NCBI GenBank assembly: GCA_963733035.1
Contig: CAVTBU010000005.1
Coordinates: 1,504,001-1,568,000, forward strand
Length of the DNA stretch: 64,000 nt
Origin: Pirellulales bacterium
GTDB taxonomy: Bacteria > Planctomycetota > Planctomycetia > Pirellulales > PALSA-1355
Direction of reading: 5' to 3'
Below the pieces are notes generated by a model, which saw only the letters and a list, made by a program, of their open reading frames with translations, had not been told where the DNA came from and made no database searches. Made by a program: the position numbers and the translations under genes. Below are positions 1-64,000 of this stretch, one piece after another. How positions within the stretch are numbered: position 1 is the first letter of the stretch; each line of letters starts with the position of its first letter.

Positions 1-804
1 GGCCATGCCGAAGTCCGTCAGCTTGGGAAATGCCGCGTCCCCGTCAACGCTTCCCGCAATGGGCTTGTTTTCATCGGTCGTTGTCGCGAGCTGCGTCGGC
101 TGCGATTCCGCCTGCGGCCTGGTCAGCATCACGTTGCTGGGTTTGATGTCGCGATGGAGGACGCCGCGTCCGTGGGCATGCTGCACGGCTTCGGCAAGTT
201 GTTTGACCACGCGCGCCGCCGTATCGATTGGCACCGGCTCCTTCCGCGACTTGAGCCACTCCGCCAGCGTCGGTCCTGGACAGAATTCAGCGGCGATGTA
301 GCAAATCGAAGCCTCTTCGCCAGCTTCGTAAACGCTGACAAGATGCGGGTGGCTCAGTCTTGCCGCGGCTTCCGCCTCGCGGAGAAAACGGCGGCGCAAA
401 TCGTCACTCACGAGCGACTCAAGGCGAGGAACTTTCAGGGCCACCTGGCGGTGCAGTTTCGGGTCGTAGGCCAGGTACACGACGCCCAGTCCGCCGTGCC
501 CCAATTCACTTTGAATATGAAACCGCCCCAGCGTCGTGCCTGCTTTGCCGGTCGGCGTGGCGACGGCCGCGTGAGTCGGTCGGGGCGTATCCGTAGTCGC
601 CAGATCGGGCGACCAGCCGCGCCGTACGCGATGTAGAAGCTCGAGGCAATGCCGGTCGGCTTCCCACTTGGCCAGTATTTCCTCGTCCTCGGCGATCGAG
701 GATGCATCGACATACCCGGAAGCGGTGCCGGCGGCAAGCTGTTCGTCGATTTGGACCAGGAGCTCCGTCAGCAGGTCTTCGCGATCTCGATCGTCGACAA
801 CCAT
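1..804 (-). CDS. Hanks-type Ser/Thr protein kinase, N-terminal part (runs off the window edge)
   Basis: Not in the ORF track; read manually from ATG at 804: MVVDDRDREDLL...LGRFHIQSELGHGGLGVVYLAYDPKLHRQVALKVP...RRRFLREAEAAARLSHPHLV...HRDIKPSNVML...KLTDFGMA. Gly loop, VALK, HRD and DFG are all in frame. Starts 9 nt after the ECF sigma stop. Confidence 0.95.
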   Translation of the reverse strand, partial: MVVDDRDREDLLTELLVQIDEQLAAGTASGYVDASSIAEDEEILAKWEADRHCLELLHRVRRGWSPDLATTDTPRPTHAAVATPTGKAGTTLGRFHIQSELGHGGLGVVYLAYDPKLHRQVALKVPRLESLVSDDLRRRFLREAEAAARLSHPHLVSVYEAGEEASICYIAAEFCPGPTLAEWLKSRKEPVPIDTAARVVKQLAEAVQHAHGRGVLHRDIKPSNVMLTRPQAESQPTQLATTTDENKPIAGSVDGDAAFPKLTDFGMA

Positions 805-813
805 ATCGTGGAG

Positions 814-1449
814 TCACTCGATGTCAGTCAACAATTCTTGCAACTTGCGGACCGCACGGGCCCACGTCTTACGAGCGGCATCGGCGGAACAATTTCGGCG
901 CGCGCCGATTTCGGCGAATGCCGCACCTTGCCACGTGCGTTCCATCAGCACCGATCGCCATGGTTCTTCCAGCCTTTCGAGCACCGCGCGGACGCGCCTT
1001 TGCTCGTCTCGCGCAAGGAACGACGTGCCCGGCGTTAACGCGTCATCTTTCAGTCTTTCAAGCGCTCCCTCAAGCAGCGCCAAGGGTTGTTCGCGGCCAA
1101 CGTCACGTCGTTTAACCTGACTATATCGCCGGACGCTATTGGCTACTCGATGCCGCAGAATACCGACCAGCCAAGCGTAGAATTCCTGCGGAGTGTTGCC
1201 GCGAAATGCCTCAAAACCACGATGCGCTTCGACGAACGTATCCTGCACCAAGTCCGAAGCGCCCACCTTTGAACGTAACTTGTCATCCAACGCCCGATTG
1301 GCGACTAGCAGCAAGTACTTGCGGTTTTCCTCCAGCGCCCGTCCCAGGGCGGACTTCGATCCGTCCCGTGCTTCCCGTACCAATCTTTCAATCGCTTGCT
1401 CGGCGGAGGGCACTCCGTCCTGTCGCGCAGGCGAAAACGGTGCATCCAT
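814..1449 (-). CDS. ECF RNA polymerase sigma-70 factor, planctomycete subfamily (TIGR02984-like), kinase-associated
   Basis: Region 2 KYLLLVAN...KVGASDLVQDTFVEAHRGFEAFRG...FYAWLVGILRH, RRDVGREQPL, and region 4 FAEIGARRNCSADAARKTWARAV. Confidence 0.93.
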   Translation of the reverse strand: MDAPFSPARQDGVPSAEQAIERLVREARDGSKSALGRALEENRKYLLLVANRALDDKLRSKVGASDLVQDTFVEAHRGFEAFRGNTPQEFYAWLVGILRHRVANSVRRYSQVKRRDVGREQPLALLEGALERLKDDALTPGTSFLARDEQRRVRAVLERLEEPWRSVLMERTWQGAAFAEIGARRNCSADAARKTWARAVRKLQELLTDIE

Positions 1450-1787
1450 TAGTCTGCGGCCTCTATATCGATAGGAACAAATCGAGTGAAAACCGGACGG
1501 GCCGAGAAGCTATAGCGGCGTGGAATTGTTCGGATGGCGGACGACTGAGCGTGGTTTGATCAGCCGACTGCCGACGCGGATAGGCACAAAAAACAGCGTG
1601 GGTGTACGATACCCCCACGGTTTGCCAACGTCAAGAATTTGTCAGGGTTCCCCTAGGATTCCAGCCAACTGTGGAACTTCGGCCGAAGCAGTCGCCGTGC
1701 CGATTCCTGTCAGCCGCCGAAGAGAGCACAAAAGTGAGACGTTCGTCGAGGATTGATGGCCACGCAGACTTCCTGGACGCATCGAAA

Positions 1788-1961
1788 TCAAGTCCGACCC
1801 CGTTCCAACTGGTCGGCACGCAATTCTCGCTCGAGCTCAAGCACATAAATTCGCGTTACGACACCGGCGTCATCGTGCCGGGAACGCAGTTTTGCCAGTT
1901 CGGATTCGACTGCTCGAAGCCGCTCGGCAATCTCCCGACGGAGTTCCGAGGATAGTCGCAT
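1788..1961 (-). CDS. small hypothetical coiled-coil protein
   Basis: MRLSSELRREIAERLRAVESELAKL...LELERELRADQLERGRT; helical, protein-like composition; start uncertain. Confidence 0.35.
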   Translation of the reverse strand: MRLSSELRREIAERLRAVESELAKLRSRHDDAGVVTRIYVLELERELRADQLERGRT

Positions 1962-2169
1962 GATGGGCGTTCGCATGAACATCAACCCAAAAACAACCCC
2001 GCAGCGCGGGGCAGTGCGTGCAACTGCGGGGCGGCGAGCGAGTCGCTCACCATCCTCACATCGTCCAGTTGCCGTCTGGACTTTAAAAATGCGCGCACGA
2101 AATAAGCCGAAGCAGAACTGGATCTGCCCCGGCTCATGCAATCGTGTGGTTGACGACTCCTCGGCGGCG

Positions 2170-2976
2170 CTATGCCGAACGCCGACCTCGTCGCCACCAA
2201 CATGCGCCGCTTACTGTCACCCCCAGCAGCGACCAAACAAGCAAACTGGCCGGCTCAGGCACGGCTTCGAGATTGACGTTGGCAATGTCCCCATTGTTTA
2301 GAGTGATCGTAAGTCCATCGACGAGGCCCGTAAAACCAGTGGACCATCCGCTGCCGGTTTGCAGACTAAACAGATTTACGACTTCATTGCTGTAATCAAC
2401 GTTCTGACTGCCGCTCGGCCAGTTCACCGGACCCGCTTGCAAGTTCGCTAGCGTCGGGTCGGTGTAAGTTCCATAGATACCGCCGTCCCGATTGACGTCG
2501 TAGAAGCGAAGGGGATTTGTTGAATCGTTAGTTGACCATTGGTGCCAAGTACCCGGTGTCACAGCAGCCGTGCCAGTCAAGTAAGGTTCCGCATTCAGGC
2601 GCGAGTGGTACCAACTCGCCGAATCGCCCGTGCCGGTCGCCGCGGTGTATAGGTACAACGCCCAATCCGGGTCGGCCGCTGTGGTGCCTTTGTTCGTCCA
2701 ATAGCTAATCGACGCGATGTCGGCAATCGTCACCGCACTGCTAAAAAGTGAACTCGCTTGAATGTACAGTTCTCCTTTGGTGTCCGAGGACTGTTGCCAG
2801 GAGCTTCCCGAGAAGCCAGGTGCTGAGGTGCTGCCGTTGCCCGCCACGTTTGATGCACCTGAATAACTGGGATAGAGGGTCACGTTGGTAATCGCGGCCC
2901 TGGACTCCGATGGATTGGTTAGGACTGCCAACAAGACAGCTAAGCACAAAATCAGATGCGAAAAATGACGATTCAT
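2170..2976 (-). CDS. PEP-CTERM sorting domain protein
   Basis: N-terminal signal peptide, S/T/G-rich body, C-terminal VPEPASLLVWSLLG + TM segment + RRGRR. Confidence 0.93.
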   Translation of the reverse strand: MNRHFSHLILCLAVLLAVLTNPSESRAAITNVTLYPSYSGASNVAGNGSTSAPGFSGSSWQQSSDTKGELYIQASSLFSSAVTIADIASISYWTNKGTTAADPDWALYLYTAATGTGDSASWYHSRLNAEPYLTGTAAVTPGTWHQWSTNDSTNPLRFYDVNRDGGIYGTYTDPTLANLQAGPVNWPSGSQNVDYSNEVVNLFSLQTGSGWSTGFTGLVDGLTITLNNGDIANVNLEAVPEPASLLVWSLLGVTVSGACWWRRGRRSA

Positions 2977-3331
2977 CCGGTCCCCCCCCAGTGGTCGAGT
3001 CTCATAAATGCCGCGATTGCGTCTGGCTTCACATCACCGGACGGACAAGTTCTGTCATGTCAACCGATGTCAACATGTAATAGTCCGGAAGTCCGCCATT
3101 CCTGACACAAACTCTAAAATATATATTTCTAGAATTGAAGGGATTCCGAAGTCAAAGACCGAACTTCGAGGGGGAGGCCAAAATATGGCCATTTGAGACA
3201 AATACTTCGCACTGACCGGCATGCCCGCTCGATCCGGGAGTTTCCATTCGGATCTCGAACTGCCGATTCGGCTACGCCGCCGGAGTTGCGGACGCAGCTA
3301 CTTCGATGCCGAGGCGACTCACTTCCCGGAG

Positions 3332-4063
3332 TCAGATGCGTACTTTGTTGGAGAGGGGGCTCGGCTCGCACAGTTTTTGACGCAATTTGGTCGCTCCGCG
3401 ACTACAAAGCTTTCGTGCCGCCTCACAGGAGCATTCCAGTTGATTCCCAATTTCTCGGAAAGAACGCTGCTCTTGGTGTCGCAAAAGGAACGCGTCCCGC
3501 ATCCGCACCGGCAGCTGACCAACACATTCGTCTAATCGAACGGTTTCTTCAACTAACAACACTTGCTGCGCGGGGTTCGCTTGCTTTGCCCACAACTCGG
3601 GCACTCCGTCCTCGCAGAGTTCCAGCGACAACTCGCGGGAGACATCGCGCTTCCTGGCCCGTTGATAGTACCGGTTGATGTCGGCGGCCTGGTGCAACAG
3701 GATCTGCCGCAACCAACCCAATAATTCGTCGCGCCGCTGACCACGGAAATCGGCAAAGCAACAGTGCGCCTGTAACGCTGTTTCCTGGACCAGATCCTCG
3801 GGATCGAGCTTCGTCCGCAAAGAATTCGCCATGACTCGGTTGGCAATCGATAGCAAATAGGCGGAACTACTTTCGATCAGCCTTCCTAATGCTTTCGTGG
3901 AACCTTGCCGGGCCTCGTCGATCCAGCGTGCAAACCGTTCTTCGCAACTTTCTTGCTTTAGTGCCTCAGCGTTCGGGTCGCTCGGGCGCTGTCCGAGTTC
4001 CACATTTGGTGCCTTGGCACGCGCCACGGCGGACGAGCGATGCCGTTTGACCTGCACGTACAT
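3332..4063 (-). CDS. ECF RNA polymerase sigma-70 factor, planctomycete subfamily (no adjacent kinase)
   Basis: LRTKLDPEDLVQETALQAH..F.DFRG...LLGWLRQIL, KRDVSRELSL, region 4 SFREIGNQLECSCEAARKLCSRG; paralogue of 814-1449; start uncertain. Confidence 0.9.
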   Translation of the reverse strand: MYVQVKRHRSSAVARAKAPNVELGQRPSDPNAEALKQESCEERFARWIDEARQGSTKALGRLIESSSAYLLSIANRVMANSLRTKLDPEDLVQETALQAHCCFADFRGQRRDELLGWLRQILLHQAADINRYYQRARKRDVSRELSLELCEDGVPELWAKQANPAQQVLLVEETVRLDECVGQLPVRMRDAFLLRHQEQRSFREIGNQLECSCEAARKLCSRGATKLRQKLCEPSPLSNKVRI

Positions 4064-5077
4064 TGGCGCAACCCTATCAGCCGCACTGCACGGGGGAGTT
4101 CAGGTGCCAACCAGCGTGTCGCAGGTACACTGACTTCAAAAATTCAACACACGAGCTAGTCAGATCAAGTGAGCGGCACGACTTGTGAGCCTTATTGGCG
4201 GTCGCCTCGCAACAACCTGACGGTAGCACTTGTGCGCGAATCGAAATCAGATGAGAAAGTGACGAATTAACAGAAAGCTTGATCGACACCGTTGGGGGTC
4301 GATCTTATGTCCAACAGCCGGGGTGTCAAGGAACGCGAGCGTGACAAAGTCGTTATATAACCCTTGCGCGCCAAGTGAGTTAGCACTGAACATTGACGCA
4401 ATACGTCAATGCTTGGGCCGTTATGTCAGGTCGACAAGTTTCCAGCTGTCGGCGCCAAAGACTAAGCTTGGCGAGCCAACCGAGGCAGCTTCTACTGCAT
4501 TCGTAGTGATCGTTTACGCACATGATGACAGGTCGCGACACGGTTCGGCGCGGTTGCGGCCGTGACGGGAGTTGTGAACACTTTTTTTGCAAAGTTCTTC
4601 AGCGGGACGTAACGCGTGGCCTCGCGGAAAACCCCGAAGTCGGTAACGCCTGATTTGCAGACCTCCCCAACACGCCTCCGTCAAGCCAAACTCTTACGAA
4701 TCGCGGACTGTACACGCGCAGAGTAGACGGACGCCGGTGACGAATCCGCCCGCCCGAGCTGCCATAAGTTTCGCTTATCTAAATGCTTACCGAACAGGAA
4801 AATGATTGGCGGATTCGAGATTTCCTGCATTTGGTTCGTCCGGTATGCCCCCTCTTTTGCGCCTTTAGGAATAGACCGCTTGCGTTCGCAGCGCAATAGG
4901 CGATTAGTCGTTCCGGCAACGGTTGAAGTTCTCCAAGCAGGAGATAGCTAATGCACTTCAGCGGCCGCCAGGTGAGCATCCGATGCTCGAAGGTAGCAGC
5001 CGAAGCAGGCCGCTGTGGGCCCAGTCTGAGCAGCCTTGGTTCGGACTGTCGAAGAAATCACAACTCCCAGACTCCCA

Positions 5078-5626
5078 ATGACACGAACCCGGGCACTTGT
5101 GCGGCAATGGACGCTCCTGCGTGTGCTATCGCAAAATGTCGACGGACTCAGCATTGATGACATGGCTCGTCAGACGGCGGTCAACGCGCGAACGATTCGC
5201 CGGGATTTGAAGTTATTTGTCGAGGCCGGAATTCCGTTGCGCGAAACGGTGTGCCGCCGCAACAAAAAGATTTGGCGCATCGATCGCCGGCACACGGCCG
5301 TGCTGCCACACCATGCGAAAGATGATTGCCTGGCATTTTCGGTTGCGTTAGAACTCTTAGAGCCGTTGCAAGGAACTCGCTTCTACGAGGCACTTTTGGT
5401 CTGCGGCGAGCGGATCGCTGCCGAAACCAGTGCCGCAGCACGCAGACAAATCGAAGAGCAAGTCGAGAAACGTTGGGCACAGTGGAACAAAGACGTCTCA
5501 CTGAATATCAGTGGTCGTGACATCGAAGAGCTCTGGGCGGCTCTCGTCATAGCCAACGGCAATGGACAATCAATCGGCGACGACGCCGAGCGCGATTCAC
5601 CGTTGAAAATGAGCCGTGCCCAATAG
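5078..5626 (+). CDS. winged-HTH transcriptional regulator resembling the N-terminal half of a PafB/PafC-type WYL protein, WYL domain absent
   Basis: LVRQWTLLRVLS...GLSIDDMARQTAVNARTIRRDLKLFVEAGIPL is an HTH_11/DeoR-type wHTH typical of WYL regulators; the ORF stops at about 180 aa. Confidence 0.7.
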   Translation: MTRTRALVRQWTLLRVLSQNVDGLSIDDMARQTAVNARTIRRDLKLFVEAGIPLRETVCRRNKKIWRIDRRHTAVLPHHAKDDCLAFSVALELLEPLQGTRFYEALLVCGERIAAETSAAARRQIEEQVEKRWAQWNKDVSLNISGRDIEELWAALVIANGNGQSIGDDAERDSPLKMSRAQ

Positions 5627-5641
5627 AGAATCGCGGAAACT

Positions 5642-8600
5642 CTACCGCTCGCTGGCCTTGCCAGAGGGTCCGCTGGGGCGTGGTGGCGCAAGCCGTGGCG
5701 AGGCAAATTGGTCGATCTGGTCGGACAAGTCAACGATGGCGGCATCAACTGCGGCCGGTTTCTGAGTTGAAATCACCGTGTCCGGCTCGCTTGTCATCGG
5801 TGCTGCTGCGGCTGATTGAAGTTCGAGGAGCGCGGTGGCGTGGAGCGATTGAACTGTTGTGTCGGGAGAATTGAGCGGCGCGGCAGATAGATCAGAAGTG
5901 TCGATACTCATCGTACTGGCCGTCAGTGCGCTGACGATCAGGTTGCCTTGGAAAAGCTCAGCGACTTCATTAGGTTGCAAAGCCCGATTGGCGATGAGCA
6001 CGTCGTCAACGCGTCCTTGCATCGAGCGTCCGCCGTCTTCCTCCGCGCCGATGGACAGCCCGAGGTCATTTGTGCCGATCGTAAAATTGGCCGCCTTGGA
6101 CGCTTCCAGCTGACCGTTGATGTACATGCGAATCGTGGTCCCGTCATACGTCGCCACAACGTGCATCCAGGTCGTGCCGTTCGTCGGGTACTTGGACGTC
6201 GAATCCACGCGAAACGCATTGCCTGCACTGTCTTGATTGAAGCGAACGAACACGGTGCCTGAATTGCTCAGCGCTAGTTCATAGCCGTCTACGCTTTGAG
6301 TGATTGATTTGGTCACGAGCGATTGCGTAGCCTGTGCCTCGGGCGAAATCCAGGCCGCAATCGTGATGCTGCCGGTGATATCCAGGCTAGCCGCGTCCGG
6401 GACCACCACGTGCGGGTGGACCGTTCCTATGGGTTGCGGCAACGCCACCGAACCGGCCAGCACCAGTCCCGTACCATTCTGACCGGCACCAAAAGCGGCG
6501 CCGTCTTGCAGGCTGCCGTCATTGCCGCTGCCGGAAGAATCATGGACCGTCGAACCGGATCCCTCGTTGAACTGCCAGAATCCCACGAGGCCGGTGGAAG
6601 TACTGGCTGGCGATACGGTGACGGTTACGTCGTCGCTGGCGCTGAGTTCGCCGTCCGAGGCGGTCAGCCGCAATACGTACACACCCTCGGCACTGAACGT
6701 CGCCGAGGTGGATGGGGCCGCGGCGTTGCCAAAGCTGACGCTGCCTGGCCCGCTAACCGTGCTCCACTGGGTAATTAAGTTGGACGGGCTGGGCAGCCCG
6801 TCGTCCGACACCGAACCGCCTAGCGCGATGGCCACGCCCGCCTGTCCGCTAACATCCGAGCCTGCACTCACCGTGGGCGGCTGGTTGGCCGGAGCCGCGG
6901 GATTGAAATTGCCCACGTACACCTGCGCGATCTCAGTCGCCGAGAGCGCCCGGTCCGTGATCAGCACTTCATCCAGTTGGCCCTGCATCGAGGTGGTGCC
7001 ACCATTGCCGGAGCCGAAAGTGAGCGCCAGGTTGTTCGTGCCAATCGCAAATGTGGCTGCCTTGCTGGCCTGCTGCTGGCCATTGATGTACAGCCGAATG
7101 GTCGAGCCATCGTAGGTGGCGGCCACGTGCAGCCAGGTGTTGCCGTTGGTCGGATAGCTTGACGTCGAATCAACGCGATACGTGTCACCTGAACTGGCCT
7201 GGTTGAAACGTACGAACACCGTGCCGCTGTTGCTCAGGCCCAGTTCAAAGCCATCGGTCGCGTTGCTGGCTGCTTTGCTGACGATGGTTTGCGTTCCATT
7301 GGCGCTGGGTTTGATCCATGCCGTGATCGTGATCGCATCGGCGATCTGCAATTGGGGAACGTCTGGCACGACGTAGCTCTGTCCGGAGCCGTTGAGGTTG
7401 AGCCGGCCGTTACTGCTGACCGTGGCACCCCCTTGCAAGCTGCCCAGGTTGCCGATCTGGCTGGGGTACGCCGCCCCGAAGCCCGGCAAAAAGTTCCAGA
7501 ATCCCACGAGGCCAGTGGACTCGCTGGTTGGCGATACGGTGACGGTTACGTCGTCGCTGGCGCTGAGTTCGCCGTCCGAGGCGGTCAGCCGCAATACGTA
7601 CACACCCTCGGCACTGAACGTCGCCGAGGTGGATGGGGCCGCGGCGTTGCCAAAGCTGACGCTGCCTGGCCCGCTAACCGTGCTCCACTGGGTAATTAAG
7701 TTGGACGGGCTGGGCAGCCCGTCGTCCGACACCGAACCGCCTAGCGCGATGGCCACGCCCGCCTGTCCGCTAACATCCGAGCCTGCACTCACCGTGGGCG
7801 GCTGGTTGGCCGGAGCCGCGGGATTGAAATTGCCCACGTACACCTGCGCGATCTCGGTCGCCGAGAGCGCCCGGTCCGTGATCAGCACTTCATCCAGTTG
7901 GCCCTGCATCGAGGTGGTGCCACCATTGCCGGAGCCGAAAGTGAGCGCCAGGTTGTTCGTGCCAATCGCAAATGTGGCTGCCTTGCTGGCCTGCTGCTGG
8001 CCATTGATGTACAGCCGAATGGTCGAGCCATCGTAGGTGGCGGCCACGTGCAGCCAGGTGTTGCCGTTGGTCGGATAGCTTGACGTCGAATCAACGCGAT
8101 ACGTGTCACCTGAACTGGCCTGGTTGAAACGCACGAACACCGTGCCGCTGTTGCTCAGGCCCAGTTCAAAGCCATCGGTCGCGTTGCTGGCTGCTTTGCT
8201 GACGATGGTTTGCGTTCCATTGGCGCTGGGTTTGATCCATGCCGTGATCGTGATCGCATCGGCGATCTGCAATTGGGGAACGTCTGGCACGACGTAGCTC
8301 TGTCCGGAGCCGTTGAGGTTGAGCCGGCCGTTACTGCTGACCGTGGCACCCCCTTGCAAGCTGCCCAGGTTGCCGATCTGGCTGGGGTACGCCGCCCCGA
8401 AGCCCGGCAAAAAGTTCCAGAATCCCACGAGGCCAGTGGACTCGCTGGTTGGCGATACGGTGACGGTTACGTCGTCGCTGGCGCTGAGTTCGCCGTCCGA
8501 GGCGGTCAGCCGCAATACGTACACACCCTCGGCACTGAACGTCGCCGAGGTGGATGGGGCCGCGGCGTTGCCAAAGCTGACGCTGCCTGGCCCGCTAACC

Positions 8601-11600
8601 GTGCTCCACTGGGTAATTAAGTTGGACGGGCTGGGCAGCCCGTCGTCCGACACCGAACCGCCTAGCGCGATGGCCACGCCCGCCTGTCCGCTAACATCCG
8701 AGCCTGCACTCACCGTGGGCGGCTGGTTGGTAGCGATTCCCGGTGGGAAATCTCCCGCGTAAAGGGCAGTCACTTCGCTGGGATCGAGTGCCCGATTGGC
8801 AATCAGGACGTCGTCAATCCGGCCCCGCATGCCACGGCTGCCGGTGGGATCGGCTCCGATTCCCAACCCGAGGTTATTGGCATTGATCGTGAACACGGCC
8901 GCCTTTGACGCTTCCAGTTGGCCGTTGATGTACATGCGAATCGTGGTGCCGTCGTACGTGGCCACGACGTGCATCCAGGTGGTGCCATTGGTCGGATAAG
9001 TAGAATTCGAATCCAAGCGGAATGAATTGCCCGAGCTGGCCTGGTTGAAGCGTACGAATACCGTTCCCGAGTTACTCAGCGACAACTCATAACCGTTCAC
9101 GTTTCCGGTCGACTTTTGCACCACCGATTGGGTTCCGGTCGTGTAGGGCGCGATCCAGGCGGCGATGGTGATGTTTTGAGTAACATTGAGACTTGATGAG
9201 TTGGGCACCAAAGTCGACTGACTTGCGGTTCCCATAATCAGGCCATTGCCGTTTTGTCCGGCACCGAAAGAGGCCCCTTGTTGCAGGGTGCCGTCATTGC
9301 CTTTGCCGGACGAATCATGGGCCGTTGAACCCGAAGCTTCGTTAAAATGCCAGAATCCCATGATGCCACTGGACGCCAGCACGGCATTGATAGTGATCGT
9401 ATTGGGGCTTGGGTCGAGGTTCACTCCGCCATTGGCGGACCCGCCGTCGTCTTGAACCTGAAATGTAAAGCTGGCATAGTTCGACCCCTGCGCGTCGGCC
9501 GCCGGCGTAAACTGCAACTTGCCCGCCGCAATATCAGCCGCGGAGACGAACTGCCCGATAGAGACGGCCGCGCCGTTGTATGTCAGGGCACCCGCGCCCG
9601 GCAGACTGGCAATTCGCACCGCTTGCAATGCGTTGGCCGGGGAATCACCAGGATCGCTGAAACCAAAATCGACAACCTTCAAAGTGTACGCGACCCCGCT
9701 GATCGTCGTGATCGTGTTGTCGCTGCCGGACGGTGCGTCGTTCACCGCAGTCACATTGACGGTAATGGTGTTCGGCGTCGGATCGAGGTCGCTGCCACCG
9801 TTGGCCGTGCCGCCGTTATCCTGCACTTGAAAGGTGAGGCTCGTGTAACTCGAACCGTTGGCATTGGCTGCGGGAGCAAACTTGAGCTTGCCGGCTGTGA
9901 TGTCGGCCACCGCAATGAACTGCCCTGCAGAGACTGCCACACCGTTGTCACTCAGCGACCCAGCCGCGGGCAGCGTGGTGATCTTCACCGCCACCAGACT
10001 GCCCGCTGGCGAGTCATTGGGGTCGCTGAAGCCGAAGTCGGCTGCGGAGAATGTATACGCCGTGTCCTCCAGCGTGGTGATGATCTTGTTCGTCCCAGAC
10101 GGCGGATCGTTTACCGCCGTGACGTTGACGGTGATGGTGTTCGGCGTCGGATCGAGGTCAGTACCCCCGTTGGCCGTGCCGCCGTTGTCCTGCACCTGGA
10201 ACGTGAAGCTCGTGTAACTCGAACCATTGGCGTTGGCTGCCGGAGCAAACTTGAGCTTGCCGGCCGTGATGTCGGTTGCGCTGATGAATTGTCCTGCCGT
10301 AACCGCCGCACCACCATTGGTGAGCGAACCGGCCGCGGGTAGGCTCGAGATTTTGACCGCCAAGAGTGCATTGGCCGGCGAGTCATTAGGATCGCTGACG
10401 CCGAAGTCGGCCGCCGAGAACGTGTAGCCCGTGTCCTCCAGCGTGGTGATGGTCTTGTTTGTGCCAGACGGCGGATCGTTTACTGCCGTGACGTTGACGG
10501 TGATCGTGTTCGGCGTGGGATCGAGATCCACGCCGCCATTGGCCGTGCCACCGTTATCCTGCACCTGGAACGTGAAGCTCGTGTAACTCGTCCCGTTGGC
10601 GTTGGCTGCCGGAGCAAACTTGAGCTTGCCGGCCGTGATGTCCGTCGCGCTGATGAATTGTCCAGTGGTGACCGCCACGCCATTGTTGCTGAGCGCCCGG
10701 AAATGGGCAGCGTCGTGATCTTTACCACAAATAGGCTATTGGCTGGAGAATCAATCGCGTCACTGAAGCCAAAGTCAGCCGCAGAAAATGTGTAGGTCGT
10801 GTCTTCCAGCGTGGTGATGATCTTGTTTGCGCCAGACGGCGGATCGTTTACTGCCGTGACGTTGACGGTGATCGTGTTCGGCGTGGGATCGAGATCGATG
10901 CCACCATTGGCTGTGCCGCCGTTATCCTGCACCTGGAACGTGAAGCTGGCGTAGCTCGTGCCACTAGCGTTAGTGGCTGGGGCAAAGACAAGCTTCCCGG
11001 CCGTGATGTCTGTCACGCTGATGAATTGACCAATGGTGACCGCCAAACCGTTGTCCGCCAAGGTGCCCGCGCCGGGAAGGCTGGCAATACGCACTGCCTG
11101 TAACGTGTTCGCGGGAGAGTCGTTTGAATCGCTGAAGCCAAAATCGGCTGTCGAGAACGTGTAGGCCGTGTCTTCTAGCGTGGTGATCGTCTTGTCGCTT
11201 CCGGATGGCGAATCGTTGACCGAGGTGACGTTGATGGTGATCGTATTCGGGGTGGGATCGAGATCGACGCCGCCATTGAGCGTGCCGCCATTGTCCTGCA
11301 CTTGGAACATGAAGCTCGTATAGTTCGTACCGCTGGCATTGGCTGCGGGAGTGAATTTCAGCTTGCCCGTGGTGATATCGGCGAGGGCAATGAACTGGCC
11401 GACGGTGACGGCGACGCCGTTATCGGTCAGTGCGCCGGCAGTGGGGAGCGTTGCGATCTTAACGGCGAACAGACTATTAGCCGGGGAGTCGCTGGGATCG
11501 CTAAAACCGAAGTCGGCTGCGGAGAACGTGTAAGCCGTATCCTCCATCGCGGTGATGGTCTTGTCGCCACCAGACGGCGGGTCGTTCACCGCCGTGACGT

Positions 11601-14600
11601 TGACCGTGATCGTATTCGGCGTGGGATCGAGATCGACGCCGCCGTTGGCAGTGCCGCCGTTATCCTGCACCTGGAACGTGAAGCTGGTGTAACTCGTCCC
11701 GTTGGCGTTGGCAGCGGGAGTGAACTTCAGCTTGCCGGCCGTGATGTCGGCCACAGCGATGAATTGCCCGGCGGTGACTGCCACGCCGTTGTCGGTAAGC
11801 GCCCGGCAGTCGGGAGCGTCGTGATCTTCACCGCCAGCAGGCTGTTCGCGGGCGAGTCGTTGGGATCGCTGAAGCCGAAGTCGGCCACGGAGAACGTGTA
11901 GGCCGTGTCTTCCAGCGTGGTGATCGTCTTGTCGGTTCCGGACGGCGCGATCGTTCACCGCCGTGACGTTGACGGTGATCGTGTTGGGTGTGGGATCGAG
12001 ATCGACGCCGCCATTGGCCGTGCCGCCGTTATCCTGCACCTGGAACGTGAAGCTGGCATAGCCTCCGCCGCTGGCGTTGGCGGCGGGCGTGAAGTCAAGC
12101 TTGCCGGCGGTGATGTCGGCCACGGTGATGAATTGGCCGGCGGTGACGCCAACCCGTTATCGGTCAGCGCGCCGGCCGCGGGGAGCGTCGTGATCTTAAC
12201 CGCGAACAGGCTATTGGCCGGGGAGTCATTGGGATCGCTGAAACCGAAGTCGGCCGCGGAAAACGTGTAAGCCGTATCTTCCAACGTGGTGATGGTCTTG
12301 TCGCCACCAACCGGCGGGTCGTTCACCGCCGTGACGTTGACCGTGATCGTATTGGGTGTGGGATCGAGATCCACGCCGCCGTTGGCAGTCCACCGTTATC
12401 CTGCACCTGGAACGTGAAGCTCGTGTAACTCGTCCCGTTGGCGTTCGTAGCGGGAGTGAATTTCAGCTTCCCGGACGTGATGTCTGCCAGAACGACGAAT
12501 TGTCCAGCAGTGACTGCCACGCCATTGTCGGTCAAGCTGCCCGCGCCGGGGAGGCTGGCGATACGCACCGCCTGCAATGTGTTCGCGGGGGAATCATTGG
12601 AATCGTTGAAGCCAAAATCGGCCGTCGAGAACGTGTAGGCCGTGTCCTCGAGCGTGGTGATCGTCTTGTCGGTTCCGGACGGCGCATCGTTGACCGAGGT
12701 GACGTTGATGGTGATCGTGTTCGGGGTGGGGTCGAGATCCACGCCGCCGTTGGCCGTGCCGCCGTCGTCCTGCACCTGGAACATGAAGCTGGAATAGCTC
12801 GCGCCGTTGGCGTTCGGGACGGGAGTGAACTTGAGTTTGCCGGCGGTGATGTCGGCCACGCTGATGAATTGGCCGACGGTCACGGCGACCCCATTGTCGC
12901 TGAGCGTTCCAGCCGCTGGGAGCGTCGAAATCATGACCGCCATCAGCGAGTTGGCTGGCGAGTCATTGGGATCACTAAAACCGAAGTCGGCCGCGGAAAA
13001 CGTGTAGGCCGTGTCTTCCAAAGTGGTAATGGTCTTATCCGCGCCCGCCGGGGCATGGTTGAAACCCGTCACGTTGAACGTGATCGTATTGGGGGTTGGA
13101 TCAAGATCGACGCCGCCGTTCGCTGTGCCACCGTTGTCCTGTACCTGGAATGTGAAACTGGCGTAGCCAGCGCCGGTAGCGCCGGCGGCCGGGGTGAACT
13201 TGAGCTTGCCGGCCGTGATGTCGGTCACCGTGATGAACTGCCCGGCGGTGATCGCTACGCCATTGTCAGTCAGCACCCCGGCAATCGGGAGCGTCATGAT
13301 TTTAACCGCCAACAAACTGTTGGTTGGTGAGTCATTGGGGTCGCCGAAACCGAAGTCAGCCGCCGCGAACGTGTAGACCGTGTCTTGCAGTGTGCTTACC
13401 GTCTTGCTCGTGCCAACGGGCGGGTCGTTGACGGCGGTGACGTTGAACGTGATCGTATTGGGTGTGGGATCACGAAAGGCTATTGGCGGGGAAATCGTTG
13501 GCGTCACTGAAGCCAAAGTCGGCCGCGGAGAACGTGAAGGCCGTGTCTTCCAAGGTGGCGATGGTCTTGTCCGTGCCGGACGGCGAATCGTTGACCGAGG
13601 TGATGTTGATCGTGATCGTGTTGGGGTGGGTCGAGATCGACGCCGCCGTTGGCCGTCCCACCGTCGTCCTGCACCTGGAACGTGAAGCTGGCGTAACCTC
13701 CACCGTTGGCATTGGCGGCGGGCGTGAACTTGAGCTTGCCGCTCGTGATGTCAGCCACCGAGATGAACTGCCCGGCGGTGACTGCTACGCCATTATCGGT
13801 CAGTGCCCCGGCCGCGGGCAGCGTCGTGATCTTTACTGCAAACAGACTGTTGGCAGGGGAGTCGCTCGGGTCGCTAAAGCCGAAGTCAGCTGCGGAGAAA
13901 GTGTAGGCCGTATCTTCCAGCGTGGTGATGGTCCTATCCGCGCCGGCCGGCGAATCATTGACCGCAGTGACGTTGATCGTGATCGTTTTAGGAGTTGGAT
14001 CAAGATCGATGCCACCGTCGACCGTACCGCCGTTATCCTGCACTTGGAACGTGAAGCTCGTGTAGCTCGTGCCACTGGCGTTAGTGGCGGGTGTAAACAC
14101 AAGCTTCCCGGCAGTAATGTCTGTTACGCTGATGAATTGTCCGGCAGCGACGGCTGTGCCGTTGTCGCTGAGCGTCCCAGTCCCCGGTAGACTCGAAATC
14201 TTGACGGCCAACAAACCGTTGGCTGGCGAGTCATTGGAATCGCTGAAGCCGAAGTCCGCCGCGGAGAATGTGTAGGCCGTGTCTTCCAAACGTGGCGATG
14301 GTCTTGTTCGTTCCGGATGGCGGATCATTGACCGCGGTAACGTTGATATTGACGATTGCGGAATTGGAGTTGGCGGAGTTATCGTTTGCCTGGTAGGAGA
14401 AGGAGTCGGGTCCGGAGTAGTTGGAGTTGGGGGTGTAGGTGAAGGAGCCGTCGGAGCCGAAGGTGAGCGAGCCGTGGGCCGGTCCGCTGACGAGCGCGGC
14501 GGTCAGCAGGTCGCCATCGGCGTCGGTGTCGTTGGCCAGCACGCCGGGGGCGGCCACCGTGAGCGGCGTGTCCTCGCTGGTCGAGTAGCTGTCGCCAGTG

Positions 14601-16600
14601 GCCACCGGCGGCGTATTTCCGCTGGCGGGCGTGAGCTGGAAGGAGACCTCCGGATCGCCGAACAGCGTAATCGTGAAGTTCAGCCAGCGGTAGGTGCCCA
14701 CCGTGCCGACACGTATCAGGTTATGTTGCTTCGAGTACTCTTCCGCCTCTCCCAAGTGCAGGTAACCCAGGTTAAAAATCGCATTCCAAAAATCCTTGGC
14801 GTAGTAGTGGCTGTACCCGGGACTGGTTCCTGACACATACCAACCCTCCCGGGTATTGGCCACCATGGCAAACGCGCCATATTGCGACACTACCTGGGCT
14901 TCGGCCACGCTCAAGTCGGTCAGATCGAATCCCCCCGCATCGCAGCCCTGCGAGTACATCAGGTAGGGGAACGCGTTGGTCAACGCCTGCACGTCGGCCG
15001 GGGTCAGCTTGGAATCAATCGTGGTACCCGAGTGCCCCAAGGATTCCACGATCGCCGGACTGCTGTTCAGGTAGCTGATCAGCTGGCTGGCCGTCCAGGT
15101 AGACGAAGACGTGTCATAGAGCTCCAGCAGCGATGCCTGCCAGTTGGCCGGCAGCACGGTGTCGCGAATGTTCATGCCCGAATAACTGCCATAGGTCGTG
15201 GAGTCGATGATGCCTCCCAGGAACAGTCCCTCGGTCGGATTGGGAGGGGGCGTGGTCTCATAGAGCAGGGTCTTGGCCACGAAGTTGGCGGCTTCCGTGG
15301 CGTTGCTGGCCGGCGCGCGTCCCACATAGACATCGGCCGTCAGGTCGATATCACCTCCTCCCACGCCATCGGTGGACTCACCCCACAAACTGTTCCCGTT
15401 GCCGTTCCAGGTGCCATCCAGGCAGCCATAATACATGTCGGTGGCCAGCGCCGTTTCGGACAGCGACCCGGCAGTGGCGTAAACTCCGCGGACCGGCACC
15501 ACTTCCGAGTCCCCGCCCAGTAGCACCCACTCGGTGTTGTGGTTGAGGTACATGTCGCGAATGAAGTCGCGGATCTTGTCGGGGTTGTCGTGGGTCTCGC
15601 TGCCGCTGTAATTGGCGTAGATGTAATCGGTCGTGAAGATGGCGCCGGTCAGCCCCCGGGACAGCTTCTCGTTCAGCAGCGGCTGGAAGCTGCTGGCCAG
15701 GCTGCTGCTGGTGATGATCACGTACTGGTAGTCGGGTGTTCCGGCCAGCGGAGAGGCGATCTGTTGGCTGGCTTGCGCCGACGCCACCGCATCGTAGCTG
15801 GCCAGCGCTTGGGGGTTGTCCACCAGGGCCGCCACACGGGCTCGGTCGTCCGCGTTGTTGCGGACTTGCAGGGCGCTGCCGGCGGGCCGCTGCTCGAGAT
15901 GCAGCGTGACCATGAGATCCTGGTGGTACGTCAGGCTGCCACTGCTGGCCTGGTACTCCACGGGGAACACCTCGAGCATGCCCAGGCTGTAGCCGTTCTG
16001 GACGCTGTTGGTGAATTCCACCGGACCCTGGGCGGGAAAGTCGCTCCCGCTGTAGACCGTCGTGGCCGCCGGATCGCTGGCGTCCTCCGGCGGCGAGGCC
16101 GCCAGCAGTACGTTCTGGGCCAGCAGGGTTCCAGCGTCCCCGTAGCTCACGCTCACCGAGGAAATCTCCAGCCCCGGAGGCAACAGCACCGTCGAGCTGC
16201 GCATCGGTAACAACGGCATCCCAGGAGATGTCAGCGACTCCTCGCCAGACAAGGATACCACCACCCCCAAGCCCTGTTGAGTAACCTGCGGCAGACCGTC
16301 AAAGTGAAATTGAAAGACCGAGGTTTGGTCGGTCAGCGCTGCCAGAGTGCTGCTCAAAAGCAGCCGCGCACTGGGTGAAAGGTCACCGTATAGAGCCGGA
16401 CTCTCGTCCAAAACCTGACTGCTCAACGGCTGTGAGATCGATAACAGCTCACGCCGCTCTAGGGACTCAAAACGAAGGCGACGAGACCGCAGCGCTCGGC
16501 TAAGGATGCCAGCATGGCCGACAGCAGTTGTCCTGGGATCGCTGGCCCGCGACAACTGACCGCGTGGGCCGTCGATCCATCGCCCAAATGACGGGAACAT
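5642..16600 (-). CDS. giant secreted modular protein A (about 3650 aa reconstructed): LEPRxLL leader, C25 propeptide and gingipain-like peptidase, Ig-like domain, about 14 cadherin-like repeats, 4 LamG-like and 3 PKD-like modules; frameshifted in this sequence
   Basis: Track ORFs 14231-16789, 13504-14328, 13470-13712, 12323-13516, 11955-12374, 10480-12123 and 5642-10678 join into one repeat protein across small indels at about 14289, 13625, 12390, 12150, 11950, 11805 and 10697, plus a deletion at about 13470. ATG 16600 follows GAGG. Motifs [38 protein letters not shown]. Confidence 0.88.
5895..10129. repeat. 4235-bp direct repeat, copy 1 (LamG/PKD block plus two cadherin-like units); partner 26828-31062
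   Basis: Offset of 20933 bp at both ends (gaagtgtcgatactc and gacgttgac); near-identical with scattered substitutions. Confidence 0.95.
6608..8730. repeat. 921-bp tandem repeat (about 2.3 units, PKD+LamG) within protein A
   Basis: Identical translated segments offset by 921 nt, e.g. track ORFs 7289/8210 and 6961/7882. Confidence 0.95.
9390..14345. repeat. array of about 369-bp (123-aa) cadherin-like repeats: 13 full units and one internally deleted unit
   Basis: Recurrent [33 protein letters not shown]...[28 protein letters not shown]; units diverge at synonymous sites. Confidence 0.92.
14343..16277. repeat. 1935-bp inverted repeat, left arm (C25 peptidase plus Ig-like block); partner 21087-23021
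   Basis: Reverse complement matches 21087-23021 from ACAGGGCTTGGGGGTG to AATATCAA with only a handful of substitutions. Confidence 0.95.
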
Positions 16601-17220
16601 GACAGATTCCTCGCAAAAACGACCCCCATTGAAAAGAAGGCTGCGAGTCCCGCTACATCTGCTGTTGCGCCAAGTCAGCGAATGATGCGGTGAAGAGAAT
16701 TGCGGGCTCGGAACTGGAAAGTCGCCCGGGTCCGGTTGCATCCGACGCATGAGCGATGCGTCTGTCCCTCGGATGTCTCCTCTAAGCAAAGCCTACGTCG
16801 AATATATCGATTCGGCGTGCGAGGTGTGTGGTTCATCGCGTGAGTGGCGCTGATTTTCAACAGTAGGTGGTACGGACATATTGATTGGGGAAAGATTAAC
16901 GCGTCTTTTTTTGTGGGTGCAGCCGAAGCGGAGAAGCGGCTGAAAGATAAGAGGTACGTTCGGGTGATGAACTAGAATCGCGCGAAGATCCAGAGTCGTG
17001 AGTTCGAGGGGGATGGTCGTGCTCGCGCCTACGCGGTCGTCTGATTGAATACGGTCCGCACGCGTTCAATACCCGCAAGGCCAATCACTTCTCTCACAGA
17101 CAGTCTCAGATGTCTAACAAAACCACTCGGCGTTTCGTTTCACCGACGTGGCCTGCTCCCCGAAAACTGGTCCATGTGGTATGAGAGATCCTAACGCCCT
17201 GTTGGGCAAGGAGACTCTCG

Positions 17221-17499
17221 ATGAAAGGCAAGAAGCACAAGCCGGAGCAGATTATTCGGAAGCTGCGTGAAGCGGACGCGATGCTGTCGGCGGACAAGAC
17301 GATTGGCCAGGTGTGCCAGGCTCTGGAGATCAGCGAGCAGACGTACCATCGGTGGCGGAACCAGTACGGCGGGATGAAGGCCGAGGAGGCCAAGCGGCTG
17401 AAGGAGCTGGAAGGCGAGAACAAGCGGCTGAAGAAGCTGCTGGCCGAGGCCGAGCTCGACAAGGCGATCTTGAAGGAAGCCTTGGAGGGAAACTACTGA
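17221..17499 (+). CDS. IS3-family transposase OrfA (HTH)
   Basis: MKGKKHKPEQIIRKLREAD...ISEQTYHRWRNQYGG...RLKELEGENKRLKKLLAE. Confidence 0.95.
   Translation: MKGKKHKPEQIIRKLREADAMLSADKTIGQVCQALEISEQTYHRWRNQYGGMKAEEAKRLKELEGENKRLKKLLAEAELDKAILKEALEGNY
17487..17493 (+). other. programmed -1 ribosomal frameshift heptamer G GGA AAC
   Basis: X XXY YYZ motif in the orfA frame, one codon before the orfA stop; the -1 frame continues into orfB (GKLLSPTRRR). Confidence 0.8.
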
Positions 17500-18416
17500 G
17501 CCCGACGCGGCGGCGGGCGGCGGTTCGCCATGTTCAGGATCGCTGCCGTGTATCCGAGCGTCGGGCGTGCAGAGCATTGGGCGTGGCACGAAGCACACAA
17601 CGTTATTGTGCGCGGCAAGACACTGCCGGCGAGCAGCGTCTGGTGGCGTGCATGCACGAGCTGGTGTGTGAGTATCCGCGTTACGGTTACCGCTTCATCT
17701 GGGCCAAGCTGCGTCAGCGAGGATGGCACGTGAACGTGAAGAAGATCTATCGCTTGTGGCGACGCGAGGGCTTCAAGGTGCCGAGAAAGACCCATAAAAA
17801 GCGGCGTTTGGGCCACAGCGGCAACAGTTGCGTGCGGCGCCGCGCGGAGCATCCGGATCACGTGTGGACGTGGGACTTCATCCACGATCGGACGATGACA
17901 GGACAACCGTTGAAGTGGCTTGCGATCACCGACGAATACACACGCGAGTGCTTGGCCTTGGAGGTCGATCGTGGCATTACGGCTGATCGCGTGGTCGACG
18001 TGCTGACGAGTCTGTTCCTGATGCGTGGGGTGCCGCGGCACATCCGCAGCGATAACGGTCCGGAGTTCATTGCCCAGGCGATCCGTCGTCACGGCGAACG
18101 AGCAGGATTGGAGATGCTGTATATCGAACCAGCCAGTCCCTGGGAGAACGGCTACGCCGAGTCGTTCTTCAGCCGGCTGCGCGATGAACTGTTGAACTGC
18201 GAGGAGTTCGCCAACCTAGCTGAAGCGCGATGGTTCGCGCGGCGGCGATTGCAGGAGCACAACCACGAGCGGCCGCACAGCAGTCTCGGCTACCAGACCC
18301 CGGCGTCGTTCGCCGCCGCGTGTGCTGCTTCCGCTGCGGCTGCGCCTCCGCTCCAGCAGCACACGCGAAAACAAGAAGAAGTCACGTTACCCGTTCCCCA
18401 ACCGATACTCTCATAG
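17487..18416 (+). CDS. IS3-family transposase OrfB (rve integrase core), expressed by -1 frameshift
   Basis: YPRYGYR, VWTWDFIHD, ITDEYTRE, IRSDNGPEF, PWENGYAESFFSRLRDE, HNHERPHSSLGYQTP. Confidence 0.95.
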   Translation, partial: GKLLSPTRRRAAVRHVQDRCRVSERRACRALGVARSTQRYCARQDTAGEQRLVACMHELVCEYPRYGYRFIWAKLRQRGWHVNVKKIYRLWRREGFKVPRKTHKKRRLGHSGNSCVRRRAEHPDHVWTWDFIHDRTMTGQPLKWLAITDEYTRECLALEVDRGITADRVVDVLTSLFLMRGVPRHIRSDNGPEFIAQAIRRHGERAGLEMLYIEPASPWENGYAESFFSRLRDELLNCEEFANLAEARWFARRRLQEHNHERPHSSLGYQTPASFAAACAASAAAAPPLQQHTRKQEEVTLPVPQPILS

Positions 18417-19369
18417 CCCGTGGACCAAAAATCAGGGGCAGGTCAGACGGACACCCGACTATCCTTGACGCGAACTTGGACTGCCAATGCGGGATCGCGG
18501 TGTCGATCAAACCCGGCCCGTTTGCCAGTCGAGGTTTTGCATGCCACGCCACGCATGACAGACATCCGGCCAGAGAATCAATCGCGTTTTTGCTCGGCGT
18601 GCTCGCCAGGCGACCGGAATTCGCCTCGGCGTCTCACTGATAACGGGGAAACAAATCCCGCGCAGCCCATCAAGTCGATAGTGGGCGTGAATTTCCCAGC
18701 GGCAGCTGACGCGAGATCGGCGATGCCGACAGCGACTCGACAGCGTCATAGGGCCAGAAAGCGGACCGTAACCAGGTTGACTGCCAGCGCTGCATTCGGC
18801 ATTCAAGGACTGATGGAGCCTGATCTAGCCGGGAATGACGTGCTGGGCAGGGGGCATCTAACGCACACAGGACATGTGGCCAAACTTCGTCCCGAGCAAG
18901 AGCCAAGGAAAAACTGTTCCGAATTTGAAGGAGAATGCCCCGCAAATCCGTAGTTGGCGCGCGACTTTCCCCCCAAACGGCTCGTCGCCCGCAAATCTCC
19001 ATCACCTGAATGAACGGGGAGTCTGGCGATATTGGGATACGTGGGTCGTTTCGTGAAGTGAAAGCAAGTCTCTTGTTTTGGGACGTTCCGTAGGGCGCGA
19101 GGAGACAGGCCAAGCGCGACACGCTGCCCCCCCTATTGCCTGTATTTCGTCATAAGTTATTTGTGAAAATAATGATACGATTACTGTCTGAGCCAGCCGG
19201 CTACCACTCTCGGTCGGTTTTCAATCGCTGGTCTGTATCCGTACCCCGCGATTTTTCGAAAAATTCTGGGCCTGCTCGGAAACTTTGTCAGGATTGCCTG
19301 AGCCGGGGCCTATAGTCAGCAATGAAACAAAAAGGCTCGTCCTTTGGCATGCTCTAAGGAGATTCTACG

Positions 19370-20317
19370 ATGAAACGCATTTCGGTTTTCTGTGCAATGG
19401 CGTTTCTGACTCTGACGCCAACGGCGTTTGCAGGAATCAGCCCGCACGACGACATCAAGTTGAGTGGCAGCCAATCGGGGACGAACGGTGGACCGTTTAC
19501 GTTGTACTACGATCTAGATCACACGAGGTCCCAAGGTCCTGGCAACTACGTCAATCCGGCCGGTTTCTCTTCAGTCGACCAATTTCAAACCTTCTGCGTG
19601 GAGTACAACGAGGAGTTTTCTCCTGGGACAGTCTATGACGTCAAGTCAATCACGGATGGGTCTCTTCAGACGGGTAGAGACTTAACCGGCTATGCTGCTT
19701 GGGTCTACAAGACCTACCTTGACAACATTGCCAACATAACGACGAACTCTGAGAAGGCGATGTTCCAGGCGGCGATTTGGGGTGGCATGGTAAATCCTTC
19801 GGCTGTGGCCGGAACCATCGCCGGCGAGATCGGTAGCCACACAACTTCGGAATGGGCTAATGCTCCCGCCACTTGGTACAGTGGTGCCATTTCTCCTCCG
19901 CTTGACGGGTCAAATAATCTCGATCTAAACGCGACGGCCTTCTCGGATGTGTTAGGTGACGCGACGGTAGACATTAGCTACGACACATTCCTTGGCCAGA
20001 TGTCAACTTGGTCGGCTGGCGCGTACGCCAATAATGACGATAGCAACGCAGCGTTGCTCTTTACGAATGGCTACCACATCCTCAATCTTTCGAACACGAC
20101 TAACACCGCCAAAGTCCAAGATATGATCGTATCGCCGGCAAACACTCTGTCGGTGCCGGAGCCGGCCAGCATTGTTGTGTGGTCTCTCTTGGCCGGTGGA
20201 GCAGCTGGTGTGGGCGTCTCCCGCAGGCGTCGAAACAAATTGCCGGCCGCGGGTCGTTGGAGCGAAGGCGACCGCAATGCGATCTTCGCGATAATCCAGC
20301 GTGGTTCCGACAACTAG
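19370..20317 (+). CDS. PEP-CTERM sorting domain protein with extended cytoplasmic tail
   Basis: AAGGAG RBS, signal peptide, FQTFCVEYNE motif, VPEPASIVVWSLLAGG + TM + RRRR, then about 26 extra residues. Confidence 0.93.
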   Translation: MKRISVFCAMAFLTLTPTAFAGISPHDDIKLSGSQSGTNGGPFTLYYDLDHTRSQGPGNYVNPAGFSSVDQFQTFCVEYNEEFSPGTVYDVKSITDGSLQTGRDLTGYAAWVYKTYLDNIANITTNSEKAMFQAAIWGGMVNPSAVAGTIAGEIGSHTTSEWANAPATWYSGAISPPLDGSNNLDLNATAFSDVLGDATVDISYDTFLGQMSTWSAGAYANNDDSNAALLFTNGYHILNLSNTTNTAKVQDMIVSPANTLSVPEPASIVVWSLLAGGAAGVGVSRRRRNKLPAAGRWSEGDRNAIFAIIQRGSDN

Positions 20318-20371
20318 CAAGTGAACCTGCCGAGGGCCGTTTGAGCTTCGGCGGGCGCATCAACGACGATC

Positions 20372-20406
20372 AAGGGTTGCCGTGAATTCGGCAACCCTTT
20401 TTTCTT
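20372..20406 (+). terminator. Rho-independent terminator after the PEP-CTERM gene
   Basis: AAGGGTTGCCG-tgaatt-CGGCAACCCTT hairpin followed by a T run. Confidence 0.85.
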
Positions 20407-20847
20407 TGCGGGGGGGTGCTTGCTTCCTCGGTTCTGGCTGGCGGCCTCGCGCTCGCGACTCAAGAATCGTCATTGAGTGTTTGTCGCACGCTCGTCAGCA
20501 TGCATTGGGGGGCACGATGCGCCTCTTGATGACGAGGTGCACACATTCGACTTGCCGAACGTTGCGGTACGTTCGGTGCTCTCGATGAATTGAGTGAAAT
20601 AGGTCGATTTTTCGGCTTGCGAAGCATTCAGCGACTCACTACGCTGCCTGTGGCCGAGAGGCAGGGGCTCTAGTGCGCATAGTTCGAGGCGTCATTGGGC
20701 AGTCGCCCACAGGTTTTTTTCGCCGCTTCATACCACCGGCAGGATGTCGACTCGAGTCGTGTCAATTGACACGCCGCTCGTGTCCAGCAAGATGGATCCT
20801 GCCGCGTGACCAATGGCACCTGAACTAAGCGAGAGTTGGTGGCGCCC

Positions 20848-23800
20848 ATGCTCAAGCTGTTGCTTCTCTTCGGTTCGCGAAAAAAGTGGACTCATTCCAA
20901 TCGCGGCTCGAAGCTTCGCGGAAAAGCTGTCCGATGTGTCGTTGAGCCGTTGGAATTGCGCAGTGTTTTATCGGTGGCGCCGGTACAACCGGTGGAGTTC
21001 GAAGTCTCCGACAATTACCTCTCAAACCCAGCTTCCCAAGTTCTGCAGCTCACCTTCGACTTTAGCCAGAACGCGACACTGCAGTCACAGGGCTTGGGGG
21101 TGACGGTATCCTTGTCTGGCGAGGAGTCGCTGACATCTCCTGGGATGCCGTTGTTACCGATGCGCAGCTCGACGGTGCTGTTGCCTCCGGGGCTGGAGAT
21201 TTCCTCGGTGAGCGTGAGCTACGGGGACGCTGGAACCCTGCTGGCCCAGAACGTACTGCTGGCGGCCTCGCCGCCGGAGGACGCCAGCGATCCGGCGGCC
21301 ACGACGGTCTACAGCGGGAGCGACTTTCCCGCCCAGGGTCCGGTGGAATTCACCAACAGCGTCCAGAACGGCTACAGCCTGGGCATGCTCGAGGTGTTCC
21401 CCGTGGAGTACCAGGCCAGCAGTGGCAGCCTGACGTACCACCAGGATCTCATGGTCACGCTGCATCTCGAGCAGCGGCCCGCCGGCAGCGCCCTGCAAGT
21501 CCGCAACAACGCGGACGACCGAGCCCGTGTGGCGGCCCTGGTGGACAACCCCCAAGCGCTGGCCAGCTACGATGCGGTGGCGTCAGCGCAAGCCAGCCAA
21601 CAGATCGCCTCTCCGCTGGCCGGAACACCCGACTACCAGTACGTGATCATCACCAGCAGCAGCCTGGCCAGCAGCTTCCAGCCGCTGCTGAACGAGAAGC
21701 TGTCCCGGGGGCTGACCGGCGCCATCTTCACGACCGATTACATCTACGCCAATTACAGCGGCAGCGAGACCCACGACAACCCCGACAAGATCCGCGACTT
21801 CATTCGCGACATGTACCTCAACCACAACACCGAGTGGGTGCTACTGGGCGGGGACTCGGAAGTGGTGCCGGTCCGCGGAGTTTACGCCACTGCCGGGTCG
21901 CTGTCCGAAACGGCGCTGGCCACCGACATGTATTATGGCTGCCTGGATGGCACCTGGAACGGCAACGGGAACAGTTTGTGGGGTGAGTCCACCGATGGCG
22001 TGGGAGGAGGTGATATCGACCTGACGGCCGATGTCTATGTGGGACGCGCGCCGGCCAGCAACGCCACGGAAGCCGCCAACTTCGTGGCCAAGACCCTGCT
22101 CTATGAGACCACGCCCCCTCCCAATCCGACCGAGGGACTGTTCCTGGGAGGCATCATCGACTCCACGACCTATGGCAGTTATTCGGGCATGAACATTCGC
22201 GACACCGTGCTGCCGGCCAACTGGCAGGCATCGCTGCTGGAGCTCTATGACACGTCTTCGTCTACCTGGACGGCCAGCCAGCTGATCAGCTACCTGAACA
22301 GCAGTCCGGCGATCGTGGAATCCTTGGGGCACTCGGGTACCACGATTGATTCCAAGCTGACCCCGGCCGACGTGCAGGCGTTGACCAACGCGTTCCCCTA
22401 CCTGATGTACTCGCAGGGCTGCGATGCGGGGGGATTCGATCTGACCGACTTGAGCGTGGCCGAAGCCCAGGTAGTGTCGCAATATGGCGCGTTTGCCATG
22501 GTGGCCAATACCCGGGAGGGTTGGTATGTGTCAGGAACCAGTCCCGGGTACAGCCACTACTACGCCAAGGATTTTTGGAATGCGATTTTTAACCTGGGTT
22601 ACCTGCACTTGGGAGAGGCGGAAGAGTACTCGAAGCAACATAACCTGATACGTGTCGGCACGGTGGGCACCTACCGCTGGCTGAACTTCACGATTACGCT
22701 GTTCGGCGATCCGGAGGTCTCCTTCCAGCTCACGCCCGCCAGCGGAAATACGCCGCCGGTGGCCACTGGCGACAGCTACTCGACCAGCGAGGACACGCCG
22801 CTCACGGTGGCCGCCCCCGGCGTGCTGGCCAACGACACCGACGCCGATGGCGACCTGCTGACCGCCCTGCTCGTCAGCGGACCGGCCCACGGCTCGCTCA
22901 CCTTCGGCTCCGACGGCTCCTTCACCTACACCCCCAACCCCAACTACTCCGGACCCGACTCCTTCTCCTACCAGGCAAACGACTCCTCCGCCAACTCCAA
23001 TTCCGCAATCGTCAATATCAATGTTGTGCCGAATCCGGGCAGCGTGGTCGCCAGACACATCTTCTACAACGATTCGAGCTACGACGGAAACAACCCGTCC
23101 GTCAACAGCGGCGATGACGCCGCGATTGATTCGGCCAAGATGGCTTATCTGCCCGGCACTGGAGTGTCCACATTTGCCAACATTACCAGCTATGTCAGCG
23201 GCATCAACGGCATCATGATCGACTTGGCCGGCGGGGGTAATCATGCAGCCATCAGCTCGGGCGACTTTATCTTCAAGGTCGGCGCCAACAACTCCCCCGA
23301 AACATGGGCGCTGGCCCCGGATCCTGTCATCGTATCGGTGCGGCCCGGCGCCGGTGTCGGAGGCAGCGACCGAATTGAGATAACCTGGGCCAACGGCGCA
23401 ATCATTAACACTTGGCTTGAAGTGACGATCAAAGGCAATGACTCATTAGGGGGCTTCGATATCAATTCCGGCTTGTCGACCTCGGATGTTTTCTACTTTG
23501 GCAACCGCATCGGTGACGCCGGATTTGACTCGGACGACGTCGCGGTGACCAATGCCGCTGATGAAATAGCAGCCCGTGTTGCCTACGACTTCCAGCAAAT
23601 AACGGTCACGAACCCGTACGACTTTGACCGAAATCAGGTCGTCAATGCGAGCGACCAAATCATCGCTCGTGTAAACTCCGGGACTCTGGCCATGATTGAG
23701 CTGGGAGTCGGCGTTGCGACACCCCAAGCGATGCTGCCAACAGAGACCGACGCCATTCGCTCCGCGCTTGGCATGCTCCGATGGCCAGTTCGCATCATCG

Positions 23801-24012
23801 GCGAGACGGCTGACCAGCGCCAGAATGACTGGCAACTGCCTGAAAATCCGTTACTCGCGGCATCAACTCACGATCTGGCATTGATGCAAGTGATGATCGA
23901 GTCAATCGATCAGGAACCGCTGGCGTCCGATACTTCGACTGTGCCGTTCTCGCTGCTAGAGTATCCTGCCGATGGCGGCCCCATTCGAGTTTCGGGCGGT
24001 CGCAGGCCTTAG
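20848..24012 (+). CDS. secreted protein B: LEPRxLL leader, C25 propeptide and gingipain-like cysteine peptidase, Ig-like domain, planctomycete C-terminal domain with dockerin-like loop
   Basis: [54 protein letters not shown] (His codon 22330), QGCD (Cys codon 22420), TLFGDP; VARHIFYNDSSYDG...YDFDRNQVVNASDQIIAR. Confidence 0.92.
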   Translation: MLKLLLLFGSRKKWTHSNRGSKLRGKAVRCVVEPLELRSVLSVAPVQPVEFEVSDNYLSNPASQVLQLTFDFSQNATLQSQGLGVTVSLSGEESLTSPGMPLLPMRSSTVLLPPGLEISSVSVSYGDAGTLLAQNVLLAASPPEDASDPAATTVYSGSDFPAQGPVEFTNSVQNGYSLGMLEVFPVEYQASSGSLTYHQDLMVTLHLEQRPAGSALQVRNNADDRARVAALVDNPQALASYDAVASAQASQQIASPLAGTPDYQYVIITSSSLASSFQPLLNEKLSRGLTGAIFTTDYIYANYSGSETHDNPDKIRDFIRDMYLNHNTEWVLLGGDSEVVPVRGVYATAGSLSETALATDMYYGCLDGTWNGNGNSLWGESTDGVGGGDIDLTADVYVGRAPASNATEAANFVAKTLLYETTPPPNPTEGLFLGGIIDSTTYGSYSGMNIRDTVLPANWQASLLELYDTSSSTWTASQLISYLNSSPAIVESLGHSGTTIDSKLTPADVQALTNAFPYLMYSQGCDAGGFDLTDLSVAEAQVVSQYGAFAMVANTREGWYVSGTSPGYSHYYAKDFWNAIFNLGYLHLGEAEEYSKQHNLIRVGTVGTYRWLNFTITLFGDPEVSFQLTPASGNTPPVATGDSYSTSEDTPLTVAAPGVLANDTDADGDLLTALLVSGPAHGSLTFGSDGSFTYTPNPNYSGPDSFSYQANDSSANSNSAIVNINVVPNPGSVVARHIFYNDSSYDGNNPSVNSGDDAAIDSAKMAYLPGTGVSTFANITSYVSGINGIMIDLAGGGNHAAISSGDFIFKVGANNSPETWALAPDPVIVSVRPGAGVGGSDRIEITWANGAIINTWLEVTIKGNDSLGGFDINSGLSTSDVFYFGNRIGDAGFDSDDVAVTNAADEIAARVAYDFQQITVTNPYDFDRNQVVNASDQIIARVNSGTLAMIELGVGVATPQAMLPTETDAIRSALGMLRWPVRIIGETADQRQNDWQLPENPLLAASTHDLALMQVMIESIDQEPLASDTSTVPFSLLEYPADGGPIRVSGGRRP
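21087..23021. repeat. 1935-bp inverted repeat, right arm; partner 14343-16277
   Basis: Same translation as the protein A C25 block except a few residues at the edges. Confidence 0.95.
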
Positions 24013-24569
24013 TCGCAGGTCTCGTGGGTGGTCCCGTCATTCGAGTTGGCACGAAAGTGTCTACGTCGACGGGCTGTGTGTGGTCACTTCCAAATTGTGT
24101 CACAACTGGCTCGCCTTCCACGCGGTCCCATCGATGTTCTCACCGCGCATGGGAATCCTAAAGGGAATTGCACCAAGAGCTACGCAGGTTGGCTTGTAGG
24201 GGAAATGCGGCGCTCAATTGACAATTTGCGGTACCTCGCTGGAGAATGCAATAGGCACAGGCGCGGTTAAACTCCTTGCGGCGACGGTTCGATTGATGGC
24301 AAAAAAACGGCCGACAACTGGCCGGCAGTCTGAGGCGGACTCAGCCGGCGATGGCCTCGGGCGCAGGTTGCGTGGTCTCACACAAAGCGCTGCCTTGTCT
24401 GGTGCGGCTCCTGGGTCACACCGAGCCGGTCGACTCTCGGAATCCGCGGCTGAAATCGTAATAGAGGCTATTCTTCAATGTAGGGAACCATTTCCTGGTC
24501 GCCGATTGCCCGGCAGGCGGATTGCAACACGGAGCGAGGCGCAGGCGATTTCTTGAGCGAGTAATTCCC

Positions 24570-24953
24570 GTGAAGCCAGAGTCAACTCCCATCGAAGTCG
24601 GCGACATCGTGCGAGTTCGCGGCACGCCGGCGACGCTGGCCGCGGAGGTGGCGGGGCTAATAGGACAGGTGACGCGCATTGCACAACCACCCGGCGCCAA
24701 CGAAGTTATCGGACAGCCTGTCGATGGTAACGCGTGTGAAGTGTTCTTTGACGAGTTGAAAGCGTCCTATTGGCTACCGGCGCCGCTGCTGGTGGTCGAG
24801 ACACGAGATTCAATCGCGACCGCGAAAGCCGCCGTTTCCGAATCGCCAAGCAGGGAAAAGCCAGAAACGTTGTCGCAGGCGCACCGCTCATCTCCTAGCA
24901 CGCTGCTGGGCCGCCTGCAAAACTTCCTGAAGCGAGTTTTCGGCGTATTCTGA
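24570..24953 (+). CDS. hypothetical protein with a possible SH3/KOW-like N-terminal domain
   Basis: IEVGDIVRVRG...GLIGQVTRI...CEVFFDELKASYWLPAPLL pattern; GTG start assumed. Confidence 0.6.
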   Translation: MKPESTPIEVGDIVRVRGTPATLAAEVAGLIGQVTRIAQPPGANEVIGQPVDGNACEVFFDELKASYWLPAPLLVVETRDSIATAKAAVSESPSREKPETLSQAHRSSPSTLLGRLQNFLKRVFGVF

Positions 24954-25299
24954 AACTCGACACGCCCTGCGGTCAATTGCCGACGCGGGGATCAACAGCG
25001 GCGGGTTGTAGAACCGTTCAGCGTTGACTGCTTTTGTCCATCAAGCGACGCCCAATCAATTCGCATCAAAATGCGACAGCGAGCAAATTGAACTGATCGT
25101 CGACAAAAAAACCCCGAGACCGGAACGCAAGTAACGGGCTCGGGGTAGACCACGACCAAGCTGTGCCTGATGCGATCTTAGCAACTGGGCTAAACTGGGC
25201 GGCAACATGTGAGAATTCTCTACATCCATACTATTTAGGCCAGTCGATCCCGAATCCTGACAACCGAAACGCGCAAAGTAGCGACCCGCGGAAATCGCT

Positions 25300-26403
25300 T
25301 TACCGACGAGCAGACGCGTTAAGGTCGTACACCTCAACGTCCGCCAGGACCGGGCGATGGTCCGAGCCGATATCCGGGCCAACCCAGCATCGTACTGCTC
25401 GAGAGCCAACGTCTGTCAGCACATGATCGATGCGGATGCCGTAGGCTCCCGCAAGTAGCGGCTCATACTTCGTGTAGCCAAAACCCAGGCCGACTGCGGA
25501 AAACGCATCGGGCCGGTCCGACCAGTATTCCCGAAAGATCCCGCTGTCGACGGGCATATTGAAATCGCCCGCGACAATGAGCGGCCCTTCGAAGCCACGC
25601 AACCAATTCGAGACGGTTTTGGACTCCAGCCGCCGGATGACGAGCTGGGATGCTAAATGGCCGCTCCGGGCTGAGTTGATCACCGTGTGCCGATCGAGAA
25701 CCTCGGCCAGTCCCTCCCGAGGCGACATCAAGTGCACACAACAAACGCCAACTGGGCCACATGGTGTCGACAATGTGGCATGAATCCCGTTAACGGCAGG
25801 CCAAGGGCTAAACGGGTAAGTGCGATGCGAGATCGTGACAGATTCGAGCGGATAACGAGACGCAACGATTAGTTGCCCGGCTCGCTCCACATGCCAGCCG
25901 GCTGGCCAAGGGATTTTTAAGTCGCCGCTACACTCCTGCAACGTGACAACTTCGGCATCTACCTGCTTCACCAACGAGACAAGCCGCTCGCCATCGACTT
26001 GATCGCCCTCCACGTTGTATGTGAGTAGTCGAAGCGTGGGCGCATTGTCCACGGCCAACTTTCCAAAGGGCAAGCAAAAGCCCATGACCGGCCCCACCAG
26101 CAATACTAGGCTGGCCAGTAACGGCCAAAGCGACCGTCGCCACAGAATTGCCGTCGCCGGCAGCAACACGGCGAGAGGCAGCGCAAGAAGCATTCGCGGC
26201 CCAAAGAGAATCACCGTTGCCAACCACCAGCGATCACTAGCGAACCGCAGCAATAGCCACATGGCAATTACGAGGATCAAGTAGATCCAAGATAGTGAAG
26301 CAATAGTGTAAAGCAATATCGACTTTTGTGTCGCTGTTCCGTTCAACTCTGGTTGGACTCGATGTCGACTTTCGGCGATTCCATTGTCAGGCTCGAGTTT
26401 CAC
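25300..26403 (-). CDS. membrane-anchored endonuclease/exonuclease/phosphatase (EEP) family protein
   Basis: N-terminal TM helices; LRLLTYNV, VTLQE, VHL.SP, LIVAGDFN, RIDHVL and GSDHRPV motifs. Confidence 0.92.
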   Translation of the reverse strand: MKLEPDNGIAESRHRVQPELNGTATQKSILLYTIASLSWIYLILVIAMWLLLRFASDRWWLATVILFGPRMLLALPLAVLLPATAILWRRSLWPLLASLVLLVGPVMGFCLPFGKLAVDNAPTLRLLTYNVEGDQVDGERLVSLVKQVDAEVVTLQECSGDLKIPWPAGWHVERAGQLIVASRYPLESVTISHRTYPFSPWPAVNGIHATLSTPCGPVGVCCVHLMSPREGLAEVLDRHTVINSARSGHLASQLVIRRLESKTVSNWLRGFEGPLIVAGDFNMPVDSGIFREYWSDRPDAFSAVGLGFGYTKYEPLLAGAYGIRIDHVLTDVGSRAVRCWVGPDIGSDHRPVLADVEVYDLNASARR

Positions 26404-26588
26404 TATTTACCACCGTTCCTGATTTCAGCACCGGTGTCTGTGTGAGAATCGGTGAGGGTTTAGTTCCTGCGTTGAGTCTCGGACCGGTGGCTCCACACGC
26501 GACGTGGCCGGTGTGGCACAAATTTAAGGTAGACCACAGCGGTTGACCGAGTCTGAAGAGCTCTACTAGCACTGCGGACACATCGACG

Positions 26589-29500
26589 TCACCAACTCTT
26601 GGGCGGAACTTTTGCGCCGGGCGGGATGGAAGAGAGTATCGAGCCAAACGGATCCAACAATTCACTGATGGCGACATCGACCTCCGCCCGATTGTCAGTT
26701 GAGGTCACCATGCCCCCCTCGTTTAGTGCTCGGTGCTGCGGGTGCCGATTGCAGTTGGACGAGCGCGTTGGCGTGGAGCGATTGAGCCGTTGGACTGGGG
26801 GAATTGAGCGGCACGGTAGATTCATCCGAAGTGTCGATACTCATCGTACTGGCCGTCAGTGCGCTGACGATCAGGTTGCCTTGGAAAAGCTCAGCGACTT
26901 CATTAGGTTGCAAAGCCCGATTGGCGATGAGCACGTCGTCAACGCGTCCTTGCATCGAGCGTCCGCCGTCTTCCTCCGCGCCGATGGACAGCCCGAGGTC
27001 ATTTGTGCCGATCGTAAAATTGGCCGCCTTGGACGCTTCCAGCTGGCCGTTGATATACATGCGAATCGTGGTCCCGTCATACGTCGCAACAACATGCATC
27101 CAGGTCGTGCCGTTCGTCGGGTACTTGGACGTCGAATCCACGCGAAACGCATTGCCTGCACTATCTTGATTGAAGCGAACGAACACGGTGCCTGAATTGC
27201 TCAGCGCTAGTTCATAGCCGTCTACGCTTTGAGTGATTGATTTGGTCACGAGCGATTGCGTAGCCTGTGCCTCGGGCGAAATCCAGGCCGCAATCGTGAT
27301 GCTGCCGGTGATATCCAGGCTAGCCGCGTCCGGGACCACCACGTGCGGGTGGACCGTTCCTATGGGTTGCGGCAACGCCACCGAACCGGCCAGCACCAGT
27401 CCCGTACCATTCTGACCGGCACCAAAAGCGGCGCCGTCTTGCAGGCTGCCGTCATTGCCGCTGCCGGAAGAATCATGGACCGTCGAACCGGATCCCTCGT
27501 TGAACTGCCAGAATCCCACGAGGCCGGTGGAAGTACTGGCTGGCGATACGGTGACGGTTACGTCGTCGCTGGCGCTGAGTTCGCCGTCCGAGGCGGTCAG
27601 CCGCAACACGTACACGCCCTCGGCACTGAACGTCGCCGAGGTGGATGCGGCCGCGGCGTTGCCAAAGCTGACGCTGCCTGGCCCGCTGACGGTGCTCCAC
27701 TGGGTCGTCAGGTTGGACGGGCTGGGCAGTCCGTCGTCCGACACCGAACCGCCTAGCGCGATGGCCACGCCCGCCTGTCCGCTAACATCCGAGCCCGCAC
27801 TCACCGTGGGCGGCTGGTTGGCCGGAGCCGCGGGATTGAAATTGCCCACGTACACCTGCGCGATCTCGGTCGCCGAGAGCGCCCGGTCCGTGATCAGCAC
27901 TTCATCCAGTTGGCCCTGCATCGAGGTGGTGCCACCATTGCCGGAGCCGAAAGTGAGCGCCAGATTGTTCGTGCCAATCGCAAATGTGGCTGCCTTGCTG
28001 GCCTGCTGCTGGCCATTGATGTACAGCCGAATGGTCGAGCCATCGTAGGTGGCGGCCACGTGCAGCCAGGTGTTGCCGTTGGTCGGATAGCTTGACGTCG
28101 AATCAACGCGATACGTGTCACCTGAACTGGCCTGGTTGAAACGCACGAACACCGTGCCGCTGTTGCTCAGGCCCAGTTCAAAGCCATCGGTCGCGTTGCT
28201 GGCTGCTTTGCTGACGATGGTTTGCGTTCCATTGGCGCTGGGTTTGATCCATGCCGTGATCGTGATCGCATCGGCGATCTGCAATTGGGGAACGTCTGGC
28301 ACGACGTAGCTCTGTCCGGAGCCGTTGAGGTTGAGCCGGCCGTTACTGCTGACCGTGGCACCCCCTTGCAAGCTGCCCAGGTTGCCGATCTGGCTGGGGT
28401 ACGCCGCCCCGAAGCCCGGCAAAAAGTTCCAGAATCCCACGAGGCCAGTGGACTCGCTGGTTGGCGATACGGTGACGGTTACGTCGTCGCTGGCGCTGAG
28501 TTCGCCGTCCGAGGCGGTCAGCCGCAATACGTACACACCCTCGGCACTGAACGTCGCCGAGGTGGATGGGGCCGCGGCGTTGCCAAAGCTGACGCTGCCT
28601 GGCCCGCTAACCGTGCTCCACTGGGTAATTAAGTTGGACGGGCTGGGCAGCCCGTCGTCCGACACCGAACCGCCTAGCGCGATGGCCACGCCCGCCTGTC
28701 CGCTAACATCCGAGCCTGCACTCACCGTGGGCGGCTGGTTGGCCGGAGCCGCGGGATTGAAATTGCCCACGTACACCTGCGCGATCTCAGTCGCCGAGAG
28801 CGCCCGGTCCGTGATCAGCACTTCATCCAGTTGGCCCTGCATCGAGGTGGTGCCACCATTGCCGGAGCCGAAAGTGAGCGCCAGGTTGTTCGTGCCAATC
28901 GCAAATGTGGCTGCCTTGCTGGCCTGCTGCTGGCCATTGATGTACAGCCGAATGGTCGAGCCATCGTAGGTGGCGGCCACGTGCAGCCAGGTGTTGCCGT
29001 TGGTCGGATAGCTTGACGTCGAATCAACGCGATACGTGTCACCTGAACTGGCCTGGTTGAAACGCACGAACACCGTGCCGCTGTTGCTCAGGCCCAGTTC
29101 AAAGCCATCGGTCGCGTTGCTGGCTGCTTTGCTGACGATGGTTTGCGTTCCATTGGCGCTGGGTTTGATCCATGCCGTGATCGTGATCGCATCGGCGATC
29201 TGCAATTGGGGAACGTCTGGCACGACGTAGCTCTGTCCGGAGCCGTTGAGGTTGAGCCGGCCGTTACTGCTGACCGTGGCACCCCCTTGCAAGCTGCCCA
29301 GGTTGCCGATCTGGCTGGGGTACGCCGCCCCGAAGCCCGGCAAAAAGTTCCAGAATCCCACGAGGCCAGTGGAATCGCTGGTTGGCGATACGGTGACGGT
29401 TACGTCGTCGCTGGCGCTGAGTTCGCCGTCCGAGGCGGTCAGCCGCAATACGTACACACCCTCGGCACTGAACGTCGCCGAGGTGGATGGGGCCGCGGCG

Positions 29501-32500
29501 TTGCCAAAGCTGACGCTGCCTGGCCCGCTAACCGTGCTCCACTGGGTAATTAAGTTGGACGGGCTGGGCAGCCCGTCGTCCGACACCGAACCGCCTAGCG
29601 CGATGGCCACGCCCGCCTGTCCGCTAACATCCGAGCCTGCACTCACCGTGGGCGGCTGGTTGGTAGCGATTCCCGGTGGGAAATCTCCCGCGTAAAGGGC
29701 AGTCACTTCGCTGGGATCGAGTGCCCGATTGGCAATCAGGACGTCGTCAATCCGGCCCCGCATGCCACGGCTGCCGGTGGGATCGGCTCCGATTCCCAAC
29801 CCGAGGTTATTGGCATTGATCGTGAACACGGCCGCCTTTGACGCTTCCAGTTGGCCGTTGATGTACATGCGAATCGTGGTGCCGTCGTACGTGGCCACGA
29901 CGTGCATCCAGGTGGTGCCATTGGTCGGATAAGTAGAATTCGAATCCAAGCGGAATGAATTGCCCGAGCTGGCCTGGTTGAAGCGTACGAATACCGTTCC
30001 CGAGTTACTCAGCGACAACTCATAACCGTTCACGTTTCCGGTCGACTTTTGCACCACCGATTGGGTTCCGGTCGTGTAGGGCGCGATCCAGGCGGCGATG
30101 GTGATGTTTTGAGTAACATTGAGACTTGATGAGTTGGGCACCAAAGTCGACTGACTTGCGGTTCCCATAATCAGGCCATTGCCGTTTTGTCCGGCACCGA
30201 AAGAGGCCCCTTGTTGCAGGGTGCCGTCATTGCCTTTGCCGGACGAATCATGGGCCGTTGAACCCGAAGCTTCGTTAAAATGCCAGAATCCCATGATGCC
30301 ACTGGACGCCAGCACGGCATTGATAGTGATCGTATTGGGGCTTGGGTCGAGGTTCACTCCGCCATTGGCGGACCCGCCGTCGTCTTGAACCTGAAATGTA
30401 AAGCTGGCATAGTTCGACCCCTGCGCGTCGGCCGCCGGCGTAAACTGCAACTTGCCCGCCGCAATATCAGCCGCGGAGACGAACTGCCCGATAGAGACGG
30501 CCGCGCCGTTGTATGTCAGGGCACCCGCGCCCGGCAGACTGGCAATTCGCACCGCTTGCAATGCGTTGGCCGGGGAATCACCAGGATCGCTGAAACCAAA
30601 ATCGACAACCTTCAAAGTGTACGCGACCCCGCTGATCGTCGTGATCGTGTTGTCGCTGCCGGACGGTGCGTCGTTCACCGCAGTCACATTGACGGTAATG
30701 GTGTTCGGCGTCGGATCGAGGTCGCTGCCACCGTTGGCCGTGCCGCCGTTATCCTGCACTTGAAAGGTGAGGCTCGTGTAACTCGAACCGTTGGCATTGG
30801 CTGCGGGAGCAAACTTGAGCTTGCCGGCTGTGATGTCGGCCACCGCAATGAACTGCCCTGCAGAGACTGCCACACCGTTGTCACTCAGCGACCCAGCCGC
30901 GGGCAGCGTGGTGATCTTCACCGCCACCAGACTGCCCGCTGGCGAGTCATTGGGGTCGCTGAAGCCGAAGTCGGCTGCGGAGAATGTATACGCCGTGTCC
31001 TCCAGCGTGGTGATGATCTTGTTCGTCCCAGACGGCGGATCGTTTACCGCCGTGACGTTGACTTGAAGATTAACTGTCTGTGTCTGGTCTGCGGTAAGTT
31101 GTCGTTGAACTTGTTGGCCATTGACATTGGCAATTGCTGTGAAGGGATTGTAGCCCGTCTTGGTGGCACCTTGCGTTTGAAACTCCGTTAGAACAGCGAC
31201 AACCTGGCCGCGGGCGTCGGTGGACCCAGAAAATACTTGGTTTCCCAGTTTGTCGGTGGCCGTGACGCGAGCATTGGCCACGGCCGCGCCGTCAGAGTCG
31301 ATGACCCGTACAGTGGTAGTCCACTTTACCGAAAATGCCATCCGGTTGTCGGGGTTGCCAGCTCCGTAGTCTTTCACAATCGCGTCAGCAAGATATTGCT
31401 TCGAGGCGGCGTCCTCGAAGGTTGTGTCGATCAGTGAAATCTGTGTATGTAGATTTTGATTGGGCCAATAGTACGCGGTAAACACATGCGGAGTGGCGAC
31501 CGGATTGGAAACGACCACATGCGAACGTACCAGGTCCAACACCGACCCAGTCGATTCTCCCACGATACCGTCATTGGTGACTAGCGTGTTATCCGCAAAC
31601 GTCACTGCATCGGTCGTTGCCCCGTCCAACTTGATCGTCGCCGCCCTTGCCCCATTGGAAATCGCGCGGAAGGTGTTGTTGTGGACGGAGACGTTCGAAG
31701 ACGTGTAACCGCCATAGTTGTTCAAACGGAACGCATACGCCTTGTGAACGTCGCCGTGTGCGTAAACGTTATTGCCGTAGACTTCCATGTTGCTGACGTT
31801 TTCGAGCTGGATTCCATAGGCACCGTAGGCATTGACACCTTCGTACTCTTGATTATTCGCAAGCTCTTGAACGTGAATCGTGTTGTCATAAATCCTGCCT
31901 GGCAGCGCAATCGTTCCGCCTGCCACGGCGATCCCGCGAGCCGTGTACTCTCCTGTGCCGCAATTGATCACGTTGTCATGTACTTGACTGCCGGCGGTGG
32001 CCACGATCGCGAACGCGTTCGTGTATTTGGTCTTCAATTGGATCGTGTTGCCATAAATAGTGGATGGCGAGCCGATGCCCCCAGTGGCAAAACCGGCGTG
32101 CGGTCCGTTGTTGATCGTGTTGTTGTGGAAAGTACCGACCAATCCTTTCACTACCGCGCCATCGAAATTGTCTCGCGATGTGATGGTTTCCACATTGCTG
32201 GTGAGCGAACTGTTGCCGATCACTACCGGCTGATTGAAAGTGTCCTTGCCCGCTATCGCAGAAGAGTTGGCGCCGTTGATGGTGATGTTCAAATTGTCAA
32301 TCGCGACACCAGGCTCACTGTAAATGAATACGCCGTGCGCCGACGTCGCTCCGTCTGCTGCTTGGACAAGCGTCCCATTTCTGACAACGGCGTTCGTAGC
32401 AGGCCCGTATTGCTTGACGTCGGGAGTCTCACCCGGATTCCAGTTCTTGGGGGAAACGACAACACCGTAGGTCTTGGTTCGCTGGATCTTTAGGTCGTCA

Positions 32501-33574
32501 ATGTAGAACGGCTTGGCAATCGCGGGATCCAGCGCCGCGCCACCTTCGATCCCCACCTGCACGTAGCAGGTTTCCGGGGTCGCGCCGGTAGTAAATGTCC
32601 CCTCCTGAAGCTGAATACCTCGCCAGTTCGTCCCATTCCAACTCACTTCCTGCGTGGTGCCCCCGTTGCCAACAAGTCTCACGTAGCCATTCACGCCAGG
32701 ATTTGCCGTATCACCCTGCCCGCCGTACTCGAACATCGCCGATAGGCTATAGGTCGTGTTGGCCTCCAGCGTAATGGTTGAAGTCGAGGTGATGTGCTGA
32801 TCGCCGTTGGGCAGTGCAAACTTCAGCGAGTAGTTGCCGTCATAGATCTCGTTGTGCAGCCAGACACCCTGAAAGCGCAATGCGCCGGGCGCGGCGCGTA
32901 AAGTCCCAACCACTTGCCACCACACCGGCACCAGCTTCGAAACTGCCATTGGGTATGGTGATTGGGGTGGCATCGTCATAAGTAATCTTGTGCCCATTGA
33001 GGTCGAAGACAACATCCTTCGCGATAATCGCAAATGCCGTTCCGTCCGTGGTGACATCCGTTTGCAGCACATAGGTTGCTCCTGGCTGGTCCAGGTAGTA
33101 GGGCCCCGCTCCCCGGGCGTCCAACCAAGCTTGATCGATATCAATGATGCTTGTCGCAGCAACAACTGCAACTTGGTCCGATCCCGCATGGACAACCGGA
33201 GCCCCTTGGGAGTCAAGCGGTGCGGGGTCGCCTGACAAGAATTCCGGAGGCGGCAACTGAGATTGCTCGGCGGATGAAGTTGCGGCTTCGAGTGGCATCG
33301 TTGACAATAGATGCCTAGACTCAAGATGTTCCAATCGCAAGTTGGACGCTCTGAAGGCAGAACGTTTTGTCCTCTTGCCGCTCCAGATGCGAAACTGCTT
33401 CCTTGGCAAGGCAGGTTCTCCGACATCCTCGGGAGGCCTAAGTTCAACATCGGCTAAAGATGTGTCGCTTGCAGCAGTACGAAGACAAGAGGCAGACGGG
33501 CAGACTGGGATTAGAACGTATGCCAGGAAACAGAGCCGCAATGCGACGAACTTCTCAAACCCTAAACATAGCAT
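26589..33574 (-). CDS. giant secreted protein C (about 2330 aa reconstructed): LEPRxLL leader, carbohydrate-binding-like insert and right-handed beta-helix, 2 cadherin-like repeats, 4 LamG-like and 3 PKD-like modules; frameshifts at about 32896 and 26727
   Basis: ORF 32840-33574 (LRLEHLESRHLLS, YVLQTDVT..GTAFAI..KDVVFDLNGHKITY) joins the 26695 frame at about 32896. Beta-helix-like N-rich turns (IYGNTI, VHDNVI, IYDNTI, VYGNNV). Homology to the protein A tail continues in the 26589-26825 frame. Start codon uncertain. Confidence 0.85.
26828..31062. repeat. 4235-bp direct repeat, copy 2; partner 5895-10129 (contains the 921-bp tandem at 27541-29663)
   Basis: Near-identical sequence at offset 20933. 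Confidence 0.95.
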
Positions 33575-33712
33575 GTTTTTTCACTCTGTGGGTTCTTCAT
33601 CGTCTGCCTTTGCTCCCCCATTGACTTCAATTCCGCCCAGTTTGCCCGATCGTCATGGCAGGCTCAGTCCGCTTTACTTCACGGAGTCGAGTGACGCCGA
33701 GCTAAACGCGTT

Positions 33713-34112
33713 TCGCACAAACGGACTTCGTCGTGGCGGCCATAGATGTCGATCGTGAGATCGTGACGCGTCGAGCCCGCCCTGCCAGCATCGCCTCGGG
33801 CGTCGGCAGCAACGCGCCTCGTTTGCGTGGCCGACCAGGTGCACCTGGCTTTCGCTGGGGCGGAGCGTCATACAGCCGCGCGTTCAGCAGCAAGCGACTG
33901 GTCAGATCGCAGTTCTGCGGCAGTTCGCCGAGCACGCTCTGTCCGCCATAGGCACTATCGGCCAGCACGTGAAAACGGCGGTTTGCACGGTGTCCGCACA
34001 CTATCCACAGCATCTCCACGGCCAACTCAGGACGTGTGCGATATTTCCGCCGATCGCGCTGGGCCGACTTCTTGTTCAAGTACAAACGGAACAAGATCGG
34101 CAGGCAGAACGC
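33713..34112 (-). pseudogene. IS701-like (DDE) transposase internal fragment
   Basis: FCLPILFRLYLNKK...YRTRPELAVEML...VLADSAYG...RLYDAPP...GRPRKRG; truncated at both ends and frameshifted by an 8-bp duplication; family assignment approximate. Confidence 0.8.
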
Positions 34113-34254
34113 CAGTCCTTTCGTGCTGGTACGGGTTCGTTCTCACAAACAAACTTCTACCAGTTCCAGGATTGCCCTTTCAATTTGTGCGCACAATCCA
34201 GGACGTTATCTGCAAAGGTCTGGCGTGTCCTTTCCTTGCTTCGGTATCCCGGAG

Positions 34255-35273
34255 CTATATCCAGTCGGAATCGGCGTGGGTCAGGAAGTACTCTGACGGC
34301 TGCAGTTTCCTGGCTCGCTCAGAAAGAGGCAGGATGATAACGTTCGCCGTATTCGGGAGTTCTCGAAATCCCGCGTGACGGAGTGCCGGTACGGTATAGT
34401 TAGTGGCCGGACATTGAATCTGGATTGACTCGAAACCGGCCGCCCGGGACTGGCGGGCCAGCGTTTGAATGGCGCCCGTGATAATTCCGGCATCGTTCGG
34501 AACGAGCATATCTACGAGTTCTCGATCTCTTCCCTGATTCCGGACCACGATATAACCGACATGGGCTTCCTGTCGGATGACAACCAACAACTCATACTGC
34601 TGCGTCGCGCCTGCAGAAACCGCCAGTGAATAAAGTCATGATCTCGAACCAGGGCAACCGACTGCGGAATGTCAACGTCGCTGATACTGGTTGTTACCTG
34701 ATGGGGCACGGCGTCCGAATGGCCGACCAGAGAACAGGCGGTGCCGGTCTTCCGAAACCGTCGGTTGGCAGCCACAATCGGAGCCGCGGTGGGCCCAAGC
34801 ACACCCTGCAGGAGACGGTTAGACGTCACTCGCCGTCCCAGATAGGCGCCCGTCAGAGGAAGTACAAAAGTCGACATCGCAGTCAGAATCTGGAAGCCGG
34901 CATTTAGTAACGACCCAAGAGATTGACTGTTGGGGAAGCCAAGAACGTATTCGAAACGCGATTCCAGGTCCCCTAAGACCACCTTGAGAAGACTATTGAA
35001 TATCCTGCGTCCCCGGTGCTCCTTAAGCACCATGCCATCAATCAACTGGGCCACCCGGCAAAGAGAGTTGTCCACACGTACCTGTTGGGGAATGACCTGA
35101 ACACAACCGACAATCGAGTCCTCGCTGATCGCACAATACGAAAGAGCCGGTCCCGACGGATTCTGGGTGCAAAGCCAGTCGAACTTTTCCGAATTACGAT
35201 CGGGGTGTACAACGCGGTATAGTTTCTGGATCCGCGTGATATCAGAGACTCTCTCAAATTTGAGGTCTGACAT
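34255..35273 (-). CDS. GNAT family N-acetyltransferase (EPS-associated), 1-nt frameshift at about 34607
   Basis: FDWLCTQNPSG, DGMVLKEHRGRRIF, VLGFPN, VRDHDFIHWRF; restoring one C gives QAPTQQYELLVV, joining ORF 34255-34590 (ends LTHADSDWI). Confidence 0.85.
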
Positions 35274-35289
35274 CGTGTTCCTACCTGTT

Positions 35290-36321
35290 CTATTCCTTGA
35301 TTCCCGACACGAACAATTTGAACTTGGCAAAGAACATGTCTGATCCGACTCCGAGGCGGGGCAGTTCGTACAGGTCAGCCGTGGGGAAAACAAGTTGTTC
35401 CGTGGTCGTGACGGCACTGTCAAAGGCTTCGCGTACCACCCCCAATACGGACTCATTGTAGTCATCCGGAGTGCCGTTCGGATAGGCAAAGTGGTCGATG
35501 GCATGACCGACTTTCCCCTCGATCAGCCTTTTCGAGTCAAGGATCTCTCTCCGCATGGCTGAGCCGCAAGTCTGTGAAAGAATCACGTGACTGACCGTAT
35601 GTGCGCCAAAATCTATCAGTCCCTTCTTGTCGATTGCCTGAATGTCCAACCAACTCATACCCCGAAACATCTCCCGATGCCGGTCGAGAATGACGGTATC
35701 CGCACGAGCAACCAATGCCTGGATGCACTCCAACCGACGTTCGGTCGGCAAGGCCTTGAGCTTCTGGCACACCAGCGCTTTGGCCCGGTGGCGAGACGCC
35801 TCGGAGGATAAATCCAATGACGCCAAAGAGAGATCCATGAGATCCAGACGCTCTTTTCTGGTCGCCAGTAGAATGGCGTGGACATAATCCGGCCAGATTA
35901 GTCCCTGAAACTCATTCTGCCCGTCGATAAATGACGTTGTCAGGTAGACCGTCGCCGGTATCTCGAATTCTTCCAGTATGGGGAGTGCCAGGGTTGCGAA
36001 ATTCTTGAAACCGTCATCGAACGTCACAGCCGTAGCCGCCGAAGGCAAATGGCCGGACGTCAGCCCGGACACCAGTTCAGGCATCGAGAGTACGGTCGTG
36101 GCCGACTTCAAGTAGGCCATCTGCTGGCGGAACATATCTACGTGAACCTGAGTCCAGGCTATGGGACATTGATCGACAATGCTGTGGTACATAAGCACTG
36201 CGGCCTTCCCCCGGTGATACCGGCGAAGAAGCGACGGGGTGCCAAGCGCGGCAAGAGCTCCATATGCGACTTTCTGCAGGTGGCTGCTACTCATCCTTCT
36301 CGCCTTTGACAGACACTGCAA
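35290..36321 (-). CDS. polysaccharide deacetylase (CE4/NodB-like)
   Basis: VLMYHSI, AVTFDDGF, PATVYLTT, FGAHTVSH, FAYPNG, LPRLGV. Confidence 0.93.
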   Translation of the reverse strand: MQCLSKARRMSSSHLQKVAYGALAALGTPSLLRRYHRGKAAVLMYHSIVDQCPIAWTQVHVDMFRQQMAYLKSATTVLSMPELVSGLTSGHLPSAATAVTFDDGFKNFATLALPILEEFEIPATVYLTTSFIDGQNEFQGLIWPDYVHAILLATRKERLDLMDLSLASLDLSSEASRHRAKALVCQKLKALPTERRLECIQALVARADTVILDRHREMFRGMSWLDIQAIDKKGLIDFGAHTVSHVILSQTCGSAMRREILDSKRLIEGKVGHAIDHFAYPNGTPDDYNESVLGVVREAFDSAVTTTEQLVFPTADLYELPRLGVGSDMFFAKFKLFVSGIKE

Positions 36322-36478
36322 TCAAGGATACTTGATTTTGGAAATGTCGCAGCGCAAAGGGGATCTGCTCGTCCGTACAATGCTTCCTGCCCATGGTCCC
36401 AAATCCTCCTCGTCAAAATGCCAGGTTCCAACAACTCTAACATTCCTCGCGGATCAGGAAATGGGGTGAAGGTCAGCC

Positions 36479-37131
36479 GCTGTATGACGCTCCGCCCCAG
36501 CGAAAGCTAAGTGCACCTGGCCGGCCACGCAAACGAGGCGCGTTGCTGCCGACGCCCGAGGCGATGCTGGCAGGGCGGGCTCGACGCGTCACGATCGACA
36601 TCTATGGCCGCCACGACGAAGTCCGTTTGTGCGATTGCCAAGCCCGCGTGCACTCGACTCCCGCGCGGCCCTTGCGTGTGGTGGCCGTCGAGCCGTTGTT
36701 GGGCGGACGAACACGCCAGGCACTCTACTCGACGTGCTGGCAGGCGGATGCCGAGCAAGTGCTGTCTTGGTACGCGATGCGCTGGAGCCTGGAAGTCAGC
36801 TTCCACGATAGCAAGCAGTCGCTGGGTTTCGAGGAACCCCAGGGCTGGACGCGCCGCGCGGTCGAGCGAACGGCGCCGATGGCGATGCTGTTGTATAGCC
36901 TGGTCGTGTTGTGGTTCGCCGAGGAAGGTCATCGCCGGTACCGTGCGTTCAAACGTCCCTGGTATACGACCAAAGTCCACGCTTCCTTCGCTGACATGCT
37001 CGCCACGCTCCGTCGCGAAACGATCCGCGAAAGGGTTTTGTCACTCCCGCTCACCGGCCCAGGAAGTCGAAAAATCACCCAAGCCCTGGACAACATCGCG
37101 GCACTAGCCGCCTAAAACTGCGAAACTCGAA
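36479..37131 (+). pseudogene. IS701-like (DDE) transposase C-terminal fragment with probable right end
   Basis: LYDAPPQRK...WYAMRWSLEVSFHDSKQSLGFEEPQ...RPWYTTKVHASFADMLATLRRE, stop at 37115, followed by AACTGCGAAACTCGAA; 5' part missing. Confidence 0.82.
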
Positions 37132-37164
37132 CTTACAGGAGAGGTCGGGACAAACCCAATCTTG

Positions 37165-39056
37165 TTATGTGTGAATCCGTTCGAGCCAGCCTGGAACATA
37201 AGCATGGAAAAGATTTGCTTGTCATTTAGAGTACGTCGTTGATAGTGGTTCTGAAGGACACATTGTACCTTCCTCGGATTAAGCACCTGATATCGTTCCA
37301 CGCTGTCGGGCGACAAAGTTGCGTCGACATATGGTCGAAGATCGCCGCGCAGCCAAATGGCCATCGGCGATGCGAACCCCTGCTTGCGATGATTCATTAC
37401 TGAGGCCGGGAGGTAGTCACGGGCGACACGACGTAGCAAGTATTTCTTCTGACCCCAACGGAGTTTCATTGACGTAGGTATCCGCGCGCAAAACTCAACG
37501 AGTTTGTGATCCAGGAACGGGACTCTAAGCTCAAGTGAGTGCCGCATGCCGACGCGATCGGTAAGAGCCAAAAGATCGTCCGGTAAGTACATCTTGATGT
37601 CCTGGTACAGTGCGCGGTCAAGCAAGTCACCTGTGTCAACCTGTTCAAAATATCGCGTACCCATCATGTCGACGGCGTCGAAATCGATCTCGCGCGCCAC
37701 GGTCGGCACGTACAGGGCTCGCCGCCTTTGGCGGTTCGCAATCATTTGATAGCTCTGCCATCTTGCGGCTGCGGAAAGTCCGGCGCCGTCAACGAATCGC
37801 TTCAGGTGATTAATGCGATTCTCTCCGTTACGTGGCTCTCGGAGTCCGTGCACGACTGGCGCTAGGATTCGGTCACGCACAAATCGGGGAATACGATCAT
37901 ATTGCGAGCTGAGAGCGAAACCGCGAAAGCGTTCATACCCGCCAAAGCTCTCATCTCCACCGAGACCAGTAAGAGCCACGGTGACATCTTTTGAAGCTGC
38001 TTGACAAATGGAATGCGTGGGTATCAATGAATCGTCAGCAAAGGGCTGATCGAAAGCGAATAGAGCTGCATCGATTGCTTCCTCGGGCGTTGGCATTACC
38101 GAGAATTCGCGGTGATTTGTTTGGTAACGCGCGCTGACCTCGCGAGCAAACGGCCGCTCATCGAGAAAGCTGCCGGTATCCCCCCCGAAACCGATAGTAA
38201 AGGTACGCGTCGACTCTCCGCCATTTTGGTTCATCATGGCAACAACTAGACTTGAGTCGATCCCGCCGCTCAAAAACGCCCCCAAGGGAACTTCGCTCAT
38301 CAGTCGCATTTTTACCGAATCTCGGAAGAGCGACACGAATTCCTGTGCAATGTCGTCCGGTCGCCCTGACAGCTTTGGCGTCATGGCTAGATCCCAATAT
38401 TGTTCCAAAGTGACGCCGCGTCGTTCCGCGATTAAAAAATGTCCAGGAAGCAATTGCCGAATCGACTTATAAGCTGTAAAAGGCGCTGGGATATAGCCGT
38501 AGGCAAAGTAAGCATCAATTGCCGTCCAATCCATATTTCGCGAGATCATTGGCCGAGACAACATGGTCTTGATTTCGGACCCAAATAGCAAAGAATCGTG
38601 GCCGAGCGCGTAATAGAGCGGCTTGATTCCAAGTCGATCTCGTGCGATGAACAGTTGATTCTTTCGCGAATCCCAAATAGCGAAAGCAAACATCCCCCGC
38701 AGGTGGCGTAGGCAGTTCTGCCCCTCCTCTTCGTACAGGTGAACTATGACTTCAGTATCCGTCGTAGTTGTGAACCGATGGCCGCGTTGCTTTAATTCAG
38801 ATCGAAGAGCGACGTGGTTGAACACTTCGCCGTTGAATACGATCCACAGCGTCCCATCTTCATTGCTGATGGGCTGATGCCCACCGCCTACGTCGATGAT
38901 CGATAGTCGACGTACACCCAACCCAACGCTGCCTGCCGTCCAATACCCCGCGTCGTTAGGCCCACGGTGGACAATTGCGTCGCACATCGACTTAACAGCA
39001 TCTACCTCCACGACTCGTCCAGGGTCGAAATAGAATATTCCGGCGATTCCGCACAC
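37165..39056 (-). CDS. asnB: asparagine synthase (glutamine-hydrolysing)-like amidotransferase
   Basis: MCGIAG, HRGP, RRLSIID, FNGE, RDRLGIKPLYY, LSGGIDSS, GLGGDE, RVPFLD, KQGF. A 1-nt loss near 37189 reads through to 37104; the repaired end is MFQAWLERIHT* at 37165. Confidence 0.93.
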
Positions 39057-39059
39057 GAA

Positions 39060-40220
39060 TTAAGCTCCCTTTCTGGGGGTCCAGGTAACCTGTCGCTCGC
39101 CGCGCAGAAACTTGAATAGCGCCACCGCGGCGGCCGCGTTGATCAGGCTGAAATATAGAGGAACAAGCATCCAGCGAGAGTTAATCCGTCCTCGATAGGC
39201 GAAACCGAAGCCGGCGGCGCCATAAAACAGAAGCTGAGCACAAAGGGCTGCGAAGTAAAACGGTCGACCTAGGAGAAAGACGCTGCTGACAACGAGTACC
39301 GTCAGCGGAACAAAAGATAGGTAGCGCAGCCATTTGTGAACGAAAAGTTGAAATGCGTACAAACCGTACCTCGGTGACAGAAGCTGCCGAAATTCCCACA
39401 GTGTGTGCAAGGAGCGAAGGCTGACCCTCACTCGCATTCGGTACTCATCCTTTGCCGCGACTAGCGCCTCTTCGCGAGCAATTGCTAAAGGACTGAATAC
39501 CACACGATATCCTTGCTCAATAACGCGTAAGGGAAGTACAAAGTCCGGTAAATGATCGGGGCGCATCGACGAATACAGGGAGCGCCGAACAATGTCGATG
39601 CCGCCGTTTACCCCAACGACGGAGCTGGCTCGCGTTTCGAGGGTCCGAACCCAGTTTTCATAACGTAGATATATACTGGTTGCGCGACCAACGCTCGGTA
39701 CGCCAGGGCTGGGATGAACCAACAGTCCTGTGGCGTAGCCGACTTTAGGATCGGCCATGGCAGCTACTAACTCGCGCACTGCGGAGCGATCATAGAGCGA
39801 GTTTGCGTCCGAGAAGACCAGAAAGTCCCCCGAAGCGACCGCCACGGCACGGTTTAGCGCACTAGTCTTACCCTGCCGTCGCTCTTGACGCACTAGCCGA
39901 ACTCTCTTTGAGTCGATCCGCCGCACCATTTCATCCGTGGCATCCGTGGAGCCATCGGACACAACGATTATCTCGAGAAGGTTTTCAGGATAGTCGAGAC
40001 CAAGCTTATTCTCGATCGTCGCGACGATCGACTGCTCCTCGTTATAGGCGGCTATGAGAATGGAAATCTTAGGCAGTGGCGGCGACACACGCACGTCGGT
40101 CGGGCCTCGCCGGTGCATGCAAAATGACAGCAGACTAAGAGGATATCCAAAATAGACATATAAGACGATAATAGCGCAAGACCAGAACGCAGTCTCGGCT
40201 AGCACACAAACTGCGGGCAT
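39060..40220 (-). CDS. glycosyltransferase family 2, membrane-bound
   Basis: ISILIAAYNEE, VVSDGSTDAT, GKTSALN, FSDANS, C-terminal TM segments. Confidence 0.93.
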   Translation of the reverse strand: MPAVCVLAETAFWSCAIIVLYVYFGYPLSLLSFCMHRRGPTDVRVSPPLPKISILIAAYNEEQSIVATIENKLGLDYPENLLEIIVVSDGSTDATDEMVRRIDSKRVRLVRQERRQGKTSALNRAVAVASGDFLVFSDANSLYDRSAVRELVAAMADPKVGYATGLLVHPSPGVPSVGRATSIYLRYENWVRTLETRASSVVGVNGGIDIVRRSLYSSMRPDHLPDFVLPLRVIEQGYRVVFSPLAIAREEALVAAKDEYRMRVRVSLRSLHTLWEFRQLLSPRYGLYAFQLFVHKWLRYLSFVPLTVLVVSSVFLLGRPFYFAALCAQLLFYGAAGFGFAYRGRINSRWMLVPLYFSLINAAAAVALFKFLRGERQVTWTPRKGA

Positions 40221-40620
40221 TATTGCACTGTACCTATTGTCGGCAGCGGGTCCCGACGACGAAGTTCTTGAATCGTCCTGCTGATTTTAGTTCCCCACTG
40301 GGCGGTCATCCTGTTCCTGCGAATCGCCGCAAAAGCCATCTTGGACTTAAACGTCGCCCCAAAACTCACGCCGCTTCCGCGTTTTCGTGACACACTTCCG
40401 ATTCGGCCATTCCCGGACCCTCGCCTGCGTCCTAGCGACTTGTAGAGACCGGCTCCGATGGTAAATCTAAGACAGCCTTGGCGGGTGAATTAGGCGAGCT
40501 TGTATGCAGGAGGCATTTCGTAGGTCGGCTAGGCTCGTCAATCCCATCGAATCACCAAGGCCGGTTGTGAGATAGACGCTATGCGGTGAAGTGCCTTACG
40601 GTCCGACGGAACACGTGGGC

Positions 40621-42099
40621 CTAGCGAGACAGCGCCGGTAAGTACCTATGTGCCATGCGCCAACTCCACGCCAACTGCCGGCGCACCCACGCTTCCTCGT
40701 CACCATCAACCACGCCAAGCTGCCAAAGCAGAGCAGGCCAACTGATCCACAAGCCGGCCTTTAGGAGTATGCCTGCTGCTCCCGTAGCAACAAATAGCTG
40801 AGCTGCTCCATACAGCCCAACAGCGGCCGCAGTTCCAATGATCACCGCACGCCAGTCATAGGCAACGAAGAAAACTCTCTGTGTCACGACAAATGTGACG
40901 CAAGCATGAACCGTAAATGCAATCGCAAGCGACACCGCTGCTCCCACGCTACCAAATCGTGGTACAAGAATAGAAAAGGAAAGCACAGCGACTACGCAGG
41001 ACAGGGCCATGATGAACGGCTTCCATTTCGTTTGGCGCTTCGCCCAAAAGCTTCCCTCAAACAGATTCGATGTGAAGTGCAAGGTTGACGATACTGTAAT
41101 GAGCGGAATGATATATGCTGCCGCTCTGTATTCTGCCGGGGCTACCAGCGTCACTAGTTCAGCGCTGAAGAGGCATACTCCTAGCCCGATAAACACGCGA
41201 ACTGCAACCATCCGCAAAATATATCGCCCAACAGCACGAGTTGCGTCGGGCCTCCCGAACACTTCATATAGTATTGCCGTCCACACTTTGAACAGCGGCA
41301 TCGTGGCCAGCAGTGGAATAACGTCAGCCAATTTGTAACCGAGGGAATAGACGCCAAGCTCGGCAGTTCCGTCATAGCTAATCAGAAAGAAGCGATCCGC
41401 ACTGCTCAGCCCTATTCCAAGAAGTCCCGTGGGCAGTAGGGGCAGCGCAAACAGGAGAACGTTGTGCGCCGTTGTGCGACTTGGCCGTGGAAAGCCTCGC
41501 GCCACTTCTCGCATCGTCAGCGAGATACCAAATATTCCTAGGCAGATGACGGTGCCTCCCAGCACACCCCAAACTCCCAACCCGAGCACCGCCACTCCAA
41601 CGATGATTAGAGTTAGCCTCGTGATGGCCATGAGTAAATTGACCGTTACGAATCCGAAGGAGTCGACGCGAGCCTGCATGAGCGCCAGTGGCAGCGACAC
41701 GGCACCTTCGAGAAGTACAACCGCAATCCCGAGGGTCACGAGCGCCGGACTTCCAATTCCCAGCCATGATGCCAGCAAAGGCGACAACACAACGGCCGCC
41801 AGACCGCCAAAAGTCAAGAGCGACCACAGCACAACCGCCACCGCAGAAAATGCATGCTGACGCGCATCGGGCGTTTTCGCCTGACAATAGAAGCTGAACG
41901 TGGCCACCTGGATTCCTCTTCCGAGGATGAGCAACACGAGAACATCTCCGGTGCGCTGGAGGATATCCAGGGTTCCATAATCGGCCGGTGAAAGGTAGTG
42001 GGTGTAGAGCGGCAAAAGCACGGCCGATGCCACTTGCATCGCCATCGCGCCGAAGCCATAAACTAGAGCGTTCGAAAGGAAACTACGCGAGTTAGACAT
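40621..42099 (-). CDS. Wzx-type oligosaccharide flippase
   Basis: Multi-TM; LLPLYTHYLSPADYG, ADRFFL, ELGVYSLGYK, LVPRFGSVGAA. Confidence 0.9.
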   Translation of the reverse strand: MSNSRSFLSNALVYGFGAMAMQVASAVLLPLYTHYLSPADYGTLDILQRTGDVLVLLILGRGIQVATFSFYCQAKTPDARQHAFSAVAVVLWSLLTFGGLAAVVLSPLLASWLGIGSPALVTLGIAVVLLEGAVSLPLALMQARVDSFGFVTVNLLMAITRLTLIIVGVAVLGLGVWGVLGGTVICLGIFGISLTMREVARGFPRPSRTTAHNVLLFALPLLPTGLLGIGLSSADRFFLISYDGTAELGVYSLGYKLADVIPLLATMPLFKVWTAILYEVFGRPDATRAVGRYILRMVAVRVFIGLGVCLFSAELVTLVAPAEYRAAAYIIPLITVSSTLHFTSNLFEGSFWAKRQTKWKPFIMALSCVVAVLSFSILVPRFGSVGAAVSLAIAFTVHACVTFVVTQRVFFVAYDWRAVIIGTAAAVGLYGAAQLFVATGAAGILLKAGLWISWPALLWQLGVVDGDEEAWVRRQLAWSWRMAHRYLPALSR

Positions 42100-42434
42100 T
42101 GTTGAGCTAAAAGAGGCCTAGGATTGTCAATTGATGCGAAACCACAACATGCGGCGAGGGCCTCGCTTTCCGTCGCCAGCCCTTCACAATGTTGACTTGT
42201 CGCGGCGACAGTAAGATCGTTTGAGTGTAGTGCCACGCATTTCTTTCATCCCAGCCTGCGCGGAACGCAAAGAGTGAGCCTCGGCGGCCGTGCTGTGCGG
42301 TGGGGAGTGTGTGCCAGCACGCTGTTGACGACACGCAGAGCAAAGTTCGCGCAGCGACGCTAAATCGCATCTTGTGTTCCGTTGCCAACAGTGCCGCCCA
42401 TCGAGACGACTCTCCCAATCGTTTCTCAGGTGAG

Positions 42435-43805
42435 CTAACCTTGGAGCGGCCTATTAGCATCGATGAGGCACTTGCAGAATCGTACTTTCCCCGATGGCTC
42501 GCGTGGGATCGAGTCGACCACCGACACGATCGTCTCGGTGGATTCCTGCATGAACTCGCCGACCTTTCTTGCGATTTCTTGCTTTGACCTTTCTCCGTGC
42601 CAACTCATCCCGGGAATGACGAGAACTTCGAATTGCCCAACCGCCCTTTGTATGATCTGCATCTCACGAACGGTCGAGTCGTCCTTGACGATTCGATTTG
42701 TGAAAGCCACTCCCGGCACACGTTGGCCCGCGGAATTAATGAACGCGTCCGTGGTGCGTCCCTCAAGCGATGTAAGTCGCGGCAACTCCGATCCACACTG
42801 GCATAGTTCGTACGTCATCGTGCCGACGTCACCAATTTCGTAACGAATCATTGGCATCGCGACATTCCATAAGTCTGTAATCACGATCCGTCCCATGCTG
42901 GAGTCGGGATAGTCGCCTTGTCCGTCGATTTCAACGAAAACGCCGTAGACATTCACGTGCATTCCCGCATGGCATTCGCATTCTGTGGCAATTCGGCCCG
43001 ATTCGCGCGATCCGTACCAATTGTATGGCCTACAGCCAAACGCCTCAGTAATAACCTCGATCTGACTTCGAAGCAGTGGCTCGGCGGTGACAGAAATGTT
43101 CTGAATGTTCAGACGCAACTGGTTCCGAACAAGAAAATCTGCAAATATCGCGAGTGGCGTCGGATACGCCTGCAGGAATTTTGGCTTCCAACGGGCGAGC
43201 GTTTCGTAGTAGCCGCCCAAGATCCCATCATCGAGCGGACTCGAGGCCAGAAACTTTGTGCGTGTAACGTACCGACTCAACCATTTCTCTCTCCAAGATG
43301 CTGCTGAATTAAAGTCTTGCTGTGCGCCCCACAGGCAAGCAATCTTTTGACCTCGCTCGTAACCAATACGTCGATCCCACTCGTGAGTCGCCGCCCATCG
43401 TCGGTCAAGGGCTGGCCAATCCATATAGAACATGACGGGTGAACTGGTTGTTCCACCGGTCGCAGACTTATACCGCTTAGCCGCCGAGTGTCGTTTGCTC
43501 AGCAGGGCGCTCAGCCGCTCTCGGATGTCGGTTTTAGTCAACGTCGGAATTCGCCGAAACTCTTCCAGGCTGAACCTGTCAAAGGAATGAATCCCGAGCT
43601 CGTCAAACCGCTGACGATAGAAGTCGGTGTTTTCATACGCATACCTGCAGATATCGCGCAATCGACGCAGCTGAAATTCGCGTACATGTTTCGAGTTTCC
43701 CGAGAGGACCGATTGCACCTCAGCGCGATAGCGGCCAGCGTTGCTACCGCGCCAGCGATCCCAGGCCGGCAAGTAGACGTTCGTGGCTAGCGTATCAGCC
43801 AACAT
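42435..43805 (-). CDS. phenylacetate-CoA ligase / CapK-like adenylate-forming enzyme
   Basis: AYENTDFYR, PTLTK, ATGGTTSSP, YGSRESG.IA.EC, MPMIRYEIGD, EPSGKVRF; ATG 43805 overlaps the upstream stop region. Confidence 0.9.
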   Translation of the reverse strand: MLADTLATNVYLPAWDRWRGSNAGRYRAEVQSVLSGNSKHVREFQLRRLRDICRYAYENTDFYRQRFDELGIHSFDRFSLEEFRRIPTLTKTDIRERLSALLSKRHSAAKRYKSATGGTTSSPVMFYMDWPALDRRWAATHEWDRRIGYERGQKIACLWGAQQDFNSAASWREKWLSRYVTRTKFLASSPLDDGILGGYYETLARWKPKFLQAYPTPLAIFADFLVRNQLRLNIQNISVTAEPLLRSQIEVITEAFGCRPYNWYGSRESGRIATECECHAGMHVNVYGVFVEIDGQGDYPDSSMGRIVITDLWNVAMPMIRYEIGDVGTMTYELCQCGSELPRLTSLEGRTTDAFINSAGQRVPGVAFTNRIVKDDSTVREMQIIQRAVGQFEVLVIPGMSWHGERSKQEIARKVGEFMQESTETIVSVVDSIPREPSGKVRFCKCLIDANRPLQG

Positions 43806-45189
43806 TAGGGCACGAGTCCTGAAAACTGTCAACCGAATACACGAACCGAAATTTGCCAGTTGGAGTCTTGTCAAACTGCTCGGTGAATTCAATGCTTACA
43901 TTGCGGAATCCAAAACACTCTTCCATCTTCCGCCTCACCATCTCGTCAATCCGTTCGGAGCGGTCGGTTACTCGGACGCGCATGCGTAGCCGTTGTTCAG
44001 ATCGGGAATACACGACCTGAAATTGCTTGACGGTGTCGAAGCCAAAGAACAGGAACTCAAAGAATTCACCGTTGATGATCTTCCCGTCCGGCAGTTCGAT
44101 ATTGTCGTTATCCCGACCTTTCAGCCCGACCAGGCGGTGGGAGTACCGCCCACACTCGCACGCCTGAGTGTCGATGCCGTCCGCCAGATCTCCGACCTGG
44201 TAGCGGATGAAGGGCATGCCGAAGTTATTCAAGTTGGTCACCAGAATTTGCCCATCAACCACTTCCACATACTGGTTCTCCATGACAATATGCAGGCCGC
44301 GGTGGCAGGTACACTCCGTCGCAATCTGGCTCACCTCGCGGCAGCCGTATGAATCGATCACGTCGGCACCAAACACCGAAGAGATCTTTTTCCGCATCGC
44401 GGGCCATAGCATCTCCGCGGACGAAATCACAATCCGTGGCTTTTTGACACGTAGCTGGTTAGCCTCGACAAAGTTCGCTATGAAAAACAGCGAACTGGCG
44501 TAGCCACGCAGAATCTGCGGATGGACTAGGTTAAACGCGCGAAAGTATTTTTTTATCGTGACGCCATCGAGATCAAACGTGTTCAGTTGCAGCATACGGT
44601 AGCGCAGTAGACTTTTAGCGACCGATTTTAGCGAAAACCCCTGCCCGATATCTCGATCGGCCCCCCAGAGAACGGCCTCAATCGCGTGCCGCGAGATGCC
44701 CTTGTGGCGTCTCCATGCCCTGACGCGGGCCGCATCTGCCCAAAGACGGTAGTTGTCGTCCTGAAAAAAGTTCAGAGGCAACCCAGTCGACCCGCCTGTC
44801 GAGTTGGCCGTGATACCGGTGGCTCGCCGATCAGTGGAGATCATTCGACGGGCAGACTGTTGTATCTCAGACTTAGTGAGAATGGGCAATTTGCCGAGGC
44901 ATTCAAAATCCTTGAAATCCCGACGCGGATGCAATCCCAGTTTGTTCAGTCGCTGTCGATAAAACTCGCACGACTCATAAGCATGCCTAAGAAGCGTCTC
45001 TAGCTTGGCCCACTGTACCTCACGCAACTTGTCCGCTGGCCAATACTGCGACGCGAACAGGATGTTGCGAGCCTGCTTCGCAGTGGTCGGGAGGATAGCG
45101 TGTGAGGACGAATACATTCCGATTGTCACACCGTGACTCTTGGGCTGTGCCAGAGTTTTCCGACGGAGAACACCCGTAGTGTTATGCAC
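43795..45189 (-). CDS. phenylacetate-CoA ligase / CapK-like adenylate-forming enzyme (second paralogue)
   Basis: LPILTK, STGGSTGLP, YGCREV..IATEC, MPFIRYQVGD, TPTGKFRF. Confidence 0.9.
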   Translation of the reverse strand: MHNTTGVLRRKTLAQPKSHGVTIGMYSSSHAILPTTAKQARNILFASQYWPADKLREVQWAKLETLLRHAYESCEFYRQRLNKLGLHPRRDFKDFECLGKLPILTKSEIQQSARRMISTDRRATGITANSTGGSTGLPLNFFQDDNYRLWADAARVRAWRRHKGISRHAIEAVLWGADRDIGQGFSLKSVAKSLLRYRMLQLNTFDLDGVTIKKYFRAFNLVHPQILRGYASSLFFIANFVEANQLRVKKPRIVISSAEMLWPAMRKKISSVFGADVIDSYGCREVSQIATECTCHRGLHIVMENQYVEVVDGQILVTNLNNFGMPFIRYQVGDLADGIDTQACECGRYSHRLVGLKGRDNDNIELPDGKIINGEFFEFLFFGFDTVKQFQVVYSRSEQRLRMRVRVTDRSERIDEMVRRKMEECFGFRNVSIEFTEQFDKTPTGKFRFVYSVDSFQDSCPNVG

Positions 45190-45326
45190 TCATACATTTG
45201 CGTAGCACGCACGTGCTGTAATCCACCACGTCTCGGCAGCGGAACGACGCAACAAACGTTCGCGACCTCGCAGAGCGTATCAATCGGGCTGTCAACGATA
45301 AAGAAGCTCAGGCAGCCAGGGCCTGA

Positions 45327-46215
45327 GAACGTGTCTTCAAATTAGTTTTGTCGGGCGAGTCGGCGGGCCATGAGGCTGATCATGGCGATGTGGATTATTG
45401 CTTCGCTCGTTTCGGTGTTCCGTTCGTAGTCGCGGGCATGTCGGCGGTGGCGAGCGATCCAGGAGAAGGTGCGTTCCACAATCCAACGTTTCGGCAATAC
45501 GACGAAGTCTTTGGCCGTCGCCGGCCGGAGGACCGTTTGTAAAAGCCAGCCGAAGGTCGTGCGAACCCAGTCGGGCAGCCCCGGACGGCCGTAGGCGCTG
45601 TCGGCGAACACGACCTTGAGGCGGCGGCATCGTTGGCTTAGCAGCATAAGCACGAAGTGAGTTCCCTCGTGATCTTGCCAGTCCGCCCCATGCACGACGA
45701 CCGCCCACACCAGGCCCAAGGTGTCAACGGCCAGGTGCCGCTTGCGACCAGTAATCTTCTTGCCTGCGTCATAACCCCGCTGTTCGCCGCCTTCGGCAGT
45801 GCGCACCGACTGACTATCGAGGATCGCTGCGGTGGGCTTGCTTCGTTTGCCAACACCCCGTCTCACCCGTTGCCGCAACACATTGTGAATCTGCTCCCAG
45901 AGGCCGGCCATGCGCCATCGCCGGAACACCGTGTAGACGGTCTTCCACTTCGGAAAGTCGAGCGGCAGCTGTCTCCACTGGCGGCCCGTGCGCACCACAT
46001 ACAGCACCGCATCGAGAATCTCTCGCCGGTCGATCGGTGGCCGACCACGCTTGGCCCGCCTCGGCAACAGGGGCCGAATCAACTGCCATTGTCCGTCCGT
46101 CAGGTCGCTGGGATAATGCTCGCTCATCGCTATGGCTCCGTCTTCCTTGACTTGATAATCCAAGGTGCGGAGTCGTAGCGTTTTTCATTGATTCAGGCAA
46201 TTTGAAGACACGTTC
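45327..46215 (-). mobile_element. IS5-family insertion sequence (IS1031-like), 889 bp
   Basis: Perfect 17-bp IR GAACGTGTCTTCAAATT / AATTTGAAGACACGTTC; 3-bp target duplication TGA at 45324-45326 and 46216-46218. Confidence 0.93.
45342..46127 (-). CDS. IS5-family transposase
   Basis: YPSDLTDGQW, GRPP, WRQLPLDFP, ILDSQSV, GYDAGKKITGRKRH, ADSAY, KRWIVERTFSW. Confidence 0.95.
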   Translation of the reverse strand: MSEHYPSDLTDGQWQLIRPLLPRRAKRGRPPIDRREILDAVLYVVRTGRQWRQLPLDFPKWKTVYTVFRRWRMAGLWEQIHNVLRQRVRRGVGKRSKPTAAILDSQSVRTAEGGEQRGYDAGKKITGRKRHLAVDTLGLVWAVVVHGADWQDHEGTHFVLMLLSQRCRRLKVVFADSAYGRPGLPDWVRTTFGWLLQTVLRPATAKDFVVLPKRWIVERTFSWIARHRRHARDYERNTETSEAIIHIAMISLMARRLARQN

Positions 46216-46281
46216 TGAGTCCGACACTTCTCGCGAATGCGCTTGAAGCGACGATTCATCGCACGCTTTTAAACACGTGCG

Positions 46282-47232
46282 TCACGCGCGATCCGGAAGC
46301 CGAAGCGGCAATCGCTCAGAGTTTTGTGGGAGTCTCTCTCGTGGAATAGCAACGATATTTACGAAGTCTTCGCCTCTGGGCTCATCACTCTCCATCATCT
46401 TCCTGAGTTGGATCCCTATCAATGACTTTGTAAGACAATATAGGCCGTACTCATGATAGTCCAACTGAAACAGAATCTCCCTAACCGACGCCTCGAACCG
46501 AGCAAGTGCTTTCGGACACAGTTCGATTAAGATCACCGGACGCAGATGTGCTAGTAGTGAATGTGCTCCGCGCAGCATCATGAGTTCGGCACCCTCTATG
46601 TCGCATTTTAAGAATTCCACATGCCGAATCCCTTTCTCGCGTACGTATTGATCCAAGGTGGTTGTCGGAACTGAGTCTGTAAGGTACCGCCGTTCGACAT
46701 CGATTGACGTCGTACCAGCACCAAATGTCGGCGTAATAGGTACCTCACCGACGAAGTCCGAGATCGCAGTTCTGTTGATGCACACTACGGAGGCGAAGTC
46801 ATTGAGCGCCACATTCGCCTTCAGCTGTGTGATCTCTTGGGCGGAGATCTCAAATGCGTGTACTTCCCCTATGGGGGCCACCTTTCTCGCGGCGAGCATA
46901 GTATAGTATCCCACATTTGCACCCACGTCGAAAAAGACGTCACCTGCTTTTAAGTTACATTCGATAAATCGTGTTTCGGCGTAGTCATAATATCCAGAAT
47001 AATAAAGCAGTACATCGAGATAGCTCGCTAGGTCGAGACGAAACCATACGCCGCGGCGTCTTGCAACAACAACATGCGCACGTCGCAGACCGAATACTCG
47101 GATCAGCGACGAGACTATCTGCCATCGACCGGGAAGTGGCGGTGTAACCTTTCCGTAGAAAAGAGTCAAAGTATGACCTAAGCGGATCAACTGCGGCTTC
47201 CCGATAATTGCACTCAGCCTTTTTAGCGGCAC
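46282..47232 (-). CDS. FkbM family SAM-dependent methyltransferase
   Basis: FFDVGANVGYYT, VHAFE, TTLDQY, LKCDIEGAELMMLRGA. Confidence 0.92.
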   Translation of the reverse strand: MPLKRLSAIIGKPQLIRLGHTLTLFYGKVTPPLPGRWQIVSSLIRVFGLRRAHVVVARRRGVWFRLDLASYLDVLLYYSGYYDYAETRFIECNLKAGDVFFDVGANVGYYTMLAARKVAPIGEVHAFEISAQEITQLKANVALNDFASVVCINRTAISDFVGEVPITPTFGAGTTSIDVERRYLTDSVPTTTLDQYVREKGIRHVEFLKCDIEGAELMMLRGAHSLLAHLRPVILIELCPKALARFEASVREILFQLDYHEYGLYCLTKSLIGIQLRKMMESDEPRGEDFVNIVAIPRERLPQNSERLPLRLPDRA

Positions 47233-47241
47233 TGTTGCAGC

Positions 47242-47383
47242 CTAGTGTAGTGACGCATTAATCCGGGGCCTTTTGAAAAGCTCGAATATGGACGTTGAAC
47301 CGTTCGGCGGGATCGCATTCGTGTGAAAAGCCCAGCAGAAGTCACTTGCTATAAATACCCAACAACTCGATTCACTACACTAG
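47242..47383. mobile_element. MITE-like element 1 (142 bp including CTAG flanks)
   Basis: 12-bp perfect terminal IR CTAGTGTAGTGA / TCACTACACTAG, non-coding interior. Confidence 0.65.
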
Positions 47384-47525
47384 CGGGCTGTGCCGTCGCC
47401 ACCGGAATAGCAAAGATTATGAACCAACCAGCGCATCCAGCGCCGCTATGATCCCAATCACCATGATCACCTTGATTTCACGACGCTTGGCGCAAGTTCT
47501 CCGTAGGCAGTTACCGATTCTAGTT

Positions 47526-47649
47526 CTAGTGTAGTGGCTCAATCAGATGGGGTTTTATGCAGACGCACATCATTGGCCGCTAGCTAGCGAGAATCCCCCG
47601 GAAAACACCGGGAATCCTAAAGCCCGTTATTTCGCAGACACTACACTAG
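47526..47649. mobile_element. MITE-like element 2 (124 bp including CTAG flanks)
   Basis: Terminal IR CTAGTGTAGTG / CACTACACTAG (13 of 14 when extended); the IR supplies the stop codon of the wzy-like gene. Confidence 0.65.
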
Positions 47650-48842
47650 GTCGAAATGCGCCTGGAACAGTTGCCGGCGCGAACAATGCAGGGCGGTCAC
47701 CTGAAATGCGCCGTACCAGATCCATGTATACCGATAGAGATTGTGCCCTGCCATCCCTAAGATCAGCATCAAGAGCGCCGAAGCCAGAACCGACGCCGAG
47801 ACCCAGAAACAAAATCCCCTCTCCCTCCACGGAGTACCCGAGCAACAACGAGAGCTGTCGCGAGCATTCAATACTACGCCCGCGATCACGCCCGCAAATG
47901 CGATCATGCCGATGATGCCAACCTCTGCCAACAACTGGCCATATAGTGAATGCACCTGCATTCCAGTTCCGCTGCTCAAGGGAAAGGAACCAGGACCGAA
48001 CGAACACAAGGGTCGCTGCTTCCAAAGCTCAATTGCAATTTTGAAGAATTCTTCCGCGATTCCGCGGAGGCCTGAGCGTTTGCGGGACCGCGACCGGAAT
48101 CAAAGAGCGTGAGATAGCGGTTTTGTCGATCTTCGGGCAGCGTCACCCATACGAGCGGAGCTAGGCAAGCGACGGCGATTCCAACACGCCAGCGATAGCG
48201 CGACATGGTCACCAGGACAATCATGCCCACTGACAGCCCGACAAAACCAGCTCTTGACCCGGTAAGCATGACGCACGTGATAGTAAGAGCAGTGTAGATG
48301 CCAAGTAAAGTGGCGTCGCGCCAAGTTCGCAAGGTTCGCCAGAACGGGATAGTCATGGGAAGAGCATAGACCACGGTCGCGGCGAATGCATTCGGATCTC
48401 CGTGAGTGTTGTCTATACCGACCATTCGGGCCGTACCCATCCGCCATACATAGCGCCCATTGCCATACTCCCACAGACTGTGCGTCATGTAGAGGGCCAT
48501 GCAGACTAGAAAGCCTGTGACGATGAATTTAAGTTTCTTCTCGTCGCGGATACAGGATACAACCAACACATAGAATACGACGGTCTTCCAATACTCGTCC
48601 ACGGCTAGTGTACCCGCGTCATGATAGGGGCTCAGTATCCACGCGACGAGAAACGACAGAAAGAATGCTGCGAAGGCGAGATTCAAGCGATTGCGAGTCC
48701 ATCCTTTGTTGGCCGATAGAAACCAGCAACCAAGCGTCACCAGCATATATACTCGCTCAACGCGCAACGCACCAAGCCACGGCCAGACCTCAAAGGGCCG
48801 GTGGATATAGAGCCACATGTAGCCGACTAACAGCCAATGCAT
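47641..48842 (-). CDS. O-antigen ligase / Wzy polymerase family protein, 1-nt frameshift at about 48050
   Basis: Multi-TM; GDPNAFA, TGSRAGF, SAESR, then in the next frame FFKIAIELWKQRPL..FGPGSF...HSLYGQLLAEVGIIG. Confidence 0.88.
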
Positions 48843-48890
48843 AGTTGAAATCGTTGACCCCGGAAGATCTACTCGCGGCGAGCCCGCCGC

Positions 48891-50006
48891 TCATGTCCTG
48901 GAATGACCTGTCTCGTCGGCGAACACCAGTGCGAGCCGAAGTAGCCTCCGAATGAACTTGTCGTGCGTGAAGTTCTGGATCACATGTCGACGAGCGGCTT
49001 CTCCAAGGCGGCGCCGTTGGTCGGGGTCATTCCAAAGCTCAAGTATCCGCATACGGAGTGCTTCGGCATCCCCAGAAGCCACGATGTAGCCAGTTTGCCC
49101 GTCGAGAATGTAGTCGCTGGCCGCGATACTGTCGGCCGCAATGATGGGTTTCCCGTGCCACATGGCATTGCAGAAGTTCGCCTCCCCACCTCCCTTTAGC
49201 CCAGTATGTACCATTGGGATGACGACAAAACTCGATGCGGCTTGTAACTGTGCGAAGGCGGGCTCCGGTGCTCCCAGTACGATCACATTTGGTAACCGCT
49301 CTATTTGGTTTCGCACCTCTTGGGCCGTCGCACTGATGACTACCGGGATTCCGGTATCTCTCACCGCGTTAATCAAAGTCTGGTAGTCGCGTTTTCCGTT
49401 GCCACCCGAAAAGATGAAGGCGCCGATCGACAAATCATACACTGGACCTTTGGAGTGATTCGCTTTGAATGGCAAGAAGATGAAACGGTCCTCTGGTATA
49501 CCCAGATAAGCAGCGTGTGTGGCGACTTGCGGCTTTGACCACACCACGCTTAATCTTATGCCTTGTATTGCGATCTGTACGATTCGCTTTTTCCACGGCC
49601 GATTCATTTCCACGAAAATATCCCATAGCAACACTCGTCGCCGCCAATGAAACAGTAGACGGTTTAGAAGCCCTACGCTGAACCAGAGTGAGGAGCCGCC
49701 ATTCACAATCAACACACTATCGCCCCGACAGCGCCAAAGTAGCCTTATTGCGTACGCAACGCTGTAGAGACACGGTACAAAGCGGAGGAAGTGGACACAT
49801 GTACCTGCGGGTATGTAGTCGACATGGAACCCGTCAACTGGAGTGAATTGCTCATGAGATAGAAGCCGTGTATGTGGTTGCGACGCACAGTTACGGTGAT
49901 CGGAGTCCAAAAGCTTCCAATCGTCTTGAATTTCGCGAAGACTCGTTCTTCTGGCATTACCACGTTCGGCTGCTTGGATGGTCACAGCTTCATCGCCGGT
50001 AATCAT
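48891..50006 (-). CDS. glycosyltransferase family 4 (GT-B)
   Basis: FSGGNGKRDYQTL, NAMWHGKPIIA, YILDGQTGYIV. Confidence 0.85.
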   Translation of the reverse strand: MITGDEAVTIQAAERGNARRTSLREIQDDWKLLDSDHRNCASQPHTRLLSHEQFTPVDGFHVDYIPAGTCVHFLRFVPCLYSVAYAIRLLWRCRGDSVLIVNGGSSLWFSVGLLNRLLFHWRRRVLLWDIFVEMNRPWKKRIVQIAIQGIRLSVVWSKPQVATHAAYLGIPEDRFIFLPFKANHSKGPVYDLSIGAFIFSGGNGKRDYQTLINAVRDTGIPVVISATAQEVRNQIERLPNVIVLGAPEPAFAQLQAASSFVVIPMVHTGLKGGGEANFCNAMWHGKPIIAADSIAASDYILDGQTGYIVASGDAEALRMRILELWNDPDQRRRLGEAARRHVIQNFTHDKFIRRLLRLALVFADETGHSRT

Positions 50007-50066
50007 TTCTGTGAAGATCGCATCACTATACAGAGTTAATATGGCAACTTAGCGCGGTGCCATTTG

Positions 50067-51254
50067 TCATGAACGCGGTTTGTCGAACAGTTCCTGATAG
50101 ACGGACGCATATCTGTGCAATTCTGTTGCGCGGCTATAGCGCTGCCGCGACTTCTGCAGTGCCTTTAGAGCGAGTCGACTGGCAATCGTAGGATCAACTA
50201 AGAGGTTCTCGATCGCGTGAGCTAGGGAGTCGGCGTTGTCCGGCGGCACCAAGAGTCCGTTCACGCCGTGTTCGATGACCTCGCGAGTGCCATCGATATC
50301 CGTTGCCACAATTGGCAGTCCCGCCGCCATGTACTCGAGGAGTGCGTTGGAGAACCCCTCGGAATCGGAGGTCAGCACGGCTACGTCGAACGTGTTCAGC
50401 AAGCTGGGAATGTCATCGACGCGACCGGCGAAGTGGACACATTCGTCGAGCCCGAGCTGGCGGGTGATCTCCTCTAGATGTGGTCGCAATTCACCGTCTC
50501 CCGCGATGCAGAACGTCAGGTCGGAATACCGCTCCTTCAGGATTGCCGCGGCGCGCAAGAAGAGGTCAAGGTTCTTGACGGGCCTAAGATTGGCCACGAT
50601 GCCAACCCGCTTGCGGGCTACCGAATTGCTGGGACTGCTGCGATCCCTGGGATGGAAACGATCGAGGTCGATGCCGTTGGGAATCACGTGGACGCTTTCG
50701 GGGCGCGCTCCCTCCTGTTCGATGACTGCCTGGCGGCAGCTTTCGCTGTTAGCGATGGTTCCATCGACCAATCGAGAAACGATTCGTCCCAACCAGCGAT
50801 GGCGGCGGGTAAGCCAGTACCCCGTGTTGCGCCGGGTGCGGATGCATTGCACACCGGCGAGCCTCGCCAACGGGGCTCCAAAGTAGGTGCTGTCTGGAAA
50901 ATGCAGTTGCACCAAGTCGATCTGCGATTTTCGCAGCCAACGAACAAAGCGCCAAGCTTGCCGCGCCGCATGAAAGGTTGCTAGAGATCGGATTTCGAGA
51001 CGCAACACCGGGCAATCTCGGGGCTCGAGCGCACGCGATGACTGGCTGCTGCCGTCAAGCAGGCAAAGGTACGGTTGGACTCGCCTGCGGTCAAGATTTG
51101 AAATCAAAGCCAAAAGTTGCTTCTCAGTACCGCCAATGGCAAGCCCATCGATCAGGTAGCAAGCCCGGATTGGACGTGGGCCAGCGGTCTTGCTAGACGT
51201 ATCATTTGAATCGACGGATGATTCAGCGTGCCGCAGCAAGTGACAATCCTTCAC
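50067..51254 (-). CDS. glycosyltransferase family 4
   Basis: GGTEKQL, VIPNGID, VANLRPVKN, SEGFSNALLEYMAAGLPIVAT. Confidence 0.93.
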   Translation of the reverse strand: MKDCHLLRHAESSVDSNDTSSKTAGPRPIRACYLIDGLAIGGTEKQLLALISNLDRRRVQPYLCLLDGSSQSSRALEPRDCPVLRLEIRSLATFHAARQAWRFVRWLRKSQIDLVQLHFPDSTYFGAPLARLAGVQCIRTRRNTGYWLTRRHRWLGRIVSRLVDGTIANSESCRQAVIEQEGARPESVHVIPNGIDLDRFHPRDRSSPSNSVARKRVGIVANLRPVKNLDLFLRAAAILKERYSDLTFCIAGDGELRPHLEEITRQLGLDECVHFAGRVDDIPSLLNTFDVAVLTSDSEGFSNALLEYMAAGLPIVATDIDGTREVIEHGVNGLLVPPDNADSLAHAIENLLVDPTIASRLALKALQKSRQRYSRATELHRYASVYQELFDKPRS

Positions 51255-52371
51255 GTGAACTCAGTCGAAGCATGTCAGAAAACAGGCGGAGATAGGCGTC
51301 TGCCTGCGCCTTGAAGGAAAACGATTGACGCACGCGTTCTCGACCGGCAACTGCCATTTGATTGCGGAGTGAAGCATTTGCAAGCAATTGGCTCAGGCGA
51401 GACGCCAGGGAGATTGGATCGCCGGCGGGTACCAAGTATCCGTTGATGCCGTCTTCGAGAACTTCCGGAGTCCCTCCCACAGAAGTTGCCACCGTGGGCA
51501 CGCCGGCAGCAAGTGCTTCAAGGACAACATTTGGAAGGCCTTCGGTATGCGATGGTAATGTGAACAGGTCACAACATGGCAGCAATGTATCCAGATCGTG
51601 CCGAAAGCCGCCCAGGATAAAGCACGATTCCAGTCCTAGTGATCGAATCTGTCGCTGCAACGACTCGCGGAGAGGACCATCGCCAAAAAGAACAAATCCC
51701 ACATCGGGCGTGGAACGAAGCACATCAGCGGCTGCATCTACCAGAACGTCGAATCCCTTTTCAGGACTCAGCCGGCCAGCGGCACCTACAATCAAGCGAA
51801 CTGGTGCGGGAAGCAAGGACTCTAATTCACCGCGACCAAGTTTATTGGGAGCATCGAACCGCTCACAACGAATGGCGTTATGGATGACGACCGTTCGGTC
51901 CTGTCGCACACCTGCGCACCGCACTTTGGCCGCTTGTCCGTGCGAAACACAAGCCACCCTGTCCATGCAGCGCAGGATGCGGCGGTCAATTGATTCGTAG
52001 AGTCGGATCTTAGCACTCTCGCCAGTCCATCCTCGCGAGACGGCCACGACGGGGATGCCGACTTGCCGAGCAGCAAACAAGCCAAGGAAGCCCGCCTTAT
52101 ATCCATGGCAAATAAGCATATCGGCAGGCACGGAGCGCAATAGCGAGCGCACCTCTCGACCTGCGGCGAACAGATGAGGTGTGTCATTGGCAATTGCCAC
52201 CGCCTTAAAGTCTTGTGCGCGTGCTCGTTCGAGAAAACCTTGACACAGACCGCCTTCGGAGAAGGAGGCGAAGACGGTATTGCAACGGTCGCGCAGTTCC
52301 GAAGCAAGCTCAAGCATCTGCCTCTCCGGACCCCCGAAGAATCTGGACGACGTTAGATTTACAAGATTCAT
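51223..52371 (-). CDS. glycosyltransferase family 4
   Basis: GGPERQM, AGRLSPEKG, EGLPNVVLEALAAGVP. Confidence 0.93.
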   Translation of the reverse strand: MNLVNLTSSRFFGGPERQMLELASELRDRCNTVFASFSEGGLCQGFLERARAQDFKAVAIANDTPHLFAAGREVRSLLRSVPADMLICHGYKAGFLGLFAARQVGIPVVAVSRGWTGESAKIRLYESIDRRILRCMDRVACVSHGQAAKVRCAGVRQDRTVVIHNAIRCERFDAPNKLGRGELESLLPAPVRLIVGAAGRLSPEKGFDVLVDAAADVLRSTPDVGFVLFGDGPLRESLQRQIRSLGLESCFILGGFRHDLDTLLPCCDLFTLPSHTEGLPNVVLEALAAGVPTVATSVGGTPEVLEDGINGYLVPAGDPISLASRLSQLLANASLRNQMAVAGRERVRQSFSFKAQADAYLRLFSDMLRLSSREGLSLAAAR

Positions 52372-53645
52372 CGAGTTCGGACAGTTCCTCCGGTCGCATC
52401 AATGCCGCAGCGAACATAGATTCCTGCGGACGCGTCCCAAATGCGCTCAAGGTTGTCGGCAATAGCTGGCCAAGCATAGTGCATCTCGGCGTGATGCCGT
52501 GCACTGCAAGCCATCTGATACGACGAATTGGGGTTCTGTAGAATTCTAACCAGCGCAGCGGCGAGTGTCCCCGTAGAGTCCGCCTGAAGATAATGATCTC
52601 CGGGAAGCATCGAGAGTCCTTCAGCGCCGACTGCTGTCGAGACAACTGGTACTCCGGCCGCTGCGGCCTCTAGAATTTTTAGCCGCGTGCCGCCGCCAAT
52701 CCGTAGCGGCACAACCATTGCCGATGTGGCAGCGAGGTAAGGTCGCACATCAGGCACGTCAGCATGCAGTTTCACTCCGGGCCGTCGATGCACAGCGTCA
52801 GACAGCCAGCGCGGAGGATTGCGACCGACAATTGATAGCAGAATACCGGGGCGTTGCGAGACTAGCTGAGGAAATATATCGTCGAGTAACCAACGCACGG
52901 CATCTTGATTTGGTCGCCAATCAAGGGATCCCAAGAACAGAACGGTGTCTGAGTTGTGCTCTACTCTCGTTGGACGAAAGTACTCGATGTCCACGCCATT
53001 GCTAACAACTTCCGGACGCTTGATGCTGAACCACCTAAGTGCCAAGTCGGCATCCGATTCGCTTACAACGATCGTTCGACTCGCCTGAGTAAAGACCGCT
53101 CTTTCGAACCGCCGGAATTTCTTTAGTTGATGAGCGATAAACGATCGCTTTACTGGATTACTTTCCGTTTCGTGATAACGCTGCCAGATTTGGGATTCGA
53201 TGTTGTGGGCCATCACCACCCAGGGCTTACGCACGATTTTGCGGATATTCTCGGCGTACGGCGTCCATTCCACGTGCCACAAATCAACGTTACCAGTCTC
53301 GCTGAGCCGCCGTACCGCCCTTTGCAAGGCCGCACTCTTGTGACTTTGCACTGAGTATGGCAGCGGGGAACACAAGTTGGCGGCCAGTCGACCATGAAAC
53401 TTCAACCCAGACTTAGGCAAATCAAGGGGGTCGACAACGATCACTTCAATGCCGTGGTTTCGCAGGTAGGTTTCTGCCTCAATTGCTTCGATAGGATCTT
53501 GATTGCGATGAGCTAGATATGTGATCCGGTGCCGGCGGGCCAATCGCGTGACGAGATTTAAAGTACGGAGGCGTTTTCCGGAATTCGGCGGATAAGGGAG
53601 CTCCTCGTCCACCACAACAACGTTCATGGGTTTGCGATCAGCCAC
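52368..53645 (-). CDS. glycosyltransferase family 4 (PEP-CTERM system type)
   Basis: PYPPNSGKRLR, HNIES, NGVD, FLGSLDWRPN, PLRIGGGTRLKILEA. Confidence 0.93.
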   Translation of the reverse strand: MADRKPMNVVVVDEELPYPPNSGKRLRTLNLVTRLARRHRITYLAHRNQDPIEAIEAETYLRNHGIEVIVVDPLDLPKSGLKFHGRLAANLCSPLPYSVQSHKSAALQRAVRRLSETGNVDLWHVEWTPYAENIRKIVRKPWVVMAHNIESQIWQRYHETESNPVKRSFIAHQLKKFRRFERAVFTQASRTIVVSESDADLALRWFSIKRPEVVSNGVDIEYFRPTRVEHNSDTVLFLGSLDWRPNQDAVRWLLDDIFPQLVSQRPGILLSIVGRNPPRWLSDAVHRRPGVKLHADVPDVRPYLAATSAMVVPLRIGGGTRLKILEAAAAGVPVVSTAVGAEGLSMLPGDHYLQADSTGTLAAALVRILQNPNSSYQMACSARHHAEMHYAWPAIADNLERIWDASAGIYVRCGIDATGGTVRTR

Positions 53646-54814
53646 TATTCTGGAACCGATGCCAAATTGTCTGACCGGGCGGGGGATGATAACTCTTCAC
53701 TTCCTGGCAAAGGGTCTGTTGTGAACTGCCTTCGCACAAATTCGCTTAACACGCCCCAGCCGCAGGCGGCGTGGAGGGTAACGAAAACTACTGGCAGCAA
53801 TGGAAGCAGTTGCAGAGAGCGCGAGCGAATCACGCCGGAGACGGATGCAGTACCGATCGCGCCACCATATGCGGCCAACGTAGCGAAGTAGATAGTGGAC
53901 AGCCAAGCTGAAACGAGGCAAAGCGGTAGACACGCGATCACTGCGAGCAAGAAAGCGGCTGGCAAGAACGACCCGACAGACAAAGTCGAGTGGTGCTTAG
54001 ACGCCAGCCGCACCCGACCGCGGCCGTAGCGCACCATTTGCCGAAATAATCCGGGCAAACTGCTGCGTGGATGATAATGAACCGCGACATGGGGAACAAA
54101 AAAACACCGGAGGCCGGTTTGGTCGATTCGCGTATTGAGTTCCACGTCCTCACACGCGTCAAACCGTTCGTCGAACAGCCCCACCTGGTCGAATACCTTC
54201 CGCCGGTAGGCCACGGCCACGCTCTGGGCCGGCACGTAGCCTTCTGTCCTCGAGTAGATGTACGAACCTGGGTGGTGACCAAGCCAAGAACTGCGGGCTG
54301 CCGCAATGGCCCGCTGCAGGGTCGTGGCGTCCTTCACGTCCAGCGGCTGCGGACGCCCGATGCAGTCCGCACCACTGCTGGAAAAAACATGGGCGATTTC
54401 CCGCAGATACTGCCGATCATCGATTTCGCAGTGTCCGTCAATCACCAGCACGATTTCCCCCATCGACTCCCGGATGCCGATGTTGCGTGCCGCACTTGAG
54501 AGTTGCTTGGGGTTGTCGAGTAGACGCAAGCACTCGGTTCGCGATGCATACTGCGCTACGATCTCTCGGGTCTGATCGGTCGAGCGACCGTCTACTACCA
54601 GCAATTCATAGCGGTCTCTTGGGTAATCTTGTCCGAGGAGCGAGTCGATCGTGCGAGCGATCAATTTTTCCTCATTGCGAACCGGCACAATGACCGCTAT
54701 CGTCGGGAGTTGTTTTTCGTCAAGCGTCTTATCACCGGCGCCATGCATCGAGTTCGAGGCAGGGCCAGATGACAACTCGGTTGCGAGTTCCAGATTGCCG
54801 ACTTGCGACTTCAT
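53645..54814 (-). CDS. glycosyltransferase family 2 (ExoA-like)
   Basis: VIVPVRNEE, VDGRSTDQT, ARNIGI, IDGH, FDERFDACEDVELN, QMVRYGRGR; start uncertain. Confidence 0.9.
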   Translation of the reverse strand: MKSQVGNLELATELSSGPASNSMHGAGDKTLDEKQLPTIAVIVPVRNEEKLIARTIDSLLGQDYPRDRYELLVVDGRSTDQTREIVAQYASRTECLRLLDNPKQLSSAARNIGIRESMGEIVLVIDGHCEIDDRQYLREIAHVFSSSGADCIGRPQPLDVKDATTLQRAIAAARSSWLGHHPGSYIYSRTEGYVPAQSVAVAYRRKVFDQVGLFDERFDACEDVELNTRIDQTGLRCFFVPHVAVHYHPRSSLPGLFRQMVRYGRGRVRLASKHHSTLSVGSFLPAAFLLAVIACLPLCLVSAWLSTIYFATLAAYGGAIGTASVSGVIRSRSLQLLPLLPVVFVTLHAACGWGVLSEFVRRQFTTDPLPGSEELSSPARSDNLASVPE

Positions 54815-54815
54815 G

Positions 54816-55685
54816 TCAGAAAGCTGCTGTAGCAGTGGTGGTTGCAACCGCGCTATTCGCACAATCGCGGAGCGGCGCAAATGAAAAGTCTCGGAGCAGA
54901 GTTTTCAGTTTGTGTTCAGTCGTTGTCAAATTGACGTAGTGTCTGAATCGCGCGGCACGGGAGCCGAGGCCCATTCTTGGCTGCTGCGGATCGATCTCCC
55001 ACGGATGGACGTAGAACATGAACGGCTGTCTCGCTCGCTCGTTGATGTGCCGCAAGCAGGCGCGAGTGACCGACCAGGGGTAGAGCCGAAAATAGCCGCC
55101 TCCCAGTGGAATGTTGATCTTGGCCACGCGTGCAACCGAGGGGGGCACCTCCCAAATCGGGCCGGCGGCGGTGGCGATTTCGTGAGCGTGGGGCTTGGCG
55201 TCGGGAATCCCGTAGCGGTCGTGGTAGACCGGAAAAATGCTCGAGTCGACGGTGAATCCCTCTTCCACGAGGATCTCAAGGGCCCACAGCGATCGCTTAG
55301 TAATAGAGAAGCTCGGCGCGCGATACGCAGTTACCGGTACGCCCACAATCTGCTCGAGTGTGTCGCGCGACGATCGCACGTCACGCCGAAACTCTTCTGG
55401 AGTCTGCTCGTAGACCAGGCGGTGCCAATAGCCGTGAGAAGCAACCTCGTGACCACCGCGGTGAATCTCCCGCACGATCTGTGGAAACTTGTTGGCCACC
55501 CAACCCAGCACAAAGAAAGTCGCCCGCACCTGTTGGCGCTCGAGCAGCCGCAACATGCGGTGGGTATTTGCTTCTACCCGACAGGGAAACCGATCCCAAT
55601 TGGCTCGGGGAATGTGCCTTTCGAACGCGGAGACCTGAAAGTAGTCCTCCACGTCTACCGTGAACATGTTTTGGATCGCAGCCAT
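54816..55685 (-). CDS. XrtA-system polysaccharide deacetylase (DUF3473 / TIGR03006-like)
   Basis: TVDVEDYFQV, ATFFVLGW, HEVASHGY, YRAPSFSI, GGGYFRLYP, FYVHPWEIDP; start reassigned to ATG 55685. Confidence 0.93.
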   Translation of the reverse strand: MAAIQNMFTVDVEDYFQVSAFERHIPRANWDRFPCRVEANTHRMLRLLERQQVRATFFVLGWVANKFPQIVREIHRGGHEVASHGYWHRLVYEQTPEEFRRDVRSSRDTLEQIVGVPVTAYRAPSFSITKRSLWALEILVEEGFTVDSSIFPVYHDRYGIPDAKPHAHEIATAAGPIWEVPPSVARVAKINIPLGGGYFRLYPWSVTRACLRHINERARQPFMFYVHPWEIDPQQPRMGLGSRAARFRHYVNLTTTEHKLKTLLRDFSFAPLRDCANSAVATTTATAAF

Positions 55686-55689
55686 TTCG

Positions 55690-56568
55690 TTAGCGAGGCT
55701 TCGGACGGTCTGAATGATGCTCATGACCATTTCGGCCGTGCGGGGTTGCTTTGTGCCCGTTGCCGTTCGACGAACTATGTAGAAGGGACTGCAGCGCACT
55801 GCCGGGCGAAACCTCCTCAGGCGATGATGCACGGCCGTCTGCCGGTTCCAGTTTCGGGCTACGATGCAAGCCGAATAAGCCGATGGTGGGCACCTTGATG
55901 AGCCGCGTGGCCGTACAGACGAGCAGGCGAGCTTCCATCCCGAAGCCCGCCTGCTCAACGTACTCTAAATCAAGCATGAGCTTCCGCCGTACGCTATTTA
56001 AATCGGTGTCTGGCGGCAAATTGAGCTGCGCCAGCCCGGTGATCCCGGGCGGCACTGCCAGTCGGTTTCTGTATTCGGGAATCTTTTCGGCAAGTACTTC
56101 GACGAACTCGGGACGTTCCGGTCGCGGGCCGACCAGCGACATCTCGCCTTTTATCACATTGATCAACTGCGGCAACTCATCCAGGTGAAACGTGCGTAGC
56201 ATGTGTCCGAAACGAGTGACCCGCGGATCATTGGTCGTGCACCAAACGGCGCCGGTGCCAACCTCGGCATCCTGCCGCATGCTTCGTAGCTTCAGCATGG
56301 TATAAGTCCGCCCGTCCTGACCGACGCGTCGTTGGCGATAGAAACCGGGTCCAGGAGAACCACATTTGACCAACAGCCACAACAGGCCAATCACTGGCCC
56401 AAATGGAATCAACAGCAACACGGCGAGAGGTAAATCAACGGCTTGCTTCCAGCGAAAGAAAGAAGAAACCGGCACCGCCGTTCCCGGCCGTGTTCTGGCA
56501 CTGTGTGTGCTCACCGAACTCGTCGGGGTATTTTGAGGCTGTAGGTCCAAGACTCGAGGTACCATCAA
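55690..56568 (-). CDS. priming sugar-phosphate transferase (bacterial sugar transferase family)
   Basis: K.AVD, GPGFYRQRRVG, KLRSM, DPRVTRFG, LDELPQL, EMSLVGPRPERP, PGITGLAQ, DLEY. Confidence 0.95.
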   Translation of the reverse strand: MMVPRVLDLQPQNTPTSSVSTHSARTRPGTAVPVSSFFRWKQAVDLPLAVLLLIPFGPVIGLLWLLVKCGSPGPGFYRQRRVGQDGRTYTMLKLRSMRQDAEVGTGAVWCTTNDPRVTRFGHMLRTFHLDELPQLINVIKGEMSLVGPRPERPEFVEVLAEKIPEYRNRLAVPPGITGLAQLNLPPDTDLNSVRRKLMLDLEYVEQAGFGMEARLLVCTATRLIKVPTIGLFGLHRSPKLEPADGRASSPEEVSPGSALQSLLHSSSNGNGHKATPHGRNGHEHHSDRPKPR

Positions 56569-56587
56569 TGTATCCTCATGTTCAATG

Positions 56588-57256
56588 TCAGCGACTCGAT
56601 GAACTACTCACCAGCTCTTCGCTAGCTTCCGGCAAAAAGGCACGCAGGAACAATTGCGTTGCGTCTTGGGTCTGGTCCAGCGCTGTAGACACAACGGGCG
56701 CAACCAACTGGATCTTGTAGAGAAAAGCACTCCCCGCGAATGCGAACCGTGGATCGTCCGGAGCCGACCAGGCACCTCCAGTCGACCATGCATAGTAGAC
56801 ACGGACCATTTCTCCCTCGACGTTCTGCAGTTGAAAATCCACGGCCCAGAAGGAATGGTCCACACCTTTCACGTCTTGAACTTCCACGCGCTGACGCTTT
56901 CCCAGCAGACGATAATTCTGGCTGGGAAAACAGATTTCTGGAGAATGAACGGCAAGCGTCCCGGCCGGACCCACCAATAAAGTCACGCCAATTGTCGAGC
57001 CAGTTTCAGCATCGACGTACTGCCGGATGACTTCGCCAGTGCACTCGAGTTGTGCTTGGGCGTAGTCGGGCAAGTGCGTTGATTCACCACCTTTCCAGGT
57101 AGCGAAGTTGGTCGGTATGCGTTCAAGTTTTGCGCCCGCTTCGCTCTGAATCTGCGTAGCTCCCCAGCGATTCGTAAGCCGTCCGTAGACCAAACCGCCC
57201 CCGGTCGTCAAGGCTACCACCAGAATCAAGCCAATCCACATGGATGGATTTCTCAT
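56588..57256 (-). CDS. exosortase-associated EpsI family protein (DUF3485-like)
   Basis: N-terminal TM + RWG, LERIP..FATWKG, HSPEICFP, VYYAW...W.APDDPR, LYKIQL. Confidence 0.8.
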   Translation of the reverse strand: MRNPSMWIGLILVVALTTGGGLVYGRLTNRWGATQIQSEAGAKLERIPTNFATWKGGESTHLPDYAQAQLECTGEVIRQYVDAETGSTIGVTLLVGPAGTLAVHSPEICFPSQNYRLLGKRQRVEVQDVKGVDHSFWAVDFQLQNVEGEMVRVYYAWSTGGAWSAPDDPRFAFAGSAFLYKIQLVAPVVSTALDQTQDATQLFLRAFLPEASEELVSSSSSR

Positions 57257-57297
57257 GTGCTAGAGCGCTCCATCGGAGGTTTTCATTTGTTGCAGAT

Positions 57298-60200
57298 TCA
57301 TCGAACGTTCTCGTTCAATTCCGCGAGCATCTGGGTATCGGACTGTGTCAGAACCTGGCGGGACAGTTCGTGTTTGTTCGCGAATTCCAATGCTTCCCGT
57401 GCCTTGTCCACGTCACCGACTCGGAAGCGGCCAACGGCCAGATGCAAGTAGTAGCGGGGGTCGGAATTCGGCGCGGACGTCGCCGCGTTCAGCAATTTGA
57501 CTGCCTCTTCCTCCTGTCCAAGCGTCAGCAGAATCGTGCCTTTGGTATCGAGCAGATTTGGCTGAGCCCCGACCAACTCGATTGCTCGGTCGATATAGGT
57601 AATCGCCTCGCTCGCCCGTCCCGGCTGCTCCGCAAGAACGGTGGCCAGATTGTTGAGCGCGTCTGCGTTTTGCGGCTGCACCTCGAGCACTTTCTGGTAG
57701 AGGACCGAGGCGTCGTCGAGTCGTTGTTGCACTACCCGCAGCGCAGCCACTGCGGTGAGCAAGTCCACGTTGTCGCTATGTTCCTTGAGACTCTGCGAGA
57801 TCAACGCCTCTGCCCGCTCAGCGTTGTCTGAATTCGGCCTGCCGCGCAGTAGAACGGCAACCACGGAGGTGGCAGGAAGTTGCGAAGGATCCTGTGCAGC
57901 GGATTGAATACACAGTTCAATTGCCTCATCGATCCGTCCAAGCTCTGCCAGCGAGCGAGCCAGCCGACCATATTGCTGCGGATCGAGTTGGAACGCACGT
58001 CGATACCAGCGTTCGGCACCTTTGAAACTGCGCGCCGCGAAATACAGATCGCCAATGGTTTGACAGACTTGCAGTTTTTGACTTGCCGCCGGTTGGCCGT
58101 CACGTTCGGTCGGTTGCAGCATCCGCTCGGCGGTTTTCTCAAGCAGCGGTTCGATTTCGCTGTCGCGGTTCTCCGCGTGCAGCCACCGAACCCTTAGACC
58201 GAGGGTAGCGACACTATTTGCATTGAGCTGCTCAAGCTTATCGAGCCAACGCCCCGCTTCCTCTTTTTCATCGTGCCGCAGGAGAAAATCGACGTAAGCT
58301 GCCACATCGCCGGGACGAGGGGATGCCGTGTTTGTCAGCTCCAAATACTCTTTGCGAGCGAGCTCGCGATTGCCCTGGGCTTCACGCACGAGTGCCAACA
58401 TCAGCCGATCGCTGCGGGACGCCATGGGGTCAGAGTCAGCCAGCAACTCCTCCAGGATTTGCTGAGATCGCGCCAAATTTTCTGGGCCACCCCTTTGCGC
58501 CAGCAGCGCAGCCTCCAAGTGCCGGTCGGATTTCTCAGGCTTGTTGCCATCCGAGGAGCGATCAAGCATCTGCACAGCTTCGCGCCATCGCTCTTCGCCA
58601 CCGCGTCTGGCGAGCAATTCAGCCAGCATGCGACGCGCGTTATCGGAGCGCGGATTCAGTTCCAGCGCTCGACGCAAGGCTTTCTCAGCCACGGGCGGGT
58701 CGTCCGTTAGAAGGATCTTGCCAATCTCTTCCGGAATGCCGGCGTTCTGGGCGTCGAGCTGTTCTGCTTGCTGGAAATGAACCAAAGCTTGGTCGTGATC
58801 GCCAATCGCCTGGTAGCCGGCAGCCAAGATCATTTCACGTTCCGCCGGCGGGACTTCCACTTTGCGCGCGCACTGTTCAACGGCCGCGCGAGCCCGATCC
58901 AACTGTTTGGTGCGGACGAAATAATTCACTGCCGCACCGTACGTCCGTGGATCGGTGGGGCCCAGTTCGATCGCCCGTCGCAAGGCGTTTTCAGCTTCGG
59001 CCGTCTTGCCCGCCGCAAGTAAAAGCTGACTTACCCAGATCTGCGCCAGCGGGTCACTTGGGCGTCTAGCCGCTCCCAGTCGTGCTGCTTCCAATGCGCG
59101 GCCTGGTTGGCCGGACTGCATGGCCATCGAGATTTCCAGCGTAGATAGTCCGGTGGACGCCGCGGTCCGGCTGCTTAATTCGTCGAGATACTTGTTTGCT
59201 TCGTCGAACCGCTGGAGCCGGTAGAGAAGCAACATCAAACGTTCGTAGGCGACGAGTCGCTGTTCACCGAGTTGTATGGCCTTCTGATATGCCTCGACGG
59301 CTTTTGCTGGTTCGCCTTCTCGATCCAGGACATCTCCCAATAGCAGTTGTCCGCCCGAATTATTGCGTTGCTCCTGGCAGATTTCCGTCGCGATTTTTTC
59401 TGCTTCGGTTAGTCTCTCGTCCTGTGGACCCGTGGCCTGCAGGAGAAGACGATTTGCGCGATAGATTTGCCATTCGCTCGCCTTCACGCCAGGCAGCTTG
59501 CTCAAGCTTTGCTCGAGTGTCTCGGCGTCTTGAAATCGCTTTTGGTCCAGCGCAAGGTCGAGCGCCCGTTCCAACAGTGTCCGATTCGAGGGGTCCTGAC
59601 GCTGTAACTCGCTCAGAGCGTTCCAGGCCTCCTCTGCCCGTCCTTCTTGTACATCAAGACTGACGAATCCAAGTTGAATCGGCAATCGTTGATCTTCGGC
59701 GACCTTTTGTAGCCCTTCCTCCAAAATGCGACGCGCCGCGGGGAACTGTTTGCGAGTTGCCAAGATCATGGCGGAGTTGATGTAGGCGACAGCCTGGTCC
59801 GGAAACATTTTCCTCAAAGTCTCAAGTGCGCTGTCCGCTGCCGACTGGTCCCCGAGGCGCTCAAACATGTTCGCAAAACGGCTCCAGGCCTCGGCCGAGT
59901 GCTGACCCGTCTCGGTCGCATCCTGCAGTATTTGAAGCGCGGTCTTGATTCCACCTGCTCCGTCCCCACGATCTTCAGCCTGTCGCAGCCGGAATTCCGC
60001 TTCGAGAAGGCTGAGCTTCCACGAATCCGTGTCGGGGGTTTGACTTACTGCTTCCTTGGCGCCGTTTAGCAGCTTTTCGACGCTGTTCCAGTCGCGCTGT
60101 TTGAGCGGCAGGTTAAACTGGTTTCGAATCGCGGCTCCGGCCAGGAGCACGCGGTTTTCAAAGGAGTCCTCGATCTTTCCGGCCTTTCGTAGCTCATCTT

Positions 60201-61743
60201 CAGCGAGTTTCGGCCGGTCGACATTCATCCACATTGCCGCGGCAGCCAAGCGGGGCTCTGCCGAGTTGGGACTGACCAATGCCGCGTCATCGAATGCCTT
60301 CGTCGCTAGATCTTGTTGACCCTGGGCTGCGTAGATCTCGCCCAAGATCATCAAAGCCTCGTAACCGGGAGGGTTATTTCCGCGGCGACTAACCGGATCG
60401 TTACTAACCCGTCGCAAAATCTCGATAGCCTTGTCCTGCTCTTGTTTCGCGAGCGCAATCCGCGCTTCGAGCACCTCGGCATTTCGGGTAAAGCCCAGGT
60501 CAGATTCGAGAACCCCACGCTGCCGCAGCGTGGCGGCCGCCGATCTCAGCGCGGCAAGGCATTGTTCGGCACGGACAAACTCACCCTGGGGGATCAGGGC
60601 CGCGGCCATTCGCAGATTCAATAGGATGCTATTCTTGCCGCAGTTGGTCAGGCCCGATTCCCAGGTTTGCAGTGCTTCGTCTGGCTTTCCCTCGAGCCAT
60701 CGCACTTCTCCCAGCCCGAGATAGGCTTGCTCCAATGTCTTGGACGAAGCGATTGCCCGTTCGTAGAACTGGCCGGCCTGTGCGAGAAGCTCGGGCCTCG
60801 CTTGATCCGACGCGGGCGAACGACCAACCAGTTTCCGCAGGCGGTCTTGCGCTGCAACCATCAGTACGACCGTATTGTCGGGCTCCAGTTGAACCGCTTG
60901 ATCCAGGTCACTTTCGGTATCCGGCAGTCCGTTTTGAGATCGGTATTGATAGCGCGCCAAATGGGTGATTGCCCCTTTGGGGTCGGCCTTGACCAATTCG
61001 TCGACGCATTGGTCCGCCAGCTGGGCGCGGTCGACGTCGCTGCGAGCGCGAGCTTCTTCACTTTGCAGCCGTGGTTTGTTTCGGTAGACATCCGCCAGAG
61101 TCAATGCCAACTGCACATCCGTTGGGTTGAGTCGAAACGCCTCTTCCAGAGCAGCCCCGACTGTCATGCCGGATTGAGCGATCGACGATTCGCTGCTGGA
61201 CTGTGCCTGACCGAAGAGCGCCAAGGCAAGCAATCGGTGCGCTTTCGCATCCTTTGGATCGACTTCGATTAGCTTCCTGGCTTCGGCCTCGGCGGACACG
61301 AATTCCTGGGCTTGCATCAAGAGCTCGCCCACTCTTTGTCGCAACGCTTGCTGGCGTTCGGGCGGAGCGGCGGCCAGTGCCTGGTAGTACAGCTCGATTG
61401 CGCGAGTTAGTCTTGTCCGTTCACCTGCCAAGTGCTCGTAGGTCTCCGCCAATTGAATGCGCGCGTTGGCATCGTCGGGACGCATCCGCAGGTAGAGGAA
61501 AAGGTACTCGGCCGATTCCGCCCAAGACTCTTCTTTCGCCAGTGCTTCGGCCCGCGCCGCGAACACGTCTGCACCCTGCTTGACTTGGTGGGCGCGCCAG
61601 AAGTAAAGCCCCGGCAGCAACACGGCCAGGGTCACCAGCGTGCCAACGAGCAGCGGCAGCCGAATTCGTCGCTCGGTAACCGGGCGACGAGCGATCGCGG
61701 CTCTTGGTTTTTCTCTCATTTCGCGTTGGCGTGACTTTTTCAT
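57298..61743 (-). CDS. large tetratricopeptide-repeat protein (PrsT-like scaffold of EPS/PEP-CTERM loci)
   Basis: N-terminal TM followed by many TPR-like helices; C-terminal ALNNLATVLA...LLDTKGTILL...YYLHLAV. Confidence 0.9.
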   Translation of the reverse strand: MKKSRQREMREKPRAAIARRPVTERRIRLPLLVGTLVTLAVLLPGLYFWRAHQVKQGADVFAARAEALAKEESWAESAEYLFLYLRMRPDDANARIQLAETYEHLAGERTRLTRAIELYYQALAAAPPERQQALRQRVGELLMQAQEFVSAEAEARKLIEVDPKDAKAHRLLALALFGQAQSSSESSIAQSGMTVGAALEEAFRLNPTDVQLALTLADVYRNKPRLQSEEARARSDVDRAQLADQCVDELVKADPKGAITHLARYQYRSQNGLPDTESDLDQAVQLEPDNTVVLMVAAQDRLRKLVGRSPASDQARPELLAQAGQFYERAIASSKTLEQAYLGLGEVRWLEGKPDEALQTWESGLTNCGKNSILLNLRMAAALIPQGEFVRAEQCLAALRSAAATLRQRGVLESDLGFTRNAEVLEARIALAKQEQDKAIEILRRVSNDPVSRRGNNPPGYEALMILGEIYAAQGQQDLATKAFDDAALVSPNSAEPRLAAAAMWMNVDRPKLAEDELRKAGKIEDSFENRVLLAGAAIRNQFNLPLKQRDWNSVEKLLNGAKEAVSQTPDTDSWKLSLLEAEFRLRQAEDRGDGAGGIKTALQILQDATETGQHSAEAWSRFANMFERLGDQSAADSALETLRKMFPDQAVAYINSAMILATRKQFPAARRILEEGLQKVAEDQRLPIQLGFVSLDVQEGRAEEAWNALSELQRQDPSNRTLLERALDLALDQKRFQDAETLEQSLSKLPGVKASEWQIYRANRLLLQATGPQDERLTEAEKIATEICQEQRNNSGGQLLLGDVLDREGEPAKAVEAYQKAIQLGEQRLVAYERLMLLLYRLQRFDEANKYLDELSSRTAASTGLSTLEISMAMQSGQPGRALEAARLGAARRPSDPLAQIWVSQLLLAAGKTAEAENALRRAIELGPTDPRTYGAAVNYFVRTKQLDRARAAVEQCARKVEVPPAEREMILAAGYQAIGDHDQALVHFQQAEQLDAQNAGIPEEIGKILLTDDPPVAEKALRRALELNPRSDNARRMLAELLARRGGEERWREAVQMLDRSSDGNKPEKSDRHLEAALLAQRGGPENLARSQQILEELLADSDPMASRSDRLMLALVREAQGNRELARKEYLELTNTASPRPGDVAAYVDFLLRHDEKEEAGRWLDKLEQLNANSVATLGLRVRWLHAENRDSEIEPLLEKTAERMLQPTERDGQPAASQKLQVCQTIGDLYFAARSFKGAERWYRRAFQLDPQQYGRLARSLAELGRIDEAIELCIQSAAQDPSQLPATSVVAVLLRGRPNSDNAERAEALISQSLKEHSDNVDLLTAVAALRVVQQRLDDASVLYQKVLEVQPQNADALNNLATVLAEQPGRASEAITYIDRAIELVGAQPNLLDTKGTILLTLGQEEEAVKLLNAATSAPNSDPRYYLHLAVGRFRVGDVDKAREALEFANKHELSRQVLTQSDTQMLAELNENVR

Positions 61744-61756
61744 CTACATTATCTTT

Positions 61757-63997
61757 CTACAAATCGGCGTCATAGAAATAGCTGCCGTAGCGCCCCGCAT
61801 ATTCGCTGGTAGGAATGCCGCTGATCACGACCCCAGCAACCTTCGCACCGGTGAACAGGACACGTTCCGTTGCCTTTTTCAATTGCGACTGCCGGGTCAC
61901 ATCTCGCATGGCACAGACCAGGACCGCGTCTGCGCTGCGAGCTAAGACCAGTGCCTCGCTTGCCGCCAAGACCGGCGGAGAATCAATGATCACGTAGCGG
62001 TAAGTGGCAGGGATTTCTGCAATCAGTTTCGACCAGCGTAGCTCCTCGAAAAGCTTATGTGGGTTGCTGTCCAATTCACCGGCAGGCAACACGTCGACCA
62101 ATTCGGTACGAGTTGCGACGATGGCTTCGGCGAGCGAGCTTCTGCCAGACAGAACGTCGGCGAGCCCCGGTTCGCTGGGAATCTCAAACAGACGGTGAAC
62201 GCTGGGGTCGCGTAAGTCTCCGTCAATGAGCAGCACGCGTTTCTGGGTGGCGCGGGCGATGCTTGCCGCAAGCTGAACAGCGACGCTTGTCTTGCCCTCC
62301 TTGTTGACAGCGCTGGCGATAGCCAGGATTCGTACGGACTCGGCGTTTGCTCCCAGCAGCACGCTGCTACGCAGCGCCTCGATGCTTTCCTGAAACATTT
62401 GAACGGCTCGATGCTCCCGCGGTGCCAAACGCTTGGCCTTCGAACTCCGCGTCGGCAATGCGGTAATCTCGCCGAGGACAGCCAGGTGGGCACTTTTTTC
62501 GACGTTTTCCGCCGTGCTGATCCGACCCGTCAGTTGTTCCTTCAGGACCGCCAAGCCAAACGGAGCGGCGAGTCCGGCCAGCAACGCCACCAACGCGTTC
62601 AAATAAGGTAGAGACTGAACCGGTGCTACAGGCACCTCTGCCGTTTTGCGTTCGAAGACACGACGCGGAGCGCTCTGTTCGGTTGAAAGTACAACGATGC
62701 GATCCGATATCTGGTCCAGGACATTCTCGGCCCGCTCCAGCTTGTCCTTCTCGAACATCAGCGTCACCGAATCGCCGGTGGACTGTTGAACTTTGGCCAA
62801 TTCCGCGACTCGTCGCTCTTCTAACATCGATTTAGTCAGTTGACACTTTTCAATCTCCGCCTTCAACTGTGCGATGGCCTGATGATGATCATGCAGCCGC
62901 TGCGCTTCGAGTCGAGCCTTTGTCTGCGACCGCAATTCACTCTTCCATGTTTCAAATGCCTTTTGGTTTTGCACGACGCGATCAGCCGTGCGCTGGTATT
63001 CCGAGCTGTCCTTACCTTGTGCTGCGCTGGTCAAGATGCTACTCAAGTGCAAGTTCTGATCTGCGAGGGCCTCCGCGAATTGCAGCGTTTTTGGATTTCT
63101 CTCAATCTCCGCATCAATCATCGATTCCGGGACCGCCGCGATACGCTTCAGATCCGCGGATTCAAGCGAGTGCAGTCTCTTCGTGAGCACTATCTCTTCG
63201 ACCTCGGTATTAATCAGCTGGTTGAGCAGGTCTGCCAGTGGCTTGGCTTCCGTTGCAGACGCATCGGATCCGTCTTTGAAGGGATCCCGTCCAGTGACTT
63301 GCTTCGCAATCTCGCGAACGCTCTTGCGCAACTCCTCGACCTCCTGTGAACGCCACTGAACTTCACTGCGGAGCTGATTGACGACTTCTTCCGACCGCTT
63401 CTGAAGATCGTCCTTCCGCTGTTTGAAGTATGAATCGACAATCGCATTTACCGCGCGGGCGGCTGCCTTGGGCTGCGAGCAGGTGAAGGAGACGCTGTAT
63501 AACTCAGACTCGCCGATCCGGCTGACCACGATTTGTCGGCGCAACCATTCCAACGGGTTGTCCTGTTTGTTCAATTCTGGAAGTCCGATGAGTTCCCGTT
63601 CTGCTATCACCGGACGGACGACCATCGGGCTTCGCAGCAACTCAATTTGCGTGGCAACAAAGGCTTTTGACGATGATCCTTGATCCTTGGACTCGAACGC
63701 CAGGAAGGGAACGTGCTCCTCGATTTGGATCCACGCCGAGGCCTCGTATTTCGGGACGAAAAGCCAGTACACCGTCAGGCTCGCCACCGTTCCGAGCACG
63801 ATTCCCGCTGGCAATGCCCACTTCCACCAGAATCGGATGGCATCGATGATCCGACGCGGACTGAGTCCGGTATCGGACTCAGCAGCAGGATGTACCACGC
63901 GCGGCGGACGCGTGGGTACAGAATTACGCGCGATTGGCACCAGACTTCGCGATGCTTCCTGATTCGATGGGTCGTGTTTTTGCGAGGTGTCAGTCAT
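61757..63997 (-). CDS. polysaccharide co-polymerase / tyrosine autokinase (Wzc-like)
   Basis: Two TM segments around a periplasmic coiled coil, Walker A SAVNKEGKTS, LLIDGDLR, IIDSPPV, C-terminal Tyr cluster EYAGRYGSYFYD. Confidence 0.95.
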   Translation of the reverse strand: MTDTSQKHDPSNQEASRSLVPIARNSVPTRPPRVVHPAAESDTGLSPRRIIDAIRFWWKWALPAGIVLGTVASLTVYWLFVPKYEASAWIQIEEHVPFLAFESKDQGSSSKAFVATQIELLRSPMVVRPVIAERELIGLPELNKQDNPLEWLRRQIVVSRIGESELYSVSFTCSQPKAAARAVNAIVDSYFKQRKDDLQKRSEEVVNQLRSEVQWRSQEVEELRKSVREIAKQVTGRDPFKDGSDASATEAKPLADLLNQLINTEVEEIVLTKRLHSLESADLKRIAAVPESMIDAEIERNPKTLQFAEALADQNLHLSSILTSAAQGKDSSEYQRTADRVVQNQKAFETWKSELRSQTKARLEAQRLHDHHQAIAQLKAEIEKCQLTKSMLEERRVAELAKVQQSTGDSVTLMFEKDKLERAENVLDQISDRIVVLSTEQSAPRRVFERKTAEVPVAPVQSLPYLNALVALLAGLAAPFGLAVLKEQLTGRISTAENVEKSAHLAVLGEITALPTRSSKAKRLAPREHRAVQMFQESIEALRSSVLLGANAESVRILAIASAVNKEGKTSVAVQLAASIARATQKRVLLIDGDLRDPSVHRLFEIPSEPGLADVLSGRSSLAEAIVATRTELVDVLPAGELDSNPHKLFEELRWSKLIAEIPATYRYVIIDSPPVLAASEALVLARSADAVLVCAMRDVTRQSQLKKATERVLFTGAKVAGVVISGIPTSEYAGRYGSYFYDADL

Positions 63998-64000
63998 GGC

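Follow-up and report, generated by a model that had tools for sequence, protein, structure and literature searches.

The tufA and tufB genes of Salmonella enterica are whole, functionally equivalent genes that lie inverted with respect to each other at a distance of 762 kb, and they differ at 12 positions. They are kept alike by RecA-type gene conversion with associated inversion. Invertible elements of the Hin/Gin/Fim type, hsdS shufflons, and intragenic invertons use repeats of tens of bases and have a dedicated recombinase gene nearby. In Helicobacter pylori, adhesin paralogs of the babA/babB type, which encode outer-membrane adhesins at distant loci, form chimeras through gene conversion. 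In Campylobacter fetus, nested DNA inversion by homologous recombination between conserved 5' regions of sapA homologs re-pairs the 5' signals of sap genes with different 3' coding parts; the recombining arms extend to the extreme 5' end of the ORF, a single promoter is combined with several promoterless cassettes, and both orientations have been demonstrated. Papers on the C. fetus sap system were published by Tu et al. in 2001 and by Dworkin and Blaser in 1997. The sap homologs are described as exchanging frequently, with one of them mainly transcribed (PMC3887049).

Here we describe a pair of divergent genes, denoted A and B, from a free-living soil planctomycete (genome of 6.65 Mb in 10 contigs). 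The window, meaning the whole stretch of DNA that was analysed, comprises 64 kb (C5:1504001-1568000). As in tufA/tufB, kilobase-sized and near-identical inverse coding repeats are found on one chromosome, with 10 differences here and 12 in tuf. Unlike tufA/tufB, only an internal module of 646 codons is shared and the copies are 4.8 kb apart; moreover, the leaders and tails encoded on either side are different, the downstream part of one partner is broken, and the case is known from sequence alone. The locus resembles sap in that oppositely oriented surface-protein genes have a coding segment in common and expression signals lie between them. It departs from sap in that 171 and 84 codons of the respective ORFs precede the arms, which exclude the 5' ends, and in that there are two partners only, each of which has a separate leader and, probably, a separate promoter. 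With invertons and shufflons it has in common that inverted repeats in coding sequence could recombine into alternative in-frame proteins. The likeness to babA/babB lies in surface-protein paralogs with shared and unique segments that would exchange modules by homologous recombination, although here the genes are adjacent and the host is a free-living soil bacterium rather than a host-associated pathogen.

Inverted repeat in two divergent C25 peptidase genes

The arms, the genes that contain them, and the features of the spacer are as follows:

14339..16277, minus strand: inverted-repeat arm A, codons 172-817 of ORF A (N-terminal domain, Peptidase_C25, first Big_9/cadherin-like domain)
21087..23025, plus strand: inverted-repeat arm B, codons 85-730 of ORF B (same domains as arm A)
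14231..16789, minus strand: gene A head ORF, 852 codons from TTG (leader, C25 peptidase, one cadherin-like domain, frameshifted end)
20836..24012, plus strand: gene B, 1058 codons from TTG, with an ATG at 20848 (leader VEPLELRSVLS, C25 peptidase, one cadherin-like domain, 324-aa tail)
17149..18445, plus strand: IS3-family insertion sequence (orfA 17221-17499, orfB 17313-18416), ~550 nt upstream of the gene A start
19370..20317, plus strand: PEP-CTERM-type gene (by translation, a signal peptide and a C-terminal VPEP, hydrophobic stretch, and RRRR)
20372..20399, plus strand: strong terminator-like hairpin (11 pairs followed by a T run) that separates gene B from the PEP-CTERM gene

A repeat search identified arms of 1939 nt each that are 99% complementary and separated by a spacer of 4809 nt. 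Base-by-base comparison of the arms revealed 10 mismatches and no gaps (99.5% identity), with similarity dropping to random directly beyond either arm end. The earlier note's claim of near-identical inverted copies within divergent genes is thereby confirmed; the coordinates that it gave (14343-16277 and 21087-23021) are right as to the pair and the 4809-nt spacer, but the outer limits reach 4 nt farther, to 14339 and 23025. The arms are the sole inverted pair of at least 150 nt across the whole window, and the repeat search found no other inverted pair of at least 40 nt in positions 12000-26000. Exactly two copies of the arm sequence exist genome-wide (6.65 Mb, 10 contigs). A 1.9-kb match of such quality cannot be of chance origin.

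The mismatches between the arms are unevenly placed, with seven in 14342-14497, one at 15779, and two at 16260/16261. Nine of the 10 are thus located in the outermost 159 nt or the innermost 18 nt, and the central 1762 nt contain one (binomial P of 4e-9 for clustering at the edges, calculated post hoc). Each arm starts and ends at a third codon position, running from codon 171 to codon 817 in ORF A and from codon 84 to codon 730 in ORF B; the arms are therefore in the same phase in both genes, as had been proposed. The encoded protein is the same 646 residues in A and B save for four substitutions. The Big_9 domain of ORF A stops at residue 816, and the outer arm end is at most one codon from this domain boundary.

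The probable start of gene A is an ATG at 16600, which yields a protein of 789 aa that corresponds to recorded protein P0001. In a Pfam scan, ORF A and ORF B matched Peptidase_C25 (E of 1.8e-51 and 3.7e-51, respectively) as well as Big_9/cadherin. The matches to PF01364 cover profile positions 1-372 of 374 and score 176 bits for A and 175 bits for B, above the curated cut-off of 23 bits for this family of the gingipain/PorU clan. A GHS motif and a QxC motif occur in A and B as well as in each of the five homologs compared (P0002-P0006), the latter motif in the form QGC in A, B, and P0002-P0005 and QAC in P0006. These motifs are candidates for the catalytic His/Cys dyad. The 324-aa tail of gene B matched no Pfam family at E<=1; its nearest Atlas clusters comprise planctomycete hypothetical proteins, ~20% of whose members have Dockerin_1, and this is a lead only.

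Upstream of the arms, the A and B proteins are 29% identical over 69 aa (E of 0.018). Both leaders fit the pattern LExRxLLS and are followed, ahead of the arm, by an (L/F)xFxF strand that aligns with homologs P0003-P0006 (49-53% identical). The pre-arm regions of A and B therefore keep the pattern of the C25 family, indicating that the genes are homologous beyond the shared tract at a divergence typical of old paralogs.

The contents that had been claimed for the spacer, i.e., both 5' ends with distinct leaders, an IS3, and a candidate PEP-CTERM gene, were all found. The insertion sequence matched transpos_IS3 with 229 bits (cut-off 160), has TG...CA ends and, as the target duplication, GACG on both flanks, and is present in three genomic copies that are 99.9-100% identical. 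The match of the 19370-20317 gene to the NCBIfam PEP-CTERM model is weak (20 bits vs a cut-off of 65), with ~30 residues following the basic cluster. Genes A and B each have a separate start and leader, with the terminator-like hairpin upstream of gene B, and there are probably two promoters, one per gene, rather than a single one. Promoter calls from consensus scans are not reliable in this phylum.

The genome encodes RecA (PF00154 match of 435.6 bits at C7:178104-178883). None of the genome's 16 matches to PF00589 or 7 matches to PF00239 is located within C5:1504001-1568000, and no tyrosine or serine recombinase domain was detected among the 41 window ORFs scanned against Pfam; the earlier note had likewise seen no site-specific recombinase in the window. 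The closest PF00589 match is ~19 kb past the window end. A switch or shufflon driven by a site-specific invertase was considered and rejected, given arms of 1939 nt and a 64-kb window that is free of PF00589 and PF00239 domains.

Tail of gene A and homologous loci

Further features belong to the tail of gene A and to gene C, and one more gene is located between genes B and C:

5642..14328, minus strand: ~13 cadherin-like units of 369 nt followed by LamG/PKD repeats, which continue gene A in broken form (frames 0>1>0>2>1>0)
5725..10129, minus strand: gene A distal tail, which is one of the two copies of a 4.4-kb direct repeat (the other is in gene C)
26657-31062: second copy of the 4.4-kb direct repeat, within the gene C region
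26695..33450, minus strand: gene C, an intact ORF of 2251 codons (beta-helix-like head, two cadherin-like units, LamG/PKD tail)
25300..26403, minus strand: Exo_endo_phos family gene (Pfam scan), between genes B and C

The head ORF of gene A ends at 14231, 108 nt past the arm, and the stalk goes on through five frame changes. Alignment of the units revealed about seven frame-disrupting indels in this assembly, the first ~50 nt past the arm. These comprise a +1 T near 14287, a truncated unit of 161 nt (13462-13622) that amounts to an out-of-frame deletion of 208 nt, and single-base indels in units 12355, 11988, 11619 (two), and 10513. The long cadherin/LamG stalk that the earlier note had attributed to gene A is therefore not one open frame, and this assembly lacks an intact long form. 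The distal part of this tail aligns with the tail of gene C over 4407 nt at 98.6% identity (59 mismatches, three gaps), with the differences bunched at the 3' edge (5725-6000). Owing to a 1-nt indel at 5793/26725, genes A and C have different C-termini.

Inverted repeats of at least 250 nt at 80% identity or more were found at 0 of 73 loci with homologous C25 heads, each surveyed with up to 10 kb of flank. The layout is therefore not a conserved design. The nearest homolog in species genomes, L015 from a Pirellulales metagenome-assembled genome, is 49% identical to B over 719 aa, in an alignment that spans the leader through the first cadherin-like domain and beyond which the tails differ. A head with a variable tail is therefore the normal build of the family. 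The L015 locus contains no inverted repeat of at least 100 nt.

With the query used, no ortholog of the A/B-type head was detected in 40 relatives, 32 of which carry another, conserved C25 gene (roughly 400-900 codons, mostly 520-630). At the syntenic locus of same-genus genome G003, the Exo_endo_phos ortholog is followed by one giant gene, and a C25 head is absent; the three-gene mosaic is therefore lineage-specific. Database records contain no near-identical protein of a different strain, and the only read-derived contigs that were found (~151 nt, depth 2-5) are too short to bridge the 1.9-kb arm.

Probable gene conversion between older paralogs

We consider it probable (roughly 70%) that the near-identical heads are explained by recent gene conversion superimposed on two older C25 paralogs. 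Genes A and B would be older paralogs in head-to-head arrangement, both belonging to a family of secreted C25 cysteine peptidases found in planctomycetes. The layout of this family would run from an LExRxLLS leader through an N-terminal domain and the C25 catalytic domain to one cadherin-like domain, with a variable tail at the end. One or several recent ectopic conversions through RecA-type homologous recombination may then have placed 1.94 kb of one head onto the other. The conversion tract would begin within the N-terminal domain and stop where the first cadherin-like domain ends, leaving leaders and tails unrelated. The same process would have homogenised 4.4 kb of the distal tail of gene A with gene C and, with head and tail tracts both homogenised, the locus would represent a recombination-active cluster of modular surface-protein genes.

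Several observations are consistent with conversion. The near-identical tract is embedded in diverged homologous genes and has abrupt ends, the residual differences are concentrated at the tract edges, a second tract with the same pattern is shared by A and C, and machinery for homologous recombination is present (recA). Mismatches at the arm edges are the expected product of conversion tracts with variable end points. However, the position of the outer arm end on a domain boundary is not required of a random end point, and selection for an exchangeable module could be involved. The lack of a detected A/B-type head ortholog in the 40 relatives implies that the old paralogs were both acquired or were lost elsewhere. 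If the conversion reading holds, the locus would be a clear case of modular concerted evolution in giant Planctomycetota surface-protein genes, with the whole head and, separately, the 4.4-kb tail kept identical between neighbours that are otherwise built differently. It would also bear on how secreted C25 peptidases, which are poorly understood, gain new tails. The case would also be useful for annotation, since short-read assemblies break at such repeats, which can be mistaken for switches.

Given the opposite orientation of the two head tracts, recombination between them would turn the 4.8-kb spacer around and exchange the promoter-plus-leader modules in frame. This much of the invertible segment that had been proposed stands: wherever in the arms a crossover took place, it would invert 16278-21086 and pair each 5' end in frame with the other tail. 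The function of a switch, on the other hand, does not follow from it, and we regard spacer inversion as an occasional by-product rather than a dedicated switch. Conversion as the cause, the dependence on RecA, and the ability to invert are what we infer from the nucleotide and protein comparisons.

Alternatives to conversion

An alternative is a working, RecA-dependent flip-flop like that of sap, in which inversion of 16278-21086 trades promoter-plus-leader modules between tails A and B. The outcome would decide which tail, or whether the sole intact tail B, is expressed or exported. The layout suits such a promoter/leader switch, which is a counterpoint to conversion: the arms share codon phase and bracket both 5' ends, at 1.9 kb and near identity they are an efficient recombination substrate, their outer end coincides with a domain boundary, and recA is present. 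An inequality of the 5' modules could result from the IS3, which is located ~550 nt upstream of gene A, and in the tuf precedent inversions go along with conversion. Nevertheless, with its own start, leader, and probably promoter for each gene, and a hairpin before gene B, a flip alone would silence neither gene, in contrast to sap with its single promoter. In addition, about seven indels break tail A, and the layout is missing at 73/73 homologous loci and at the G003 syntenic locus. We therefore find this alternative unlikely. The same evidence (a broken tail A, gene-specific starts and leaders, and absence of the layout at 73/73 loci) speaks against the earlier note's proposal of a toggle between long and short displayed forms.

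A more specific version is slightly less likely still, namely that the 4.8-kb segment flips in nature and thereby toggles the expression or export of the only intact protease gene (head plus tail B) between two states, with broken gene A serving as an archive that is refreshed by conversion with B and C. The 5' modules would then be unequal, that of A being ~550 nt from a freshly inserted IS3 and that of B following a terminator. If true, phase variation of surface proteins that is independent of a dedicated recombinase would extend from host-associated pathogens to a free-living soil bacterium.

About as improbable as the sap-like flip-flop is a fresh inverted segmental duplication, in which a single copying event placed a 1.94-kb head segment in frame between a leader and a tail that are unrelated to it. 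The very sharp boundaries and very high identity of the repeat fit a duplication, and that no A/B-type head was found in the 40 relatives suggests a recent history of the head. However, both pre-arm regions keep the N-terminal pattern of the C25 family, and a C25-type gene therefore pre-existed at both sites. Landing in frame at both ends by chance is unlikely, and divergence is higher at the arm edge, with 7 mismatches in 159 nt against 1 in the 1762-nt core, which points to more than one event.

By far the least probable is an assembly artefact, i.e., a single real copy doubled or misjoined by the assembler: many single-base indels in the cadherin array beside arm A and single-base gaps between some IS copies indicate that local consensus errors are possible, but the arms carry 10 fixed differences (four changing amino acids), the flanks differ and keep the reading frame at each of the four junctions, both full ORFs are plausible in comparison with homologs, the site is 1.5 Mb inside a 3-Mb contig, and the spacer consists of 4.8 kb of ordinary genes rather than a foldback.

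The modular surface-protein cluster adjoins an exosortase/EPS operon, and EpsI-type/DUF3485 and PEP-CTERM-system-like genes are located at 34-64 kb of the window.

The inverted repeat and the genes that carry it

A repeat search of positions 12000-26000 returned one inverted pair, with arms at 14339-16277 and 21087-23025 that are each 1939 nt long, 99% complementary, and 4809 nt apart. This was the sole inverted pair of at least 150 nt in the 64-kb window and ranked second in length among the BLAST self-matches of the window. Base-by-base comparison of the arms revealed 10 mismatches and 0 gaps (seven mismatches at 14342-14497, one at 15779, and two at 16260/16261), and similarity dropped at once to background beyond both arm ends. 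Exactly two copies of the arm were identified in the whole genome (6,645,485 bases, 10 contigs; completeness 92%, contamination 2.9%), where the window sits 1.5 Mb within a 2.99-Mb contig. The inverted repeat is genuine and not a chance match. Its arms lie inside two divergent Peptidase_C25 genes, A and B:

14231-16789, minus strand: ORF A, 852 codons; full Peptidase_C25 profile (E 1.8e-51), then a Big_9/cadherin-like domain
20836-24012, plus strand: ORF B, 1058 codons; full Peptidase_C25 profile (E 3.7e-51), then a Big_9/cadherin-like domain

Gene A probably starts at the ATG at 16600, giving the 789-aa form on record as protein P0001, and gene B at the ATG at 20848. Both N-termini carry a leader motif typical for large proteins secreted by planctomycetes ([12 protein letters not shown] in A, VEPLELRSVLS in B), for which we take the family name to be LEPR-XLL; no leader-motif family was matched in NCBIfam at E<=0.01 for either protein. 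In addition to its own start and leader, each gene probably has its own promoter. In both genes, the arm starts and ends at a third codon position (codons 171 and 817 in A, 84 and 730 in B), and a crossover anywhere within the arms would therefore leave both frames open. The outer arm end falls at most one codon from the end of Big_9 as placed by Pfam (residue 816 of A, 729 of B). The 10 nucleotide differences between the arms touch seven codons and yield four amino-acid differences.

The spacer between the arms (16278-21086) comprises, in order, leader A, an IS3-family element, an unsupported ORF, a PEP-CTERM-like gene whose translated product terminates in VPEP, a hydrophobic stretch, and RRRR, a terminator-like hairpin, and leader B. 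Two of these features were delimited as follows:

17149-18445: intact IS3-family element (transpos_IS3, 229 bits against a cut-off of 160), with TG...CA ends and GACG on both flanks
20372-20399: strong terminator-like hairpin between the PEP-CTERM-like gene and leader B

Three copies of the IS3 element were identified in the genome at 99.9-100% identity, the other two on a different contig (C8), indicating that the element was recently active. Scanning the spacer for promoter consensus sequences returned four sites versus 1.8 expected, none convincingly placed before A or B. No tyrosine or serine recombinase domain was detected within the 64-kb window, either among profile hits for the genome or in a comparison of 41 window ORFs with Pfam.

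The layout in the earlier note was recovered: near-identical inverted copies inside divergent genes, two distinct leaders, an in-frame exchange geometry, a spacer holding both 5' regions and leaders with a PEP-CTERM gene and an IS3, and a window that lacks a site-specific recombinase. Its arm limits required correction, however, since the arms extend 4 nt further outward than claimed. The description of tail B as dockerin-like is tentative: an Atlas lead and motifs judged by eye point to it, and a Pfam search of this tail returned no match at E<=1.

Origin of the identity between genes A and B

We consider that the arms probably (probability of roughly 0.7) represent a recent gene-conversion tract between two C25 peptidase paralogs that stand head to head, within a surface-protein locus that is recombination-active, specific to this lineage, and adjacent to an exosortase/exopolysaccharide (EPS) operon. 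Upstream of the arms, the leader regions of A and B are dissimilar (29% identity over 69 aa, E 0.018), and alignment with four homologs on record (P0003-P0006, 49-53% identical) indicates that both fit a family pattern of an LExRxLLS leader followed by an (L/F)xFxF strand directly before the arm. The closest homolog among species-representative genomes, from a Pirellulales MAG (locus L015), matches B at 49% across 719 aa that run from the leader through the first cadherin-like domain; its tail is different. Together with the pattern in P0003-P0006, this alignment indicates that a head joined to a variable tail is the normal build of the family. By these alignments, the homology of A and B extends past the repeat, at a level of divergence seen in old paralogs.

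The core of the arms contains one mismatch in 1762 nt, and the edges contain seven in 159 nt and two in 18 nt (post-hoc binomial P 4e-9). An abrupt-ended tract of 99.5% identity over old paralogs, with a near-perfect core and more diverged edges, bears the signature of ectopic gene conversion. The genome encodes recA. Among known systems, concerted evolution of inverted duplicate genes of the tufA/tufB type is mechanistically closest to the A/B arms.

A second repeat joins gene A to gene C, a third large surface-protein gene:

5725-10129: distal tail of gene A, a direct repeat of the gene C tail (4407 nt, 98.6% identity)
26657-31062: tail of gene C
26695-33450, minus strand: ORF of gene C

Differences between these tails are concentrated at the 3' edge, where the tract shows the same edge pattern as the arms, suggesting that the locus converts repeatedly. 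A 1-nt indel gives genes A and C different C-termini. Gene A is thus a mosaic: the leader and the damaged cadherin array are its own, the head is identical to that of B, and the tail to that of C. Recombination between the two tail copies would delete or duplicate the intervening 21 kb, including the whole inverted-repeat unit. At >=95% identity, no other repeat in the genome exceeds this direct repeat in length. Inside both tails (6570-8730 and 27503-29663), three 921-nt LamG+PKD units at 94-100% identity form a further layer of homogenization, within and between genes. Over its first ~200 codons, the gene C ORF does not resemble protein-coding sequence, and translation probably begins deeper in the ORF; gene C has a beta-helix-like head without a Pfam match above cut-off.

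The gene A array and possible inversion of the spacer

To call indels, fourteen 369-nt cadherin-like units of gene A were aligned with each other and with two gene C units. ORF A stops at 14231, and the stalk beyond is not one open frame but passes through frames 0>1>0>2>1>0 down to 5642. The unit alignment revealed an extra T near 14287, ~50 nt beyond the arm, and a unit reduced to 161 nt by a 208-nt out-of-frame deletion (13462-13622). Single-base indels were present in four further units: 12355, 11988, 10513, and 11619, the last with two that compensate each other. Overall, the array at 10400-14330 contains about six single-base indels and the one 208-nt deletion. Two of the -1 indels share a unit position (CCGG-GCGCT, units 10513 and 11619). 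These indels may be real decay or repeat consensus errors. Single-base gaps also distinguish some IS copies in the genome, so that some of the single-base indels in gene A may stem from consensus miscalls within the repeats; the 208-nt deletion does not belong to that class of error. Elsewhere in the window the genes have open frames, among them gene C (2251 codons) and a TPR gene of 1481 codons. An intact long form is absent from the present assembly.

The earlier note had proposed that inversion of the spacer could toggle between long and short displayed forms of the same protease. The gene A frame is broken from ~50 nt past the arm, and the toggle fails on this broken tail unless the indels are assembly errors. 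A dedicated switch is, on balance, quite unlikely. A crossover between inverted repeats inverts the DNA between them, making inversion of 16278-21086 physically plausible; such an inversion could occur and would preserve the reading frames. However, A and B each have a separate start and leader, and probably a separate promoter, such that a flip would exchange the tails to which the 5' modules are joined and silence nothing by itself, and one of the two tails is broken. Moreover, in 73 loci that carry homologous heads, each taken with up to 10 kb of flank, no inverted repeat of >=250 nt at >=80% identity was identified and only tandem or direct repeats were found; the L015 locus lacks inverted repeats of >=100 nt.

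Reads were compared over 10000-24500 using one run containing 23% of sampled words and two runs of the same study. The run that contains the organism (X1) provided pieces of 79-1065 nt (five of the eight listed were 151 nt) at a depth of ~2-5, none of which spanned an arm or the frameshift sites, and the many read joints in 10000-13600 came from cadherin repeats of other organisms at 90-95% likeness. When a recombinant of leader A, head, and tail B was compared with 5.8 billion proteins, the sole close entry was a two-member cluster (A and B) and the next match was 56% identical; no near-identical A or B protein from another strain was found among them. Among the papers listed for phase variation by inversion in Planctomycetes, none addressed the subject as judged by title or abstract.

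In layout, the locus is similar to the sap inversion system of Campylobacter fetus. There, the arms include the ORF 5' end, one promoter serves several promoterless cassettes, and both orientations have been demonstrated. In contrast, the A/B arms start inside the ORFs (codons 171 and 84). A site-specific inverton was ruled out by the lack of a recombinase gene in the window and the 1.9-kb length of the arms, and IS3-mediated rearrangement was rejected as a cause based on the matching 4-nt flanks and the absence of a second copy nearby.

Relatives and setting of the locus

When the 646-aa arm protein was searched against 40 relatives, all of the matches listed covered the cadherin-like part only (query residue >=525), with 124 weaker matches beyond that listing. 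It would nevertheless be wrong to state that relatives lack C25 genes: a family search identified a different, conserved C25 gene in 32 of the 40 (roughly 400-900 codons, mostly 520-630). This gene is also present in the genome studied here, outside the window (C5:2291997-2293124, in a 572-codon frame), and is distinct from the A/B type.

In a genome of the same genus (G003), the syntenic EPS locus (L088-L090, G003:C6:215000-274999) is followed by an Exo_endo_phos gene and then a single giant 2191-codon gene with an LExR-type leader, a beta-helix head, cadherin-like units, and a LamG tail; the 60 kb around it yielded no C25 head. In place of this single gene, the window contains three genes that share modules, along with an IS3 and a PEP-CTERM gene. 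The surroundings comprise:

34000-64000: large exosortase/PEP-CTERM-type exopolysaccharide locus with DUF3485/EpsI, a 1481-aa TPR protein, an AAA_31 domain protein, Bac_transf, a DUF3473 deacetylase, asparagine synthase, and at least six glycosyltransferases
45342-46163: IS4/5-type transposase inserted in the exopolysaccharide locus
814-1449 and 3332-4063: pair of ECF-like ORFs just past the end of gene A, matching sigma-70 region 2 or region 4
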